Positions 1 through 64,000 of a stretch of DNA of 64,000 nt are shown here, piece after piece; position 1 is the stretch's first letter; the number at the start of each line of letters is the position of its first letter. Where the stretch lies: NCBI GenBank assembly GCA_016181845.1, contig JACOYO010000005.1:2845-66844 (forward strand). The letters are read 5' to 3'. Below the pieces are notes generated by a model. It was given only the letters and a program-made list of their open reading frames with translations, made no database searches and was not told where the DNA came from. This DNA comes from Parcubacteria group bacterium. Lineage in GTDB: Bacteria; Patescibacteriota; Minisyncoccia; Phycocordibacterales; 21-14-all-47-15. The translations under genes were made by a program, and so were the position numbers.

Positions 1-780
1 TATCTGCGTGAAATCTGTTAGAGAGTGTGGCGTATCTACAAGGAGAATATTTTTATTTGAATCACTGAAATATGCCAAGGTTGGAGTATAAGCATTGTTC
101 TGTCCTATAACGAACCGCCCTTGCATTTCATAGTTGGAACCGGCAATGAATGAGAGAATACCCCAACGGGCATTCACCGCGTCGTTGGCGGATGCCGCGC
201 CGGAGAATGTCGCTGGTGTCACATCGTCTCCGGCGGTAATATATATTCCCGTGCCATAGCGAATGGCGTCAACGCCAAGATTTGCACTTTTCACTGTGCC
301 GGTAATATTTGCCGTAGCGCCGAAGTATTGCGGATTTGCTCCTGGAGAACCGGTCAGTGTTCTATACGGAGCTGAGCCGCTTGACGTTGTCACATATCGT
401 ATTGGATAACATTTACCGACACGTCCTACGGCTCCGTAGGTATCGCTTCCTTCAACGTGAAAAGTGTTATAGGCGGTGGTTGCTGTCCCCAATACAATAC
501 CCAAACCCCTAAGGGCGAGAGTGTTTGAAACGCCTGGTGTCGCAAGAAATACCCACACAAAAAAATGGGTATTCGTACCCGGCGTTATAGTAGAACCAAA
601 ATTGTATATCTGGCCCTTTTCTGAAGCAGTAACCTGTTTATCAACGCAGTTTGTCCCCTCCATGGCAAAGTCCGGACCAGCACCAAGACCAGAAGCGCCG
701 CCGCCAAGAGCGACCCAGCCGGTAACGTTTTCGGCTAATGTGATGTCTGTTAAGTCTTCTGTGTATGATGGTGCTGCCAT
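1..780 (-). CDS. Hypothetical G/T/A-rich protein, partial: the ATG is at 778-780 and the ORF runs off the window start (at least 260 codons, no stop)
   Basis: I translated the minus strand 780->1 by hand and found a continuous open frame (MAAPSYTEDLTDITLAENVTGW...RFVIGQNNAYTPTLAYFSD...). It is missing from the ORF track because its stop lies outside the window. The plus-strand ORF 476..805 is its antisense shadow. Confidence 0.5.
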   Translation of the reverse strand, partial: MAAPSYTEDLTDITLAENVTGWVALGGGASGLGAGPDFAMEGTNCVDKQVTASEKGQIYNFGSTITPGTNTHFFVWVFLATPGVSNTLALRGLGIVLGTATTAYNTFHVEGSDTYGAVGRVGKCYPIRYVTTSSGSAPYRTLTGSPGANPQYFGATANITGTVKSANLGVDAIRYGTGIYITAGDDVTPATFSGAASANDAVNARWGILSFIAGSNYEMQGRFVIGQNNAYTPTLAYFSDSNKNILLVDTPHSLTDFTQI

Positions 781-870
781 AATTTCATTTTACCAAAAAA
801 ATTAAACCAATGCCAAATAGCTGGGCGACAGATTAGTTGCGATGGTTTTTTGTCCACATGATATGAATAA

Positions 871-960
871 AATGTCGCAATTAAATGACTTAGATAAACG
901 ATATTTCGCATATCTCTACATAAAATGTCGCAAAGGGGCTTGAAAAGTGTCGCAATTAAT
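871..960. promoter_or_regulatory. Three direct copies of TGTCGCAA(TTAA) in the divergent intergenic region upstream of the Fic-like wHTH gene; candidate operator sites
   Basis: The motif aa(a/g)tgtcgcaa occurs at 871-882, 923-934 and 945-958 between divergent genes, directly upstream of a gene encoding an HTH protein. Confidence 0.25.
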
Positions 961-974
961 TATAGCATATATCT

Positions 975-2021
975 ATGGCTAAAAAACAGGCAAGACAAAC
1001 TAAAATGCTCACTTTTCTTGAAGGTAAGGGAGGAGTATCAATAACCAATATTTTGAACTTTTTGGGCGCCGGTGTAGGTAGAAAAACTGCGCAAAGAGAT
1101 TTGAACGAACTCGAAGAAAAACTTTTAGTTTCAAAAAAAGGCGCGGGAAGAACTACCACTTACTCATTATCGGAAGCCTCTAAAATTTTATGGGGGATTG
1201 ATGTTAACGCCTATTTTGAAACTCCGTACTTGGAAAGAGACATACAAGAAAGATTTAATTTTGAAATATTCAACACGCTCCGCGGTGATATTTTTACCGA
1301 AATAGAAAAAAAGAAGCTGGAAGATCTGCAAGGCGAGTTTATTAAAAATTTTTCAACATACGAAAGTCAAACGCTTATCAACAAAGAGTTTGAAAGAATA
1401 ATGATCGAATTTTCCTGGAAATCCTCGGCGATAGAGGGAAACACCTACACACTCTTGGCCACCGAAGCGTTAATCAAAAATAATGTCGCCGCAGAAGGCA
1501 AGACCAAAGAGGAAACCCAAATGATCCTTAATCATAAGGACGCTTTTAATGAGATCGTCCAAAATAAAGAAAGATTCAAAAAGCTGGACTTCCCTGATAT
1601 TGAGTATATCCATTCCGTGTTGACCAAAAAACTTGGCGTCACAAAAAATATCAGAAACGCGGCAGTCGGGATTACCGGTACTAAATACAAACCACTGGAC
1701 AACAGTCATCAGATCAAAGATGCCGCGCTAGACATGGTGGGTTTAATAAACAAGAAAGAATCTTTCTTTGAGAAGGCATTTTTGGCGCTGGTTCTTATTT
1801 CATACATTCAGATTTTTGAAGATGGCAACAAGAGAACCGCTCGTACTGTCTCCAATGCCATGTTATTGTCGCATAATTCTATTCCACTTTCATACCGGAT
1901 TGTTGATGTTGAAGAATATAAAAAAGCAATGATCTTGTTTTACGAAATAAATAATATCTCGTATTTCAAAAAGATTTTCATCACCCAATTTCAAGACGCG
2001 GTCACTAATTACTTCAAATAA
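975..2021 (+). CDS. Fic/Doc-family protein with an N-terminal winged HTH and a non-canonical active-site motif (QIFEDGNKRTAR instead of HPFx[DE]GNGRxxR)
   Basis: The N-terminus carries a wHTH (..GRKTAQRDLNELEEKLLVSKKGAGRTTTYSL). SSAIEGNTYTL and QIFEDGNKRTAR match the Fic core blocks, but the catalytic His is replaced by Gln and GNG by GNK. Confidence 0.55.
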   Translation: MAKKQARQTKMLTFLEGKGGVSITNILNFLGAGVGRKTAQRDLNELEEKLLVSKKGAGRTTTYSLSEASKILWGIDVNAYFETPYLERDIQERFNFEIFNTLRGDIFTEIEKKKLEDLQGEFIKNFSTYESQTLINKEFERIMIEFSWKSSAIEGNTYTLLATEALIKNNVAAEGKTKEETQMILNHKDAFNEIVQNKERFKKLDFPDIEYIHSVLTKKLGVTKNIRNAAVGITGTKYKPLDNSHQIKDAALDMVGLINKKESFFEKAFLALVLISYIQIFEDGNKRTARTVSNAMLLSHNSIPLSYRIVDVEEYKKAMILFYEINNISYFKKIFITQFQDAVTNYFK

Positions 2022-2073
2022 AGAAGTTCATTTTGACTTTTAACTTTTGATTTTTGCTTTATATATCAGTAGT

Positions 2074-2150
2074 TCTAATGGCGTTGATGGTCTGGTTACT
2101 GGATGTTTGAGTCCAAGAAGAAATAAACTGCTTAATAGGAGTTCCGCCCC
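2074..2150. repeat. 77-bp exact direct repeat, copy 1; identical to 3694-3770
   Basis: It is identical to the 3'-terminal coding sequence of the 3679..5892 gene. Read on the minus strand it encodes [29 protein letters not shown] as a fossil gene end downstream of the FG-GAP gene. Confidence 0.85.
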
Positions 2151-2168
2151 TACTTTTTTTACTTCTAC

Positions 2169-3659
2169 TTAGCGGCTATCATGTCCGGTATTAACAAAGG
2201 CAACACACTGGCCTTGGTTGCGGAAGCCGAAGTTCATCCAACCTAGATTCTTGCATTGGTCTGTGCCGGTTGGGTTTGGATCAGGATCGCCGTCGGGCGT
2301 AGGGTCACAAACATTGCCGATACCATCATTGTCATTGTCCTCTTGGCCCGGATTCGCTATACCTTGGCAATTATCTGCGAGATTATCTACGCCGTCATTA
2401 TCAGTGTCACCGTTGGGTGTAAAGTCACAAAGGTTGCCTTGACCATCACCGTCTGTATCGGCCTGGTCGGAGTTGACGTCCGCTGGACAGTTGTCTGCAC
2501 TGTCAATTATTCCATCGCCATCGGTGTCAGCAAGATATAAATACACAAACTCGGCGCTTTCAGATCCGACTAAGAAATTAATACCTGAAATGAAGACAGA
2601 ACCGCCACCTGCTAGATTGAGGAATGTCTGGAGTAGAGCGCCGTTGATGGCTTCATAGAGATAGACACTTCCGTCGTACGCATTTCCTATTACCAGCTTA
2701 TCCCCCGATATGGATACAGACCAGCCAAAATAGTCCAGATATACCGGCGTAGGGTTATTAAATGTCTGAAGTAAGGCACCCGTCGCGGCATCATAGAGAT
2801 AGGCAGAGCCGGCATTCTCAGCTCCGGTGTCGTCTCCACGTACGCCAATTAAAACATTGTCACCAGATACTGATACAGACCAGCCGAAAGAGTCACCAGA
2901 TTCTGGCGTAGGATGAATGAAGGTCTGGAGTAGAGTGCCGGTTGTAGCGTTATATAGATATGCAGAACCGGCGTTGTTGCCCCCGGTGTCGTTATAAGGC
3001 GCTCCAATCAATATATTGTCGCCAGATATAGCTACAGAGATACCAAAGTTTTTATAGGGTGTCGATGTAGGGTTATTGAAAGTGTAAAGTAATGATCCAG
3101 TCACTGCGTCAAAAAGGTAGGCGGAGCCAGCGTTGATGGCTCCAGTATCGTCCGCATATGCGCTAATCAACACTTTGTCGCCAGATATAGCTACAGAGTA
3201 GCCGAAGCCGTCATCGAATGCAGGTGCAGGGTTATTGAAGGTTTGGAGTAATGCGCCGGTCGTGGCGTTGTAAAGATAAGCAGAGCCGGCATTCTCAGCT
3301 CCGGTGTCGTCACTCCATGCCCCAATCAACACATTGTCACCTGATATAGCTACAGAGTAACCGAAAGAATCATCTATCGCTGGTGTGGGGTTGTTGAATG
3401 TCTGGATCAATGCGCCGGTCGTGGAGTCAAAGAGGTAGGCAGAGCCAGCATCGGTGGCGCCAGTATCGTCGTAAGGAGCACCGACAATAAACTTATTACC
3501 ATCAATGGCCACAGACCTGCCAAAGCGGTCACCTGCCGCTAGTGTAGGATTGTTTATTGTGACCGGCGCTCCATATGTCATCGCCGATGCTCCAATAGGC
3601 GCGATAACAAGAGCAAGCAATGAAAGCAGAGTGAGTGACTTGCGGATTGATGTATTCAT
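2169..3659 (-). CDS. Secreted FG-GAP-like beta-propeller repeat protein with C-terminal thrombospondin type-3-like (Asp-rich calcium-binding) repeats
   Basis: A signal peptide ([26 protein letters not shown]) starts at the ATG at 3657-3659. About 7 repeats of [32 protein letters not shown] follow, then C-terminal [33 protein letters not shown] motifs. Confidence 0.6.
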
Positions 3660-3678
3660 AATTATTAATGTCTGAATA

Positions 3679-5892
3679 TTATATGTCGGTGGATCTAATG
3701 GCGTTGATGGTCTGGTTACTGGATGTTTGAGTCCAAGAAGAAATAAACTGCTTAATAGGAGTTCCGCCCCCATCTCTTACAATAACAACTAAGTTTCTTG
3801 AACCGGATTGCACCGAAGTAAATCTGTCTGTTCCATTCTGCCCACCAGGTCCACTAGTATCTGTACTACTATATAGAGCATCTACATAAGCAATCCAGAC
3901 ATTGTTGCCTGCATTTGCATTCACCGAAAGAAAATCTTCATTACCATCTGTAGTGTCAATAACAAATGTATCAGTTGCCCATGAGGTATAATGGAGTCTT
4001 CTCTCAAAGCCATTATTATCTGTTACTCTGATGTATCCAATTGAAGGAGTGTCGGAAGGAATAGTTGTTGAAACCGCTACTGAGGTAATATTATCTGTTG
4101 TTAAAGCACTGGCGGCTTTAATAGCAAGTTGTGTTTTGGTTATCGCAGGATCTCCGTTTGTATCTGTTGTACTTCCGTCCCAAGGGGCGACCAACACTCT
4201 GTCTTCTCCATTAGCCAATCCTGCAACAATGTTAGTGACATTGTTAGGAGGAGAAATAACCGTATTTGTAAGGTCTGTCACTTTGTCCGAAGAAGATAAA
4301 TCCGCAGTTTGTAGGGCCAATCCATACGAACCGATCAAAGCAGAACCGGTTGAAGCTCCAACAAATGGCTTAGAAATACTACGTTCAGTTACCGTCACAT
4401 TTACTAATGCTGTTGCGCCTGAATTAGCTCCTGTAATTGTGTCGTTATCTACCGGCGCATTTCCTGTAAGAAGCTGTATCCACATCTTTGTGGAGCTACC
4501 TGTTCTGTCATTGATTGCAAGCATCTGTCCTGTACCACCAGACCACGAGACTGCTTCAACGGCATCGAAGTCTGTTGCGGATTGAGTATCAACGTTAATT
4601 TCGTGGGTAATACCCCTAAACAACTCTCCATTTAGCCCATAGACTTGCTCGGTAGAGCCGTCTGCTGTTTGGTATTTACCATATTCATAAAACTGGTTGA
4701 TAGTCTTGGCTCCTCTATCCCAAACCGCATAGTAGTTTTCATTTGTAGTGTTGTTATCAACATCAATGCTCTTATATCCAATATTAAGGTCGTATACCGC
4801 CTCACCGCCAGCAGTTGCTACTTGCAAGTTTCTGTTAAGGGTTAAAGCGTTTGTTGCTATTGAAACAATCTTATACTCACTGTTCTCTCCAGCCCACATG
4901 ATAAAATCTCCATCTGCAAATAATGCGCCATTAGATACATTTAGAATAGCTTGGCCTGTACTATTTACGCCAACGACTGTTGCAGTAGAGTCCGTTCTAT
5001 CAATAAAAACATCTTGCCACCCACTCACCGTGGTTTCACTTGTTGCGTTGTTTAAGTCTGATGAATCAGATAAGGCGAGGACGTTGTTACCCCTTGCAGT
5101 TGCATTAATTGAGAACTCGCCGTAGGTATACCCAAATCTCCTATTGGTTCCGAGTAGTTTTCTAAGGTCAACATCTGTTCCGCTAGTACGAACTTTTTGC
5201 ATCCATCTGTGAGATATACCCGCTGAAACAGACCTATTAACTCCAAGACCTACTTTGTAAACATCGGAAACTGCAAAAGTATTAGCAGTTCCTCCAAACA
5301 AACCAGCGGAACAAGTAATTGTGCCTGTTGTATTAGATGTAATTATTCCATGACTTCCGTCTGTCACGTTATAGAGTGTGAACCCAATGAGGTCATCTGT
5401 AGTAAGACTTCTGTTTGATAAAGCCGTTGATAACGCTGAGTCTGTGACTACAGTAGCAGATGCGGCAGAGGTGACACTTCCCCCCAAGCTATAGTTCCAC
5501 CAGTCATCGCTTACAACAGAACCATTTTGGTGAAGCTGGATAAGAACTCCTTTGTTGCCGAAGTTTACAATACCATCCCAAATATCAGAACCCGAAGTTC
5601 CTTGAATAACAGAACCATCATAGAGATGTTCTGACGATGTTTGGTCAATCGTATACCCGTTAATAAGGGTGATGATGTTGTCGGTTGACCTGCGAGAAGG
5701 GTCAATGTTGGTTACGTCCAATTGGTCGGAACTTGACGGTACTGCCACTGCATCATCTGCCAATCCTTGCAACCATCTGTGAAATTCAATTACTGTCGCA
5801 TACGAAGGATTCACTCCGGTATGGACGTCGCCAGTATATGCGATTACTTTTGTCGCTCTCGTTATTGTCCAGTCTGTTGCTACTATTGCCAT
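3679..5892 (-). CDS. Large (737 aa) T/S/N/G-rich hypothetical protein, possibly an adhesin or phage-receptor-binding-like structural protein
   Basis: Long ORF with tail-fibre/adhesin-like composition and no recognisable enzymatic motif. Its last 29 codons are duplicated at 2074-2150. Confidence 0.5.
3694..3770. repeat. 77-bp exact direct repeat, copy 2; the 3' end of the 3679..5892 CDS
   Basis: Identical to 2074-2150. Confidence 0.85.
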
Positions 5893-5924
5893 GTATTTAT
5901 AATAATATCAAATTAATTTCTTTT

Positions 5925-6227
5925 TTAATTATCCTTCCATATTTTGAAAGATTTTTTTTGAGGCTTGATAGCCGGTTTTTTCCATGCCTGCGCAGGCAGG
6001 TCTTTAGGTTTTTCTTTGGTTTCTTCTCCAACTTCACCATATTCAGTCTTACAAAATGGACATTTGGTGTCCTTCTCTGTGTGCATAAAATATAGCCCGC
6101 ATTGGCTACGTTTACATTTTACTACTTTGTTCACATTATCAGACATACAACAATTATAGCATGCGCATTTGTGGTCAATAGTCTTATGGTGTGGATAACT
6201 GTAACTAATGCAAAAATAAAATATCAA
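5925..6227 (-). CDS. Small Cys-rich zinc-ribbon protein; the start may instead be at the internal Met MSDNVNK, about 6146
   Basis: CxxC..CxxC pattern (KCKRSQCG...CPFCKTEY). It lies immediately upstream of, and in the same orientation as, the 737-aa gene. Confidence 0.4.
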   Translation of the reverse strand: MIFYFCISYSYPHHKTIDHKCACYNCCMSDNVNKVVKCKRSQCGLYFMHTEKDTKCPFCKTEYGEVGEETKEKPKDLPAQAWKKPAIKPQKKSFKIWKDN

Positions 6228-6291
6228 AAATCAAAATGTAAATATCAAAATATAAAATTTTTAATTTTGAGTTGTCATTTTGATTTAACTA

Positions 6292-7125
6292 TTATGAATA
6301 AGTGTGGCCAGCATAACCTGTCCAAGTATTATTAAAACCGGCATCACCGTCGGCCCATGTGATAACAACGCCGGAAGTACTGTCAACTTTTTTTATACGC
6401 CATAATGTGGCTCCCTCTGCTGTTCCGACTGTCGCTTCTCCCACATAATCTATGTCACCAACCGTTGCCACGCGGAGGGCATATTTAACACCGCCAAACG
6501 AAATTGTTTGGAGAGTTGTCTCTGTGGAAGCTGATGAGGGCAGCGCCGAACTCAAGACATCGACCTGCACGTGTCGGTCGACGTCTACCAGACCGCTTTT
6601 GGCCACATCTCCCGAATCACTGAAACTGCTGGATCCACCAGGCTGGGAAGTGACCTTGACTTGCAAAGATCCGGTATCAAACGTCAAATCTGAAGTTTTA
6701 AGGAGTGAAGAAACAGTTGCTTCGGTGGCGAGTGAAGAGACCGTTTCCTCTGTGGCGGGATTTATTCTCGTGTTGGCTGAATTCTTGACACCGACCACGC
6801 CAGTCGTCGGCGAACTGCCCATGATGAATGCCTCGGCTTTTTTGGGTGAAAGTTGGGAAGCGATGATACCGGCCCCAACAACACCAGCAACTTTCAAAAA
6901 GTTGCGTTTACTCTTGTCACTAACTTTGGACTGTTCCGAATCTGTTGATTGATGGATGGCGTCTACGACGTTTTCTGGCACAGGCGCAAAATTAGGCCGA
7001 ACAATTGGCCTTTGTCGTCTTAATAGAAAAGAATCTGTATTTGGTAAAAACACAGAAAAACTAGGCCTAACGATTGGCTTTTGTATTAACAGAAAAGAAT
7101 CTGTATTTGGTAAAAACGTAGACAT
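6292..7125 (-). CDS. Hypothetical exported protein with a possible Tat-like signal (SKRNFLKVAGVVGAGIIASQL..AEA); start codon uncertain
   Basis: ORF with an S/T-rich body. The N-terminal ~50 codons are encoded by a 2x ~66-bp tandem repeat, so the true start is probably downstream of the ORF-track start. Confidence 0.4.
   Translation of the reverse strand: MSTFLPNTDSFLLIQKPIVRPSFSVFLPNTDSFLLRRQRPIVRPNFAPVPENVVDAIHQSTDSEQSKVSDKSKRNFLKVAGVVGAGIIASQLSPKKAEAFIMGSSPTTGVVGVKNSANTRINPATEETVSSLATEATVSSLLKTSDLTFDTGSLQVKVTSQPGGSSSFSDSGDVAKSGLVDVDRHVQVDVLSSALPSSASTETTLQTISFGGVKYALRVATVGDIDYVGEATVGTAEGATLWRIKKVDSTSGVVITWADGDAGFNNTWTGYAGHTYS
6992..7123. repeat. Tandem direct repeat, two units of ~66 bp (6992-7060 and 7061-7123), ~85% identical
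   Basis: ttaggccgaacaattggcctttgtcgtcttaatagaaaagaatctgtatttggtaaaaac... is repeated head-to-tail; seen directly in the sequence. Confidence 0.6.
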
Positions 7126-7308
7126 AATCCGTCAATTTAAATTATATCAGATTTTACACATCGTGTTGTTGACAACTTATACTACGTTAGAAGTAGCTAC
7201 GCCGCGGTCCTCCGAACTCGCGACTTCTAACTGAGCATATTGTGGATTATTGATTTTATATATGTGATATAATTTAGGAACAGGTGTGGGGGTAGAGAAA
7301 AAATTTTC

Positions 7309-8484
7309 ATGAAGAATTACATATCCTATTTTTCATTTTTCTGTTTTGTATTTTTCGGTCTTTTTTCAATTTCTGTCGCGTTTGCCAATAGTTATCAAAA
7401 AATCGCTCCCGGCGACACAGTCACCTTGGGCGAATTCGTTTTTGATGACGATTTTGTCGCGACTACGACAAATTGCACTGTTGGAATAACCAATCCTCTT
7501 AATGCTGAGATAGTTGCATCAACCACATTGATGAACGCTAATACTGATGGCTGGCATTACTATAACTATACGACGGCGGCGGACGCCCCTTCCGGTATCT
7601 GGCCATCAATTATGATTTGCGGAACGGTAGCAAGGGGAGATTTGGTTATAGTAGACAAAAGTTTTATCGTTGATTGGTCAGTCGTTTCAACCAGCACAAT
7701 TAAAGAGGTGGTTGATGAAAGTTTGACCATAGCGACATCTTCCCTGGCGACAGTTATTAATACTCATACCGATACTAAGGCATCCGATATTGTGAGCGCT
7801 GTCAATCTCGTCACCGAGTCAGCTTCATCAAGTTTGTTTGCCACGCTTCCTTCCGCGATCTGGTCATTTAGCAGTCGGACACTCACTTCGTTTGGTACTC
7901 TAGTTGCCGACACGGCTTCGGCGGTGTGGACATCGGTGACATCGGTGACCCGCACCCTGACCGGCGCCGGTCTTGATTCTGGTTCTTTGGCTACCCTCTC
8001 TGATGTACAAACAGCAACGAGTTCTCTCGCTTCAGCAATCACGGCTGGAACGGTGGCGGTGAATACTAATACGAACGCAGAACTTCTTGCCGCCTCAACA
8101 TCCCTTGCCAATTTCATTAATAACAACAGCAACGCGACGATTCTTGCGGCTTCTACGTCACTGGCTTCATATCTAAGCGCTCACACGGATGCGGCGTCAT
8201 CATCAATCGCCTCATTTGTGAACGCTAATACCAACAGCACGGTATTGGCGGCATCAACATCGCTTGCGGCATTCATTAATGCAAATACGAATACACAAAC
8301 CGCCGCGGTAACGTCAGCAGTGAATGCAAACACCGATGCGCGGATCGCAACAGCATCAAGTTCGCTTGCGGCCACGCTTCCTTCCGCGATCTGGTCATTT
8401 AGCAGTCGGACACTCACTTCGTTTGGTACTCTAGTTGCCGACACGGCTTCGGCGGTGTGGACATCGGTGTGTGGACATCGGTGA
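7309..8484 (+). CDS. N-terminal part (signal peptide plus AASTSLAxFINANTN repeats) of a surface protein gene interrupted by a 14-bp tandem duplication; a frameshifted pseudogene or a phase-variable gene
   Basis: Signal peptide MKNYISYFSFFCFVFFGLFSISVAFA. The ORF ends AVWTSVCGHR* exactly where tgtggacatcggtg is duplicated (8456-8469 and 8470-8483). Removing one copy fuses it in frame to 8457..9968. Confidence 0.55.
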   Translation: MKNYISYFSFFCFVFFGLFSISVAFANSYQKIAPGDTVTLGEFVFDDDFVATTTNCTVGITNPLNAEIVASTTLMNANTDGWHYYNYTTAADAPSGIWPSIMICGTVARGDLVIVDKSFIVDWSVVSTSTIKEVVDESLTIATSSLATVINTHTDTKASDIVSAVNLVTESASSSLFATLPSAIWSFSSRTLTSFGTLVADTASAVWTSVTSVTRTLTGAGLDSGSLATLSDVQTATSSLASAITAGTVAVNTNTNAELLAASTSLANFINNNSNATILAASTSLASYLSAHTDAASSSIASFVNANTNSTVLAASTSLAAFINANTNTQTAAVTSAVNANTDARIATASSSLAATLPSAIWSFSSRTLTSFGTLVADTASAVWTSVCGHR

Positions 8485-9968
8485 CCCGCACCCTGACCGG
8501 CGCCGGTCTTGATTCTGGTTCTTTGGCTACACAATCTTATATTGACACTGCCACTTCAACTCTTTCTGCCAAAATCCAAAGCGGCTCTACGGTAACACTA
8601 TCTGATTTTGGGGCGACCACACCTAACACCGCGTACAAAGCAAAATTGCAGGTCCTAAACCAAGCGACCGTTCCAACGGATGCTGATTCTCTGCCAACGG
8701 TGGTTATTACTGATTCCGCCGGAACGGTCCAAGTCAATGGTAGCGTGATGACAAAGGACTCAAACGGCACCTACAGCTTTAGTTATAGTCTTGGCGGCAA
8801 CCCTGTCGGCGGTGTTTGGGAGACAGTAGTTTCCGTCGTCATTAATGGGCAAACGGTTAGAGTAAATGACTATTGGGAAGTTGCGTCAGCTCCGGCACAA
8901 GTGATTGTAAATTCTATTACCGATCATACTATTCCGAGCATCACCGCGAATGTGACCATAACTAATGAAGGAAGTTCCGCTTTTGAGTACCACTATGAAT
9001 GGTGCGTAGTAAAAGAACAAAATAATCCTTGCGGAGATGGTGATGATATTGATTACGCTTCAGCCGCCAAATTTATTCAGCCGGGTGAGGACTTTATCAC
9101 TGATTTGTCTCTTACTCTTAATCAAGAAGGAATTTTCTACTTCAAAGTGGCGGTTACGTGGGGGACGAAAAAATCATTTGCTTCCAGTCAGTTTGACGCG
9201 AGAGGATTTACCGTCTCTGGCGATACATTTGTCCGATTGGAAACGAATGAAGCAACATCTTCACCGTTTGTAACCGATGAAGGAAGTACCATAACGCAAG
9301 GTATTCCTGACGGGGCAACAAATGAAGCATCAAATTTCCACATTTCCAGATTGTCAAAAACGGATGTACTTGCGTCATTTGCCGCCCCGTCAGGAAAAAC
9401 GGCTCTTGGAAGTTACATCTTCGGGTTAAGAGCCAGCACGGTGGCAAGTGGCACGACGATTACCTTATTCAACAAACCGATTACTGTCACGTTTGAATAT
9501 GACGAGAGTTTGCTCGGCGGTTTAGATGAAAGCGCTTTACAAATTTATCATAATCTTGAAAACGGTAGTGGCTGGATTGCTTTGGATAATCAAAGTATTA
9601 ATACCACCAGCAACATCATAACTGGACAAACAATGAGATTTAGTTTGTTTGGTGTTTTTGGATCCGAGGTGGCTCAATCACCATCACCATCTCCATCACC
9701 TGCGCCTTCTAGCGGTGGCGGTGGTGGGGGCGGTGGAGGTGGAAGCGGTGCGGCCGCACCTTCCCAGCCGGCGGCTGTAATTACTTCAAAAGCCGAAAAC
9801 AGCGCGGACTTCAACGGGGACAATAAAGTGAATTCCGTTGACTTCTCAATCTTGCTATTCTTCTGGAAGACATCGCCGCCATTTGCAAATCCGGGAGTTG
9901 ACATAAACAAGGATGGAAAAGTAGATTCCGTTGACTTCTCAATCTTGCTCTATCACTGGAACAAATAA
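8457..9968 (+). CDS. C-terminal part of the same surface protein, ending in a Pro/Ser/Gly linker and a canonical type-I dockerin pair
   Basis: The C-terminus reads ..SPSPSPSPAPSSGGGGGGGGGGSG..DFNGDNKVNSVDFSILLFFW...DINKDGKVDSVDFSILLYHWNK. That is two 12-residue Ca-binding loops (D-x-N-x-D-x-K-V-N/D-S-x-D), each followed by an (F/L)SILL helix, which is the dockerin signature. Confidence 0.6.
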   Translation: MDIGVWTSVTRTLTGAGLDSGSLATQSYIDTATSTLSAKIQSGSTVTLSDFGATTPNTAYKAKLQVLNQATVPTDADSLPTVVITDSAGTVQVNGSVMTKDSNGTYSFSYSLGGNPVGGVWETVVSVVINGQTVRVNDYWEVASAPAQVIVNSITDHTIPSITANVTITNEGSSAFEYHYEWCVVKEQNNPCGDGDDIDYASAAKFIQPGEDFITDLSLTLNQEGIFYFKVAVTWGTKKSFASSQFDARGFTVSGDTFVRLETNEATSSPFVTDEGSTITQGIPDGATNEASNFHISRLSKTDVLASFAAPSGKTALGSYIFGLRASTVASGTTITLFNKPITVTFEYDESLLGGLDESALQIYHNLENGSGWIALDNQSINTTSNIITGQTMRFSLFGVFGSEVAQSPSPSPSPAPSSGGGGGGGGGGSGAAAPSQPAAVITSKAENSADFNGDNKVNSVDFSILLFFWKTSPPFANPGVDINKDGKVDSVDFSILLYHWNK

Positions 9969-9970
9969 AT

Positions 9971-10900
9971 ATGCATACATTCTCTAACAAAAAAATACAC
10001 ATCTTCATTCTGTTGTTTAGCGCAATGTTTTTGCCGTTTTCGGTTTCCGCCTCAACCGCGTATATAGACACCGGTCATACAGATTTTTTCGTTGGGGATA
10101 CTATATTGTTTAGTGTTCGTGTTGACTCTGAAAATAAAGATATAAATGCGGTTGATGGGGAGGTTTTGTTGGATCATGCGGCAAGGTCGGTTTCTTTAAT
10201 TGATATCAATACGGCGAGTTCCGAATTTTCTCTTTGGCCATTAAAACCTTTGCCATCGGAGAGAAATATGAGCATTTCTTTTGTCGGCGGGTCTCCCGGT
10301 GGTTTTAACTCCAAAGACGCGGTTATTTTCAACATTGTCTTGAAATTGGAAAAAGAAGGCCCAATAACTCTGACACCTAGTGATTTTTCTGTGTATCTAC
10401 ATGACGGCAAAGGCACCAAAGATGATGTACATGCTAAACAATTAGCCATAAATGTCTTGCCTAAAAAACCAGATTCGCAGCCAGTTGATGATTGGAATAA
10501 TGTAATTTCAAATGATAAGACCCCGCCCGAGTTTATTGAAGCAATCATAGATAGAGACCCGTATATTTTTGATAACCAATATTTTGTGAGTTTCTTTGCT
10601 GTTGATAAGGATGCTGGGGTCGCTTATTATGAAATTAAAGAGAACGATCTTGATTTCGTTCACGCCGAGAGTCCTCACCTTCTCCAAGACCAATCACTTA
10701 AAAGCGTTGTCCAAATAAAAGCGGTTGATAAAGCAGGAAATGAAATCTTTGTGACTCCAAAATTGGCCCCGGTACCGATAACAGGAATTCCTTACAAAAC
10801 ATATCTGGTCTGGGTTCTTGTTATCCTGGTAATTCTAGCGTTTATTTTCTGGCTTTTGCGGTTCTGGACGACTACATTAAAAAAGAATGTTCAAAAATAA
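9971..10900 (+). CDS. Membrane-anchored protein with an N-terminal cohesin-like beta-sandwich domain; signal peptide and C-terminal TM helix
   Basis: Signal peptide MHTFSNKKIHIFILLFSAMFLPFSVSA. Residues ~28-165 follow a cohesin-like pattern of alternating hydrophobics (ILFSVRV..INAVDGEVLLD..SISFVGG..G.FN...AVIFNIVLKL..G). C-terminal TM YLVWVLVILVILAFIFWLL. It sits directly downstream of the dockerin gene. Confidence 0.5.
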   Translation: MHTFSNKKIHIFILLFSAMFLPFSVSASTAYIDTGHTDFFVGDTILFSVRVDSENKDINAVDGEVLLDHAARSVSLIDINTASSEFSLWPLKPLPSERNMSISFVGGSPGGFNSKDAVIFNIVLKLEKEGPITLTPSDFSVYLHDGKGTKDDVHAKQLAINVLPKKPDSQPVDDWNNVISNDKTPPEFIEAIIDRDPYIFDNQYFVSFFAVDKDAGVAYYEIKENDLDFVHAESPHLLQDQSLKSVVQIKAVDKAGNEIFVTPKLAPVPITGIPYKTYLVWVLVILVILAFIFWLLRFWTTTLKKNVQK

Positions 10901-12617
10901 AAAAATACAATTTTTGAAGTTTGCGCTGTTTCTCGGTCTTTTCGTCTTTTCGTTTTTTGGCGCAAGGACAGTGAACGCCGCGACTATTTATTTTAGTCCG
11001 TCTTCCGGTAATTTTTCTGTTGGGAATATTTTGACCATGAGTGTTTTGGTTAATACCCAAAGCAAGGCAATAAACAACTCCAATGCAATTATAAATTTTC
11101 CAGCCGGCCTTTTGGAGGTCGTTTCGATTAGCAAATCCGGCTCCATCTTTTCGTTGTGGGTTGAAGAGCCGTCTTTTTCTAATAGCGCGGGGACTATCTC
11201 TTTTGATGGCGGACTGCCAACACCAGGTTTTAACGGCACAGCGGGTAAAATTGTAAATATCGTTTTTAGGATTCGCAACGCCGGCACTGCTTCATTGGTA
11301 TTTTCTTCCGCGGCCGTCCGAGCAAACGACGGCTACGGCACGGATATTTTGCAGACCAAAGCCAATGCTCAATTTAATTTAATTTCAGAAGAAAGACCAA
11401 TAGCGCCTCCGCCGGTTACCCTCGGGACTCCGCAGGCGCCAAGCATTTCTTCGCCAACTCACTCCGATTCTAATAAATGGTATTCAAATAATAGCCCCAA
11501 ATTTATGTGGGATGTTCCTTCTGGTATTACCGGTGTAAGATTGCTCGTTGGTCGTTTGCCTACAGCCACTCCAACCATACTTTACACAGAGCCAATTTCA
11601 GAAAGACAATTAGAAGATTTTGCTGATGGTGTATGGTATTTCCACGCTCAATTTAAGAATGAGGCGGGCTGGGGCGGCATTGCACACTTCCGTTTCCAGA
11701 TTGATACTGAAAAGCCTAGCCGCTTTGAGTTAACGGAAATTCCGCGAAAAGACATTACCGAACCAAAAACTAAATTTATTTTTGACGCAAAAGACGAAAC
11801 TTCGGGCATTGACCATTACAAAGTTCAAATAGATGCAGGAAGTTCGCAGGTCTGGCAAGATGACGGAAGCCACAAATATGAGACACCTGTTTTAGAACCG
11901 GGCAAACACACATTAATCGCAAAAGCAGTGGATAAAGCAGGCAACTCATTAGCCAATTCAGTAGAATTTACTATTGAAGCCCTGAAACCGCCGACTATTA
12001 CCGAATATCCAAAAGAATTACAAAGCGGTGAGATACTCAAAGTTGAAGGAAATACCTATTTGAATTCTAAAGTTGTCTTGTGGCTTCAAAGAGAAAAAGA
12101 AGACGCCCAAAGTTATAGTATAGAAAGCGACAAAAACGGAAACTTTACTTTTATCGCTGATGAAAAGTCAAAAGATGGTATTTACAAATTGTGGGCAGAA
12201 GCAATTGATGATAGAGGCGCAAGAAGTGAACCGTCAGACAAATTAACTATTATTGTCCAGCGATTGGCAATCTTGGAAATAGCAACTCGAGCAACAATAT
12301 TCCTGATCATTATAATCCCACTTATTGCTCTACTTATCATTTTACTCATGTTGGTCTGGTACCTCTGGCATAAATTTATAACCATGAGGAACCGGCTTCA
12401 AAAAGAAGTCCGTGAGGCCGAGCAAGCATTGCATAAAGCATTTGATCTACTAAAGGAAGATATTCGAGAGCATATCAAAATGCTTGAGAAAGCCCAAACA
12501 AAACGGCGCCTTACCGAAGAAGAGGAAAAAATTATAAAGCAACTCAAAAAAGATTTAGATGACGCTGAAAAGTTTGTGCGAAAAGAAATTGAGGACATTG
12601 AAAAAGAAGTAAAATAG
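10887..12617 (+). CDS. Membrane-anchored protein with an N-terminal cohesin-like domain, Ig-like middle region, C-terminal TM helix and a charged coiled-coil tail
   Basis: The signal peptide is followed by a cohesin-like segment: ATIYFSPSSGNFSVGNILTMSVLVNT..AINNSNAIINFPAGLLEVVSISKSGSIFSLW...GTISFDGGLP..GFNGTAGKIVNIVFRIRNAG.ASLVF. It shares the AVDKAGN motif with the upstream paralog. TM IFLIIIIPLIALLIILLMLVWYLW, then a KE-rich coiled coil. Confidence 0.5.
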   Translation: MFKNKKIQFLKFALFLGLFVFSFFGARTVNAATIYFSPSSGNFSVGNILTMSVLVNTQSKAINNSNAIINFPAGLLEVVSISKSGSIFSLWVEEPSFSNSAGTISFDGGLPTPGFNGTAGKIVNIVFRIRNAGTASLVFSSAAVRANDGYGTDILQTKANAQFNLISEERPIAPPPVTLGTPQAPSISSPTHSDSNKWYSNNSPKFMWDVPSGITGVRLLVGRLPTATPTILYTEPISERQLEDFADGVWYFHAQFKNEAGWGGIAHFRFQIDTEKPSRFELTEIPRKDITEPKTKFIFDAKDETSGIDHYKVQIDAGSSQVWQDDGSHKYETPVLEPGKHTLIAKAVDKAGNSLANSVEFTIEALKPPTITEYPKELQSGEILKVEGNTYLNSKVVLWLQREKEDAQSYSIESDKNGNFTFIADEKSKDGIYKLWAEAIDDRGARSEPSDKLTIIVQRLAILEIATRATIFLIIIIPLIALLIILLMLVWYLWHKFITMRNRLQKEVREAEQALHKAFDLLKEDIREHIKMLEKAQTKRRLTEEEEKIIKQLKKDLDDAEKFVRKEIEDIEKEVK

Positions 12618-12733
12618 TTAGAAAAAACATTGAAATATGGATATTAAAGAACAAGCAAGATGATGATCAGCCGCCATGAAAAATCTCCGCCAGTCCAGCG
12701 TTATTGAGTCGTCTGTGTCTTTTTCTACAAAAT

Positions 12734-12788
12734 TGGAGCCGCCTCCCGGGCTTGAACCGGGGACCTACGGTTTACAAAACCGTTGCTC
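12734..12788 (-). pseudogene. Partial direct duplicate (3' 55 nt: D-stem 3' strand through CCA) of the adjacent tRNA-Thr; a possible att-site scar
   Basis: 55 nt are identical to the 3' part of the tRNA at 12933-13008. There is no 5' acceptor strand. An inverted D-arm-like fragment (ccaactgagctagctcagttgttagagcaac) lies between the two copies. Confidence 0.55.
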
Positions 12789-12932
12789 ATCCCTCCTATC
12801 GCCAGTTTCGCTTCGCTTCACATGGGCGATTTTCTGCCTTAGGCAGAAACCGGAAAAAAAGCAAAGCAGTTTGCTTTTTTTCCAACTGAGCTAGCTCAGT
12901 TGTTAGAGCAACACAAGAAAATATACTGCATT

Positions 12933-13008
12933 TTGGAGCCGCCTCCCGGGCTTGAACCGGGGACCTACGGTTTACAAAACCGTTGCTCTACCAACTGAGC
13001 TAAGGCGG
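12933..13008 (-). tRNA. tRNA-Thr (anticodon UGU), 76 nt with encoded CCA
   Basis: The reverse complement is GCCGCCTTAGCTCAGTTGGTAGAGCAACGGTTTTGTAAACCGTAGGTCCCCGGTTCAAGCCCGGGAGGCGGCTCCA. This folds as a canonical cloverleaf with a 7/7 acceptor stem, anticodon loop UUUGUAA and T-loop TTCAAGC. Confidence 0.9.
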
Positions 13009-13033
13009 CAATTGATTTTATATTTTTACAAAG

Positions 13034-13058
13034 TTTACAAAGGAGGAACCTTTGTAAA
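13034..13058. repeat. REP2-family palindrome (solo copy) tacaaaggaggaacctttgta, immediately beside tRNA-Thr
   Basis: It shares the 16-nt core GGAGGAACCTTTGTAA with five other copies at 41040, 45661, 46212, 46431 and 47348. Confidence 0.7.
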
Positions 13059-13068
13059 AATAAGGGTT

Positions 13069-13485
13069 TTATTCGTCTTTGCGGGGCTTATCCTTGTTAA
13101 GATTGCCGTTTAATTTATATTCCGCGATAGTTTTTAAAAACGGCGACGCTTCCCCACGTGCCATCATCTCGTTCCTGCCTTCCAAAGAACGTTTGATACG
13201 AACTAATTTTTTGTGCATAGCGCCAAACAGCTCCGCAAGATAATGCACGACCGCTTGCGTGGCGGCGTGCACTCGAGGGGCAATGTGTATTTGATGCACT
13301 CGTTCCGCATGCAATGATATAAGCGCAATATATTTTGCAGTTATTCCACGGATATTAAACATTGCGTGTGTGTGCTCCTCTTCATCACATATAATCTTCC
13401 CCGTGCGAATCTGCCACAAGCGAAATGAAAACATGCCGATAATTTCGGCGGCGGCAATCATAAATATTGAAGCAAGAATATACAT
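13069..13485 (-). CDS. Hypothetical protein; the start is uncertain and the ORF-track N-terminus overlaps tsf
   Basis: An ORF with no recognised motif. I favour the internal Met MYILASIF as the start. Confidence 0.35.
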   Translation of the reverse strand: MYILASIFMIAAAEIIGMFSFRLWQIRTGKIICDEEEHTHAMFNIRGITAKYIALISLHAERVHQIHIAPRVHAATQAVVHYLAELFGAMHKKLVRIKRSLEGRNEMMARGEASPFLKTIAEYKLNGNLNKDKPRKDE

Positions 13486-13549
13486 AATATAAGTATAGAA
13501 TACGCGCCAACAAATACAATCTGGCGCATAGTTTGCCACAAGCTGATTA

Positions 13550-14140
13550 TCAACGTGTTCCAAACCGCTCAAAACGAGAGACCTCTATTTTTTCACCGAA
13601 TTTTTGGACTGCTTGTTCAATGAGTTTTTCAACGGTTATTGAATCATCTTTTACAAATGGTTGTTTCAAAAGAATGCGCTCGCCAAAGTATGCGGCAATT
13701 TTCCCCTCAAGCGCTTTTTCTTTTACCGCGTCGGGCTTGTCCATTGCTTCCACTTCTTTCGCGAAAACTTCTTTTGCTTTTTCGCGCTCCGATTCCGGCA
13801 CGTCTTCCGATTTCAAAAACGAAGGATTGAGCGCCGCCACGTGCATCGCGATATCGTACGCCAGAGAAACAAAATCTTCATTTTTGGCGACAAAGTCGGT
13901 CTCGCAAGAAAGAAGCACCATGCTCCCAACCGTGCGGTCAGGATGAATATACGCATGTATCGCTCCGGCGCCAAGCGTACGGTCCGCTTTTTTTGAAGCA
14001 ATCTCACCGCTTTTTTTCTGCAAAATAACAAGCGCTTTTGCTTCATCTCCGCCCGCTTCTTCAAGCGCTTTTTTGCACTGCATGACCGATATGCCGGTTT
14101 TGTCCCGCAATTGTTTTATTTGTTCTGTAGTAATCACCAT
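13550..14140 (-). CDS. tsf: Translation elongation factor Ts
   Basis: N-terminal UBA-like ITTEQIKQLRDKTGISVMQCKKALEEAGGD and the conserved core LLSCETDFVAKNEDF; a short-form EF-Ts. Confidence 0.85.
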   Translation of the reverse strand: MVITTEQIKQLRDKTGISVMQCKKALEEAGGDEAKALVILQKKSGEIASKKADRTLGAGAIHAYIHPDRTVGSMVLLSCETDFVAKNEDFVSLAYDIAMHVAALNPSFLKSEDVPESEREKAKEVFAKEVEAMDKPDAVKEKALEGKIAAYFGERILLKQPFVKDDSITVEKLIEQAVQKFGEKIEVSRFERFGTR

Positions 14141-14141
14141 G

Positions 14142-14903
14142 TTAGATTGTTTTTGTCTTCACTCCATCCTTATACGCATCGGCGATTGCTTGGACAAAAA
14201 ACGCAACGCTTTTTTGCACGGCATCGTTTGCGGGAATCGGATACGCAATATTTTTTATATCGGAATCTGAACTCCCAAGCCCGATAATCGGCACGCGCAT
14301 TTCTTTCGCTTCTCCCACTGCAGTCTTTTCATTTCTAAAATCAACGATAAAAAGTGCCGCCGGCTTGTCTGGCATAGACACAATCCCACCGAAATTCTTT
14401 TCAAGCCGCTCAATTTCGCGGTCAAACATGAGCCGCTCTTTTTTGGTGTATTGAGAGAGTTCTCCTTTTTCGCGTTTAGTGCGAAGCGATACCAATCGCG
14501 CGATACGTTTTTTAATTTCAGAAAAATTGGTGAGCGTGCCGCCAATCCAGCGGTTGTTTACATATGGCATACCAATGGCTTGTGCCGCGTCTTTGGTGAG
14601 ATTCGCGGCGACTGATTTGGTGCCGACAAAAAGAATCTGCTTGCCCATTTTGCCCAATTCTGCCGCAAACGCTTTCGCGGTATTCAAGCGCGTAATAGTC
14701 TGTTCAAGGTCAATCACATCAACGCCATTTTTATTGCCCAAAAGAAGCGGCACATATGAAGGATGCCTGCGTGAACGCGAATAGCCGTAATGCGCGCCAA
14801 CGGCAAATAACGCGTCAATTTCCGTATCTGATGGTTTCTTTTTTGTTTCAGTTGTCATTTCGGTCATAAGTGAAAAGATAACAGAAAATCGCGTACCGCG
14901 CAA
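14142..14903 (-). CDS. rpsB: 30S ribosomal protein S2
   Basis: FAVGAHYGYSRSRRHPSYVP...ILFVGTK...PYVNNRWIGGTLTNF...GLGSSDSD are typical S2 blocks. It lies directly upstream of tsf, in the usual rpsB-tsf order. Confidence 0.9.
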   Translation of the reverse strand: MRGTRFSVIFSLMTEMTTETKKKPSDTEIDALFAVGAHYGYSRSRRHPSYVPLLLGNKNGVDVIDLEQTITRLNTAKAFAAELGKMGKQILFVGTKSVAANLTKDAAQAIGMPYVNNRWIGGTLTNFSEIKKRIARLVSLRTKREKGELSQYTKKERLMFDREIERLEKNFGGIVSMPDKPAALFIVDFRNEKTAVGEAKEMRVPIIGLGSSDSDIKNIAYPIPANDAVQKSVAFFVQAIADAYKDGVKTKTI

Positions 14904-14950
14904 CCCTGTTGAAGTTTGACTTCAACAGGATCTCAATTTTTTGAAAAAAA

Positions 14951-15892
14951 TCAACCTTGCGCGAATCGGCTGATTATCGGCTCTATATCTCCGGCAAAAA
15001 TACGCTCGATGCCGTGCCACGACTCTTTGATACGATGGTCGGTTACGCGGTCTTGCAATATGTTGTATGTGCGAATCTTTTCAGAGCGGTCTCCGGTGCC
15101 AATCTGACTTTTACGCTCTGCCGCGTGTTCTTTGTCGGCTTTTTCGCGCTCCATTTCTTCCAATTTTGCCGCAATAATTGAAAGCGCTCTTTCGCGGTTT
15201 TTCTGCTGGCTTCTCTCACTCGTGCATCGCACGACAAGCCCCGACGGCTTGTGCAATAGACGCACCGCCGTTTCCACCTTGTTCACATTCTGCCCGCCAG
15301 CACCGCCCGATCGCGAAAAGGTAATTTCCAAATCAGCCGGACTTATTTCTACGTGCGATGTCTTGCGTACCGGCAAGACCGCCACCGATGCTGTGGATGT
15401 GTGCACGCGTCCGGATTTTTCCGTTGCGGGAATTCTCTGGATGCGGTGTACGCCGGTTTCATATCGTAATTTTTTGTACACTTCTTGACCTTTGATTTCA
15501 AAAGATGCTTCTTTGTATCCGTCCATCGCCGAGAGAGATTCATCAAGTCTATGAAACGACCAGCCATTTTTTTCCGCATATTTTTCATACATCTCCGAGA
15601 GATTGCGCGCGAAAATCGCCGCCTCTTCTCCGCCGGCGCCAGCTCGTACTTCAAGGATGATTTCATTTGGGAATTCCTCTTCTTCTTTATCCTTTGCCAA
15701 AATTTCATCCATCTGCTTAATGAGGGCGTCTTGCTGTTCTTCAATTTCTTTCAATTCTTCTTGCGCCAATTCTTTAAGCATTTCATCCGCTTCGGCGGTT
15801 TGGAGAGCGTCTGCTTTGGCACGTTCAAGCCGCTCGTGTTCCTGCGCGAGAAATTGCGTTTTTGGATTTTCTTTGTAGATGTTGATGTCCAT
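14951..15892 (-). CDS. prfA: Peptide chain release factor 1
   Basis: A GGQ motif ([19 protein letters not shown]) and the RF1-type PAT tripeptide ([14 protein letters not shown]). Confidence 0.9.
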
Positions 15893-15949
15893 GTTGTTTA
15901 TTGTAGCGTGCCTTTGTATGGCTTGACAAGTATATTTAATGATGCATTA

Positions 15950-15977
15950 AAAAATCCGCGGAAGCGGCGGATTTTTT
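15950..15977 (-). terminator. Rho-independent terminator downstream of rpmE
   Basis: aaaaatccgcggaagcggcggatttttt is a GC stem with flanking A/T runs. Confidence 0.5.
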
Positions 15978-15999
15978 ATGCTTAACCAACAGCGTGGGA

Positions 16000-16218
16000 C
16001 TATTTCTTTTTTGGAGCTGCTTTCGCGCGGCGGGTTTTGAATTTTTCCACGCGGCCGGCTGTATCCACCACCTTTTCTTGCCCAGTAAAAAACGGGTGGC
16101 ACGCACTGCAAATTTCCACGTGTATTTCAGGCATGGTAGAGCCAACTTCAAAAATATTGCCGCAGGCGCAAGTCACTTTCGCTTTTTGGTGATATTCCGG
16201 ATGAACATCTTTTTTCAT
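16000..16218 (-). CDS. rpmE: 50S ribosomal protein L31 (zinc-binding type)
   Basis: [39 protein letters not shown] is the L31 signature with CxC..CxxC. The start Met is at 16216-16218; the longer ORF-track N-terminus is REP-derived. Confidence 0.85.
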
Positions 16219-16290
16219 AAGTATAACCATAACATATCTAATTTCTTTTGCAATATGTTGAAAATCTGCAATGTAATATGTGTGACAAAT

Positions 16291-16315
16291 ATGTTGGACA
16301 TCGGATGTCCAACAT
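16291..16315. repeat. REP1-family palindrome (aTGTTGGACATCgGATGTCCAACAt), copy a
   Basis: A 19-bp perfect palindrome TTGGACATC-G-GATGTCCAA. There are 5 copies in the window: 16291, 16341, 16557, 17110 and 19264. Confidence 0.8.
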
Positions 16316-16340
16316 ACAACATGAACTAATTTCTTTAGTA

Positions 16341-16369
16341 ATATGTTGGACATCCGATGTCCAACATAT
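16341..16369. repeat. REP1-family palindrome, copy b, with the centre base flipped (catcCgatg); it forms an inverted doublet with copy a
   Basis: atatgttggacatccgatgtccaacatat, 25 bp after copy a and just upstream of the transposase start. Confidence 0.8.
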
Positions 16370-16387
16370 ATAATATTATTTATTATT

Positions 16388-17098
16388 ATGCATAACGAAT
16401 TTTTTCATTTACTTAATCGCGGCGTAGACAAAAGAAACATTTTTCTAGACGAAAGGGATTATTTTAGATTCATACATAACTTATTTGAATTCAACGATAT
16501 TAATAATGTCAATCCAAATAGCAGTAATCGTGTATTTAAATCTAAATCTCACAATTCCCAATGGTTGGACATCGGATGTCCAACCATTGGGAAAACTGAA
16601 AGAAGACCGCGTAAATTGTTGGTAAATATTCACTTCTTTTGTCTAATGCCCAATCATTACCATCTTCTTGTCTCCCCTCTCGTGGAAAATGGCATCTCAT
16701 ATTTTATGAAAAAATTAAATATGGGATACTCAAAATATTTTAACGAAAAATATGATAGGTCCGGAGCTTTGTTCCAGGGAAAGTACAAATCCGTTCACAT
16801 TGAACGGGACGCTCATTTTTTATGGATTCCTTATTATATTCACTTTAATCCTTTGGAATTAAAATTTCCCTCGTGGAAACATGAAAAAGTCTCCGATTAT
16901 AAACAAGCTATGAAATATTTAGAATCTTATAGATGGAGCAGTCATTTGGATTATCTAGGAAAGAAAAATTTTCCTTCGGTAACACAACGAGATTTTTTTC
17001 TTGAATCTTTTGGCGGAGAAAAGAAGTATCAAAATTCTGTTTCAGAATCTCTCTCTGAAATAAATATATCCGATATGGAAAATATAACTCTTGAGTAA
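16388..17098 (+). CDS. IS200/IS605-family HuH (Y1) transposase, RAYT-like, with an in-frame REP1 copy inside the CDS
   Basis: HuH motif [12 protein letters not shown], with the conserved downstream block [24 protein letters not shown]. The start is the ATG at 16388 ([12 protein letters not shown]); the ORF-track N-terminus is REP-encoded. A REP1 palindrome lies in frame at 16557-16591. Confidence 0.65.
16557..16591. repeat. REP1-family palindrome, copy c, embedded in frame in the transposase CDS (it encodes [13 protein letters not shown])
   Basis: cccaatggttggacatcggatgtccaaccattggg is a 35-bp extended palindrome. Confidence 0.8.
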
Positions 17099-17109
17099 TT
17101 TGAGTAATT

Positions 17110-17130
17110 GTTGGACATCGGATGTCCAAC
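17110..17130. repeat. REP1-family palindrome, copy d, 12 bp after the transposase stop
   Basis: gttggacatcggatgtccaac. Confidence 0.8.
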
Positions 17131-17138
17131 GGGTTGTC

Positions 17139-18491
17139 TTAATCGCCTTGCAAGATGTCAATCATATTTTGATATTTTTCCGCAAGCGCCATCACGTCGT
17201 CCCCATAAAACGCATACGATGGTTTCTGCCAATTACCTCCAGCCAAATACCGAAGCGCCGCGCGGCGCTCGGCGGTATACCCGCCAGCGCTAGCGCCGTT
17301 ATCCCGAAGCAAGAGCGCCGCCGCCATGAAAGCGTCTCCGGCATCCCACGGATTTGGCGGATTGTGTCCTGTCCGCGAAGCGATGGACGATTTATAGAGC
17401 TGCCATGTCGTCGGCATGAACTGCGCCGGTCCCATCGCCCCGCCGCATCCGTAGTATGGCGCCTTTGAAACTGGCATCGTATCGGGATTGAGGCCAAGCT
17501 CGCCGGTAATTGCAAGAAATGCAGATTTTTGATTTTCAGCCGATGTTGGATATCCTATGCTTATATAACATTGATACAAATCTTTTTTCCAATTACCAGT
17601 GCCGACATTTGCGCCGAGCTCCGATTCTTCGGCTATCGTCCCTAAAATAAATGCCGAGCGGACCCCAGTTGCCTTAGACGCCTTATCGGCAAATTGCAGA
17701 GCTTTTTCAAAAGGGATAGCCGCACTGCCACGAAGTGCAAACAACTCGCTTCTGATGACGGCTGCCGATTTTTCTTTTTGTTTGATAATCTGCTGATACG
17801 CATCTTCTTGCCCTTTGGTTATCTTGAGAATCTGTTTTTTATCGGCCTCACTTTGTTCTATGCGGCGTTGTTGCAACACCTGAATCCCGCGCAATTCTTC
17901 TTCTTCCGCCCGTTTTGATTCAAGCGCGTGCTTCTGCTCTTCGGTAAGATTTTTTGTATTTTCTATTTCATCAAGCGACTCACTCAACGCACGCCCAAGA
18001 AAATCGAGCGAATCAATGTCCGAAAACAAATCTGAAATATTTTCTTGCGCGAGAACAACTTCCACGATGGAGTACTGATCAACTTCGTTTGTCTTGCGCA
18101 CGAGCTGGGCAAGCGAGCGCCGTTCGCCGTCCATTTTTTCAATCAATGTACCTATCACTTTCTGTTTGTCTGCGATGTCGGTGCGTAATTTTTGAATTGC
18201 GATATCGCGGACACGAATGCTCAACTTGGCCTTCTCTATTTGAGCGTTCAAAATCGCGACATCCCGCTCAAGCGACACACGCTCACGCTGTTTGCTTTGA
18301 AGAACCGTCTGCTGTCCCGCGATTTCCTTCTCAAGATTGGCGAGGTCGTCCTCAAGCTGCGCGCGGCGGGCGTCAATGGTCGTGGCTATATCGGCGGCAA
18401 AAATATTCCCAACATTAAAAAAACCAAAAGACGCGGTTTGCCCAAAAACAAACACAAATATGCCTAGATAAAAAGACAATTTCTTCAACAT
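17139..18491 (-). CDS. Secreted or membrane-anchored coiled-coil protein with a C-terminal lytic-transglycosylase (SLT)-like domain
   Basis: N-terminal TM/signal, then ~250 aa of coiled coil. The C-terminus has GTIAEESELG...YYGCGGAMGPAQFMPTTW, with a catalytic Glu and a GLMQ-like block. Confidence 0.5.
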   Translation of the reverse strand: MLKKLSFYLGIFVFVFGQTASFGFFNVGNIFAADIATTIDARRAQLEDDLANLEKEIAGQQTVLQSKQRERVSLERDVAILNAQIEKAKLSIRVRDIAIQKLRTDIADKQKVIGTLIEKMDGERRSLAQLVRKTNEVDQYSIVEVVLAQENISDLFSDIDSLDFLGRALSESLDEIENTKNLTEEQKHALESKRAEEEELRGIQVLQQRRIEQSEADKKQILKITKGQEDAYQQIIKQKEKSAAVIRSELFALRGSAAIPFEKALQFADKASKATGVRSAFILGTIAEESELGANVGTGNWKKDLYQCYISIGYPTSAENQKSAFLAITGELGLNPDTMPVSKAPYYGCGGAMGPAQFMPTTWQLYKSSIASRTGHNPPNPWDAGDAFMAAALLLRDNGASAGGYTAERRAALRYLAGGNWQKPSYAFYGDDVMALAEKYQNMIDILQGD

Positions 18492-18520
18492 AAAAGATAT
18501 AAGTAGTATAGCATATTATA

Positions 18521-18556
18521 AAAAACCGCCTCGTCTGAAACAGGGCGGTTTTTTTA
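18521..18556 (-). terminator. Rho-independent terminator downstream of rplY
   Basis: aaaaaaccgcctcgtctgaaacagggcggttttttt is a perfect GC stem plus a T-run. Confidence 0.55.
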
Positions 18557-18560
18557 ATTA

Positions 18561-19217
18561 TTAAGCCTTGGTTTCGCTTGGCGCGGCCTCGCTTCCTTCT
18601 TCTTCTTTCTTGCCTTTCTTTTCCACTTCAATCGCAGAAAGGTCTATCGGCGCGGGCGCTTCTTCTTTTTCTTCAACTTTTTGAGTTATCATCGCGACTA
18701 CTTCTTCCGGATTATCCGTCGCCACTGCGCTTTCAGGAAGCGCGATATCTTTGATGGAAATCTGGCTGTCAAAATCTTTCAGCGTTGAAATATCAACTTT
18801 GATTTCATGCGGCAAATGTTTCGGCAACACTTCTATTTCCATTTCATACATCACTTTTACGAGCGTCCCGCCCAAATCTTTGACCGCAGGAGAAACACCT
18901 TCAAAAACAATCGGCACAGTAACCGTCACTTTCTTTTTCGCGTCAATCACATAAAAATCAGCGTGGATAGGCTCTCCGCGGACAGGGTCAAGCGTCACTT
19001 CATGAATCAAGATATCAAGCTTTCCTTCCGTGGTTTCAAGCGCAATCACCGATGATTCACCGGCTTCGTGCCATATTTTTTGAAAATCTTTCGTTGATAC
19101 AGAAACGGGCTTTGACGTGGTTTTTGAACCATAAAAAACCGCTGGCATTCTGCCTTCTTTTCGGAGCTTCGCGAGCCCTTTTTTCGCATCTCTTTTTTCT
19201 GTCGCTAATGTAAACAT
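18561..19217 (-). CDS. rplY: 50S ribosomal protein L25 / general stress protein Ctc
   Basis: N-terminus ..EKRDAKKGLAKLRKEGRMPAVFYG, beta-barrel blocks DFYVIDAKKKVTVTVPIVFEG, and an acidic C-terminal tail. Confidence 0.8.
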   Translation of the reverse strand: MFTLATEKRDAKKGLAKLRKEGRMPAVFYGSKTTSKPVSVSTKDFQKIWHEAGESSVIALETTEGKLDILIHEVTLDPVRGEPIHADFYVIDAKKKVTVTVPIVFEGVSPAVKDLGGTLVKVMYEMEIEVLPKHLPHEIKVDISTLKDFDSQISIKDIALPESAVATDNPEEVVAMITQKVEEKEEAPAPIDLSAIEVEKKGKKEEEGSEAAPSETKA

Positions 19218-19263
19218 ACACTACTGTATACACGAAAAACTCTTTCGTGTCAAAAAAATTAAT

Positions 19264-19287
19264 ATGTTGGACATCGGATGTCCAACA
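19264..19287. repeat. REP1-family palindrome, copy e; a solo copy between rplY and fba
   Basis: atgttggacatcggatgtccaaca. Confidence 0.8.
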
Positions 19288-19292
19288 ATTCA

Positions 19293-20144
19293 TTATGACT
19301 TGCTAAAAAGTCTCAAGCGCTTTTCGGCGGCTGTTCGCACCGCCTCTCGGGCATCATTCAAAATGTGATAAGGAGCAACGTCATCGGGATACCGCGACAA
19401 GTGATTTGCTACGGCGTCTTTCCACGCGACACGAATTTCGGTATTGATATGAATAATAGAGATTCCCGCTTTTATCGCGGCAAGAAAATCATCATCGGAA
19501 ATGCCGGAACCGCCATGAAGCACAAGCGGCACATTAGCGCTTTTTTTTATGTCGCCAATGCGCGCTATATCAAGACGCGGATTGGAAACGTTTTTCAGCA
19601 TGCCGTGAATATTGCCAACTGCCGGCGCAAGCATATCAACACCAGTTTCTTTAGCGAAATCTGCCGCTTCTTTGGGCTCCGTCAATTCCACCCCTTCGGG
19701 TATTGCATCTAATAATTTTGAAGAAACGCCGATAAAGCCAAGCTCTCCTTCCACCAGTACGTCGCGGCCAGAAGTGCCTGCGTATAAGACACATTGCTTG
19801 GTTATCGCAATACGTTCGTCTGCTGGCAATTTCGTGCCGTCAAAAATCACGGCATCCACTCCAGCGTCAATCGCATCTTTCACCTTTTCAAATGAATACG
19901 TGTGGTCGGCATTCACATACATCGGCACGCCAATCTCTTCCGAAATGCTTTTAACCGCTACCACCGCCTGCCTGATGCCGAAAAATTCGCGCTCTCCTTC
20001 CGAAAGTCCGATAATAACCGGTACGCCGACATTTTTTGCGGCAAGCGCAATCCCCCACAGCGCATCAATCGTTGAGATATTAAAATGCCCGATGGCAACA
20101 CCGCTCTTTACCGCGTCTGTTATTGTTTCTCGGAGTGTTTTCAT
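19293..20144 (-). CDS. fba: Fructose-bisphosphate aldolase, class II
   Basis: GVAIGHFNISTIDALWGIALAAKNVGVPVIIGLSEGE ... LVLHGGSGISDDDFLAAIKAGISIIHINTE are class II FBA/tagatose-bisphosphate aldolase blocks. Confidence 0.85.
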   Translation of the reverse strand: MKTLRETITDAVKSGVAIGHFNISTIDALWGIALAAKNVGVPVIIGLSEGEREFFGIRQAVVAVKSISEEIGVPMYVNADHTYSFEKVKDAIDAGVDAVIFDGTKLPADERIAITKQCVLYAGTSGRDVLVEGELGFIGVSSKLLDAIPEGVELTEPKEAADFAKETGVDMLAPAVGNIHGMLKNVSNPRLDIARIGDIKKSANVPLVLHGGSGISDDDFLAAIKAGISIIHINTEIRVAWKDAVANHLSRYPDDVAPYHILNDAREAVRTAAEKRLRLFSKS

Positions 20145-20169
20145 TACATTATGATATACTGTAAATAAG

Positions 20170-20318
20170 ATGTCAGATCTCTTGATTGGTAAAATATCGG
20201 CATTGGCCGTTTAGACGTCCGACCTCTGGATTGGTAAAATATCGACATTGGCCACAAATAAAAAATTACCACATCAGAGGTCGGACGTCTCGCACATCAG
20301 AGGTAGGACATCTTAAGT
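20170..20318. repeat. REP3-family MITE-like element: a 16-bp inverted repeat AGACGTCCGACCTCTG/CAGAGGTCGGACGTCT flanking a ~45-nt spacer, with tandem sub-duplications
   Basis: A near-identical ~110-bp element recurs at 51964-52073. It sits in the divergent promoter region between fba and the pfkB-family kinase gene. Confidence 0.7.
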
Positions 20319-20329
20319 ATATCATAAGT

Positions 20330-21319
20330 ATGGAAAATTTTGACTTCATAGCCATCGGCGACACGACGACCGATGCGTTTATTAAAATCAAACAGGCAAG
20401 CGTCTATAAAGACGGCGTAGGCGAAGAAAAACTCTGCGTTGAAAACGGGGCAAAAATCCCCTATGAATCTGTGACCGTTGTGCCGGCCGTTGGCAACAGC
20501 CCAAACGCGGCAGTCGCGGCGCACCGACTCGGATTGCAGTCCGCTCTTGTGTCAAATATCGGTGATGACGCCTACGGAAAAGAAGATTTGGAAACACTCA
20601 AAAAAAATGGCGTAGACACGCGATTCGTGAAAGTGCATACTGGAAAGCCGAGCAACTATCACTTCGTGCTCTGGTTTCATGCGGAGCGCACCATTCTCAT
20701 CAAGCACACGGAATACCCGTACGAGTTCCACGACATCGGAAAACCAAAGTGGGTGTACCTTTCATCGTTGGGAGAAAACTCTCTTTCGTACCACCATGAA
20801 ATCTCGGCATTTTTAAAAACGAACCCAGACATTAAACTCGCGTTTCAGCCGGGCACCTTTCAGATAAAGTTGGGCTACGAAGCGTTAAAAGATTTGTATG
20901 AAATGTCAGAATTGTTTTTCTGCAATAAAGAAGAAGCGCGCATAATTTTGAAGACTGCTCGAGACGACGCCGCGAAACTCGCAGAAATGATGCGCGAGCG
21001 CGGACCAAAAATCGCCATCATCACCGACGGTCCAAACGGCGCATACGCGGCAAATGGCAATGCGACATGGCACATACCGATGTATCCAGACCCTGCGCCG
21101 CCAATTGACCGCACCGGCGCCGGAGACGCATTCGCATCAACCGTCACTTCGTACATGACGCTCGGCATGTCTATTGAAGAAGCGCTCTTGCGAGGGCCAA
21201 TCAATTCCATGTCGGTCGTGCAGTTCGTCGGCGCGCAAGAAGGACTTTTGGGCCGTGAAAAACTGGAGGAATTGTTAAAAAAAGCGCCAAAAGAATACAG
21301 AGCAGAAAAAATAGGATAA
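20330..21319 (+). CDS. PfkB/ribokinase-family carbohydrate kinase
   Basis: An N-terminal GG-like block (FIAIGDTTTDAF) and the C-terminal anion-hole motif DRTGAGDAFAS. The start is the ATG at 20330; the ORF-track N-terminus is REP3-derived. Confidence 0.75.
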   Translation: MENFDFIAIGDTTTDAFIKIKQASVYKDGVGEEKLCVENGAKIPYESVTVVPAVGNSPNAAVAAHRLGLQSALVSNIGDDAYGKEDLETLKKNGVDTRFVKVHTGKPSNYHFVLWFHAERTILIKHTEYPYEFHDIGKPKWVYLSSLGENSLSYHHEISAFLKTNPDIKLAFQPGTFQIKLGYEALKDLYEMSELFFCNKEEARIILKTARDDAAKLAEMMRERGPKIAIITDGPNGAYAANGNATWHIPMYPDPAPPIDRTGAGDAFASTVTSYMTLGMSIEEALLRGPINSMSVVQFVGAQEGLLGREKLEELLKKAPKEYRAEKIG

Positions 21320-21339
21320 ACTATAAATCCCGCCGGCAT

Positions 21340-21762
21340 TCACGGCGGGATTTTATTGAAATCAGACTTTCCTCTTTTTTTTTCCAAAATGGAAAGTTTA
21401 AATTTAAGCAAGGCAATATTTAATTTATTGGCAAGGAATTCATACCAGATGGATCGAAGCCCTTGAAAATTACCGCGTGCGTTCTTAAACTCTTCAATTT
21501 TTGCTTTGTATTCGTCTATTTGAGCGGCCGACAAATGATGAATCTCCTCTTTCTTCATAGCCCGCTGCCCTTCTTCCACGAAATCAAGCCACTTCATGTC
21601 CTCCTCATTCAACAAACCCAAAAACTCTTGCACATTATCAATGGATGAAAAATGAGCGGTCTTTTTGAGAGCCCTTTCGTCTTTAATCAAAAGATGGACT
21701 TTCTCTCGAAAAAGTTTCATTTGGTCTGCTAATTCATTTTGTTGTGGATTTTCTGTGCTCAT
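21340..21762 (-). CDS. Hypothetical protein
   Basis: ORF with no recognised motif. Confidence 0.35.
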   Translation of the reverse strand: MSTENPQQNELADQMKLFREKVHLLIKDERALKKTAHFSSIDNVQEFLGLLNEEDMKWLDFVEEGQRAMKKEEIHHLSAAQIDEYKAKIEEFKNARGNFQGLRSIWYEFLANKLNIALLKFKLSILEKKRGKSDFNKIPP

Positions 21763-22748
21763 TTTCGTTCCTTTACTTTTTTTACTGCTGTTATAATTGA
21801 AGCTATATCAATACCGTATTCTTTTATCAGTTCATTGGGTTCGCCTGACTGCCCAAATCTATTTTGCACTCCGACAAATTCCATCGGAACCGGATATTCG
21901 CGGGCAAGCACTTCCGCAACCGCCGAGCCCATACCACCCATGACCTGATGCTCTTCAACCGTGACCACGGCTCCGGCTTTTTTCGCCACTGCAACAACCG
22001 CCTTTGCATCCATTGGTTTTATTGTATGATTATTTAACACTAAAACGTTAATCTTGTCAAGCGCCAACTGCTCTGCCGCCGTGAGCGCGTTGTGCATAAT
22101 AGAACCACAGGCGATAATCGCCACATCTGGACTTTCGCTCTCCCAAAGAAGATTCGCATTCCCTATTTCAAACGGTGATTCGTTCGTCGTGATAATCGGC
22201 GTTTTTTCGCGCGCGAAGCGGAGATATGTCGGCTTGCCATTAAACGCGGCGGCATACGTCGCTTTCCTCGCTTCTTCAGCATCGCAAGGAACGATAACTG
22301 TCATATTTGGCTGTACGCGCATCAGCGCAATATCCTCAAGCGCTTGATGGGTCGCGCCGTCTGGTCCTACCGAAACACCAGCATGCATACCGCAGATTTT
22401 CACAGGCGCGTCATTGAGCGCAATCGTCGTGCGAATTTGTTCGTTGTTACGCCCGGGAGAAAAGACGGCGTAAGATGAAATGAAAGGAATTTTCCCGTAG
22501 ACGGCAAGTCCTGAAGCCACCGTCGCCAGATTTTGCTCCGCCACACCGAGCTCAATGTATCGCTTGGGGAATTTTTCGGCAAACCAGTGCGAACGCGTAG
22601 ACTCCGCCAAATCGGCGCAGAGCACCACGACCCTCTCGTCTTTTTCGCCCGCTTCCAACACACCCTTGCCATAGCCGTCGCGGGTCGGTGCCTGTTCAAC
22701 ATCCGGGCTAAAAATATTTTCTTTCAGTTTTTGTGATTTGTTTAACAT
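21759..22748 (-). CDS. Transketolase, C-terminal subunit (pyrimidine-binding and C-terminal domains) of a split transketolase
   Basis: ..RDGYGKGVLEAGEKDERVVVLCADLAESTRSHWFAEKFPKRYIELGVAEQNLATVASGLA.. matches the transketolase Pyr domain. The adjacent upstream gene encodes the TPP-binding N-terminal half. Confidence 0.8.
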   Translation of the reverse strand: MLNKSQKLKENIFSPDVEQAPTRDGYGKGVLEAGEKDERVVVLCADLAESTRSHWFAEKFPKRYIELGVAEQNLATVASGLAVYGKIPFISSYAVFSPGRNNEQIRTTIALNDAPVKICGMHAGVSVGPDGATHQALEDIALMRVQPNMTVIVPCDAEEARKATYAAAFNGKPTYLRFAREKTPIITTNESPFEIGNANLLWESESPDVAIIACGSIMHNALTAAEQLALDKINVLVLNNHTIKPMDAKAVVAVAKKAGAVVTVEEHQVMGGMGSAVAEVLAREYPVPMEFVGVQNRFGQSGEPNELIKEYGIDIASIITAVKKVKERK

Positions 22749-22874
22749 ATTCTTAAATAATTTTGAATTTCCAATTTTTAATTTTGAATCAAATTCTAAT
22801 TTTAAATTAAGATATTCTAAATTTATTCGAAATTCAAAATTCAAAATTGTTTAAGATTTCATGTTTCATGAATA

Positions 22875-23735
22875 TTATTCATGTTCACTCTTAATCTTTC
22901 CGCCAAGCGTCCGCAATTCGGCCAAAAATTTTTTCGCTTCTTCGGGCTTCGGCGGCTTCCCATGCCAGAGATAATCAAATTCAATTTCTTTTATGCCTTT
23001 GCCCGGGATCGTGTGCGCGATAATCACCGTCGGTTTTTCAAAAATCGCTTTTGCTTCTTCAATCGCGGAAACAAATTGCTCAAAATCATGCCCGCCCGTT
23101 TCAATCACATGCCAATTGAATGCTCTGTATTTATCAGCAAGCGGCTCAAGAGGCATCACGTCTTCAGTCATACCGTTAATCTGGATATTGTTGCGGTCTA
23201 TCACCGCCGTCAGATTTGAGAGCTTGTTTTTGCCCGCAAACATCACTGATTCCCAAAGGTTGCCGGCATCGTGTTCACCATCGGATAAAAGGCAGTAGGT
23301 GCGGAATTTTTTGCCGTCCATGCGCGCGCCGTATGCAATGCCAGCCGCCTGCCCAAGCCCCGAACCAAGAGGTCCGGATGTGCTCTCCATAGATGGCATT
23401 CGCGTTCGTTCCGGATGTCCCTGCAGCCGTGAGCCAAATTTTCGCAGGGTGTTTAATTCTTCAATAGGAAAATAGCCGGCGTGCGCCATCGTAGCGTATC
23501 GTATCGGCACAATGTGGCCGTTGGAAAGAATCAAACGGTCACGTTCTTCCCAAAGCGGATTCTTGGGGTCGTGATTTAGAATATGAAAATAGAATGCGGT
23601 AAATATGTCCGCCATGCCCAAAGGACCTGCCGTGTGCCCGGAACCCGCCGCCACAAGCTCCGTAATAAGCGACTGCCTGATTGCATTTGCTTTTTCTTCA
23701 AGAAATCGTATTTTGTCGTCGTGAAGATGCGCCAT
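22875..23735 (-). CDS. Transketolase, N-terminal subunit (TPP-binding)
   Basis: GSGHTAGPLGMADIFTAFYF...LILSNGH...CLLSDGEHDAGNLWES...AVIDRNNIQINGMT carries the TPP-binding GDG/N motifs. Confidence 0.8.
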   Translation of the reverse strand: MAHLHDDKIRFLEEKANAIRQSLITELVAAGSGHTAGPLGMADIFTAFYFHILNHDPKNPLWEERDRLILSNGHIVPIRYATMAHAGYFPIEELNTLRKFGSRLQGHPERTRMPSMESTSGPLGSGLGQAAGIAYGARMDGKKFRTYCLLSDGEHDAGNLWESVMFAGKNKLSNLTAVIDRNNIQINGMTEDVMPLEPLADKYRAFNWHVIETGGHDFEQFVSAIEEAKAIFEKPTVIIAHTIPGKGIKEIEFDYLWHGKPPKPEEAKKFLAELRTLGGKIKSEHE

Positions 23736-23740
23736 AACTT

Positions 23741-24076
23741 TTATTTTCCGCTTTCTATGCCGAGTTTTTGTTCAACATATTTTAACCGCGCGTATAAGTC
23801 TTCCACTTCTATCGGACTCGTGCCTAACGGAGTAAGATTGTTTCTCAAATCTTCAATGTCGTTATGCAACAGACGAAAATTTTCTCCTGTTTTGAGTTCA
23901 AAATCTTCAAAACGCCGTTCAAGCGCATCAAAACGTTTATCAACCTGTTCAAAACGTTTATCAACTTGTTTGAAACGCTCATCTACATTTTCAAAACCTG
24001 CGGTAATAATCTCCGCCAGGTCATTTCGGAATTGTTTAAACTCACTTTGTAAAAATTGTTTCGTTTCTTCATTCAT
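23741..24076 (-). CDS. Hypothetical coiled-coil protein
   Basis: An ORF with repeated KRFEQVDKRF heptad-like segments. Confidence 0.35.
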   Translation of the reverse strand: MNEETKQFLQSEFKQFRNDLAEIITAGFENVDERFKQVDKRFEQVDKRFDALERRFEDFELKTGENFRLLHNDIEDLRNNLTPLGTSPIEVEDLYARLKYVEQKLGIESGK

Positions 24077-24747
24077 AATTGCCGCAGTTCTCTTATTGCC
24101 TCTATTATATCACCACTCCCCCAAATTGCAGAACCGGAGACGAGCCGATTTGCCCCAGCCAGCACGAGCCGAGACGCCGTTTCCACGCTTACTCCACCGT
24201 CAACACTCAACACAATTTCCGGAAAACGGCGGCGAAAATCTTTTAATTTGTCTACCACACGTTCATCAAACGATTGTCCCTGGTAGCCAATTTTTGCTAT
24301 GCCCATACATTGGATAAAATCAATTTTATGAATAAATGGCTCCACTGCTTCGTTCGGCGTGTCTATATTGAGCGCGAGGCCCACTTCTTTTAGTCCATCT
24401 TTCGGCAGTTCGTCAAAAATCGCGCCGTCGTCTTCCAGACTTTCAATATGAAAAATAATCCGACGCGCGCCCGCGAGAGCCCAATCAAGCGCGTGGAGCG
24501 AAGGGTTTGCGACCATGAGGTCAATTTCAAACTGCACATTCCCGATATGTTTGAACAAAAAATTCCCTTCCACCATGTCATTAAAAACTTCCTCGCTCTC
24601 GCCCGAGAGATATGGCCAGTCAACGGATGGAACAAACACACCGTCCATAACATCTATCTGGACTGTATCCACGAGCCCCTCAACACGCCGCACGTGTGCT
24701 TCAAGGTCGTGAATACTTTTAGGCATAATTGCAGGAATAATCTCCAT
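24073..24747 (-). CDS. rpe: Ribulose-phosphate 3-epimerase
   Basis: IIPAIMP...VQIDVMDGVFVPS...IDLMVANP...IFHIE...VDGGVS...SGSAIW are Rpe blocks. Confidence 0.85.
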   Translation of the reverse strand: MEIIPAIMPKSIHDLEAHVRRVEGLVDTVQIDVMDGVFVPSVDWPYLSGESEEVFNDMVEGNFLFKHIGNVQFEIDLMVANPSLHALDWALAGARRIIFHIESLEDDGAIFDELPKDGLKEVGLALNIDTPNEAVEPFIHKIDFIQCMGIAKIGYQGQSFDERVVDKLKDFRRRFPEIVLSVDGGVSVETASRLVLAGANRLVSGSAIWGSGDIIEAIRELRQL

Positions 24748-24824
24748 GTTAAAAATTTTTAATTTTGAATTTTGAATTTTGAATAAATTTTGAATATCTT
24801 AATTTTAAATTCAAAATTGGAAAT

Positions 24825-25283
24825 TCAGCGATAATTTCCAAATTGTTCTATTTTCTTAATCCTCCGAACATGCCGTTCTTCGTCTGAAAACGGTGTTTCA
24901 AGCCAAAGCTCAAGAGCCGCTCTTGCCTCATCTTCCGAAATGAACCGCGCGCCGAGCGAAAGGATATTCGCGTCATTGTGTTCACGCGCCACTTTTACGA
25001 TATCAAGCGACCCGCCATAGTAGACAATTGCTCGCACATGCGGAAACCGATTTGCCATCATTGCTTCCCCTTGCCCTGAGCCGCCCAAAATAATGCCGCG
25101 AACCGTATCAGGATTTTCTGAAACTTTGCGCGCCACCGGCGTTATGTAGTCGGGATAATCATCAGCCTGGTCGTACGCATACGGTCCGCTGTCAGCGACA
25201 TCATAGCCGAGCTCTTTTAAATATCCTTTGAGCTTTTCTTTGAGTTCAAAACCGGCATGGTCAGAACCGAGATAAATTTGCAT
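24825..25283 (-). CDS. rpiB: Ribose-5-phosphate isomerase B
   Basis: MQIYLGSDHAGFELKEKLKGYLKELGYDV...ILGGSGQGEAMMANRFPHVRA is RpiB/LacAB-family; the start is at 25281-25283. Confidence 0.85.
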   Translation of the reverse strand: MQIYLGSDHAGFELKEKLKGYLKELGYDVADSGPYAYDQADDYPDYITPVARKVSENPDTVRGIILGGSGQGEAMMANRFPHVRAIVYYGGSLDIVKVAREHNDANILSLGARFISEDEARAALELWLETPFSDEERHVRRIKKIEQFGNYR

Positions 25284-25296
25284 AATAAAAAAATAA

Positions 25297-26289
25297 TTAC
25301 TTGGAAAGAAACGGGGCGAGCGACTCAACATGTTTCAAAAGCATCGCCGAATATCCCCACTCATTGTCGTACCATGAGAGAATTTTCACAAGATCGCCGT
25401 CAACAACGCGCGTCATGTTCAAATCAACAATCGCGCCATACGGCTCGCGTATGATATCGGTTGAAACAATCGGCTCGTCGGTCGTCTTGAGTATCCCTTG
25501 CCATTCATCGCGCTTTTCGGCTTGTTTGAAAATGTCATTGATTTCTTCAACACTGGTTTTTCTTTTGGCGACAAACGTGAAATCAACAAGCGAGCCGGAG
25601 ATAACAGGCACGCGCATGGCAATACCATCAAAAATATCACGCATACCTGGAATCGCTTTTGCTGTCGCGACTGCCGCTCCTGTTGATGACGGCACGATAT
25701 TTTGCGCCGCGGCTCTCCCGCGCCGAAAATCTTTTGCTATCGGACTATCAACCAAACTTTGGCTTGCGGTATATCCATGCACTGTATTCAAAACGGCCTT
25801 CGCGACTCCGACCGTCCCCATCATCACCGCGACTACCGGCGTGGCCGCGTTGGTCGTACACGAAGCATTTGAGGTAATCGCAGAAAGCCCCGCCGTGTCC
25901 ACTCCCACATTCGGTGTAAACGTCTTTGCGTCATCATCTTTGACCGGCGCCGTAATCACGACGCGCTTGGCTCCCGCCCCTAGATGCGCTTTTGCTTTTT
26001 CGTATGAATCAAAAACTCCGGTAGACTCAACCACCACATCAATATTCAGGTCTTTCCAAGGCAGTCGAGTGGGGTCCTTTTCGGAAAGAAACACCAGGTC
26101 TTCAGAAATCGGCGTTTCGTATTTTCCATACACGCTATCGCGCCGCAACAGATACAAAAGATTTTCTTTTGAACCGAGGTCATTTATAGCCACAATATTA
26201 ACATTTGGATTTGCATACGCTTGTCGGAAAAATATCCGCCCTATTCTCCCGAAGCCATTGATAGCGATGTTGATTTTTTTAGTATTCAT
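25297..26289 (-). CDS. gap: Glyceraldehyde-3-phosphate dehydrogenase
   Basis: INGFGRIGR NAD-binding N-terminus and the SNASCTTN active-site block. Confidence 0.9.
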   Translation of the reverse strand: MNTKKINIAINGFGRIGRIFFRQAYANPNVNIVAINDLGSKENLLYLLRRDSVYGKYETPISEDLVFLSEKDPTRLPWKDLNIDVVVESTGVFDSYEKAKAHLGAGAKRVVITAPVKDDDAKTFTPNVGVDTAGLSAITSNASCTTNAATPVVAVMMGTVGVAKAVLNTVHGYTASQSLVDSPIAKDFRRGRAAAQNIVPSSTGAAVATAKAIPGMRDIFDGIAMRVPVISGSLVDFTFVAKRKTSVEEINDIFKQAEKRDEWQGILKTTDEPIVSTDIIREPYGAIVDLNMTRVVDGDLVKILSWYDNEWGYSAMLLKHVESLAPFLSK

Positions 26290-26412
26290 ATATGCAGTAT
26301 ATCAAAAAAGAGACCGCGGCAACATTCATTCTTGGCTTGACATAATATATAAATATGATAAACTATACAACAGTTAAGTATTTATTGTCATGATAAAAAT
26401 AAAGGAGAACAT

Positions 26413-26754
26413 GTGGGCGTAAAAAAAATGGAAAATCACGTAGCGGTAGCGATAACACTCTCCACTTTGCTACTCCTTTATGTAGTAGCGATTTTTGGAT
26501 TGATTGTATCCAACAATGCCTCACATGAGTGGTGGGTACTTTCTACCCAATTGCTGTTGGTGTGGTTTAGTTTACGGTGGGGAAACATATCTGTTCCTAT
26601 CAACCTGCCCGCAATGCAGGTATACATTGCGATAATGGTTGTCTTGTGTTTTGTTCCTGTGTTGTTTATTAATAGTATTGGGATAGTATCGTTTCCAATA
26701 TTTCTTGGGTGGGCGGCGGGGTTTGGCAGACAAGTACACGCTGTCGACGGCTAA
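26413..26754 (+). CDS. Small hypothetical membrane protein (3-4 TM)
   Basis: A hydrophobic ORF followed by a terminator. Confidence 0.35.
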   Translation: MGVKKMENHVAVAITLSTLLLLYVVAIFGLIVSNNASHEWWVLSTQLLLVWFSLRWGNISVPINLPAMQVYIAIMVVLCFVPVLFINSIGIVSFPIFLGWAAGFGRQVHAVDG

Positions 26755-26779
26755 TGCGACTCGCCACTCGCCGTCAAAC

Positions 26780-26812
26780 AAACCGCCTCGTCATCAAGAC
26801 GGGCGGTTTTTT
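26780..26812. terminator. Bidirectional rho-independent terminator between the small membrane-protein gene and gatB
   Basis: aaaccgcctcgtcatcaagacgggcggtttttt. Confidence 0.55.
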
Positions 26813-28235
26813 ATGTGAGTAATTCAATAAATATTTTTTTGAGAACTGCCGGATTTCCCGCGCCTTTTGTTTCTTTCATGCCTTGCCCGATTAAAAACTG
26901 AATTGCCGATTCTTTGCCATTTTTGTACTCATCCGCAACTTTTTGATTTTCTGAAATGATTTTTCGCGCGATGGCTTTGAGCACCGCCTCATCGCTTTGC
27001 TGAAGCAATCCTTTTTCTTCCGCAATTTTTTTCGGATCTCCTCCCTTTTCAAACAAAACCGCCAGTATGTCTTTTGCCCCGCGGGAAGAAATAATTCCCT
27101 CGCGCGCCATGCGTATCAATTCAGCAAAAGAATCAGGCGATACCGCGCCAAGCGCCTTATCATCGGAAATTTTTATCAAGCCAACCAAATCGGATGTAAT
27201 GTAATTTGACGCAAGCGCCGTGAGCGCTTTATCACTGCCCAAAAGCGCCGTAACTTCTTCAAAAAACCCGCCGAGCATACGGTCAGCCACATACGTCTCA
27301 ATGTCCTCCGATTTTATTCCGTATGCTTTCGCGTAGCGTTCGCGTTTCTGCCATGGTAATTCCGGCAAAACAAAGTTTTGAAAATCTGCAATTTTTGAGA
27401 GCCATAATTTCGGCAAATCGGGTTCAGGAAAATAACGATAGTCTTGGGACGTTTCTTTCAACCGCTGTGAGAATGTTTTCCCAGCGTTTTCATCCCACCC
27501 TCGCGTCTCCTGCACGATTTTCTCGCCTTTTTCAATCGCTTCAGACTGCCGTTTTATTTCGTACTCAATCGCCTTTTCAACCGCGCGAAACGAGTTGAGG
27601 TTTTTTATTTCTACTTTTGTGCCGCGAGACCCTTCAGGCGCGACAGACACGTTCGCCTCCACGCGCATCTCTCCTTTTTCCATGTTTGCTTCCGACACGC
27701 CGAGCGTGCGCAAAAGTAGCTGTAGCTCGCGCGCAAAATCTCCCGCTTGTTTCGCGCTTTTTATCACCGGCTCCGTCACGAGCTCCATGAGAGGCACTCC
27801 CGCCCTGTTGAAATCAACGAGCGAATAATCGCCGGTTTCCCCTGCCAGCGCAGGCAAGTGCGACGAGCTTGCCGTATCTTCTTCCAAATGCACCCTTGTG
27901 AGCGCCACGCCGTTAAGCAAACCGCCGGAAACAATCGGGTGCTCATACTGGCTGATTTGATACCCCTTTGGAATATCGGGATAAAAATAATTTTTGCGGT
28001 CAAATTCCGTAAAATCGGCAATCCTGCCACCGACCGCCTTTCCAACTTTTACAATATGATTGACCGCTTCTTTATTTATAACCGGCAATGTCCCCGGGTG
28101 CGCCATACACACCGGGCAGACGTTCACATTCGGACGCGTTTCGTCGGGGTCATTCTTTGAATCACAGAACATTTTTGTCCGCGTCTTCAATTCTGCATGC
28201 ACTTCAAGCCCGATTGTGGGTATATATACTGACAT
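26811..28235 (-). CDS. gatB: Asp-tRNA(Asn)/Glu-tRNA(Gln) amidotransferase subunit B
   Basis: IGLEVHAEL..TKMFC...PNVNVCPVCMAHPGTLPV and the C-terminal YqeY-like domain. Confidence 0.9.
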   Translation of the reverse strand: MSVYIPTIGLEVHAELKTRTKMFCDSKNDPDETRPNVNVCPVCMAHPGTLPVINKEAVNHIVKVGKAVGGRIADFTEFDRKNYFYPDIPKGYQISQYEHPIVSGGLLNGVALTRVHLEEDTASSSHLPALAGETGDYSLVDFNRAGVPLMELVTEPVIKSAKQAGDFARELQLLLRTLGVSEANMEKGEMRVEANVSVAPEGSRGTKVEIKNLNSFRAVEKAIEYEIKRQSEAIEKGEKIVQETRGWDENAGKTFSQRLKETSQDYRYFPEPDLPKLWLSKIADFQNFVLPELPWQKRERYAKAYGIKSEDIETYVADRMLGGFFEEVTALLGSDKALTALASNYITSDLVGLIKISDDKALGAVSPDSFAELIRMAREGIISSRGAKDILAVLFEKGGDPKKIAEEKGLLQQSDEAVLKAIARKIISENQKVADEYKNGKESAIQFLIGQGMKETKGAGNPAVLKKIFIELLT

Positions 28236-28393
28236 ACAAACAAGTATACTACAGATTACGAAACTCTATTACGAGCAGAACATTGCGGACCCAAACGATA
28301 CTGTCGTGGGAGCATAGCATCCACCCTGGGCGGAATGCGCGTTCTGCGAATAATGAGAGTTTCGTAATTTAAATTAGTTACAACATTGTAGCA

Positions 28394-29296
28394 TTACGCT
28401 TCCAACGCTTTTTTTGCAAGTGCGATTGCACCTTCTTTGGAACGACTGCCGGCGAGCCAAAGACCATTATGGCAAAATTTGGCATCCGGTACGCCGCTAA
28501 TAGCCGCAAACTCTCCATCTCTTTTCCCAGCCCATTCTTTGGGAAGATTTTTGCGATTGTTAAATATCGCGCCATTTTTTTCTACCGCCCGCACATGCCA
28601 ATCTCCGTTGCTTGATGAAGACGCCGGGTAGACAACATAGAGCGGCTCCGGATATTTTTCCAACACGGAGCGCGAAGGATAATAGCGGTCAAGCACGATA
28701 AGTCTTTTGTCAGACGCTCCTTCATAAGCTTCTTTCACTTTTCCCGCCGCCCGAGCAGAGCTTTTTGCGCGAATCACCTCTCGCAGTAAAATCTTTTTTG
28801 CCACCTCAAGCGCTTCCATAAACGCTTCGTCAAAACCGCGCGCTTCATCCCATCCGACAGAAAACGACTCTATTACTTCTCCCACTCCATATGTCGCCAC
28901 CCCTTCAAATTTCGGCTGAACGTTCGCCATGCCATTATCCATGGCGTCAATATATTCCACAAGTTTTTTTTCAATCAGGTCAGATACCTCTTGAGAACCG
29001 GAAAATTCCGCGCCAAATTTTTTCCACACAAGCCCAAGCGACGAGTACGGCACGCCGTTTTCGTGTTTGCCAGCCCCGCCTTCCTGGTGGTGGTCAAACC
29101 GATTTTTTTGAGCATCGTACACGTCGCCGACGTCCACGACAAAATCACCTTTCCTCCACAAATCGGGATTGCGGCTGCGTGCTATAGTATACGAGATATT
29201 TTTTTGTTCGTGGAGAAGTGTTAGTAGCGCCACGGCAAAAACATCATCCGCGTGAAAATGCCCGTCGTGGGTTACAATACTTACTGACGACGCCAT
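28394..29296 (-). CDS. MYG1/UPF0160-family metal-dependent hydrolase
   Basis: The N-terminus IVTHDGHFHADDVFAVALL is the family's His-rich metal-binding motif. Confidence 0.55.
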   Translation of the reverse strand: MASSVSIVTHDGHFHADDVFAVALLTLLHEQKNISYTIARSRNPDLWRKGDFVVDVGDVYDAQKNRFDHHQEGGAGKHENGVPYSSLGLVWKKFGAEFSGSQEVSDLIEKKLVEYIDAMDNGMANVQPKFEGVATYGVGEVIESFSVGWDEARGFDEAFMEALEVAKKILLREVIRAKSSARAAGKVKEAYEGASDKRLIVLDRYYPSRSVLEKYPEPLYVVYPASSSSNGDWHVRAVEKNGAIFNNRKNLPKEWAGKRDGEFAAISGVPDAKFCHNGLWLAGSRSKEGAIALAKKALEA

Positions 29297-29297
29297 A

Positions 29298-29645
29298 TTA
29301 ATCTATAACTTCAATAAAATGCTTCCCGATAAAACTTATCGCGGAAACAACCAGCGCGCCGAAAAACGCGGCAAAAAATCCTGCCACCGCAAACCCCTGA
29401 ATAAAAGAGGCGAGAAACCAAAATAAAAGCGCGTTGATAACAAACGTAAAAAGCCCGAGCGTAAGAAGGGTGACTGGGAGCGTCAACACCACTAAAATCG
29501 GCCGCACCAAAAGATTAAGCGCTCCGAGAAGTACTGCGACAATGAGCGCGATATAAAAAGAAGCCACGGAAACGCCGGGCACCACATAACCCGCCGTCAA
29601 AACCCCAAAAGCATTCACGAGCCACTGCGCGATAAAAGACACCAT
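29298..29645 (-). CDS. Phage holin family 4 / DUF360 membrane protein
   Basis: Four TM helices with the characteristic LVNAFGVLTAGYVVPGV...VRPILVVLTLPVTLLTLGLFTFVINALLFW pattern of PF04020-type proteins. Confidence 0.5.
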   Translation of the reverse strand: MVSFIAQWLVNAFGVLTAGYVVPGVSVASFYIALIVAVLLGALNLLVRPILVVLTLPVTLLTLGLFTFVINALLFWFLASFIQGFAVAGFFAAFFGALVVSAISFIGKHFIEVID

Positions 29646-29714
29646 ATCAAAAAGTATAACTGTATTTTTTAAAAAAACAAAGCCGCCTCGTAAAATGAGG
29701 CGGCTTTAACTACT

Positions 29715-30314
29715 TCAAGAACGAACTGATTTGACTAGTTTGTCGGCGTTTTTGACAACCAACCCAGTGCATCCGGGCGGGCGTTCTATAAATTCAAGAA
29801 CCGTAAACGGGTGTCCATCGCGATACATAGGTTTCGTGAAAATTTGCTTGAGACCGGTATCTATGTCGCACGCAATATCCCCGACAAAAGGAACACCCCA
29901 TTGGGTCCATATATGCACCGCCTTTTCAATTTCTTGCACCCGAACGGCAACGTGATGAAATTGACGATATCCGAATTTTACTATCCAATCATAAATGATT
30001 CTACCGCCACCAGAACTCAAAATCTTGTCGTGATTCGGCTGGTCAACGACAATGGTCGGATACCCAGGCTTATAAAAAACCTGAAGGAACCAATCCCCCA
30101 TATTAATTTCCCCATCGGAGACTTTTTCAAAACCTTCCGTGTACAGCCATTTTGCCACATGTTCTATGTTAAATGCTCGAATCGTGCAGTGGTCTACCAG
30201 CGCGCTAATATCAAATTTACAATTTTCAATTTGATGCATAAAATTCCGCGCGTCGTTGTTTTGCCGTACATAATCATCAAAATATTCTTTCAGAAATGAT
30301 TTTTCCGAAAACAT
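29715..30314 (-). CDS. Hypothetical protein, possibly a VOC/glyoxalase-like fold
   Basis: Weak resemblance only (HHVAVRV..FTVLEFIER); the start is at 30312-30314. Confidence 0.3.
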   Translation of the reverse strand: MFSEKSFLKEYFDDYVRQNNDARNFMHQIENCKFDISALVDHCTIRAFNIEHVAKWLYTEGFEKVSDGEINMGDWFLQVFYKPGYPTIVVDQPNHDKILSSGGGRIIYDWIVKFGYRQFHHVAVRVQEIEKAVHIWTQWGVPFVGDIACDIDTGLKQIFTKPMYRDGHPFTVLEFIERPPGCTGLVVKNADKLVKSVRS

Positions 30315-30437
30315 ATTCCTCCTTTGATTTATGGTTAATTGATGAAGAACATTTCTAATCTGAAACACAGAATACCGAAAAACATAAAAAAAGCAAGCCG
30401 ATTGCGCCAAGACGACTTGTGTTTTTTCTTACGCTTC

Positions 30438-31460
30438 TTATGCCGCAGGTTTTACCACGTTTGCCGGAGCCCCGGCATTAAATGCGTTTATATTTTCTGC
30501 CGTAGTATCTAGAATACGCTGAAGCGCTTCTTTCGTATTAAATGCCATGTGCGGGGTGATAATCACGCGCGGATGGTCAATAAGATAGTGATTTTCAAGC
30601 ATGGTTTTCAAGCTTTCCACATTCGGATGCGGATCGTTCAAAAGCGCCGTTTCATCAAGCAAATACCCTTCTTCTTCAAGCACGTCTAGTCCCGCTCCAG
30701 CGATAATTCCCTTTTCAAGTCCGTACACAAGCGCGTCGGTCTCCACCAAACCACCGCGCGCCGTGTTGATAATGTATGCGCCTTTTTTTATTTTTTCCAC
30801 ATTGCCGCGATTAATAAGATGATGCGTGTGCGGATTGTACGGCGCGTGAAGCGTAATAATATCTGATTGCGCGAGAAGTTCGTCAAATGATACATACGAA
30901 ATCCCAGCCTCTTTTGCGTACGCATCATCGCGCTTAACATCAAACGCGATAATGTTCATTTCAAAACCTTTCGCCATACGAATCACATGCCGCCCGATAT
31001 GTCCGGTGCCCACAACGCCAAACGTCTTCCCTTTCAAATCAAACCCGCGTAGTCCTTGCGGAGAAAATGAGCCGGTCTTAATAACACGGTCATGCCCTTC
31101 GTATGTCATACGAGAAAGCATGAGGAGAAGCGCGAACGCAAATTCAGCGACCGTATTTTCTCCATAAAAAGGCACGTTGGAAACCGTAATCCCGCGCTTG
31201 GCCGTCTCTGAAAGTTCAATGTGGTCAAACCCAGTGGAGCGTGTGGCGATAAATTTTAGGTTTGGGAAACGGTCAAGCTCGGGCGCGCCGATATGCGATT
31301 TCACAAATACCGAGAGAATTTCGGCTTCTGCGTCTCGCGGGTCAGGATTGTCTTGCATGGAACCGGCGTAAAATATCCACTCGTATTCTGGCAATTTTTC
31401 CGCAAGATATTTTTGCTCCCACGGCTCGTTATAAAAAGATACGATTTTTGTTTTTGGCAT
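30438..31460 (-). CDS. D-isomer-specific 2-hydroxyacid dehydrogenase family protein (NAD-dependent)
   Basis: Rossmann motif GVVGTGHIGRHV and catalytic-region blocks (..NTARGGLVD..., HMAFNTKEA); the start is at 31458-31460. Confidence 0.7.
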   Translation of the reverse strand: MPKTKIVSFYNEPWEQKYLAEKLPEYEWIFYAGSMQDNPDPRDAEAEILSVFVKSHIGAPELDRFPNLKFIATRSTGFDHIELSETAKRGITVSNVPFYGENTVAEFAFALLLMLSRMTYEGHDRVIKTGSFSPQGLRGFDLKGKTFGVVGTGHIGRHVIRMAKGFEMNIIAFDVKRDDAYAKEAGISYVSFDELLAQSDIITLHAPYNPHTHHLINRGNVEKIKKGAYIINTARGGLVETDALVYGLEKGIIAGAGLDVLEEEGYLLDETALLNDPHPNVESLKTMLENHYLIDHPRVIITPHMAFNTKEALQRILDTTAENINAFNAGAPANVVKPAA

Positions 31461-31562
31461 TGAAATAAGATGAATTGGTAACATGGCTATTATAACATAC
31501 ATGCCTCCACCGAGCATAAAAACGCGCGGTCTTTTTATAGACCGCGCATGAGTGAGGCTGAA

Positions 31563-32306
31563 TCAGCCGAATTTAATTTTTTTGCACACGCCATTTTGGC
31601 ATACTTCAACATCGTTCCATGACGTGCCGGCGCGAAGAGAGCCGCCCAATTTTTTTGCGACAATCTTTTTTTCAACATTCAGATACGTTTCATCAATCTG
31701 AATGAAATCAACGACGCCGTCTTGGTTGGTATCTTTCGCCACACCTATCGCGGTATGCAACCCGCCACCCAATGTTTCCTGAAATACAAACACCGGATTC
31801 CCGAGTTTGTTTTCTTCTATCGGAAATTGGATGAGACGGGAAACAAGCATGTCTTTGTCCGCTTTTGAAAAAATATGGAGCATAAACACTTTATTATCCT
31901 CTTCATTGCTCCACATGTTCCAAAGAAGCGTGGCGTCGTAGAGCGGCGAGGCGAGCAGATTTTTTTTATACGACAGCCGCCCTACATGAAACAATTGCCC
32001 GTCCATGATTTGCGTCGCAATAGTGATATCAAACACTCCAATCGCCGATTCGCCATGCAAAAAAGTTGTTGACCCTATCGGCGATTGCGCAATCGCATTG
32101 AGCAGTAGGTCGTAGGTGTAATAAGTGGCCTTGTGAAAATTTTCCTGACCGACAATGTGTTCAAAGGCGCCGCTTATTTGCTCCAACTTTTCAAGAATAA
32201 GCGCAGAATCCCATTCCTCGTCCGTTTTGGATTGCGTCTCCCCAAATACCACCGCTGGCATATAAAGCATGCATGCAATCATTACTGCAAATGCTATTTT
32301 TTTCAT
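31563..32306 (-). CDS. Hypothetical secreted protein
   Basis: Signal peptide MKKIAFAVMIACMLYMPAVVFG. Confidence 0.4.
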   Translation of the reverse strand: MKKIAFAVMIACMLYMPAVVFGETQSKTDEEWDSALILEKLEQISGAFEHIVGQENFHKATYYTYDLLLNAIAQSPIGSTTFLHGESAIGVFDITIATQIMDGQLFHVGRLSYKKNLLASPLYDATLLWNMWSNEEDNKVFMLHIFSKADKDMLVSRLIQFPIEENKLGNPVFVFQETLGGGLHTAIGVAKDTNQDGVVDFIQIDETYLNVEKKIVAKKLGGSLRAGTSWNDVEVCQNGVCKKIKFG

Positions 32307-32472
32307 CCGTCACCTCCAGTTAAAATGAGCACGTTGTGTCTACTGTCAAGAATAACAGACGGGCTTGATTTGTCTACAATATCTCCGCTTAATTCTTGAC
32401 AAAGATATTGTCAATGATACCTTGAGCAAAGTTCTTTGTACTAGACTATCAAACATTTTTTGGGAGGCAATC

Positions 32473-32874
32473 ATGCTTAAAAAAGGTCTAGTGATACTAA
32501 TAGCATCAATAATTACTTTCGCAATTTCTTCTTTTGTTTTTGCAGAAACGGCAACAGAACTCCCCGAGTTCAAAGACTGGCCTGTGTATAAAGAACTTCC
32601 TTGCAAGGAACAGTTCGACTTCAAAATGGAAGAATGGCAGTCGGATAAAAATGGGACACAAAAAATTGCGCGAATTACACAAAAATCAACCGATATCACA
32701 TTTATCCTCTTTGAACAACAGGAACAAAACGGTAAGGAGGGCTATTTTTATAAAAATGGAAAACAATTAAAAGATAGAGACTTTTTTGAGGAACTATTCA
32801 AGGCCACTGGTAGTAATGAGGAGACCTTTCTAATGATAATGACGGCCTGTACTGGGCAGTTCAATATAATGTAA
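32473..32874 (+). CDS. Small hypothetical secreted protein
   Basis: Signal peptide MLKKGLVILIASIITFAISSFVFA. Confidence 0.4.
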   Translation: MLKKGLVILIASIITFAISSFVFAETATELPEFKDWPVYKELPCKEQFDFKMEEWQSDKNGTQKIARITQKSTDITFILFEQQEQNGKEGYFYKNGKQLKDRDFFEELFKATGSNEETFLMIMTACTGQFNIM

Positions 32875-32951
32875 TAGGCCACCATCATACACTAAAAAGC
32901 GCCGCGTCAGTGGCGCTTTTTTTTCGTGATATGCTTTTCCAAAAAAATCAT

Positions 32952-33446
32952 TCAATCAAATCTATGCCATTCGGTCTTCTTCCCCTTTCTTTTGTTTTCA
33001 GCCATGACTAATTCGTCATAAATTCCGTCAAGAAGCTTGTAGTTTTTTGCTTCCTCAATGCTAATCCAGGCAAATTGATCATTTTCCTCAATTTGCAGGT
33101 TGATTTCACCGGAAACATAATCCGCGACGCAAGAAATTACCAGTGACGGACTGCCGTCGGCATGAACGGTCGCCAGACTGGTAATATATTCTATGTTGTT
33201 GATATCAATTCCGACCTCTTCTTTTACTTCTCTGCGCAGAGTTCTCTCAAGAACATTGTACCAATAAAATTCTGTGTCTTTCGGGAGCTTCAAGTAATCG
33301 CTAGTCTCCATTTTTCCTCCCGGCACGGTCCACATTCCGGGAAATCGTTTTTTATTGGGCGATCGTCTGGTAATGAGATATTTGCCATCCTTCACGACGA
33401 TTGCAGTAACCGCTACTTCGTGCAGATATTGATTATTTGTTTCCAT
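32952..33446 (-). CDS. NUDIX hydrolase
   Basis: Nudix box GGKMETSDY..x7..REVKEEVGI. Confidence 0.7.
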   Translation of the reverse strand: METNNQYLHEVAVTAIVVKDGKYLITRRSPNKKRFPGMWTVPGGKMETSDYLKLPKDTEFYWYNVLERTLRREVKEEVGIDINNIEYITSLATVHADGSPSLVISCVADYVSGEINLQIEENDQFAWISIEEAKNYKLLDGIYDELVMAENKRKGKKTEWHRFD

Positions 33447-33486
33447 ATATTTTGTTGTTTAAAAAATAATTTTTTAATACTATTTC

Positions 33487-33690
33487 TCATCTCGCATGAA
33501 TATATTGATACGATAATTTATTATATGCATCGGTAGAATATTCACAAATCCCATCTTCGATTATTACGCCATTTTTCACAATAACCGCGCCGCATTGCGC
33601 CCGAAGACATAAAGATTTCTTTGCAACTTTCGCCGTCGCATTCATCCACCCTTTTGCTTCCCTTTCTTGTTGTCCTGTAAGATATTTCAT
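33487..33690 (-). pseudogene. Truncated cytidine/deoxycytidylate-deaminase-like fragment (67 aa)
   Basis: CLRAQCGAVIVKNGVIIEDG resembles the N-terminal block of CMP/dCMP deaminases, but the zinc-binding HAE/PCxxC half is missing. Confidence 0.3.
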
Positions 33691-33737
33691 ATCTTAGTTA
33701 TCAATTACACGTTTTCTTACTAAACGCTGGCCTACAT

Positions 33738-34142
33738 TTATATCGTCGCGGACACAAACTCAAGTAGTGATTTCAGCGCATATTCTGTATAAATATCCTT
33801 GGCAACAAAATTTTTATAATCCTCAATAGACCGGATGATGTTGTTTGGGTCTGTCGTTCCGATTCTTTTAGTTGATTCCAAACAGTCGTTCATTTTGGAT
33901 ATAATTTTTTCTATTTCATCTTCCGGTATTTTTTCTGTGCGCAAGTCTTCAATAATTTCTAGATATTTCTGATAAATAGGTTTCAGATATTTTTCTATTA
34001 GAGCGTCTTTTTGTTCTTCTCCCGCCCAACCGCTTGATAATGCATATTGAATACACTTATCAACATATTCCTGCTCGGTTCTAATACGAGATCTTTCTTT
34101 TTTTTGCTCTAATCTAGATATGCGCTCCATGATATTTTTCAA
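33738..34142 (-). CDS. Hypothetical protein
   Basis: ORF only. Confidence 0.35.
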   Translation of the reverse strand: MKNIMERISRLEQKKERSRIRTEQEYVDKCIQYALSSGWAGEEQKDALIEKYLKPIYQKYLEIIEDLRTEKIPEDEIEKIISKMNDCLESTKRIGTTDPNNIIRSIEDYKNFVAKDIYTEYALKSLLEFVSATI

Positions 34143-34243
34143 TTCGTTTTGGTCAAATTTTTTGTAAAATTCGGCTATGCGAAAGCCGAATTAAAAGAGC
34201 TTTTGGCTTAAATTCCCGGTTTTAAAGGTTTTTTAGGCTTCCC

Positions 34244-36760
34244 TCATGACCCATGACATTTCTTATATTTCTTTCCGCTTCCACAAAAACATAAATCGTT
34301 TCTGCCGATTTCATGGCCTTCGCTATCTTTCGGTTTGTGCGAAATCGCTTGCTTCGGCTCTGCATCGCCCGCTGTACTGCCGCCGATTAATTGCGCCGAT
34401 TTGTGCACTTCCTGTAATTTCGTTTCTTCGCGCGCGAACGCTCCTTCACCGATATTCGGCAAAAGAGAAAGTATCTGTCCGGCAATCGCACCTTCCATTT
34501 CTTTGAAAAGAGCGAGTCCTTCTTTTTTATATTCCACGAGCGGATCGCGCTGCCCATACGCGCGCAACCGCACCGAGCTTCGCAGATAATCCATCGTTTC
34601 CAGATGCTCCATCCAAAACATGTCTATCGTTTGCAATATGAGCCCGCGCATCGTCTCGGCAAATTTTTCCTCGCCCATCGCCGCACGTTTCTTCTCAGTC
34701 ATTTCTTTTGTTTCTCCCGCGACCGAAGCATCGGTTATTTCATCAAGATATGTTTCTATCGCTTCACTGCCACCAAAGAGAATACCGCGCCTCCGTCCGT
34801 AGAGAATCTGCCGCTGATGGTTCATCACATCATCGTATTCAAGCACATGGCGCCGCGCGTCAAAATTAAACCCCTCAATTTTCTCCTGCGCCGCTTCAAG
34901 CGATTTTGAAATTAGCTTGTTTTCAATCGCCTGCTCTTCAGGAATACCAAAGCGCCCCATCATATTTTTAATCGTGTCGGAGGCAAACACCCGCATGAGC
35001 GAATCGTCAAGCGATACGAAAAACTGCGTTTCCCCCGTGTCCCCCTGCCTGCCAGCGCGTCCGCGAAGCTGATTGTCTATGCGCCGCGCTTCGTGCCGTT
35101 CGGTACCGAGCACAAAAAGACCGCCTAAAGATTTTACTTCTTCCGACAACTCTTGTGTCGCGGGATTTCCACCAAGTTTTATATCAACCCCGCGCCCCGC
35201 CATGTTGGTCGCAATCGTTACAGCGCCCTTGCGTCCAGCCTGCGCGATGATTTCTCCTTCTCTTTCATGATTCTTTGCGTTGAGTATTTCGTGCCGTACT
35301 CCTTCGCGCGAAAGATACTCCGACAAAATTTCATTTTTCTCAATGGAAACCGTGCCCACGAGCACCGGCTGGCCTTTTTCATTAAGTGTTTTTATTTTCT
35401 TCGCGATTGCTTTTAATTTCCCCTTCTCGTTTTGGTAAATCAAATCATCGCGGTCAATACGCAAAATCGGCTTATTGGTTGGAATTGCAATCACATCAAG
35501 CCCGTACACTTTTCTAAATTCTTCCGCGGAAGTGAGCGCGGTACCGGTCATTCCGGAAAGTTTTTTATACATCCGAAAATAATTTTGAAACGTAATTGAT
35601 GCAAACGTGCGCGATTCACGCTGGATTTCAACCCCCTCTTTTGCCTCAATCGCCTGGTGCAGTCCTTCACTCCACCTGCGCCCGGGCTGAAGCCGCCCGG
35701 TAAACTCATCAACAATGACCACTTCGCCATTGCGGACGACATAATCTTTATCACGCTGGAAAAGCGCTTTGGCGCGCACGGCCGTTTCCAGATGATGCAC
35801 ATATTTAATGCCTTTTTCCGTGTAGATATTTTCAACCCCGAGTAATTTTTCTGCCTTTGTTATTCCTTCGTCGGTCAGCGTCGCCGATTTGAATTTTTCA
35901 TCAACCTTAAAATCAGTTTCTTTTTGCAGTTGCGCCGCAATTTTTGCAAACACGGTGTAAAACGCATCCGATTCTTGCGCCGGAGCCGAAATGATAAGCG
36001 GCGTGCGCGCTTCGTCTATTAAAATGGAATCAACCTCATCAACAATCGCATAATAGTGTCCGCGTTGACGTACTTCTTCTTTGCGATAACTGATATTATC
36101 GCGCAAATAATCAAATCCGAATTCATTGTTTGTGCCATACGTAATGTCAGCCGCGTACGCTTCGCGCCTGCTTACCGGACGCAAAAATTCATGCACTACT
36201 TTGAACGCGCCTTTTTCATCCCGTTCTTTATCGAGTTCGCTATCCGTTTGCGCAGACAAATGTTTCGGGTCATATATAAAAGATGATTCATGATTGATAC
36301 ATCCGACCGACATTCCGAGCGCTTGATATATCTGCCCCATCCACACGGCATCGCGGCGCGAGAGATAATCATTCACCGTCACCACATGCACACCTTCACC
36401 AGCAAGCGCGTTGAGATACGCAGGCAATGTGGCAACAAGCGTTTTCCCTTCACCGGTTTTCATTTCTGAAATGTTGTTTCGATGGAGCACGATTCCTCCC
36501 AACAATTGCATATCAAAATGCCGCTCCCCGAGGGTCCGTCGAGCCGCCTCGCGCACCGTCGCAAACGCTTCCGGCAAAATGTCGTCAAGAGATTCGCCGC
36601 TTGCAATCCGCTCTTTGAATTGCGCGGTTTTTTGAGCCAATGCTTCGGAAGAAAGGTCATTGAGCTTATCTTCAAAAGAGTTGATTTGAGCCACCAGAGG
36701 CGCGAGCCGCTTGACAGATTTTGTATTTTCGTCGCTGAATATTTTCGTAAAAAATCCCAT
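34244..36760 (-). CDS. secA: Preprotein translocase ATPase SecA
   Basis: N-terminal SecA DEAD motor blocks (MKTGEGKTLVATLPAYLNAL, VVTVNDYL), the helical scaffold, and the C-terminal zinc finger CFCGSGKKYKKCHG. Confidence 0.95.
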   Translation of the reverse strand: MGFFTKIFSDENTKSVKRLAPLVAQINSFEDKLNDLSSEALAQKTAQFKERIASGESLDDILPEAFATVREAARRTLGERHFDMQLLGGIVLHRNNISEMKTGEGKTLVATLPAYLNALAGEGVHVVTVNDYLSRRDAVWMGQIYQALGMSVGCINHESSFIYDPKHLSAQTDSELDKERDEKGAFKVVHEFLRPVSRREAYAADITYGTNNEFGFDYLRDNISYRKEEVRQRGHYYAIVDEVDSILIDEARTPLIISAPAQESDAFYTVFAKIAAQLQKETDFKVDEKFKSATLTDEGITKAEKLLGVENIYTEKGIKYVHHLETAVRAKALFQRDKDYVVRNGEVVIVDEFTGRLQPGRRWSEGLHQAIEAKEGVEIQRESRTFASITFQNYFRMYKKLSGMTGTALTSAEEFRKVYGLDVIAIPTNKPILRIDRDDLIYQNEKGKLKAIAKKIKTLNEKGQPVLVGTVSIEKNEILSEYLSREGVRHEILNAKNHEREGEIIAQAGRKGAVTIATNMAGRGVDIKLGGNPATQELSEEVKSLGGLFVLGTERHEARRIDNQLRGRAGRQGDTGETQFFVSLDDSLMRVFASDTIKNMMGRFGIPEEQAIENKLISKSLEAAQEKIEGFNFDARRHVLEYDDVMNHQRQILYGRRRGILFGGSEAIETYLDEITDASVAGETKEMTEKKRAAMGEEKFAETMRGLILQTIDMFWMEHLETMDYLRSSVRLRAYGQRDPLVEYKKEGLALFKEMEGAIAGQILSLLPNIGEGAFAREETKLQEVHKSAQLIGGSTAGDAEPKQAISHKPKDSEGHEIGRNDLCFCGSGKKYKKCHGS

Positions 36761-36816
36761 AACCGATATCTTTTTAAAAAGTAAAAAGTATGTCTATTCT
36801 ATCAGAAAACGCAAAA

Positions 36817-36842
36817 TCCCCGAAGCATCGGGGATTTTGGAA
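36817..36842 (-). terminator. Stem-loop terminator downstream of murB
   Basis: aaaatccccgaagcatcggggatttt. Confidence 0.4.
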
Positions 36843-37149
36843 TGCCATCCGCAGAAAACGCGGATAATTGACGGCAAGGGCATTTATCGCTTTTTGCGAT
36901 GTGATGATTTCTTCTTTTTTGAAACTTTCTTTTTCTTAGAAACTTTTTTTGATGACTTCTTTTTCTTTTTCATAAAATATTTTATTTTTATTTTTAGTAA
37001 CAATATTGTCGACCGTTTTTCCAAAAAATATTTTTTTATTTTTTAGAAAAAACTTTACTATCTTCATTATCGTACAAATAAAAAACAAAAACAATACTTT
37101 TTTTCAAAACTGTGGATAACTTTTGCAAAAAAATATTTCAGAAAATGTT

Positions 37150-38193
37150 TCAGATTGTCGTTTGTGAAAAATCTCCGAGCGTTTGCACTTCAAATTCCAG
37201 CGTAATACCTGTTTCTTTTTTTACGCGCGTTTTAATTTTTTGCGCGAGGATAAACACATCTTGCGCGCGAGCACGACGATGATTAACCAGCACCAATGGC
37301 TGGCGGATATATATCGCCGCATCGCCGCAACGAAACTGTTTTTCGCCGCAAAAATTTCTGATGAGCCACGCCGCGGAAAGCTTGTCATGCGTTTCCGTGT
37401 GAGCATGGAGCGGCGCGCCGTAAAAAAGATGCTTGAAAATATGACTATGCGCTTTTTGCAATAAAGGATTCTTGAAAAACGAGCCGGCAGTTCCCGTCTC
37501 GCTCACATCGGGAAGTTTTTGTTTTCTAATGGCAATAATCGCTTCGCGCATGCGCGCTGGATTGGGCGCAACAATGCCTTTCGCCTCAAGATATGCTTCA
37601 ACTTCAGGATATCCTCTTTCCGGATGGCCATCGCGCGAAAGACGAAAAGCAATACGAAGCACGATAAGATTTTTATTATTCTCATTCTTAAACATGCTGT
37701 GCCGATATGAAAATCCGCATTCGTCGTTTGAAAGCCGCCGTACCGCTTTCGTGTCTGCGTCAAATACTTCAACCCATTCAATAACATCTTTCACTTCCTG
37801 CCCGTACGCGCCGATATTTTGTACCGGAGACGCGCCCACCGTGCCCGGAATAGCAGACAGATTTTCAATCCCATAGAGTCCTTTTGCAACGGTATCGGCG
37901 ACAAATGCATCCCATGATTCACCGGAATGCGCAATGACACGCGCGAAAGAACCGTCATCGGAATATTCTTTCCCGCGCAAACGCATTTTAATCACGAGCC
38001 CGGGAAGTCCATTGTCTGCTATAAGAACATTTGAACCGCCGCCTAAAATAAAAAAAGGCGCAGATTTTGTTTCCGCGAATGCCAACGCCTCTGCTAATTC
38101 AGCTTCATTTGAAGCCTCGCAAAAATATCGCGCCGGTCCGCCGATGCGAAAAGTGGTGTGTTTGGCGAGCGGCTCTTGTTCCAAAATACGCAT
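37150..38193 (-). CDS. murB: UDP-N-acetylenolpyruvoylglucosamine reductase
   Basis: FAD-binding N-terminus TTFRIGGPA...ILGGGSNVL and the C-terminal MurB domain. Confidence 0.85.
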   Translation of the reverse strand: MRILEQEPLAKHTTFRIGGPARYFCEASNEAELAEALAFAETKSAPFFILGGGSNVLIADNGLPGLVIKMRLRGKEYSDDGSFARVIAHSGESWDAFVADTVAKGLYGIENLSAIPGTVGASPVQNIGAYGQEVKDVIEWVEVFDADTKAVRRLSNDECGFSYRHSMFKNENNKNLIVLRIAFRLSRDGHPERGYPEVEAYLEAKGIVAPNPARMREAIIAIRKQKLPDVSETGTAGSFFKNPLLQKAHSHIFKHLFYGAPLHAHTETHDKLSAAWLIRNFCGEKQFRCGDAAIYIRQPLVLVNHRRARAQDVFILAQKIKTRVKKETGITLEFEVQTLGDFSQTTI

Positions 38194-38370
38194 ATCTTAT
38201 TATCTATACAAATGTGGTCAGCCGGAGCGAGCTCCAAAGCAAATATCTATGTGAGTGCGCGGCTGACCGCATTTACATACAAAACATATCTTCAGTATAG
38301 CATCATGCTCATACAGCGCAATCACTTGGAGGCTTCGCCTCCAAGTCTTCTAAGTGACGCCAAAAAACGT

Positions 38371-38395
38371 AAAACCCCGCACTTGGCGGGGTTTT
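38371..38395 (-). terminator. Rho-independent terminator downstream of the TPR membrane protein gene
   Basis: aaaaccccgcacttggcggggtttt. Confidence 0.55.
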
Positions 38396-38514
38396 ACGCA
38401 GATATTGCTCGAGAAATGTCTCCAATGAAGGACACACTCACATTTCAAAGATAGCAGACGGCATGCAAAAAGTCAAGAAATTTATCCACAACCGTAGAGC
38501 GAATGTCCGTCTGA

Positions 38515-40707
38515 TTATGGATTCCGTCCAGCCCGAATTTCATTGATAAAATATTCCCCCTTGTCCTTAAATTGCGGATTGATGATTATAACTTTTTGTA
38601 TTTCATTGATGGCTTGCTGGCGTTCTCCAATTTGCAAGTAGCTCGCGCCGAGAGAGAGGTGATACTGCGGATTATTCGGGTCTTTCTCAAGACGCAATTT
38701 CCATATCGCGATAACTTTGTCGTATTGCCCTGTCGCCGCATACGCGCCTATTAATCGGTCATCGTCAATAATCATTGTGCCATATACAGATACGAGCAGT
38801 TCTTTCGCCAAATCATTCTGCCCCGCATAAAGAGCCGCCATCGCGTACACCACCAGCGCGCGGTCATACGTTTGGTCAAATTCAAACGCTGTTTTTAATG
38901 TTGCAAGCGATTTATCGTATTCTTTTTTGTTTAAATATGAAGTTGCGAGTTCAAAATACATCGCTTGTTTTTTCGGAGAAAGCTCAATGGCGCGTAGAGC
39001 ATACGGAATCGCGGCGTCAAAATTGCCGGTGCGGTTAAGAAATGACGCCATAAAGATTTGGTATCGGGCATCGTTTGGCATTTGTTTGATTTGTTTTTGC
39101 ATCTCATCTCCGCCGAGCGCGGCAAATTGTTGTTTCAAATCGGGAGAAACATTGATGTCGGCGGCTTGCGAAGCGGCTTGCAATAGTTGTTCCCGTGTTT
39201 CAGAAGTGCCAAAGGTCTCGTAAGAGAGCGCTTTTTTATAAAATTCCAAATTCTTTTCGGGTCCTTCTTGGTGCGGCGCAAGCGCTTGCAAGAGTGATTG
39301 CGCGGTCAATATGCCTTTGATGTTTACAACATACAGCACCGACACAAGCGCAATAAGCACGATAGGTCCGAAGATGAGACCGGCATGTTTATTTGTCATT
39401 TCCTCACCATTATTATTCACAAAAGCGTTTGCTTTTGCTGTTTCAACAGCCATCGCGTGCATGTAGGCGAGCATTGAGAAAAAAAGAATATAACTGATGA
39501 GATTATCAAACACAAATACATTGTGGAAAAAATAACCCGCCAAAAGCCCCGTGAGAATACTTTTATCAACGAGAGAAAAATGATTGTCTGAACTCTTTCG
39601 CCAAAGATAATAAAGAATTGCGCCAAAAAGCGAGAGGTATGATAAAAGACCCAAAAGACCGCCGGCAATAAGCCAGTCAAAAAAGATATTGTGGGAACGG
39701 TCAAACCACGGCTCCTGCCTCCAAAGACGCGGTTCAAAATATTTGTTGAATACTAAATTATAATTTTCCTGACCCCAGCCGAGAATCGGGTGCTCTTTGA
39801 ACCCTTGTATACTCATGCCCCAAATAATAAAACGAGATTGGGTAGTGACTTCACTCGGAGAAATATTGGCAAAACGGGAAAGCACCGGGCTTGTTTTTAC
39901 AAATTCTGTATTTCTAGCCGCTAAAAACGCGCCTGCCAGCGCCAAAATTCCGATGAAAACTCCTGCGGTAATTTTCCGCGCGCGCGGATATTCTTTTCCA
40001 AAAACCATTACGAGAAAAGCCGCGAGCAACGCCCCGCCGATAAGACCCAAAATAGTGCCACGAGTCGCCGTATAATACAAAACGACAAGCTCCGCTGTCA
40101 TGAGCGCTCCGTAAATCCATTTCACCCATTGCGCGCCACGATGTCTGAACAAAAGAAACGCGAGAATAAAAATATGAAAGAGCATGTATACGGCCAAGTA
40201 CGTTGGATTGCCAAGTGTCGCATCCAAACGGCTCCCCTGATGGAGAGAGAGCGTTCGTACCAATTGCACGATGCTATAGATGCTCACTATAGCGCTAGCG
40301 CCGATAGATGTATTCGCAAACCACCACCATAATCTTTGCGTATTAAGAACGGTCCCTGCCACGAGTACATACGCGCCCAAGTGCCAAATGGTGATGAGCC
40401 CCTCCATCCGTTCAAAATTGCTCCAAAAACTTTTATATATATTTTCGCCCAAAAAATCTGCGAGCGTGATAATGCCGACAAACGCTGATACTGCCGCAAA
40501 CACCCATGAAAACCTCGGGCGATGCGACGAATCGCGATACGCCAGTATAAGCCATAGCGCAAAAACGATTTCAATGATAATCCGAAATGCAAAATTTTTT
40601 CCGGTTATAAACGGAAAAAACATTGACGGCACGACGATAAGCGGTATAAAAGGAACCAAAAAGATGCCTCCAATAATAATCCGCCGCAAGATAGTGTTTA
40701 TATTCAT
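38515..40707 (-). CDS. Polytopic membrane protein (~12 TM, O-antigen-ligase/Wzy-like?) with C-terminal TPR repeats
   Basis: Many predicted TM helices in the N-terminal 450 aa, then tandem TPR-like repeats (AIELSPKKQAMYFELATSYLNKKEYDKSL...). The Wzy-like assignment is a guess. Confidence 0.45.
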   Translation of the reverse strand: MNINTILRRIIIGGIFLVPFIPLIVVPSMFFPFITGKNFAFRIIIEIVFALWLILAYRDSSHRPRFSWVFAAVSAFVGIITLADFLGENIYKSFWSNFERMEGLITIWHLGAYVLVAGTVLNTQRLWWWFANTSIGASAIVSIYSIVQLVRTLSLHQGSRLDATLGNPTYLAVYMLFHIFILAFLLFRHRGAQWVKWIYGALMTAELVVLYYTATRGTILGLIGGALLAAFLVMVFGKEYPRARKITAGVFIGILALAGAFLAARNTEFVKTSPVLSRFANISPSEVTTQSRFIIWGMSIQGFKEHPILGWGQENYNLVFNKYFEPRLWRQEPWFDRSHNIFFDWLIAGGLLGLLSYLSLFGAILYYLWRKSSDNHFSLVDKSILTGLLAGYFFHNVFVFDNLISYILFFSMLAYMHAMAVETAKANAFVNNNGEEMTNKHAGLIFGPIVLIALVSVLYVVNIKGILTAQSLLQALAPHQEGPEKNLEFYKKALSYETFGTSETREQLLQAASQAADINVSPDLKQQFAALGGDEMQKQIKQMPNDARYQIFMASFLNRTGNFDAAIPYALRAIELSPKKQAMYFELATSYLNKKEYDKSLATLKTAFEFDQTYDRALVVYAMAALYAGQNDLAKELLVSVYGTMIIDDDRLIGAYAATGQYDKVIAIWKLRLEKDPNNPQYHLSLGASYLQIGERQQAINEIQKVIIINPQFKDKGEYFINEIRAGRNP

Positions 40708-41039
40708 AGCATTTAGTCTATCGTAAAACGCGCCCGGCTACAAGCAAGGCGCGTTTTTTAACAAAATCAAAAACGGAGCAGACGGCGCGGTGGGTTGGCA
40801 ATAATATCAACCACACCGCAAAACAAAAGAAGTACGATCAACCCCAAAAAGATAAGAAAAAGATTGTATCGAATCACCCACCAATAGTTACTGAAACGAG
40901 ACATAATTTCTCCTTTCCAAAGGATAGCGTGTTCATACTTTCTCTATATCAAAGTATAGTAAAAAAACCGCAGTTTGGATACCTCATAATATGCTACCAC
41001 AGATTAGAAGGGCTCTTTATCGCCGTATTGTTTGAATGA

Positions 41040-41096
41040 TTTACAAAGGTTCCTCCTTCGTGAGTTATCCACAACGAAGGAGGAACCTTTGTAAAA
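41040..41096. repeat. REP2-family composite palindrome: an inverted pair of the 16-nt core flanking a DnaA-box-containing spacer
   Basis: tttacaaaggttcctccttcgtgagTTATCCACAacgaaggaggaacctttgtaaaa. Confidence 0.75.
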
Positions 41097-41119
41097 CTCT
41101 TAAAAATCAATCGCCACAA

Positions 41120-44100
41120 TCACCAAAGATTCGCGGGACTGGTAGTGGCAACATTATTATTTCCAAAAGTAATATTGGAAACTGAAATGGAATAATTGTT
41201 TGTCGTCGCCGTGTCCGCAGAAACTGCGAGCGTGTTGTCTGAAAAAATAACATCCGAAAGAATAATTGGCGAATTGAGATACGATAGCGCCGTTTTCATA
41301 AACTTAAAGACCGCGCCGGAAATATTTGAAGTACTGCCCGATTGCAATACCGTGCTTTGAATAATGCCCGTGGCGCCAGTGCTCGCGCCGTCGTTTGACG
41401 CATCGTTTCCATTCGAGTCGTCGTAAACTGAAGTAAAAGTAACAGGATGTTCCGCGGTGCTTTGGATAGACAAATGACCATTAACCAAAAGCCGCTCGTC
41501 TTTGAATTTTACGATCACATCCGGGTCAATCGCAAGAGTTGAACTTGCAAGAATAGTTACCGTGCCTGATTGTTTTATCAAATACGGCAGCGTATTTTGT
41601 TTTAGCGTCGTTGTCGCGTTTGTTTTGGTGATAGCGCTGGCGAGCGCGATGCCATTCCATGCGTTTCCAGACCCGCTATTGCCTGAAAAATAGCCGTCAC
41701 CGATAACGCCGCTCGCGTAAATTGCTTCAGACGTGCTCGACGCAATAGTATTTGATGAGACTCGCGCTTCAGACGCAACCATATAAATACCGATAACATT
41801 ATCGGAAAATTGATTGTTTTCTATCGTCGGCGCGCCGCCGGTGCTCATCACGCCTCCCATCCAAAAACCGGAACCGTTATGCTGAAATACTGAATTGGAA
41901 ATAGTGGAACTTGCGGAGAAAAGCCGCAGACCGTGCATGCCTCCATACTCAAAAGTAGAGTGATTAATTGATGGCGAGGTATTTGCCAAATATAGATTGG
42001 CGGACGGCTGTCCTTGTCCGTCATAATATTTTCCACCATAACGAAACAGCGCGTAATCAAACACCGACGCATCGGAGCCCAACGCAAGCTCCACGCCATA
42101 CCAATCTCTTTTGGCGGGAGCGGTTACGCTGCCGTCTTGATTGGTATCGCCACCATAAGCATCATCAAGAAAACTGGTGAAAATTATTTTGTCGCTTTCC
42201 GTGCCTTGCGCATTCAATGTGCCCGACACGGCAAGACGGGCATTGTTATAAAATTTAATGATGGCGCCGGGTTCAAGCGTGAGTGTCTTACCCGACTGCA
42301 CAGTAATCGTGTCGTTATTTACCACATACGGACTTTTTGTTTTTTCAATAGTCATATTTTCTGTAATTGTCGGGTTGCCTTTGTTGAGCATGCGCGAAAA
42401 ACTATTGTATGCTTTTGGAGTTCCGTTGAGCACACTGCCGTTTGTATCATATCCGTTACGGATAATGACCTGGTTCCGTCCCCAATTTGTCCAGTCGGTG
42501 CCAGCTACATTCACATCAAAACGTTCCATTGAACGAAAATCTGGACTGCCGCTTCCTTTTGCGCACCAAACATAGCAATACGAAATCTCATCTATTGTCG
42601 TTGTCGCACTGCTTCCGCTTTTTCGCGCGAGAATAAGATTTTCGCCATCATTACTCAAGCCATCTCCAAAACTTGTCCATAAGTCGGCGGTGATATCTTT
42701 CACAGGTGACTGCGTTGCCTCGTCAGTTTCTCCTGTATTTTTTCTTTCAATCAGATAATAGCCGCCGGCTGGAATGGAGCCGCTCAAAGAAATATACGGA
42801 GAGCCGTCTGCCGTGTAAATTATAAACTCTGAAAGATTCACGGTGCTTGCCGTTTTGTTGTACAGTTCTATCCATTCATCAGCTGTGGATGCGTTTGTCC
42901 CGCCCCACGCCACTTCATTTATCACCACAGGCGAGGTGCTTATTTCCGCAGTAATAGTTGTTGTTGCTGAAGCGTTGCCTGATGTATCAATCGCCGCAAT
43001 CGCAAAAGAATAAGTTGTGTTGTTTGTTGCCGAAGCTGATGTTGAAGTCGCGGTCGTCGTGCTCACGGCGCCGTTTTTATTGATGACAAAGTGGCTGAAA
43101 TCATTCGCTTCAGAAGATAACCACGAAATAGAGAGCGTTGTTGTCGCGACGAGACAGCCGCTTGAAGCAAGCGAGCTTGCGCATTCTGCAATTGCGGGCG
43201 CGGGTGATTGCGGCGCGATTGAATCTATAAAAAATGTCGTGCTTGTGGCGGCAGAAATATTGCCCGCGCCGTCGGTGGCAAAAAATTGCGCTGTCGTCGT
43301 GCCTTGATTAAAAGTAAGCGCAAGAGACCATTCACCTGATTGGCTGACAGTGGTTGTCGCCGATGATACATCAGAGTTTATGACACTTCCCGATTCGGCA
43401 GTCCCGCTAAAGATTATTGATGGGCTCGTAAAGGTTCGCAAAAAATCCGCCGGAGCGGTGATCGCGGGGGCGGATGGCGGGATGGTGTCTGTTGCTGTTT
43501 GTGCATTCGCCGAAGATGTGGTTTGTGTTGTTGCATCTCCTCCTCCGCCGAAGCCTGGTGTGACAATTATCGGAAGTGATACGCCGGGAACAGTTTTGTT
43601 TGCGGAAGCATTTTCAGTGTTAAGCACTGCATCCGGTGAACCGCCGACATATGCTTCATCAGAATTTTGGTTTTGATTGGTTTGTTCTTCGGTGCGCAAA
43701 TTTGTGTTTTTCAGAGAAAAATCGGCAAGTGCAAAAGCAAGCGCTTGTGTTTCTTTTTCTGCCATCGCTACTTTTTGCTCAAGCGCGAGAAGCTCTTTGA
43801 CAGGCGACACGACATCACTAACATCACTAGATGACAGAAGCACAGGTTGTTCTTTTGTGAGCGGTAAATCAAGCACTTCAGCCACCGCGCTTGATTGCTC
43901 TTTTGGTGATGTGTTAAAGACGCTCGCGAGAGTGTTGGCGACTGAAAATATTCCTTGCGCAAGAGTGCTTCCCGCTTGATGCGCTCCTTTTGCAACAGCA
44001 ACAACAGTGCTTATACTTTTGCTTGCAACAGGGTCAGCAACGGCAAATATCGCGCCTTCTATTTTGTGTACGCGGGTCAGCTTGGGCGCTACGATACAGG

Positions 44101-44845
44101 GCATATTTTCGTCTATTCTATCATTGCTTTTTAATGCATCTAACGAAGCCGCTATATCAGAAACAACCTGACCGCCACGATATTTCAGATATACTTTCGC
44201 GAAATCATGCCCAGTAATATCATCGTCGGATTTTAATTTAATGTGAGTATTCGGCGGCATAATGCTTTTGAATGGAACATGCCCGACAACGCCGGCAATC
44301 ACTTTATCCGTATCGGACGTGAGCCATTTTCCGCCGCCGGCAACACTGCTTGCCGGAGTCGCAACACTGTAAACACCCATTGATTCTTTTGAGACGCCAG
44401 CTTCTTGCTCCGCGACGGTATCATAAAAACTATTGGCATAAAAATTGCCCTGTGAATGGGCAACGAGAAGGAGTTTTTGAGTACGAACTTTTTCACTTGC
44501 TGATTTAAGCATTTCCACGAGGTCATAGTCTGTCACTGTCTCCTGGTCAAACAACCCCTGTTCTATGGATTTTATAACGTCGCCGATACCGCCGAGGTGC
44601 GGTGGGTTGAGGAGAAAGTCAATAATCAATTTTTCTCCTTTGTAGGTATTCTTAAAATAATATTTTAAAGCATCTCTGTTTGAAATAGCTGCGTTTTCAT
44701 CAGTAAAGACACCATTAATTGTATTGATTGTATAACCCTCAGAAGAACAAGCTTCGCCAGACGTTTGAGCGAAAACTGTAAATGGAGAGAAGCTAACGAA
44801 AAAAGCAACTGCAATTATTTTAAATTTTATTGAAAAATGGTTCAT
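41120..44845 (-). CDS. Giant secreted protein (1241 aa): N-terminal esterase/lipase-like region (AHSQG), central lamin-tail domain, C-terminal parallel beta-helix-like repeats
   Basis: Signal peptide; GxSxG-like LVAHSQGN; the LTD signature VVINEVAWGG..ADEWIELYN...LSGSIPAGGYYLI; T/S/N-rich repeats. Confidence 0.5.
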   Translation of the reverse strand: MNHFSIKFKIIAVAFFVSFSPFTVFAQTSGEACSSEGYTINTINGVFTDENAAISNRDALKYYFKNTYKGEKLIIDFLLNPPHLGGIGDVIKSIEQGLFDQETVTDYDLVEMLKSASEKVRTQKLLLVAHSQGNFYANSFYDTVAEQEAGVSKESMGVYSVATPASSVAGGGKWLTSDTDKVIAGVVGHVPFKSIMPPNTHIKLKSDDDITGHDFAKVYLKYRGGQVVSDIAASLDALKSNDRIDENMPCIVAPKLTRVHKIEGAIFAVADPVASKSISTVVAVAKGAHQAGSTLAQGIFSVANTLASVFNTSPKEQSSAVAEVLDLPLTKEQPVLLSSSDVSDVVSPVKELLALEQKVAMAEKETQALAFALADFSLKNTNLRTEEQTNQNQNSDEAYVGGSPDAVLNTENASANKTVPGVSLPIIVTPGFGGGGDATTQTTSSANAQTATDTIPPSAPAITAPADFLRTFTSPSIIFSGTAESGSVINSDVSSATTTVSQSGEWSLALTFNQGTTTAQFFATDGAGNISAATSTTFFIDSIAPQSPAPAIAECASSLASSGCLVATTTLSISWLSSEANDFSHFVINKNGAVSTTTATSTSASATNNTTYSFAIAAIDTSGNASATTTITAEISTSPVVINEVAWGGTNASTADEWIELYNKTASTVNLSEFIIYTADGSPYISLSGSIPAGGYYLIERKNTGETDEATQSPVKDITADLWTSFGDGLSNDGENLILARKSGSSATTTIDEISYCYVWCAKGSGSPDFRSMERFDVNVAGTDWTNWGRNQVIIRNGYDTNGSVLNGTPKAYNSFSRMLNKGNPTITENMTIEKTKSPYVVNNDTITVQSGKTLTLEPGAIIKFYNNARLAVSGTLNAQGTESDKIIFTSFLDDAYGGDTNQDGSVTAPAKRDWYGVELALGSDASVFDYALFRYGGKYYDGQGQPSANLYLANTSPSINHSTFEYGGMHGLRLFSASSTISNSVFQHNGSGFWMGGVMSTGGAPTIENNQFSDNVIGIYMVASEARVSSNTIASSTSEAIYASGVIGDGYFSGNSGSGNAWNGIALASAITKTNATTTLKQNTLPYLIKQSGTVTILASSTLAIDPDVIVKFKDERLLVNGHLSIQSTAEHPVTFTSVYDDSNGNDASNDGASTGATGIIQSTVLQSGSTSNISGAVFKFMKTALSYLNSPIILSDVIFSDNTLAVSADTATTNNYSISVSNITFGNNNVATTSPANLW

Positions 44846-44851
44846 AAAATC

Positions 44852-45457
44852 CTAATTTGGTAATGCAAAAAGATTAATATCGCATATCTCATTTTCTGAT
44901 TCACTATAACTACCTACATACTGAACAAAATCTTTTCTGGCATTTTGTCGGTCCAGTGTATTTCTTTGCTTATTTTCTACAAACCCATGCAACTTATCTC
45001 CAATTTCAAGAAATTTTTTTATATCATCTCGTGAAGTTATTTCCCCAACGCAATAATGTGCCCTGCTCTGCTCTCTCACAACTTCAGTCACCGTCTCCGT
45101 ATTCACAATCGGCTGTATCACCTCCATCTGCAATGCCAGCGCATACTGAAGCAAAACCGCCCGTGTCTTTGCCGAGTTCGGATATTCTTTAAAAATCTCC
45201 AGCTCAACATCATCACGGATCCCGTTTTGATTCGCGTCAACGCCGGCAATAGTTTTATCCGCATCTGCCCCTGGGTCAGGCGGCAAATTCTTCCCCATCA
45301 CATCATCAAGCGTAAGTTTTGTCGCGTGAATTTTTGCGACTTGTTCTTCCGTCTTTTGCAGATTGTAAAAATAAAACATGCGCACAATGACCAACAAGGC
45401 GTAAGCACTGGCAATGACCGCAAGAATAATCAATAGTATCTTTTTTGTTTTTGACAT
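44852..45457 (-). CDS. Hypothetical membrane-anchored protein
   Basis: N-terminal TM (ILLIILAVIASAYALLVIV), then a soluble domain. Confidence 0.35.
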   Translation of the reverse strand: MSKTKKILLIILAVIASAYALLVIVRMFYFYNLQKTEEQVAKIHATKLTLDDVMGKNLPPDPGADADKTIAGVDANQNGIRDDVELEIFKEYPNSAKTRAVLLQYALALQMEVIQPIVNTETVTEVVREQSRAHYCVGEITSRDDIKKFLEIGDKLHGFVENKQRNTLDRQNARKDFVQYVGSYSESENEICDINLFALPN

Positions 45458-45660
45458 AGTATGAACCGCGATTATCTTGCTTGCTCAACCACCGGAGTAG
45501 CCGGTGTTGACGTATCTTGCACTCCCAAAAAGAAAACGGCGACCACGCCTATAGCGATAATCGCAAGAAACCCGAGTACGAATTTTATAAACGTAGAATT
45601 AAAAAATTTCATATAATACCAATCAGCTAATCAATCTAAACAGTTTACCACAAACCAAAA

Positions 45661-45740
45661 TTACAAAAGTTTACAAAGGTTCCTCCTTCGTTGTGGATAA
45701 CTTGTTATATTTACAAAGGTTCCTCCTTTGTAAATATAAC
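45661..45740. repeat. REP2-family composite element (two direct copies of the core flanking a DnaA box); it overlaps the last 8 codons and stop of the second RAYT-like gene
   Basis: ttacaaaagtttacaaaggttcctccttcgttgTGGATAActtgttatatttacaaaggttcctcctttgtaaatat. Confidence 0.75.
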
Positions 45741-46394
45741 GTTGGTATTGAATTCAGATATTAAATTGCCAATGTCATTTAACGTCTTGAAGTGTTCCGG
45801 GAAAGAATCTTTGTTTAAAATAGAACTTTCCGGTCTATTTTTTACAAAATAATCACCATAACTAGAGTAGTGATAATTAGACAAAAAAGACTTTGTTTTT
45901 GCCAGGTTGGCGATGCCCATCTCTTTCCAATCGGGATTAGCAATCTTTATCGGATTTAGATGAATATATGAAAAAAGCCAATTAAAATACGGCTCATTAT
46001 CAACATATTTTGCTTTGAAAGACCCCTCAAAAAGCGTGCCGGTTCTATCATGCTTCCGATTAAAATACATAGAGTACGCCGTGGCAATCTTTTTCATAAA
46101 AGTACTAATGCCCAAATGCTGTTTTTCATAAATAAGTATATGAAAATGGTTTGGCATAAGGCAATATGCCCCAATATCAACAAGTGTTGATATTTTTTCT
46201 GTGGTAAACAAATTTACGAAGGAGGAACCTTTGTTAAAATAATCCCTCATATCAACCGCTTCAGAATTGTTACATAAATACAAAAGAGCTAAAAAGCGCC
46301 TATAATCATGCTCGTCTTCGAAAATAATTCTTTTATCAGTACCTCTATTGTAAAGATGGTAATAATTACCGAGCGTAAATGATATTTGTCTCAT
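45711..46394 (-). CDS. Second IS200/IS605-family HuH (Y1) transposase, RAYT-like, cognate to REP2, with an in-frame REP2 core inside the CDS
   Basis: HuH motif CLMPNHFHILIYEKQ and the downstream GTLFEGSFKAKYV..YFNWLFSYIHLNP block, collinear with the first RAYT (16388..17098). The start is at 46392-46394. The C-terminal ...TKEEPL* is encoded by a REP2 palindrome. Confidence 0.65.
   Translation of the reverse strand: MRQISFTLGNYYHLYNRGTDKRIIFEDEHDYRRFLALLYLCNNSEAVDMRDYFNKGSSFVNLFTTEKISTLVDIGAYCLMPNHFHILIYEKQHLGISTFMKKIATAYSMYFNRKHDRTGTLFEGSFKAKYVDNEPYFNWLFSYIHLNPIKIANPDWKEMGIANLAKTKSFLSNYHYSSYGDYFVKNRPESSILNKDSFPEHFKTLNDIGNLISEFNTNVIFTKEEPL
46212..46236. repeat. REP2 core copy embedded in frame in the RAYT2 CDS (it encodes FNKGSSFVNL)
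   Basis: atttacgaaggaggaacctttgtta. Confidence 0.75.
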
Positions 46395-46430
46395 TGGTGA
46401 TATTATTGTTATGCTTAATTTATCGTTATT

Positions 46431-46510
46431 TTTACAAAGGAGGAACCTTTGTAAGTTATTCACATATTATCCACAACGAATGAGGAACCTTTGTAAAGAC
46501 TTTGTAAAAA
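46431..46510. repeat. REP2-family composite element between RAYT2 and the TPR gene
   Basis: tttacaaaggaggaacctttgtaagttattcacataTTATCCACAacgaatgaggaacctttgtaaagactttgtaaaaa. Confidence 0.75.
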
Positions 46511-46520
46511 GCCTCATAAA

Positions 46521-47342
46521 TCAAAGAGCGGAAATACGCTGTTTTAGTTGATCTTGCAATTTTGTATCGTTTGATTGCATGGCTACATCAAGAGCCTCTT
46601 GATAGTACTTTTTTGCGGAAGTTTTATCCCCTTGCCCTGCGTAATACTCGGCGAGTGTTGAGAGAAGAAGTATGTTTTTAGGGTTATTTTTCAATCCTTC
46701 AAGCAAGATACCGTCTGCCAAATTCGCTTTTTCTACATAAGAGAGCGAGTACAGCTCATGCATGCCGATATACGATGGAATAGAGTTTGGTTTTACACTT
46801 ATCGCTTTTCTAAAAGCAGATTCAGATTTTGCAAAATCATGTATTTGATAATGGTAGAAATTGCCCAAATTGATGTACGGCACATCATGTTCAGGCCACT
46901 GTTTGGTCATGAAAACCCATATTTCTTCGGCCCCCATATTGTCGCCAATCAATTTGCGGTACGATGCAAGATCAAGCCAGCTGCCAAAAAGCCCAGGTTC
47001 TGCTGCAAGCTCTTTTGCCAATTCAGCAATTTTGGTTCGGGCCATAGTTTCCGTCTCTGGAGCAAGCGCCGATAAAATAACGACTGGTCGCGCCAAATCA
47101 GGAAGCGGGGCGAGCAGTTTCGTAGATTTTTCTGAATTTGCTGTATTTGTCTCTCCTAAATTTGCGGTTTTATTTAAGCTGCCCACTGTTTCTGGTGTAG
47201 TCGTCGCCACATCAATAGGGACTATTTGTGGCTTATTAATAGTATTTTTATATACAGCATAACCAACAACAGTAGCTGCAAAAATAATCAAGAAAATAAG
47301 TATTTTTTGGCTTTTCATATCTAACAAGCATAGCAAAAACAT
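46521..47342 (-). CDS. TPR-repeat protein with an N-terminal signal/TM anchor
   Basis: N-terminal hydrophobic helix; the C-terminal 200 aa carry TPR-like repeats (AEYYAGQGDKTSAKKYYQEALD...). Confidence 0.5.
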   Translation of the reverse strand: MFLLCLLDMKSQKILIFLIIFAATVVGYAVYKNTINKPQIVPIDVATTTPETVGSLNKTANLGETNTANSEKSTKLLAPLPDLARPVVILSALAPETETMARTKIAELAKELAAEPGLFGSWLDLASYRKLIGDNMGAEEIWVFMTKQWPEHDVPYINLGNFYHYQIHDFAKSESAFRKAISVKPNSIPSYIGMHELYSLSYVEKANLADGILLEGLKNNPKNILLLSTLAEYYAGQGDKTSAKKYYQEALDVAMQSNDTKLQDQLKQRISAL

Positions 47343-47347
47343 AGATA

Positions 47348-47413
47348 TTTACAAAGGAGGAACCTTTGTAAGTTATTCACATATTATCCACAACGAAGGA
47401 GGAACCTTTGTAA
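47348..47413. repeat. REP2-family composite element, near-identical to 46431-46497
   Basis: tttacaaaggaggaacctttgtaagttattcacataTTATCCACAacgaaggaggaacctttgtaagtt. Confidence 0.75.
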
Positions 47414-47420
47414 GTTGGGC

Positions 47421-47462
47421 AACGCAAAACCCCCCGGCTCCGAAGAGCGGGGGGGTTGCGTG
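47421..47462 (-). terminator. Strong GC stem-loop downstream of the S-layer-like gene; a probable terminator that lacks a clear U-tract
   Basis: caacgcaaaaccccccggctccgaagagcgggggggttgcgtg. Confidence 0.35.
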
Positions 47463-47530
47463 AAGGCATTGCCTTCGCTTTAGCTTCTATCTCGTCCGTT
47501 GTTACACGGAGTTCGACCGAGAGAAACTAG

Positions 47531-50500
47531 TTAGATTGAATAGGTATGTGTTACAGAATCCATGTTTGATGTTGGCAACCCCGGTACCAAGTATCCGTTT
47601 GTCCAATCGAAGTCCGTAATCAATTCTGATGACGTCGTTGAGATTGGTGACCAGATAAAGTCGTCATTGATATCGTTGTCAACACCAGTTGCGCCAAGTT
47701 CTGTACCCGCAACATCCATCAAAGTTGTCGGCACTGCCGCATCTCCTTCTAGCTGAACAGTGATTTGCTCTGAACCGGTAGTCGTCCGCAAGTTGCCAAC
47801 GGTTGCTTTCAATTCAAAGTATCGTGTTGCGCCAGATGGGACTTTGTATGTCGTCGTGGCTGAAGCCTTGTCTGGATAGATCTCAACGATAGTTGGGCGC
47901 TTTGCATCTGATGAATCGTCGGCATTTGCACCGAGACCATTGATGTATTTATTTGCGTTAACCAAACCGTCTGAAGAGAATGTCGTATCCGGACTTGAGA
48001 ATCCAGAATCAGTGAAGGCGTAGAGACCGTAGGCTGAAGTGGTCGCTGATACGGATGATGAGCCCATAGTAAATGTCCATTTACCAAGCGCAATGTCTCC
48101 ACTATTAGCGGTTACACTGAAGCGGTACAATCTATAACCTGAACTGTTCTGAAGAGTCTGGCTTGGAGGATTAATCTTCGCAAACGTTGGGTATGCTTTG
48201 AAGATTCGTACTCCTGAAGGAGTTACGTCTCCAGACGTACCCGCAATGTTTGTGCCTCCTGCGACACCGACACCGTAGTTACCGTTTGCAAGACCGTTTG
48301 CTCCACCATCGTAAGCAACAATGAGCAAATCTCCTGATGCCGTCAAAGGACCAGTGACTGCTGATATACCGGAAATCGTACCTTTAATAGTCATTGTCTT
48401 AGACCCGCCCTGTGGAACACGGAATGCTCCTGATGCAATGTCTGATGATGTCGCGTTATCGCCATTGTTTGAGAACGTTGCTGTTCCAACCTGTGTGTTG
48501 CCATTCCACATTGTTACCTGGCTACCAACCAAGTCGATAGCTGTATTTCCTGCAGGGGTTGCGAGCTTGAACGCCACTCTCCTGATATCAATATCTTCAG
48601 ACGTTGCTGTAAATTTGATTTTCAAGAGTGTTGCTTCGGTTCCTGGAGATACGATTGTATATCCCGGTGTTGAATCATCCGCAACTGTGTATGAACCGCC
48701 TGTAGTCATTGTCATTGTCTGTCCGGCGCTGTTGTTTACTGTAATTGCTGAAGCTGAAGTTAAAGCTTGTCCTGACTGTACGCCTGTTGCTGACTGTGAA
48801 GCATCTGCGTTTGCAGAAATACCCCACTGGTACTGGTCAGTCGTTGTTGTTGCTGAAGTGTTGCAGTTCAAAGACAAGGTCTTTACCGTTCCTTTTGGAA
48901 TAACAAATCCATTGTCAAATGTGAAGCTCGTTGAAGATGCTGTCGCTTGCGTCTGTGCCGCTGTTGGGTTTACCAAGTTTGAGCCAGTCTGCAATGCGGT
49001 TGCGCCATCAGAAAGCCCGCAGTTTGTAAGGTTTGATGCTGTTCCAGCTCGCGTATTCAATGCCAATTTTACTGAATTGAAACGAATATCATCGCCTGAT
49101 TGTGACGCGTCAAACTGATACTTTGCGAAGTTGAATGAACCACCAGCAACTGCAGTCTGCGCCAATGGCGTTGAAAGTACGCTGATGGTGACCACCGGCG
49201 CTTTCACCGTCATTGTGTTCATCGTGATTGCAGATGAAGGTGTCGGGGTGATTGAATTACCAGTTGATTGACCTGTTACCGTGCCCCAACCGCTTGGTGT
49301 CGTTGATGCTTGTACAGTGTCATTGCTCGTGTAATCAGTGCTCAATTTACCTTTCAAGGTGTAGAGTCCCTTTCCAACCGGGAAAGTAACCGTATCAGTG
49401 AAGCTAAATGTGCCTGACTGAGTTACTGATGAGGAAGTATTTGCTCCATCAACTGGACCGGCAACAATATTGCCATTTGGACCAACTATGGTGACGTTTG
49501 TAATGTGGGCTACCGTATCTCCTACTGAGTTTGCAGTAAATGTCATGCTCGAAACAGAGATTGGTTCGCCTTTAACATCAACATTGAAACCTCCCAAAAC
49601 TTGGTTTGCTGTGTTGATTGAAATGTTTTGCGCGCCAACGCTTGTTGCCGCTTCTACTGTCAAGCTGCCGTTTGAAACCGTTGCCTGATATGCGTCATAC
49701 CATGGGTTTGTGCTTTCGTGGAACGCACCGTCATCTGATCCTGAAGTATCGGTACCGTTAGGAGGCGTAATTCCATATCCATACGTTTCACCCGTTACGT
49801 ATAGGTCTGTCCTCTTGTAGAGATCAAAGTCTATCGTACGAGCAGAACCGCCCAAGATATCACCTTTGATGTAGATTTCTTTTGAGGCTCCTTTGTCAAC
49901 AACGAGGCCTTCGCCAAATGTTGTTGTGTAGTATTTACCATCTGAAGAGACAACTACATCGTATGATGTTCCGTCAACGTATGTTTTTACATTTCCAATG
50001 TCAGCAGTCGCCGCTGAACCAGACTGATTCCATCTAATTGAATGAACGCGAACTTTTTCTGCTGAACCTGCCGTTACTTTGACTGATGAGAAAGTGTAAC
50101 CTGCTGTTCCAATTTCTTTTGAATTGCTTGCGCCAGGGTCAAGCGGACCTGCTGCCATCGTTACCGTGCCGATTGAAAGCGAGTTGTTTATTGTGTGTCC
50201 CGCGCCGGTGATAGGAAGAGAGCCTGAAACTGTTGCCGAGGTGTTAACCGCTACAACAGAAAGACTTGCAACCTGTCCTGCGTATGAACCCAAACTTGAA
50301 CCCATGTTTCCTGCAATCGTCATCGTGCGAGAGGTTCCCGCCTTTACAACGAAGGCATCTCCTACCGTTGCCTTGTGGTCAGAGTTCAAAGTCTTTTCAA
50401 TACCGAGCTGTGCGCCGTTTTCATCCAAAAGGACGATTCCGGCAAATACTGCGTCATTTGCAAGACCTGTGCGCTCAATCACTACGCTGTTTACTGTCAC

Positions 50501-51166
50501 ATCACCATCAAATCCTGCGGTGAGAGTAACTTTAGTAAACGGAACGCGTGCCGCACTAGCTGGTGCGAGCGATGCCGCTGGCTGGTCTGCCGACACAACC
50601 GACAATCCTGTCCCAGGAACACTTACAACCGGAGTTGAAGGTGTTGACGGGGTTGAAGGAGTTGAAGGTGTCGTTGCAACGCCGCCCATCGTGTTTAATT
50701 TTGCCCGTGTTGAGGCGCCGACAAAGCCGGTACCATTTGAAAGACCAACTGGGGTCAAAATATCTGAAGCGTATTTCTCTTGGAATTTGATAACTGCCGC
50801 TTTGGTCGCTGGACCAAAGAATGAAGTCTCATTTCCCGGAGAACCTACTCCGCTGACCGCGACTTTCGTGTCAGCGCTCATGTTCAACACTTTCTGAAGA
50901 TTCATCACATCGGTTCCTGTAGAACCTACTTTAAGGTTTACCGCGAACGTGTATGAACCAACCGAAGCGCTGCCTCCTGTCATTGTTGAAAGTTGTGCTT
51001 GGAGTGCCGAGATCGTTGCAAGCAAGCTGTTGATTTGAGCGGTAAGCTCTTCAACCGTTGCCGCCTGTGCGGGAACAAATACTGCTCCCATCATCATGAG
51101 CCCCGTTGCAATGCTTGCGAATCCAGCAATCACTTTTGAGAATGAAGATTTTCTAATTTTACTCAT
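47531..51166 (-). CDS. S-layer-like giant cell-surface protein (1211 aa) with a signal peptide, coiled coil, peptidoglycan-binding domain (PGBD-like) and a TPS-linker
   Basis: Signal peptide ..ATGLMMMGAVFVPAQA. PG-binding-like VGSTGTDVMNLQKVLN...FFGPATKAAVIKFQEKYA. A (TPS)4 linker, then >900 aa of T/S/G/A-rich beta-rich sequence. A ~900-bp AT-rich upstream leader fits a highly expressed surface-layer gene. Confidence 0.55.
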   Translation of the reverse strand: MSKIRKSSFSKVIAGFASIATGLMMMGAVFVPAQAATVEELTAQINSLLATISALQAQLSTMTGGSASVGSYTFAVNLKVGSTGTDVMNLQKVLNMSADTKVAVSGVGSPGNETSFFGPATKAAVIKFQEKYASDILTPVGLSNGTGFVGASTRAKLNTMGGVATTPSTPSTPSTPSTPVVSVPGTGLSVVSADQPAASLAPASAARVPFTKVTLTAGFDGDVTVNSVVIERTGLANDAVFAGIVLLDENGAQLGIEKTLNSDHKATVGDAFVVKAGTSRTMTIAGNMGSSLGSYAGQVASLSVVAVNTSATVSGSLPITGAGHTINNSLSIGTVTMAAGPLDPGASNSKEIGTAGYTFSSVKVTAGSAEKVRVHSIRWNQSGSAATADIGNVKTYVDGTSYDVVVSSDGKYYTTTFGEGLVVDKGASKEIYIKGDILGGSARTIDFDLYKRTDLYVTGETYGYGITPPNGTDTSGSDDGAFHESTNPWYDAYQATVSNGSLTVEAATSVGAQNISINTANQVLGGFNVDVKGEPISVSSMTFTANSVGDTVAHITNVTIVGPNGNIVAGPVDGANTSSSVTQSGTFSFTDTVTFPVGKGLYTLKGKLSTDYTSNDTVQASTTPSGWGTVTGQSTGNSITPTPSSAITMNTMTVKAPVVTISVLSTPLAQTAVAGGSFNFAKYQFDASQSGDDIRFNSVKLALNTRAGTASNLTNCGLSDGATALQTGSNLVNPTAAQTQATASSTSFTFDNGFVIPKGTVKTLSLNCNTSATTTTDQYQWGISANADASQSATGVQSGQALTSASAITVNNSAGQTMTMTTGGSYTVADDSTPGYTIVSPGTEATLLKIKFTATSEDIDIRRVAFKLATPAGNTAIDLVGSQVTMWNGNTQVGTATFSNNGDNATSSDIASGAFRVPQGGSKTMTIKGTISGISAVTGPLTASGDLLIVAYDGGANGLANGNYGVGVAGGTNIAGTSGDVTPSGVRIFKAYPTFAKINPPSQTLQNSSGYRLYRFSVTANSGDIALGKWTFTMGSSSVSATTSAYGLYAFTDSGFSSPDTTFSSDGLVNANKYINGLGANADDSSDAKRPTIVEIYPDKASATTTYKVPSGATRYFELKATVGNLRTTTGSEQITVQLEGDAAVPTTLMDVAGTELGATGVDNDINDDFIWSPISTTSSELITDFDWTNGYLVPGLPTSNMDSVTHTYSI

Positions 51167-51963
51167 AATTTATTTAATTACTAATGAATCCATAATTTTG
51201 CGAATGTTCATCTATGAAACACCTTGCAAAAAAATGGCTTGGCGTACTTATTTTTTATTGTTAATTTTTATTGTTAATTTAATAAAAATAATAAAAAATA
51301 GTGCGCCGCTTTTATTATTGTATCGTTTCGTATCATCTTGATACAAAACGCGTCCGACCAGTTACCTATTAAAAATATTCAACCGTTCGTGTCCCCGCTT
51401 TGACCCGCCCCAAACAAATACGACGAAGCAAGGTGGACAAACGAACAAATTGAAAAATCTTTCGCTAATTTGCTAATAAAGGTTCCTCGTGGCAAGCCCC
51501 CGAGGTATTAACCTATATTTCGTCTTCGCTCGTACGAAATGAGAATTGCGATTCTCATTTCGCTCCTCGCTAGCCGAAATAATTTTTTTAACGTTGTCTG
51601 TTTTTGTTGTCTAATTTATTTTGTTTTCAAGGTTCCCACCGCTATGCAAAATACTCAAAAATTTCTTGCGTCATTCTAACCTTAAATCCACTAATCTGAA
51701 AAATCCGCAAAAAACTTTTTGCCGTCATTATCAATTATATGCTGAATTTAATAACCTGCAAAATATTTAATGTGGATAACTTTCTATATCATTTCGGAAC
51801 CGCCTATTTACTTTTATCCCTTGAATTTCGCGACAAAAACACATCTTTTTGCATACTTTTATACATTTCTCTAGTTATACAACACTATACTATGCAGGCA
51901 AAAAGGTCAATATATACATATATTAGACGCCCGATAAATGATAAAGCATTGGCATTGACCACT

Positions 51964-52073
51964 TAAACGTCCGACCTCTGCAGTGGTAAAACATCGGCAT
52001 TGGCCATAAATAAAGGAATTACCACATCAGATGTCGGACGTCTCGTTACCACATCAGAGGTCGGACGTCTTAA
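51964..52073. repeat. REP3-family MITE-like element, second copy
   Basis: taaACGTCCGACCTCTGcagtggtaaaacatcggcattggcc...CAGAGGTCGGACGTcttaag matches 20209-20318, including the 16-bp terminal inverted repeats. Confidence 0.7.
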
Positions 52074-52885
52074 GAGACTAAAGAATACCTGCTCCACCGC
52101 CGTTCTCCGTTTTTTTTTAAGATTCCTTTCTGCACCAGATAAATCAAGTCGCGCTGTAATGTTTTCTCACTGCACCCACTAATACGGTTAGATATGTCTT
52201 TAATATTCACATCACTATTTGTGTCTTTTATAAGCTGTACGATTGTTTCTTTCCTTTCTTCTTGAATGACATTTTCTTTTGTTTGTGTATCAAGCGCTTT
52301 TTCAACTTTTTCTGTGCCCTGTTTTTTTATTGCAATGAACCCACGATTTTCATTATTTAATAATTTTTTTTCTGCTTGTCCTTTATCAATAGTATGTCTT
52401 TTATCATGTCCTTTAGATTTAACTGTCCCGAAATTGTCGATAGACAACATATTATCTTTTTCAAAAAAATGATTACCAAATACAACTTCTGTCCCGGAGT
52501 AGCAAAAATAATCACGGCGAGATTCAAGAAATGAACTTAGATTTAGATATTCTTTTTGAAGAATGTTTGCATTCATTTCAGAAACAACACCGCTCGTTCT
52601 GGCAATTCGCAAAAAAGCATTAGTCTCCTCTATGTTTGTTAATACCATTAAAAAGACATTTTCTTTGGCGTCTTTCTTGATGGGGGCCGTACAAGAAAAT
52701 ATATCGGACAAAATTATCAGTCCTTTATTTCGTAATAATGTCTTTAACGGTTCTGATGGCGGGATGAGGTCAGAGACAAGATAAAGCGCGGAGGTTAAAC
52801 GCTCCGCCATTTTTACCGCAAAATCAATAACATCCTTGCTTGAATCGCGGTATGACACTATGTCTTTTATATTTTTTGCAAACAT
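52070..52885 (-). CDS. Hypothetical protein with a C-terminal winged-HTH (putative transcriptional regulator)
   Basis: The C-terminus ISNRISGCSEKTLQRDLIYLVQKGILKKNGERRWSRYSL resembles the wHTH of the Fic-like protein at 975..2021. Confidence 0.4.
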   Translation of the reverse strand: MFAKNIKDIVSYRDSSKDVIDFAVKMAERLTSALYLVSDLIPPSEPLKTLLRNKGLIILSDIFSCTAPIKKDAKENVFLMVLTNIEETNAFLRIARTSGVVSEMNANILQKEYLNLSSFLESRRDYFCYSGTEVVFGNHFFEKDNMLSIDNFGTVKSKGHDKRHTIDKGQAEKKLLNNENRGFIAIKKQGTEKVEKALDTQTKENVIQEERKETIVQLIKDTNSDVNIKDISNRISGCSEKTLQRDLIYLVQKGILKKNGERRWSRYSLVS

Positions 52886-53118
52886 ATTTTATTGTGTCCT
52901 TTATTTTTGTCTTTAATAAATTTTTGTGAATTGAAATATTTATGGGAGTAATTTTCGTATACATGTCCATTATATATAAGGCACTCTAAAATAAAAGTCT
53001 TTTTGAGCAACATGAAATAACAAAGTAACGCTGTAAAGAGCCGCGTCCTGATATTTTTTGTTTCCACAAGAAATGTCGGTTTCTTTATGTTATGATGGGG
53101 TATATTTTGATAGAAAAT

Positions 53119-55362
53119 ATGGCAAAGAAAAAACCTGAACATCCGATAAAAATAAATTTTTTAAATACCTTAAAAGAGGAGACGAGGCGCAGTATGCTTG
53201 CCATTTTATTTTTTGCCATGGCTTTTCTTTTTCTGCTTGCGTATTTCAACGGCGCTGGTCCGGTGGGAGAATTTATCTACGCCACGCTGGGAGGATTTCT
53301 TGGTATCGGCTTTTCTCTTCTGCCGATTTTATTTTTTCTTTTGGGAGTCTCTGTTGTCAGAGCGTCCACATCGGATATTGCGGCGCCCATCACGGTTGGT
53401 TCTCTTTTGTTTATTGTCTCGGGATTGGGGCTGGCTGGCATGATAGCGCCGGGGGCAGGCGGGGGCATCGGCGACGCGATAGCCAACACGCTCATTTCTT
53501 TTTTTGATATATACGCCACGGCAATTATTTTGGGAACCATCGCCGCCATTTCCATATTTCTGATTTTTGATACTACCCCGCCGCTATCTCTTTTGTTATT
53601 TTGGAAAAGAAAAAATAAAGATGAAGATACAGCGATTCTGGTAAACGGAAATCAATTGGGAGAAGAAGCAGAACTTTCAGAAGAAGAGGCGGCTACCGAT
53701 GATATGGTCAGCCAGAAAACAGAAAGTGGAAGTGAAACTAAAGAAACCGACAATACAGACGCCATGCGAATCATCGCCCCTCTTTCCAAACAATCTTCAA
53801 AAAATGGAGGCGAGCTTGCATTTGCGGTTCAAATGAAGCGTGGATCTTCTCCATATTCCCCGCCCCCGCTTTCCATTCTTGAATACGACCGCGGGAAACC
53901 TGGCGTCGGCGATATTAAAGCAAACGCGAATATCATCAAGCGCTCGCTCCAGAATTTCGGCATTACGATTGAAATGGATGAAATTTCTATTGGACCATCA
54001 GTTACCAGATACGCGTTCAAGCCGGCAGAGGGGGTGAAACTCTCGCGTATTGTCGGTCTGCAAAACGATATCGCTCTGGCTCTTGCCGCGCACCCGCTTC
54101 GTATTGAAGCTCCGATTCCAGGGAAGTCTCTCGTCGGTATTGAGATTCCAAACAGCATTAAAACGACCGTCGGTCTCGCCACTCTCCTTTCCGCAAAAGA
54201 ATTTACCGAAAGGTCAAACCATCTCCTGTTTTCTCTCGGCAAGGATATTTCCGGAAAAGCGCATTTTGCCGATTTGGGCAAAATGCCGCATCTCTTGGTC
54301 GCCGGCACCACCGGCTCCGGAAAATCGGTTATGATTCACACGATTATCACCTCTCTTTTGTATAGAAACTCACCGGAAATTTTGAAATTCATCATGATTG
54401 ACCCCAAGCGCGTAGAATTAACGCTCTACAATTCCATTCCGCATCTCTTGACTCCTGTCGTTACCGACCCTAAAAAAGCGATTCTCGCGCTCAAATGGGC
54501 GACTAAAGAAATGGAGCGGCGATATGATATTTTGGAAACGGAAGCCGTGCGCGACATAGACTCATACCACAATACGGTCTTGAAACCGGCGCTTGAGAAA
54601 TTAAAAAATCAAAAAACAGAAGAGATTGACGAAGGGGAACTCCCGGAAACAATGCCGTATATAGTCATTATCATTGATGAACTCGCCGATATCATGACTT
54701 CGTACCCGAGAGAGCTTGAGTCGTCTATCGTGCGCCTTGCCCAAATGAGCCGCGCGGTGGGGATTCACCTGGTTCTTTCAACACAGCGGCCGTCGGTTGA
54801 TGTTATTACTGGCTTGATTAAAGCAAACATACCGGCAAGAATCGCACTGCAAGTGTCGTCGCAGATAGATTCCCGCACCATTCTTGATACAAGCGGCGCA
54901 GAAAAACTTTTGGGTTCCGGCGATATGCTTTTCCTTTCCGGAGAAATGTCAAAACCGAGGCGGCTCCAGTCAGCATTCATTTCTGAACAAGAGGTGAAAA
55001 AAGTGACGCAATATATAAAACAGCACGCGCGGGGTGAGGTAGCGGACGACATCAATCTCACCGCGGGGACAATGCATAGCCCGGCTTCTATTTTTGACGC
55101 GCTGGAAGATACTTCAGAAAATGGCGATGATGATGATTTGTATGAGGAAGCGCGAGAAATAGTGGTTCACGCCGGCAAGGCATCAACATCGTATCTTCAA
55201 CGAAAACTTAAGGTGGGGTATGCGCGCGCGGCGCGCCTCATGGATATGCTTGAGGAACGCGGCATTGTTGGACCAGCCGATGGCGCGAAAGCGCGCGAGG
55301 TGCTCGCCTCTCATACTGATAGCGGTTATGGCGCCGATGAAGAAGAGGGCTCCTCTGCTTAA
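53119..55362 (+). CDS. ftsK: DNA translocase FtsK/SpoIIIE; the start may instead be at 53092
   Basis: N-terminal TM helices, an acidic linker, Walker A LLVAGTTGSGKSV, a Walker B region, and the C-terminal gamma wHTH (ASTSYLQRKLKVGYARAARLMDMLEERGIV). Confidence 0.85.
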   Translation: MAKKKPEHPIKINFLNTLKEETRRSMLAILFFAMAFLFLLAYFNGAGPVGEFIYATLGGFLGIGFSLLPILFFLLGVSVVRASTSDIAAPITVGSLLFIVSGLGLAGMIAPGAGGGIGDAIANTLISFFDIYATAIILGTIAAISIFLIFDTTPPLSLLLFWKRKNKDEDTAILVNGNQLGEEAELSEEEAATDDMVSQKTESGSETKETDNTDAMRIIAPLSKQSSKNGGELAFAVQMKRGSSPYSPPPLSILEYDRGKPGVGDIKANANIIKRSLQNFGITIEMDEISIGPSVTRYAFKPAEGVKLSRIVGLQNDIALALAAHPLRIEAPIPGKSLVGIEIPNSIKTTVGLATLLSAKEFTERSNHLLFSLGKDISGKAHFADLGKMPHLLVAGTTGSGKSVMIHTIITSLLYRNSPEILKFIMIDPKRVELTLYNSIPHLLTPVVTDPKKAILALKWATKEMERRYDILETEAVRDIDSYHNTVLKPALEKLKNQKTEEIDEGELPETMPYIVIIIDELADIMTSYPRELESSIVRLAQMSRAVGIHLVLSTQRPSVDVITGLIKANIPARIALQVSSQIDSRTILDTSGAEKLLGSGDMLFLSGEMSKPRRLQSAFISEQEVKKVTQYIKQHARGEVADDINLTAGTMHSPASIFDALEDTSENGDDDDLYEEAREIVVHAGKASTSYLQRKLKVGYARAARLMDMLEERGIVGPADGAKAREVLASHTDSGYGADEEEGSSA

Positions 55363-55394
55363 AACAAAAAATTTTATCCCATATATACGCTGTT

Positions 55395-55748
55395 ATGCCA
55401 TACGCGCAAAATACACGAACAATGCTATACATAATGCTTACAACCGTTTGTGCTATAATAATCTTTGCCTATGCGTACTATCAGATGCGTGATTTTTTAA
55501 CCGGTCCTGTAATCGCCATAGCCACGCCACAAAATGGCGAAACATCGCGCACTGAGTTTGTCACCGTATCTGGGAACGCACAGCGCATTTCAGGCATCAC
55601 ATTGAATGACCGCAAAATTTTTACCGACACGAACGGGCTATTTTCAGAAATGGTAGTGTTATCACCCGGATACAATGAAATTGAAATTTCCGTGAAAGAC
55701 CGATTTAATAGAGAAAAAACGGCATTATTAGAAGTAGTTTACCGTTAA
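55395..55748 (+). CDS. Small hypothetical membrane protein
   Basis: One N-terminal TM helix; ORF only. Confidence 0.35.
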
Positions 55749-55761
55749 AAAGTTAATAGAC

Positions 55762-56772
55762 ATGAAAAGTAAAACAACAGAGACAAAAGACATTCGCGCA
55801 ACGAGCGTTGACGAAACGCTTCGCGCCATCCGCACCAAATTTGGCGAAGACGCGATTATGAAATTGGGCGACAAGCCAAAAGTAAACATCGGAGCAATTC
55901 CCACCGGCTCTATTTCTCTTGATTACGCGCTCGGTGTCGGCGGACTCCCCCGCGGACGCATCATTGAAATTTTCGGTCCTGAATCATCTGGGAAAACCAC
56001 GCTCACATTGCATGTCATCGCGGAAGCGCAAAAAAAAGGCGGTGTCTGCGCGTTTATAGACGCGGAGCACGCCATGGACCCAGAATACGCAAAAAAATTG
56101 GGTGTTAATACAAACGAGCTTCTTATTTCACAACCCGACACCGGAGAGCAGGCGCTTGAAATCACCGAATCGCTCGTTCGTTCCGGCAAAATTGATGTTA
56201 TTGTCATAGACTCTGTTGCGGCCCTTACTCCAAAAGACGAGATTGAGGGAGAAATGGGAGCGCATCATGTGGGCAAGCAAGCGCGGCTCATGTCGCAGGC
56301 GCTCCGCAAGCTCACCGCCATAGTCGACCGAAGTAAAACGATTGTCATTTTCATCAATCAAATCCGCATGCAAATCGGCGTCATGTTCGGCAATCCGGAA
56401 ACGACCCCCGGAGGGAAAGCGCTAAAGTTTTATACTTCTGTGCGCATTGATATCCGCCGCACAGCGCAAATTAAAAAAGGCGACGAGGTTGTTGGCAATC
56501 GCGCGCGCGCAAAAGTGGTAAAAAACAAAGTCGCCGCTCCGTTCAAATCAGGAGAGTTTGACATAATGTACGGCGAAGGTATCTCACGCGAAGGAGAGCT
56601 ACTGGCACTTGGAGAAAAATACGGAATCGTAAACAAATCCGGTTCATCGTACTCGTATGGCGATATAAAATTAGGCCGCGGCTATGATGCCTCGCGACAA
56701 TTCTTGAAAGAAAACACAAAAATCTCAAACGAGCTTGAAAAACAGATTCGCGGAAAATTGGTGGAACAGTAG
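55762..56772 (+). CDS. recA: Recombinase RecA
   Basis: Walker [10 protein letters not shown], and L1/L2 loops with the conserved [14 protein letters not shown] block. Confidence 0.95.
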
Positions 56773-56779
56773 AAAACTC

Positions 56780-58795
<2,016 letters not shown>

Positions 58796-59239
58796 TTAAT
58801 ATGTTACCCGCAATGCCCGCTCTACTCGCCGCGGGTCATCAAGATTGCACGTGTTGTGTCCGCGCGATGTCACTACAATTTGCGACGGCGCGGTTTTATC
58901 AACCGTCACCTCAGCGCACGCGCCATTGGACAGCGGCAAAGAAAACGTGCTGATGTCTCCGCCTCCGACAAGCATATTGGTGTTCGCGCAAGTGATTGCG
59001 TGTGTCGTAGAAGTTGAAAACGCTTTCCCCTGAATATCCCAGTAGAGTGCGCATTCAGTCCCCGCGTCTGCGGCATAAAAAGCCAATTGGGAATCACGCA
59101 CTGACGAAGAGATGATGAGTTCTTTCAGCGTAATGGCGTGCAAACCGATACCGATGGATAACACGATGCTTGCCACGAGCACGGCATAGAGCAATACAAA
59201 TCCGTTATTATTGGTTGATGGCAATTTTATATATTTCAT
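58796..59239 (-). CDS. Type IV pilin-like protein (minor pilin / pseudopilin)
   Basis: N-terminal ..NNNGFVLLYAVLVASIVLSIGIG is a hydrophobic class-III-like leader with a degenerate G-F motif. Confidence 0.45.
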   Translation of the reverse strand: MKYIKLPSTNNNGFVLLYAVLVASIVLSIGIGLHAITLKELIISSSVRDSQLAFYAADAGTECALYWDIQGKAFSTSTTHAITCANTNMLVGGGDISTFSLPLSNGACAEVTVDKTAPSQIVVTSRGHNTCNLDDPRRVERALRVTY

Positions 59240-59266
59240 GTTTTGGATTTCTCAAGTATTGAGTTT

Positions 59267-59803
59267 TTATTTGTGCCAATTAAACAAGGTTTCTTCCAGC
59301 GTCAGCGTTCTGGCGGCTAGCGCGCCGCGTTTCCAAGCGACAGTTGAAGACACGATGACCTCTTCCCCGGGCACCACCTGCGTGACCGTAATAGTCCTGG
59401 TAAAATTGGTTCCGCTCCAGGATGCATCATATCCGTATACACCGGTAGCGCTGTCGTAGCGAACGATTGGGCACGCGCCGGAACAGGCGCTTATCGTATT
59501 GTCCGGCGAATCAACAAAACACGAGTTTGAAAGACAGGCATCTATTCCAACAAGCCAGTCAACACGAGAAAGAGCGTTTGAATCCCGCAGATTACGAATG
59601 TATTCCAATCCTTCTTGCGCTAGAAAAAACGCCGTTGCCTGATCGCGGGCATATGTCGCAAGCGCTATTCCATTTGCGGCAATGGTCATAGGCCCCAATA
59701 TTGCCGTTACCAGAATAGTAATGGCAACAAGCGACTCTATGAGCGTGAAGCCGCGTTGAATTGTGCAATTATTATTTCTTTTTTTTAATTTTATTTGAAA
59801 CAT
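59267..59803 (-). CDS. Type IV pseudopilin / minor pilin
   Basis: Prepilin leader MFQIKLKKRNNNCTIQRGFTLIESLVAITILV, with the G|FTLIE cleavage/methylation motif. Confidence 0.6.
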   Translation of the reverse strand: MFQIKLKKRNNNCTIQRGFTLIESLVAITILVTAILGPMTIAANGIALATYARDQATAFFLAQEGLEYIRNLRDSNALSRVDWLVGIDACLSNSCFVDSPDNTISACSGACPIVRYDSATGVYGYDASWSGTNFTRTITVTQVVPGEEVIVSSTVAWKRGALAARTLTLEETLFNWHK

Positions 59804-59898
59804 ATTCTTGATTAGCTTATTAGCTTGTTAGGTTTTAGCTTTTTAGGAATTCCACTGTCACATAAAAAGCTAACAAGCTAAAACCTAAGAAGCTCCGC

Positions 59899-60492
59899 CT
59901 ATGAATCAATCAATCGCTCCGACACCGTAGTCTGCAAATGAAATTCTGATACCAGTCCCTTGCCTGCTTCTGCCGTGCCGCCGACAAGCAATAATATTTT
60001 CGGTTGTTTCCCGTCTAACGCGGGCGCACCGCTCACATAAAACTTCAGCGTGGAAATCGTAATATCTGGAGAAGTCATGCCGAGAAAGGTGTCTCCGGAA
60101 TCGGTTGATTTTTGTATCTGACCGTTTATCAGACGAAACACGATTTGGTCGTTACTATTCGCGCTTGAGCCGCTTGCTCCCTCAAAAGCAATGTAATCAG
60201 AACCGGTAACCGAACAATCTTGCGCTGAAGTAATGTCTCCGGTATCTCCACAATGATAGACACTGCCGGTACGCAAGGTGCGTGAAATATTCTCCAGCGC
60301 AAAATTTAGATTGTCCATAAGCGCGCGCATTGACTGGATTTTCCGGTTTGAGTCGTTGATACTGATGAGCGCGCCTATGGTAATGAGAACCACTACGGTA
60401 AATACTGAAATAGAAACCATTATTTCAATGAGCGTAAAACCGCGTTTTGTTCTGCATATGTTATTTCTTTGGTTTAATTTTATTTGAAACAT
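59899..60492 (-). CDS. Type IV pseudopilin / minor pilin, paralog of 59267..59803
   Basis: Leader MFQIKLNQRNNICRTKRGFTLIEIMVSISVF. Confidence 0.6.
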   Translation of the reverse strand: MFQIKLNQRNNICRTKRGFTLIEIMVSISVFTVVVLITIGALISINDSNRKIQSMRALMDNLNFALENISRTLRTGSVYHCGDTGDITSAQDCSVTGSDYIAFEGASGSSANSNDQIVFRLINGQIQKSTDSGDTFLGMTSPDITISTLKFYVSGAPALDGKQPKILLLVGGTAEAGKGLVSEFHLQTTVSERLIDS

Positions 60493-60578
60493 ACATTTAG
60501 CTTGCTAGCTTCTTGGGTTTTAGCTTGTTAGGAACGTGGTTTTACTAACCTAAAAACCTAACAAGCTAAAAAGCTGGG

Positions 60579-61208
60579 TTATTCTATGCTTATCTGTCCG
60601 TTCGCCCACACCACAACCGTTTTTTGCGCCGTTTCACGGGCGGCGCTTAAAATAATTTCCGCGTCGGAATACACTTTTGAAACTCCTCCCAAAACACCGA
60701 TAATGGACGCGTCTGGATTCGGACGCGTAAATGCAATATCAAGCGACGAGAGCCCGCATTCAGCTGTCGGGTCATTTATGGTCTTGCCGTCTGTTTTCAC
60801 ATTCCCGCATAGACGCGCGATGTTTGCGTTGGATTGTATGTTGAATACTTCCAGACATTCCGTGCCGGCGACGCCGCAGGAAATTCCATTGTACTGCTTA
60901 TCCCCGCCTGTGATATCGGCAAACAGCACAAAAGAATCAGTGATGGAGGAATTCAAAAAAACGCCATACGAAGGAAAGGTATTCGACCCCGCGCCAAATT
61001 CTCGGACATTTTGTCCGTATGTTTGCGCTTGCCGTATTGAAACGGCAATTTCGTTTGCAAGCGTTCCAAGAGAAACGGTATTTAAAAATTTTTGATAATT
61101 TGCCAGAATGAGCGAAGTCATGATAACAAAAATACCGACAGAAACAACCATTTCAATCATGGTAAACCCCGACACCAAACATGGCGTTGTGCTTTTATGT
61201 CGCTTCAT
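60579..61208 (-). CDS. Type IV pseudopilin / minor pilin
   Basis: Leader MKRHKSTTPCLVSGFTMIEMVVSVGIFVIM; the start is at 61206-61208. Confidence 0.5.
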   Translation of the reverse strand: MKRHKSTTPCLVSGFTMIEMVVSVGIFVIMTSLILANYQKFLNTVSLGTLANEIAVSIRQAQTYGQNVREFGAGSNTFPSYGVFLNSSITDSFVLFADITGGDKQYNGISCGVAGTECLEVFNIQSNANIARLCGNVKTDGKTINDPTAECGLSSLDIAFTRPNPDASIIGVLGGVSKVYSDAEIILSAARETAQKTVVVWANGQISIE

Positions 61209-61341
61209 GTTATGGAGAGAGTATTTGAAGACGGTAAGACGCCTATACAATCTCTTTGTTTTCAAGAAAGCACGCGACATGACGCCATGTTGTGGTGTGT
61301 GGGTAAACCCCGCATTCGCATTGCATTGCTGGTTTGTATGT

Positions 61342-62190
61342 TTATCCATAAAAAGAGAGAAGTGAAATGACGGTGCCGATATGAAACCGTAATAAAAAAG
61401 AGGTCAGCGCGCCAAACGCAAGAAACGGCCCGAATGGAATCTCACTCTTCAGTGTAAAATAGTTTCCGCGTAAAAACAATGCGCGCATTTTGCTTGCCGC
61501 GATAAGCAATATCCCGACAATCGCTCCCGACCACACAGCTATAAGAATAGCGAACGTGCCATGCGTCGGGCCCAAAAGCCACCCGATAGCAAGCGCTAAT
61601 TTTGCATCGCCAAGTCCGATAACGCGACCACGTGAAAAAATCCAAAGGGCTCCAAAAAACAGAAAAAAAACAATTCCTGTAATAAGGGCTGAAGTGTCAA
61701 ATGCAGTTCCTGCAGTTCCGGTAAAAAGTCTCACGCCAGCCAAAAGAATGAGCGGGTACACGAAACCGTTTGGAATAATAGTATGCCGAATATCATACAC
61801 TGAAATGATAAGAAACAAGATTGAGATAAAAAGCGCGTACACAAAGGAAACAATATCAAAACGCGACACTGCCCAAAACATCTCTGTTGGAGCAATCGTA
61901 TTCCGAGCAAAAAAGGCGGCAAACAGAGAAAGAAAGATTAGGCCGGTTACTAATTCCACTATCGGATATTGCCATGAGATGGCGCTTTTGCAGACGCTAC
62001 ATCTGCCTTTTTGAATAATAAAACTCAAGAGCGGAAAAAGTTCTTTCCACGAGAGTGTCTTTCCGCAAGCAAAACATTGGGACCTTCCTCCGAGAGAGCG
62101 GCCGCTATGATACCGCGCTATTATCACATTTAAAAAACTGCCGATAATAGTTCCGAAAATAAATATAAAAACAAAAGAAAAGTATGGCAT
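61342..62190 (-). CDS. pilD: Prepilin peptidase (A24 family, PilD-like)
   Basis: N-terminal TM plus the zinc-binding CFACGKTLSWKELFPLLSF..GRCSVCKSAI motif (CxxC..CxxC), then polytopic TM with the conserved GDAKL block (VIGLGDAKLALAIG). Confidence 0.8.
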   Translation of the reverse strand: MPYFSFVFIFIFGTIIGSFLNVIIARYHSGRSLGGRSQCFACGKTLSWKELFPLLSFIIQKGRCSVCKSAISWQYPIVELVTGLIFLSLFAAFFARNTIAPTEMFWAVSRFDIVSFVYALFISILFLIISVYDIRHTIIPNGFVYPLILLAGVRLFTGTAGTAFDTSALITGIVFFLFFGALWIFSRGRVIGLGDAKLALAIGWLLGPTHGTFAILIAVWSGAIVGILLIAASKMRALFLRGNYFTLKSEIPFGPFLAFGALTSFLLRFHIGTVISLLSFYG

Positions 62191-62349
62191 ATTTTCTGAT
62201 TACTTTTTATTATACCTTTTCTTTAGGTCTTTGCGAAAGAGCGCATGAACGCTTCCCAACCGTCAAATATTCTAAAAGTCTAAAAACAAAAATACCCCGC
62301 CATATGGCGCGGGGCATTTTTGCCTGTATCAATACAGTACGGAAATGGA

Positions 62350-62796
62350 CTATGGTTTCAAGTCGTAAATCGGGTCAGTTCCCGCAAAATCAGCGGCGCT
62401 TCCTGAACAAATATCCGTGCTCGCGGATGCGTCAGAGTCGGTTGTCAATACAGCGTGCCCTGTTGCCTCCATGGTCGCTCCCAAGTGATAGGAGGTGCAT
62501 GATGTGCCAGAGAGAAGCGCCGCGTATTGGTATGCCGGCGTGATGAGCGGGTCTTGCGGAATTGAAGGAATGTAGATCGTCGCCAAACTATCGAGTATTG
62601 GCGGATAGGCGCGATTCGCGTCAAAGTAAAGCTCGAGCGCAAGCTGAAGCTGTTTCAAATCTGCAATGCGCTTCGCATCCCGTGATTTCTGGCGAGCGGT
62701 GTTGAGCGATGCCAGTACTACGCTTGACAAGATGCCGATAATGGCGATTACAACCAAAAGTTCAATGAGCGTAAAACCTTTATTTTTTTTCTGCAT
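62350..62796 (-). CDS. Type IV major pilin (PilA/GspG-like)
   Basis: MQKKNKGFTLIELLVVIAIIGILSSVVLASL is a canonical class III prepilin leader and N-terminal helix. Confidence 0.7.
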   Translation of the reverse strand: MQKKNKGFTLIELLVVIAIIGILSSVVLASLNTARQKSRDAKRIADLKQLQLALELYFDANRAYPPILDSLATIYIPSIPQDPLITPAYQYAALLSGTSCTSYHLGATMEATGHAVLTTDSDASASTDICSGSAADFAGTDPIYDLKP

Positions 62797-63001
62797 ATAA
62801 GTAGAGGATGGATTTCAAAATTTATAAAAAATAAATAATAGGTGCACCTATTATTATCGACCGATAAAACTTAATACTTGTACAAACATTAAGCGACACA
62901 CCTGCATGGTATGCTTACCTAATATCAATAGTAAGTATATAACATTGTGGCAAAACGCAAAAGACGCCCTTGTGGATAAGGAGCGGATAAAGAAAAGCCA
63001 T

Positions 63002-64000
63002 TTACAAGCCGGAAGTCGTCTGATAGATGGGGACCAACACAGCCGCAAGCAAAAGACCGACTCCGACGCCAAGCGCAACAATAAGAATCGGCTCAATGAG
63101 CGATACAATTGTATCAACCTCATTGTTTACCTCGCGTTCATAAAAAGACGAGAGTGTTTTCAACACATACCCGAGCTTGCCGGTTTCCTCCCCCACTTTT
63201 ACCATCTGAATTAAAATACTTGGTATCTCTTCGTATGCCCCAAGCGCTTGGGAGAGCGTATCTCCTCCCTGCACCGCGCCTGCCGTTTTTTCTAAAATAT
63301 TTTCGTATACTTCGTTGCCGACAACCGCGGCCGTCACTTCAATGGAACGCACGATTGGGATGCCGCTCGTGAGCATTGTATCAAGGTTGGTTGCAATGCG
63401 GGCCAAATAAAACTTTCTGTAGAGCCGCCCGATAAACGGCAGAGAAATTTCCAAGCGTGCAATCGCCGTTTTTCCGCCGCGTCCAATCCAAAACCTCCAC
63501 AAAAAGATACCGCCCACCACCAATACCAACAGAAAAAATAGCCCGTACTGCACCAAAAAATGGCTTATGCCGATAATCACTTTCGTATAGAGAGGAATTG
63601 CTTGCCCAGTTTCCGTGAGAATCGCGCTCAAGCGCGGAATGACCATGACAAACATGACAATCATGACAACTATAAAGGTCGTTATGACAAAAGCGGGATA
63701 AATCAGCGCGTTTTTCGCCTTGCTAGAAAGAGCGTAACTGCGGTCAAGATGGTCGGCCAAATATAAAAAAGTTTCATTGAGTTTGCCGGACTCCTCGCCG
63801 GAGTGCACCATACTCACATAAAAATTTGAAAAGGCGCGCGGGTGCTTCCCCATCGCCTGCGAAATAGTGATGCCACTTTGAATATCGTCGGTAATGGTCG
63901 CCAATATTTTTCGGAGCGTTTCGTTGTCTGATTCGTTGGCAAGTAATTTAAAAATTTCAAGCGCCGGCACTTTTGCCTCAAAGAGCGTCGCTATCTGCCG
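63002..64000 (-). CDS. Type IV pilus assembly / type II secretion platform protein PilC/GspF, N-terminally truncated by the window end
   Basis: GspF-type repeated domain (..LSQALG..YEEIPSILIQMVKVGEETGKLGYVL...) and polytopic TM segments. The reading frame stays open from 63970 to the window end. Confidence 0.75.
   Translation of the reverse strand, partial: RQIATLFEAKVPALEIFKLLANESDNETLRKILATITDDIQSGITISQAMGKHPRAFSNFYVSMVHSGEESGKLNETFLYLADHLDRSYALSSKAKNALIYPAFVITTFIVVMIVMFVMVIPRLSAILTETGQAIPLYTKVIIGISHFLVQYGLFFLLVLVVGGIFLWRFWIGRGGKTAIARLEISLPFIGRLYRKFYLARIATNLDTMLTSGIPIVRSIEVTAAVVGNEVYENILEKTAGAVQGGDTLSQALGAYEEIPSILIQMVKVGEETGKLGYVLKTLSSFYEREVNNEVDTIVSLIEPILIVALGVGVGLLLAAVLVPIYQTTSGL

Follow-up and report, generated by a model that had tools for sequence, protein, structure and literature searches.

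A REP hairpin family and its RAYT-type transposase in a Parcubacteria genome, with an in-frame copy of the repeat inside the transposase gene and a repeat tail that resembles a DnaA box

In the 64-kb stretch of Parcubacteria DNA analysed here (the window, taken at its full length), the transposase gene RAYT2 lies among short palindromic repeats called REP2, some of which contain a perfect DnaA box and one of which is read in frame inside the gene itself. The locus raises the question of whether gene and repeats form a system of the kind described in Proteobacteria as REP/RAYT, with its REPtrons and REPINs (Nunvar 2010, PMC2817692; Bertels & Rainey 2011, PMC3116915; Bertels 2017, PMC5581495; Corneloup 2021, PMC8266576) and, if so, what the internal copy and the box mean. 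The means by which REPs disseminate and remain uniform, and the reasons for which RAYTs persist as single copies for millions of years, are open questions (PMC5581495). We consider it probable that REP2 and RAYT2 constitute a REP/RAYT system ("REPtron"), made of a vertically inherited, single-locus HUH/Y1 transposase and its hairpins, in which the box belongs to a tail serving as a tag and the internal copy is overwritten. The features are collected in Table 1.

The transposase RAYT2 and its repeats

The RAYT2 protein is identical to P0001, an NCBI protein from a Parcubacteria MAG, and an exact-protein look-up of the two found no contig on record. It matches the Pfam family Y1_Tnp (E 4.7e-10, 40.1 bits for a cutoff of 23) and reaches 42.5 bits with the NCBIfam model REP_Tyr_transpos, under its 80-bit cutoff. 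The HUH motif is H83-F-H85 and the catalytic Y143 lies within YIHLNPIK; H83, H85, Y143 and N147 are invariant in the homologue alignment A1. Searches of the PDB by sequence, with the protein or with a profile, gave nothing meaningful, and a relative was found by the fold search alone: the best Foldseek match of the AF2 model (pLDDT 86) is 4er8_A (E 3.4e-5), the complex of E. coli RAYT with a REP hairpin (structure 4ER8), followed by the TnpA proteins of IS608 and ISDra2. The model thus shows for RAYT2 the fold and the catalytic residues of a RAYT, namely a Y1-type HUH fold, a His-hydrophobic-His motif and a nucleophilic Tyr. Compared with the RAYT motifs of Nunvar 2010, RAYT2 presents Y143-IHL-NPIKIA, in which NP(I/V)K is there and the Gly of NP(L/V)(R/K)xG is missing, and an N-terminal motif YHxYNRG, whose match to the conserved Thr is ambiguous.

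The repeats recur far above chance. With up to 2 mismatches, GGAGGAACCTTTGTAA has 10 matches in the 64-kb window versus 0.02 expected (0/100 shuffles), with cores at 13042, 41041, 41079, 45671, 45711, 46221, 46439, 46481, 47356 and 47398, and among them the copies at 13042 and 41041/41079 are distant from the gene. The six REP2 loci listed by the first-pass annotation are all present, and they bracket RAYT2 and the adjoining TPR gene as it had described. Inverted-repeat pairs (I3, I4 and I7) join 45670-45741 to 46424-46497 across RAYT2, and the same layout of inverted REPs around the RAYT gene is found in the relatives L021, L027, L029, L032, L034 and L035. Two forms of the repeat exist: form A is a perfect hairpin without box, as in the four copies at 13035, 45711, 46432 and 47349, and form B is a hairpin with GTTATCCACA ahead of it; the internal copy is also without box. 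As single-stranded DNA, the REP2 units fold into hairpins (z -3.5 to -10), the lowest z being that of the 41040 unit (-25.1 kcal/mol, z -10); these start with TTTACAAAGG or ACGAAGG, and the classical 5' tetranucleotide GTAG/GTGG is absent. The geometry of a REPIN doublet fits 41040-41095, while in each of the remaining three composites the two cores are direct repeats. The unit at 46428-46496 recurs as a 97% identical copy at 47345-47413, and 41063-41095 is 100% complementary to 45670-45702. A 9-nt duplication of an arm lies at 13025-13033, beside the 13034 hairpin. The 3'-flank unit also provides the end of the gene: the last 8 codons and the stop codon had been attributed to a REP2 palindrome, and TTTACAAAGGAGGAACCTTTGTAA itself covers the last 7 and the stop (FTKEEPL*), but the palindrome stem reaches further upstream, so that the earlier count was essentially right.

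Table 1. Features of the window discussed in the text
Feature	Position	Strand	Details
RAYT2 gene	45711..46394	-	227 aa; ORF 45711..46463, likely start ATG at 46394
Internal REP2 copy in RAYT2	46212..46242	-	in frame, YFNKGSSFVN, aa 52-61
3'-flank composite REP2	45670..45741	-	DNA fold -18.1 kcal/mol, z -7.3
A hairpin of 3'-flank composite	45705-45741		16-bp stem; covers RAYT2 last codons and stop
Box of 3'-flank composite	45692-45700		AGTTATCCACA, after the A hairpin
B hairpin of 3'-flank composite	45670-45691		after the box
5'-flank composite REP2	46428..46497	+	inverted relative to 3'-flank unit
A hairpin of 5'-flank composite	46431-46454
First box of 5'-flank composite	46456-46464		TTATTCACA
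Second box of 5'-flank composite	46467-46475		TTATCCACA
B hairpin of 5'-flank composite	46476-46497		one G>T change
Composite REP2	47345..47413	+	between terminator of 1211-aa surface-protein gene and start of TPR gene
REPIN-like inverted pair	41040..41095	+	B-type arms; 22-bp stem; 12-nt loop is GAGTTATCCACA
Solitary A-form REP2 hairpin	13034..13058	+	adjoins tRNA-Thr; without box
TPR-repeat gene	46521..47342	-	Pfam TPR families; bracketed by REP2 units
RAYT1 gene	16391..17098	+	RAYT2 paralogue, 36% identity, E 4e-44
REP1 palindrome within RAYT1	16559-16587		in frame; same alignment position as RAYT2 internal copy
Solitary AGTTATCCACA	51771..51779	-	31 nt upstream of TATAAT; ~600 nt upstream of surface-protein gene
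Further solitary boxes	6190, 37111, 38482, 62971

Orthologues of RAYT2 with 55-100% identity occupy the same gene neighbourhood in eight genomes, which indicates that the gene is inherited vertically; RAYTs are typically inherited in this way and present in single copy (Bertels 2017, PMC5581495). The order RecA/FtsK/HTH/surface protein/TPR/RAYT is found in L027, L029, L032, L034 and L035, the same order without the TPR neighbour in L036, and its TPR-RAYT part in the short contig L021, so the TPR gene is syntenic with RAYT2 in all of these except L036. There is one RAYT gene per clade at each locus examined, a count made on loci. Comparison of the orthologous loci showed that the REP hairpin sequence turns over between genomes. 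Through the repeat, its inverted flanks, the Pfam match and the fold, the earlier pairing of REP2 with a RAYT-type Y1 transposase is confirmed, and RAYT2 is a domesticated transposase (RAYT) of a genuine small-hairpin REP family.

An exact-core scan of the GTDB representative genomes, a set from which the source genome is absent, gave 10 single chance matches, and a metagenome scan gave three short contigs that are related (L021, L013 and L025), most of its remaining matches being single. Other roles for the repeats were also considered: that of an intrinsic terminator was rejected as no T-run follows the hairpins, and that of a promoter donor was rejected for this window as the REP-embedded boxes do not have promoter spacing. 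Rfam searched on 40000-53000 gave only spurious miRNA-hairpin matches, on the 41040 unit.

A copy of the repeat read in frame within the RAYT gene

A REP2 core in frame within RAYT2 at 46212 had been announced by the first reading of the sequence, and it is indeed there; read on the + strand, it is a B-type hairpin, ACGAAGGAGGAACCTTTGTT. The segment 46212-46242 is the sole internal part of RAYT2 with multiple extragenic copies (9), and matches the flanks of its own gene at 19/21 positions. Insertion of a REP into the gene was rejected as the homologue alignment has no gap there. The same position is used by RAYT1, and the RAYT1 orthologues (L037-L039) likewise carry their own REP in frame. The two REP/RAYT pairs of the window had been called unrelated, which stands for the repeat sequences but not for the transposases, which are paralogues with 36% identity. 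Using a sliding 16-mer, we found in 11/12 RAYT genes of the two clades that the REP hairpin of the same genome supplies the coding sequence of the loop at ~aa 48-64, the exception L036 having an intact RAYT gene without internal copy. This loop joins helix alpha-1 to the HUH strand, and its encoding by the genome's own REP is thus shown for two paralogous clades. An internal palindrome as a feature of the whole family is unsupported beyond these clades, the loop containing the best possible palindrome in 21-40 of the 144 diverse representatives (50% clustering).

That this resemblance arose by chance or by protein-coding constraint alone is hardly conceivable. The peptide motif F-x-x-G-x-x-F-V-E-L-F, conserved in the family, speaks for such a constraint, but the match is genome-specific, the internal 21-mers agreeing with their own flanks at 17-21/21 positions versus a mean of 13.1 with the flanks of other genomes, and the pattern is also present in RAYT1-clade peptides of entirely different sequence. 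Moreover, the codons of 110 homologues covary by reverse complementarity (K>F 32, E>F 29, Q>L 18, R>S 4), with 77% of the residue pairs compatible versus 50% after shuffling and none of 2000 shuffles reaching the observed value, a behaviour predicted by no protein-level constraint. Covariation and own-flank match together effectively refute an origin by chance or coding alone.

In the preferred REP/RAYT reading, the internal copy would match the extragenic repeats as a result of RAYT-catalysed strand exchange or of REP conversion overwriting the copy in the gene, and selection would let only in-frame, stop-free variants pass. A different possibility, which deserves some weight but which we regard as doubtful, is that the internal REP is itself a selected cis-element, either an autoregulatory site, at which RAYT would bind its own gene or transcript and thereby sense the REP load, or a protected master copy seeding new REP variants. 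Its position is kept by both clades despite an identity of only 36% between them, its covariation extends over at least 9 different hairpin sequences, and the hairpin inside RAYT1 is very stable (-19.3 kcal/mol). Furthermore, the AAAGG/CCTTT stem common to the REPs of the RAYT2 clade matches the coding sequence of the conserved peptide K-G...[SPTA]-F, which fits a coding copy constraining the whole REP family. Against a cis-element, however, stand the intact gene of L036, the low number of representatives in which the loop contains the best palindrome, which argues that the internal feature is dispensable, and the weakness of the RAYT2 internal hairpin when the mRNA-sense strand is folded (-2.2 kcal/mol, z -0.3). 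Extending the argument, we tentatively propose that in a large Patescibacterial RAYT family an in-frame copy of the target hairpin tracks the extragenic repeats over deep time and is perhaps itself functional. If true, the tracking copy would document directly, at the level of genomes, a rewriting of REPs by RAYTs in vivo, and it might serve in autoregulation, preserve a protected master copy or physically tie the repeat sequence to the protein loop encoded by it. A coding-constrained REP copy that tracks the current REP variant would constitute a natural marker and argues for ongoing RAYT-driven exchange.

The DnaA-box motif as part of a 10-nt tail

The sequence TTATCCACA occurs 9 times in the window versus 0.44 expected. 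Four occurrences are inside REP2 units (41065, 45692, 46467 and 47384) and are not independent events, because the units are copies of one another; two units also have TTATTCACA 11 nt upstream of the box (46456 and 47373). The REP2 spacer had been described as containing a canonical DnaA box, which holds for form B and fails for form A and for the internal copy. From this box, the first-pass annotation had suggested a datA-like or DnaA-regulated element, naming REP2 copies without box as what would refute it; the A-form copies are of this kind and leave the suggestion weak.

Across orthologous loci the hairpin differs and the tail is kept as GTTATCCNCA (N = A, C or T), being GTTATCCACA in the window, L021, L035 and L036, GTTATCCCCA in L027, L029 and L034, and GTTATCCTCA in L032; since it varies at N, a perfect DnaA box is formed in some genomes only. 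GTTATCCNCA is directly 5' of the 3'-flank hairpin in 7/8 loci, the motif of L036 being just 3' of the hairpin, and tail and hairpin are found together at further sites, in the window (41063) and in L034 (15243, 18059 and 9902). A lone module of tail plus hairpin is present at L021 1933-1964 and the window has none there. That TTATCCACA might be a target for insertion, still vacant at other sites, found no support, the window site orthologous to L021 1933-1964 having no box; the window spacer there is too diverged to be conclusive.

Is the box read by DnaA? A dispersed DnaA-binding element, acting as a datA-like titration sink or placing neighbour genes under DnaA control, is in our opinion quite improbable. 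Similar to the E. coli datA and DnaA-box clusters, several consensus 9-mers lie within ~1.7 kb, four REP2 units having a perfect TTATCCACA and two of them the second consensus, i.e., 5 boxes/1.75 kb, and the specificity of DnaA domain IV is widely conserved, which favours a reading of REP2 by DnaA. Unlike datA, these boxes are copies of a single module, absent from form A, and are not kept as multiple consensus TTATNCACA boxes among relatives. In L021 (80-143), the orthologue of the unit upstream of the TPR gene has both boxes decayed, to TTACCCACA and TTATCAACA, and the tail position reads TTATCCCCA in L027, L029 and L034 and TTATCCTCA in L032, while the solitary promoter boxes of these four relatives are still TTATCCACA; the changed base is at a position which we take to be important for binding by E. 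coli DnaA. The REP2 boxes also differ from datA in lying in the unpaired spacer or loop of hairpins, that of the 41040 unit being the loop of a 22-bp hairpin, and in having no association with an origin: cumulative GC skew is monotonic through the window and neither dnaA nor dnaN is among the ORFs scanned. Judging from these sequences, the "DnaA box" most probably represents a conserved tag belonging to the repeat and not a datA-like sink, and it serves as a warning that repeats may carry a perfect DnaA box without being sites for DnaA.

The boxes outside REP2 behave differently. The one at 51771 is kept at the orthologous site in L027, L029, L032, L034, L035 and L036, and the solitary TTATCCACA sites represent conserved elements upstream of promoters, separate from REP2. 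Tails and solitary boxes have a common extended motif, AGTTATCC-CA, and one binding factor may be common to both. It was considered, as an unlikely alternative to a tag, that the tail is an operator for the putative factor of the solitary AGTTATCCACA boxes, and that REP2-B spreads operators or decoys, rewiring or buffering a regulon; the tail in the RAYT 3' flank would have originated as the box in the promoter of the small membrane-protein gene downstream, and the adjacent hairpin would have captured it. Besides the common motif, this agrees with the place of the tail just ahead of the next gene, at the same syntenic position in all orthologues, including L036 in which no hairpin comes after it, and with the 29 nt that separate the tail of L029 from a TATAAT, as for the solitary boxes. 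However, the -10-like hexamer found at a fixed distance from the solitary boxes is missing from all seven boxes embedded in REPs (window, L021 and L025), 3/4 of those in the window are antisense to genes, and the eighth base of the 10-nt GTTATCCNCA varies in genomes whose solitary boxes are strictly conserved.

By analogy with the GTAG of classical REPs, we infer that GTTATCCNCA is a 5' recognition tag: it would be read beside the hairpin by the RAYT2 clade as a tag or guide, and the identity with a DnaA box in the source genome would be its N=A variant. The A-form hairpins, without tail, are equally common, so that the tail is not needed for every copy.

REP2 and RAYT2 beside known systems

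In the reading that we prefer, RAYT2 presumably binds, cuts and rejoins REP2 hairpins on single-stranded DNA, by which action the repeats would be spread and homogenised. As for the REP/RAYT systems of Proteobacteria, there is one vertically inherited HUH/Y1 gene per locus in conserved synteny, short inverted palindromes flank it and recur elsewhere, REP and RAYT co-evolve, the 41040 unit is an inverted doublet like a REPIN, and the hairpin has a conserved motif immediately on its 5' side; in classical REPs such a motif is required for binding and for the choice of the cleavage site (PMC8266576). The differences concern the host, which belongs to the Patescibacteria (Parcubacteria), for which literature searches found no report of RAYTs; the tag, a 10-nt GTTATCCNCA on one of two forms in place of GTAG/GTGG; the protein, which is ~60 aa longer with a ~25-aa loop insertion and is below the cutoff of the NCBIfam RAYT model; and the in-frame copy of its own REP in the gene, of which the RAYT papers searched make no mention. 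REP/RAYT systems would thereby extend to the candidate phyla radiation with its small genomes, where this RAYT family is very large, with >7,800 proteins (90% clustering) and 310 clusters at 50% (E up to 1e-30).

With IS200/IS605 elements (IS608 and ISDra2 TnpA), RAYT2 has in common the fold and the catalytic residues, and probably, by analogy, the recognition of hairpins, subterminal in these elements, on single-stranded DNA with a short 5' sequence guiding cleavage. Unlike them, it is not multicopy or mobile as a unit but is one gene at a fixed chromosomal position at each locus examined, and the REP2 hairpins are dispersed on their own. Finally, palindromes inside genes are known from the Rickettsia RPEs and from in-frame GTAG/CGTC REPs in host genes (Di Nocera 2013, PMC3733652), in which, as in RAYT2, the palindrome is translated in a permissive surface segment of a functional protein. 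Those are sporadic insertions in unrelated host genes, seen as extra residues, whereas the RAYT copy resides in its own transposase gene, at a position fixed in two paralogous clades and without indel, and in the preferred reading is continuously updated to the current REP sequence of the genome.

RAYT2, its family and the REP2 repeats

For REP2 and RAYT2, the anatomy, the protein family and the vertical inheritance are established. The RAYT2 product is identical to an NCBI protein of a Parcubacteria-group MAG (136-kb contig), it matches Pfam Y1_Tnp and, with a score under the model's cutoff, the NCBIfam RAYT model, and H83, H85, Y143 and N147 are invariant in the alignment of its homologues (A1). 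Its AlphaFold model (pLDDT 86, pTM 0.85) is closest among PDB folds to 4er8_A, in which the E. coli RAYT binds a REP hairpin; the IS608 and ISDra2 TnpA come next. REP2 composites lie on both sides of the gene, inverted to each other, and together with the Y1_Tnp and fold matches they support the REP/RAYT interpretation proposed in the first-pass annotation. A REP2 palindrome does encode the 3' end of RAYT2, an A hairpin supplying its last seven codons and the stop (FTKEEPL*).

The RAYT2 family is very large (>7,800 matches among 90% clusters; at 50% clustering, 310 clusters at E ≤ 1e-30 and 18,322 at E ≤ 1e-3) and its hosts, where the source names an organism, are nearly always Patescibacterial; we found no report of RAYTs in Patescibacteria in the literature searched. 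Orthologues with 55-81% identity share one neighbourhood in all fetched loci (L021, L027, L029, L032, L034, L035 and L036), in the order RecA, FtsK, HTH protein, surface protein (~1,150-1,210 aa), TPR protein and RAYT. L021, a short contig, covers only the TPR-RAYT end, and in L036 the surface protein is split and the TPR protein is not at this position. RAYT2 thus behaves like the described RAYTs, which are inherited vertically at a single locus (PMC5581495).

The 16-nt core GGAGGAACCTTTGTAA has 10 matches in the window with at most 2 mismatches (0.02 expected) and is present at all six loci initially assigned to REP2. The hairpin TTACAAAGG-AGGAA-CCTTTGTAA is the basic unit and exists in two forms (Table); three units are arranged as A + spacer + B, and ssDNA folding of all units into hairpins goes well beyond shuffled controls. 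Next to several hairpins, 9 nt of the outer stem arm (TTTACAAAG / CTTTGTAAA) are duplicated (window 13025-13033, 45661-45669, 46498-46512). This 9-nt duplication recurs within the L021 RAYT gene (1186-1203), lengthening the protein by three residues (FAN), and may have been left by cleavage and rejoining or by replication slippage. At its apex, REP2 (e.g., 47349-47371) carries AAGGAGG, a perfect Shine-Dalgarno, on one strand and, on the sense strand of all local genes, CCUCCUU, an anti-SD mimic; this likeness is not common to the REPs of related genomes and is probably incidental.

Table. Positions of RAYT2, REP2 and box features in the window and in related loci
Feature	Position	Strand	Description
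RAYT2 ORF	45711-46394	minus	227 aa
REP2 Form A	13035, 45711, 46432, 47349		perfect hairpin; no upstream conservation
REP2 Form B	41074, 45671, 46476, 47393		shorter stem with G-T pair (CGAAGG/CCTTTG); (A)GTTATCCACA-A directly 5'
Further Form B copy	41041		inverted partner; box common with the unit's other arm
REP2 unit	41040-41095		two B arms inverted, 22-bp stem, loop = box
Solitary boxes (outside REPs)	6190-6198, 37111-37119, 51771-51779, 62971-62979	minus	(A)GTTATCCACA
Solitary box	38482-38490	plus	(A)GTTATCCACA
Solitary boxes, relatives	L027 4597; L029 4907, 13575; L032 4800, 17369; L034 4713, 18855; L035 4932; L036 5532		
Flanking REP hairpin	L027		AAAGGTCCGACCTTT
Flanking REP hairpin	L029		CCGAGGCCTTGCCTCGG
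Flanking REP hairpin	L032		CGAAGGCAAGGCCTTCG
Flanking REP hairpin	L034		CACAAAGGACTGTCCTTTGTG
Flanking REP hairpin	L035		ACAGAAAAGGGTAGCCCTTTTCTGT
Flanking REP hairpin	L036		TAGGAAGGCAATTCCTTCCTA

Tail, DnaA box and solitary boxes

The 9-mer TTATCCACA, described at first as the canonical DnaA box, which could make REP2 a DnaA-titrating (datA-like) or DnaA-regulated element, occurs 9 times in the window against 0.44 expected. Four of the 9 lie within REP2 and are copies of one module rather than independent events, since 46428-46496 matches 47345-47413 at 97% identity and 41063-41095 is complementary to 45670-45702 at 100%. Comparison with the orthologous RAYT2 loci, in each of which the flanking hairpin is different, showed that a 10-nt tail, GTTATCCNCA, stays with the 3'-flank REP copy at every locus (N = A in the window, L021, L035 and L036; C in L027, L029 and L034; T in L032). 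That the tail is kept while the hairpin is replaced indicates selection on it. Tail and hairpin are also found together away from RAYT (e.g., window 41063; L034 9902, 15243 and 18059), including a lone module at L021 1933-1964 whose counterpart in the window is a bare 14-nt spacer, so that the tail is part of the repeat. Its conserved part is GTTATCC-CA and not the DnaA consensus; moreover, boxes decay in dispersed copies (in L021, the unit orthologous to 47345 has TTACCCACA and TTATCAACA) and every A-form REP2 copy is boxless, which leaves DnaA titration poorly supported by the comparative data. Because classical REPs have 5' of the palindrome a short conserved motif (GTAG) that is needed for RAYT binding and helps cleavage-site choice (PMC8266576), we read the tail by analogy as the putative tag of this RAYT clade, the counterpart of GTAG.

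The solitary boxes are something other than the REP-embedded ones. All five in the window are intergenic, and RAYT2-lineage sequence contains 28 perfect boxes in 181.6 kb. Of these, 18 have no REP hairpin after them; in 13 of the 18, a -10-like hexamer follows at 29-39 nt, and in 10 of the 13 the distance is 29-33 nt (random positions, 8%). Solitary boxes usually stand 29-33 nt before a TATAAT-like -10, most of them directly preceded by G or AG and mostly oriented toward the downstream gene; no such spacing exists for the REP-embedded boxes of the window, L021 and L025. Upstream of the surface-protein gene, the box (window 51771) is kept in L027, L029, L032, L034, L035 and L036; a second box, upstream of an MscS-like gene, is kept in L029, L032 and L034. 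The motif is ~20-fold enriched in the RAYT2 lineage and has no occurrence in three loci of other Parcubacteria (L037-L039, 60 kb). The solitary box is a putative operator upstream of promoters, specific to this lineage, that DnaA or another factor may read. A third family of composite inverted repeats (window 20142-20315 and 51939-52072: AGACGTCCGACCTCTGATGTGGTAA... / ...TTACCACTGCAGAGGTCGGACGT, with GGCCAATGCCGAT units), for which no associated transposase was found in the window, has one copy just upstream of the 51771 promoter box.

A REP copy inside the RAYT reading frame

The feature most worth following up is a covarying in-frame REP. The REP2 core reported in frame within RAYT2 (46212-46236) was confirmed, and a similar case exists in RAYT1 (16391-17098, plus strand), at the same position in the BLASTP alignment. 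The two genes are 36% identical (E 4e-44), so the two systems, first described as unrelated REP/RAYT pairs, have unrelated repeats but paralogous enzymes. With alignment A1 gapless there, the in-frame segment is no insertion. Moving 16-mers along 12 RAYT genes and counting extragenic matches, we found that, in 11/12 genes, residues ~48-64 are alone among internal segments in having several copies outside the gene. These genes are those of the RAYT2 clade in the window, L021, L027, L029, L032 and L034 (3-10 such copies) and in L035 (one, over a 28-nt stretch), and those of the RAYT1 clade in the window, L037, L038 and L039. The same test found no internal copy in the L036 RAYT gene, and the feature is not universal. 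Internal and external copies covary: of the 21 positions of the internal 21-mer, 17-21 agree with the flanks of the gene that carries it (21/21 in L035), whereas flanks from other genomes give 13.1 on average.

As the RAYT2-clade palindrome is centred on a codon, mirrored residues must take reverse-complement codons. Two residues beyond the central Gly, 90% of 110 homologues have S, P, T or A, as expected from the pairing of GGN with NCC. At the next pair out (K>F 32, E>F 29, Q>L 18, R>S 4), 77% of pairs are compatible versus 50% after column shuffling, the observed value being reached in 0/2000 shuffles; at the third, 59% versus 28%. In the RAYT2 model, two short helices around the KGSS turn make up this segment. 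Among 144 representatives (50% clustering), only 21 (strict) to 40 (ties counted) have in this loop the best in-frame palindrome possible anywhere in the protein, and in 10 the potential reaches 16 bp or more. REPs inside unrelated host genes have been described before (PMC3733652); a RAYT gene carrying its own REP was not reported in the literature searched.

We infer that RAYT2 would bind REP2 hairpins on single-stranded DNA, reading the tail where present, and would cut and rejoin them. Its activity, or recombination among copies, would keep overwriting all REP-like sites, including the one in its own gene, and selection would filter the variants for those preserving the reading frame. Possibly, the internal copy has a selected role, as an autoregulatory site or a master copy, to which the coincidence of the shared stem AAAGG/CCTTT with the conserved K-G...F codons would point, but L036 and many distant relatives do without it.

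RAYT1 and other repeats of the window

A second RAYT2 segment (45790-45830, residues ~185-200, RPESSILNKDSFPE) has a high in-frame palindrome potential, 17 bp being possible by back-translation; its actual DNA is CCGGGAAAG...CTTTCCGG, and extragenic copies of it are absent. RAYT1 is flanked by REP1 (TGTTGGACATCGGATGTCCAACA) at 16288-16316, 16340-16368, 17105-17133 and 19261-19289. Its longest ORF, from 16343, starts inside a REP1 copy, and the annotated protein (P0121, 236 aa) exceeds the 16391 reading used here by one residue. In contrast to the syntenic RAYT2 clade, the RAYT1-clade orthologues L037-L039 show no synteny with one another; in L037 (10691-10850), the final ~100 nt of the RAYT gene and its 3' REP are tandemly duplicated directly after the stop codon. 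Finally, the long internal direct repeats at 7840-8554 and 2059-3770, in large surface-protein genes (FG-GAP/TSP3, dockerin-containing), are ordinary repeat-protein architecture.
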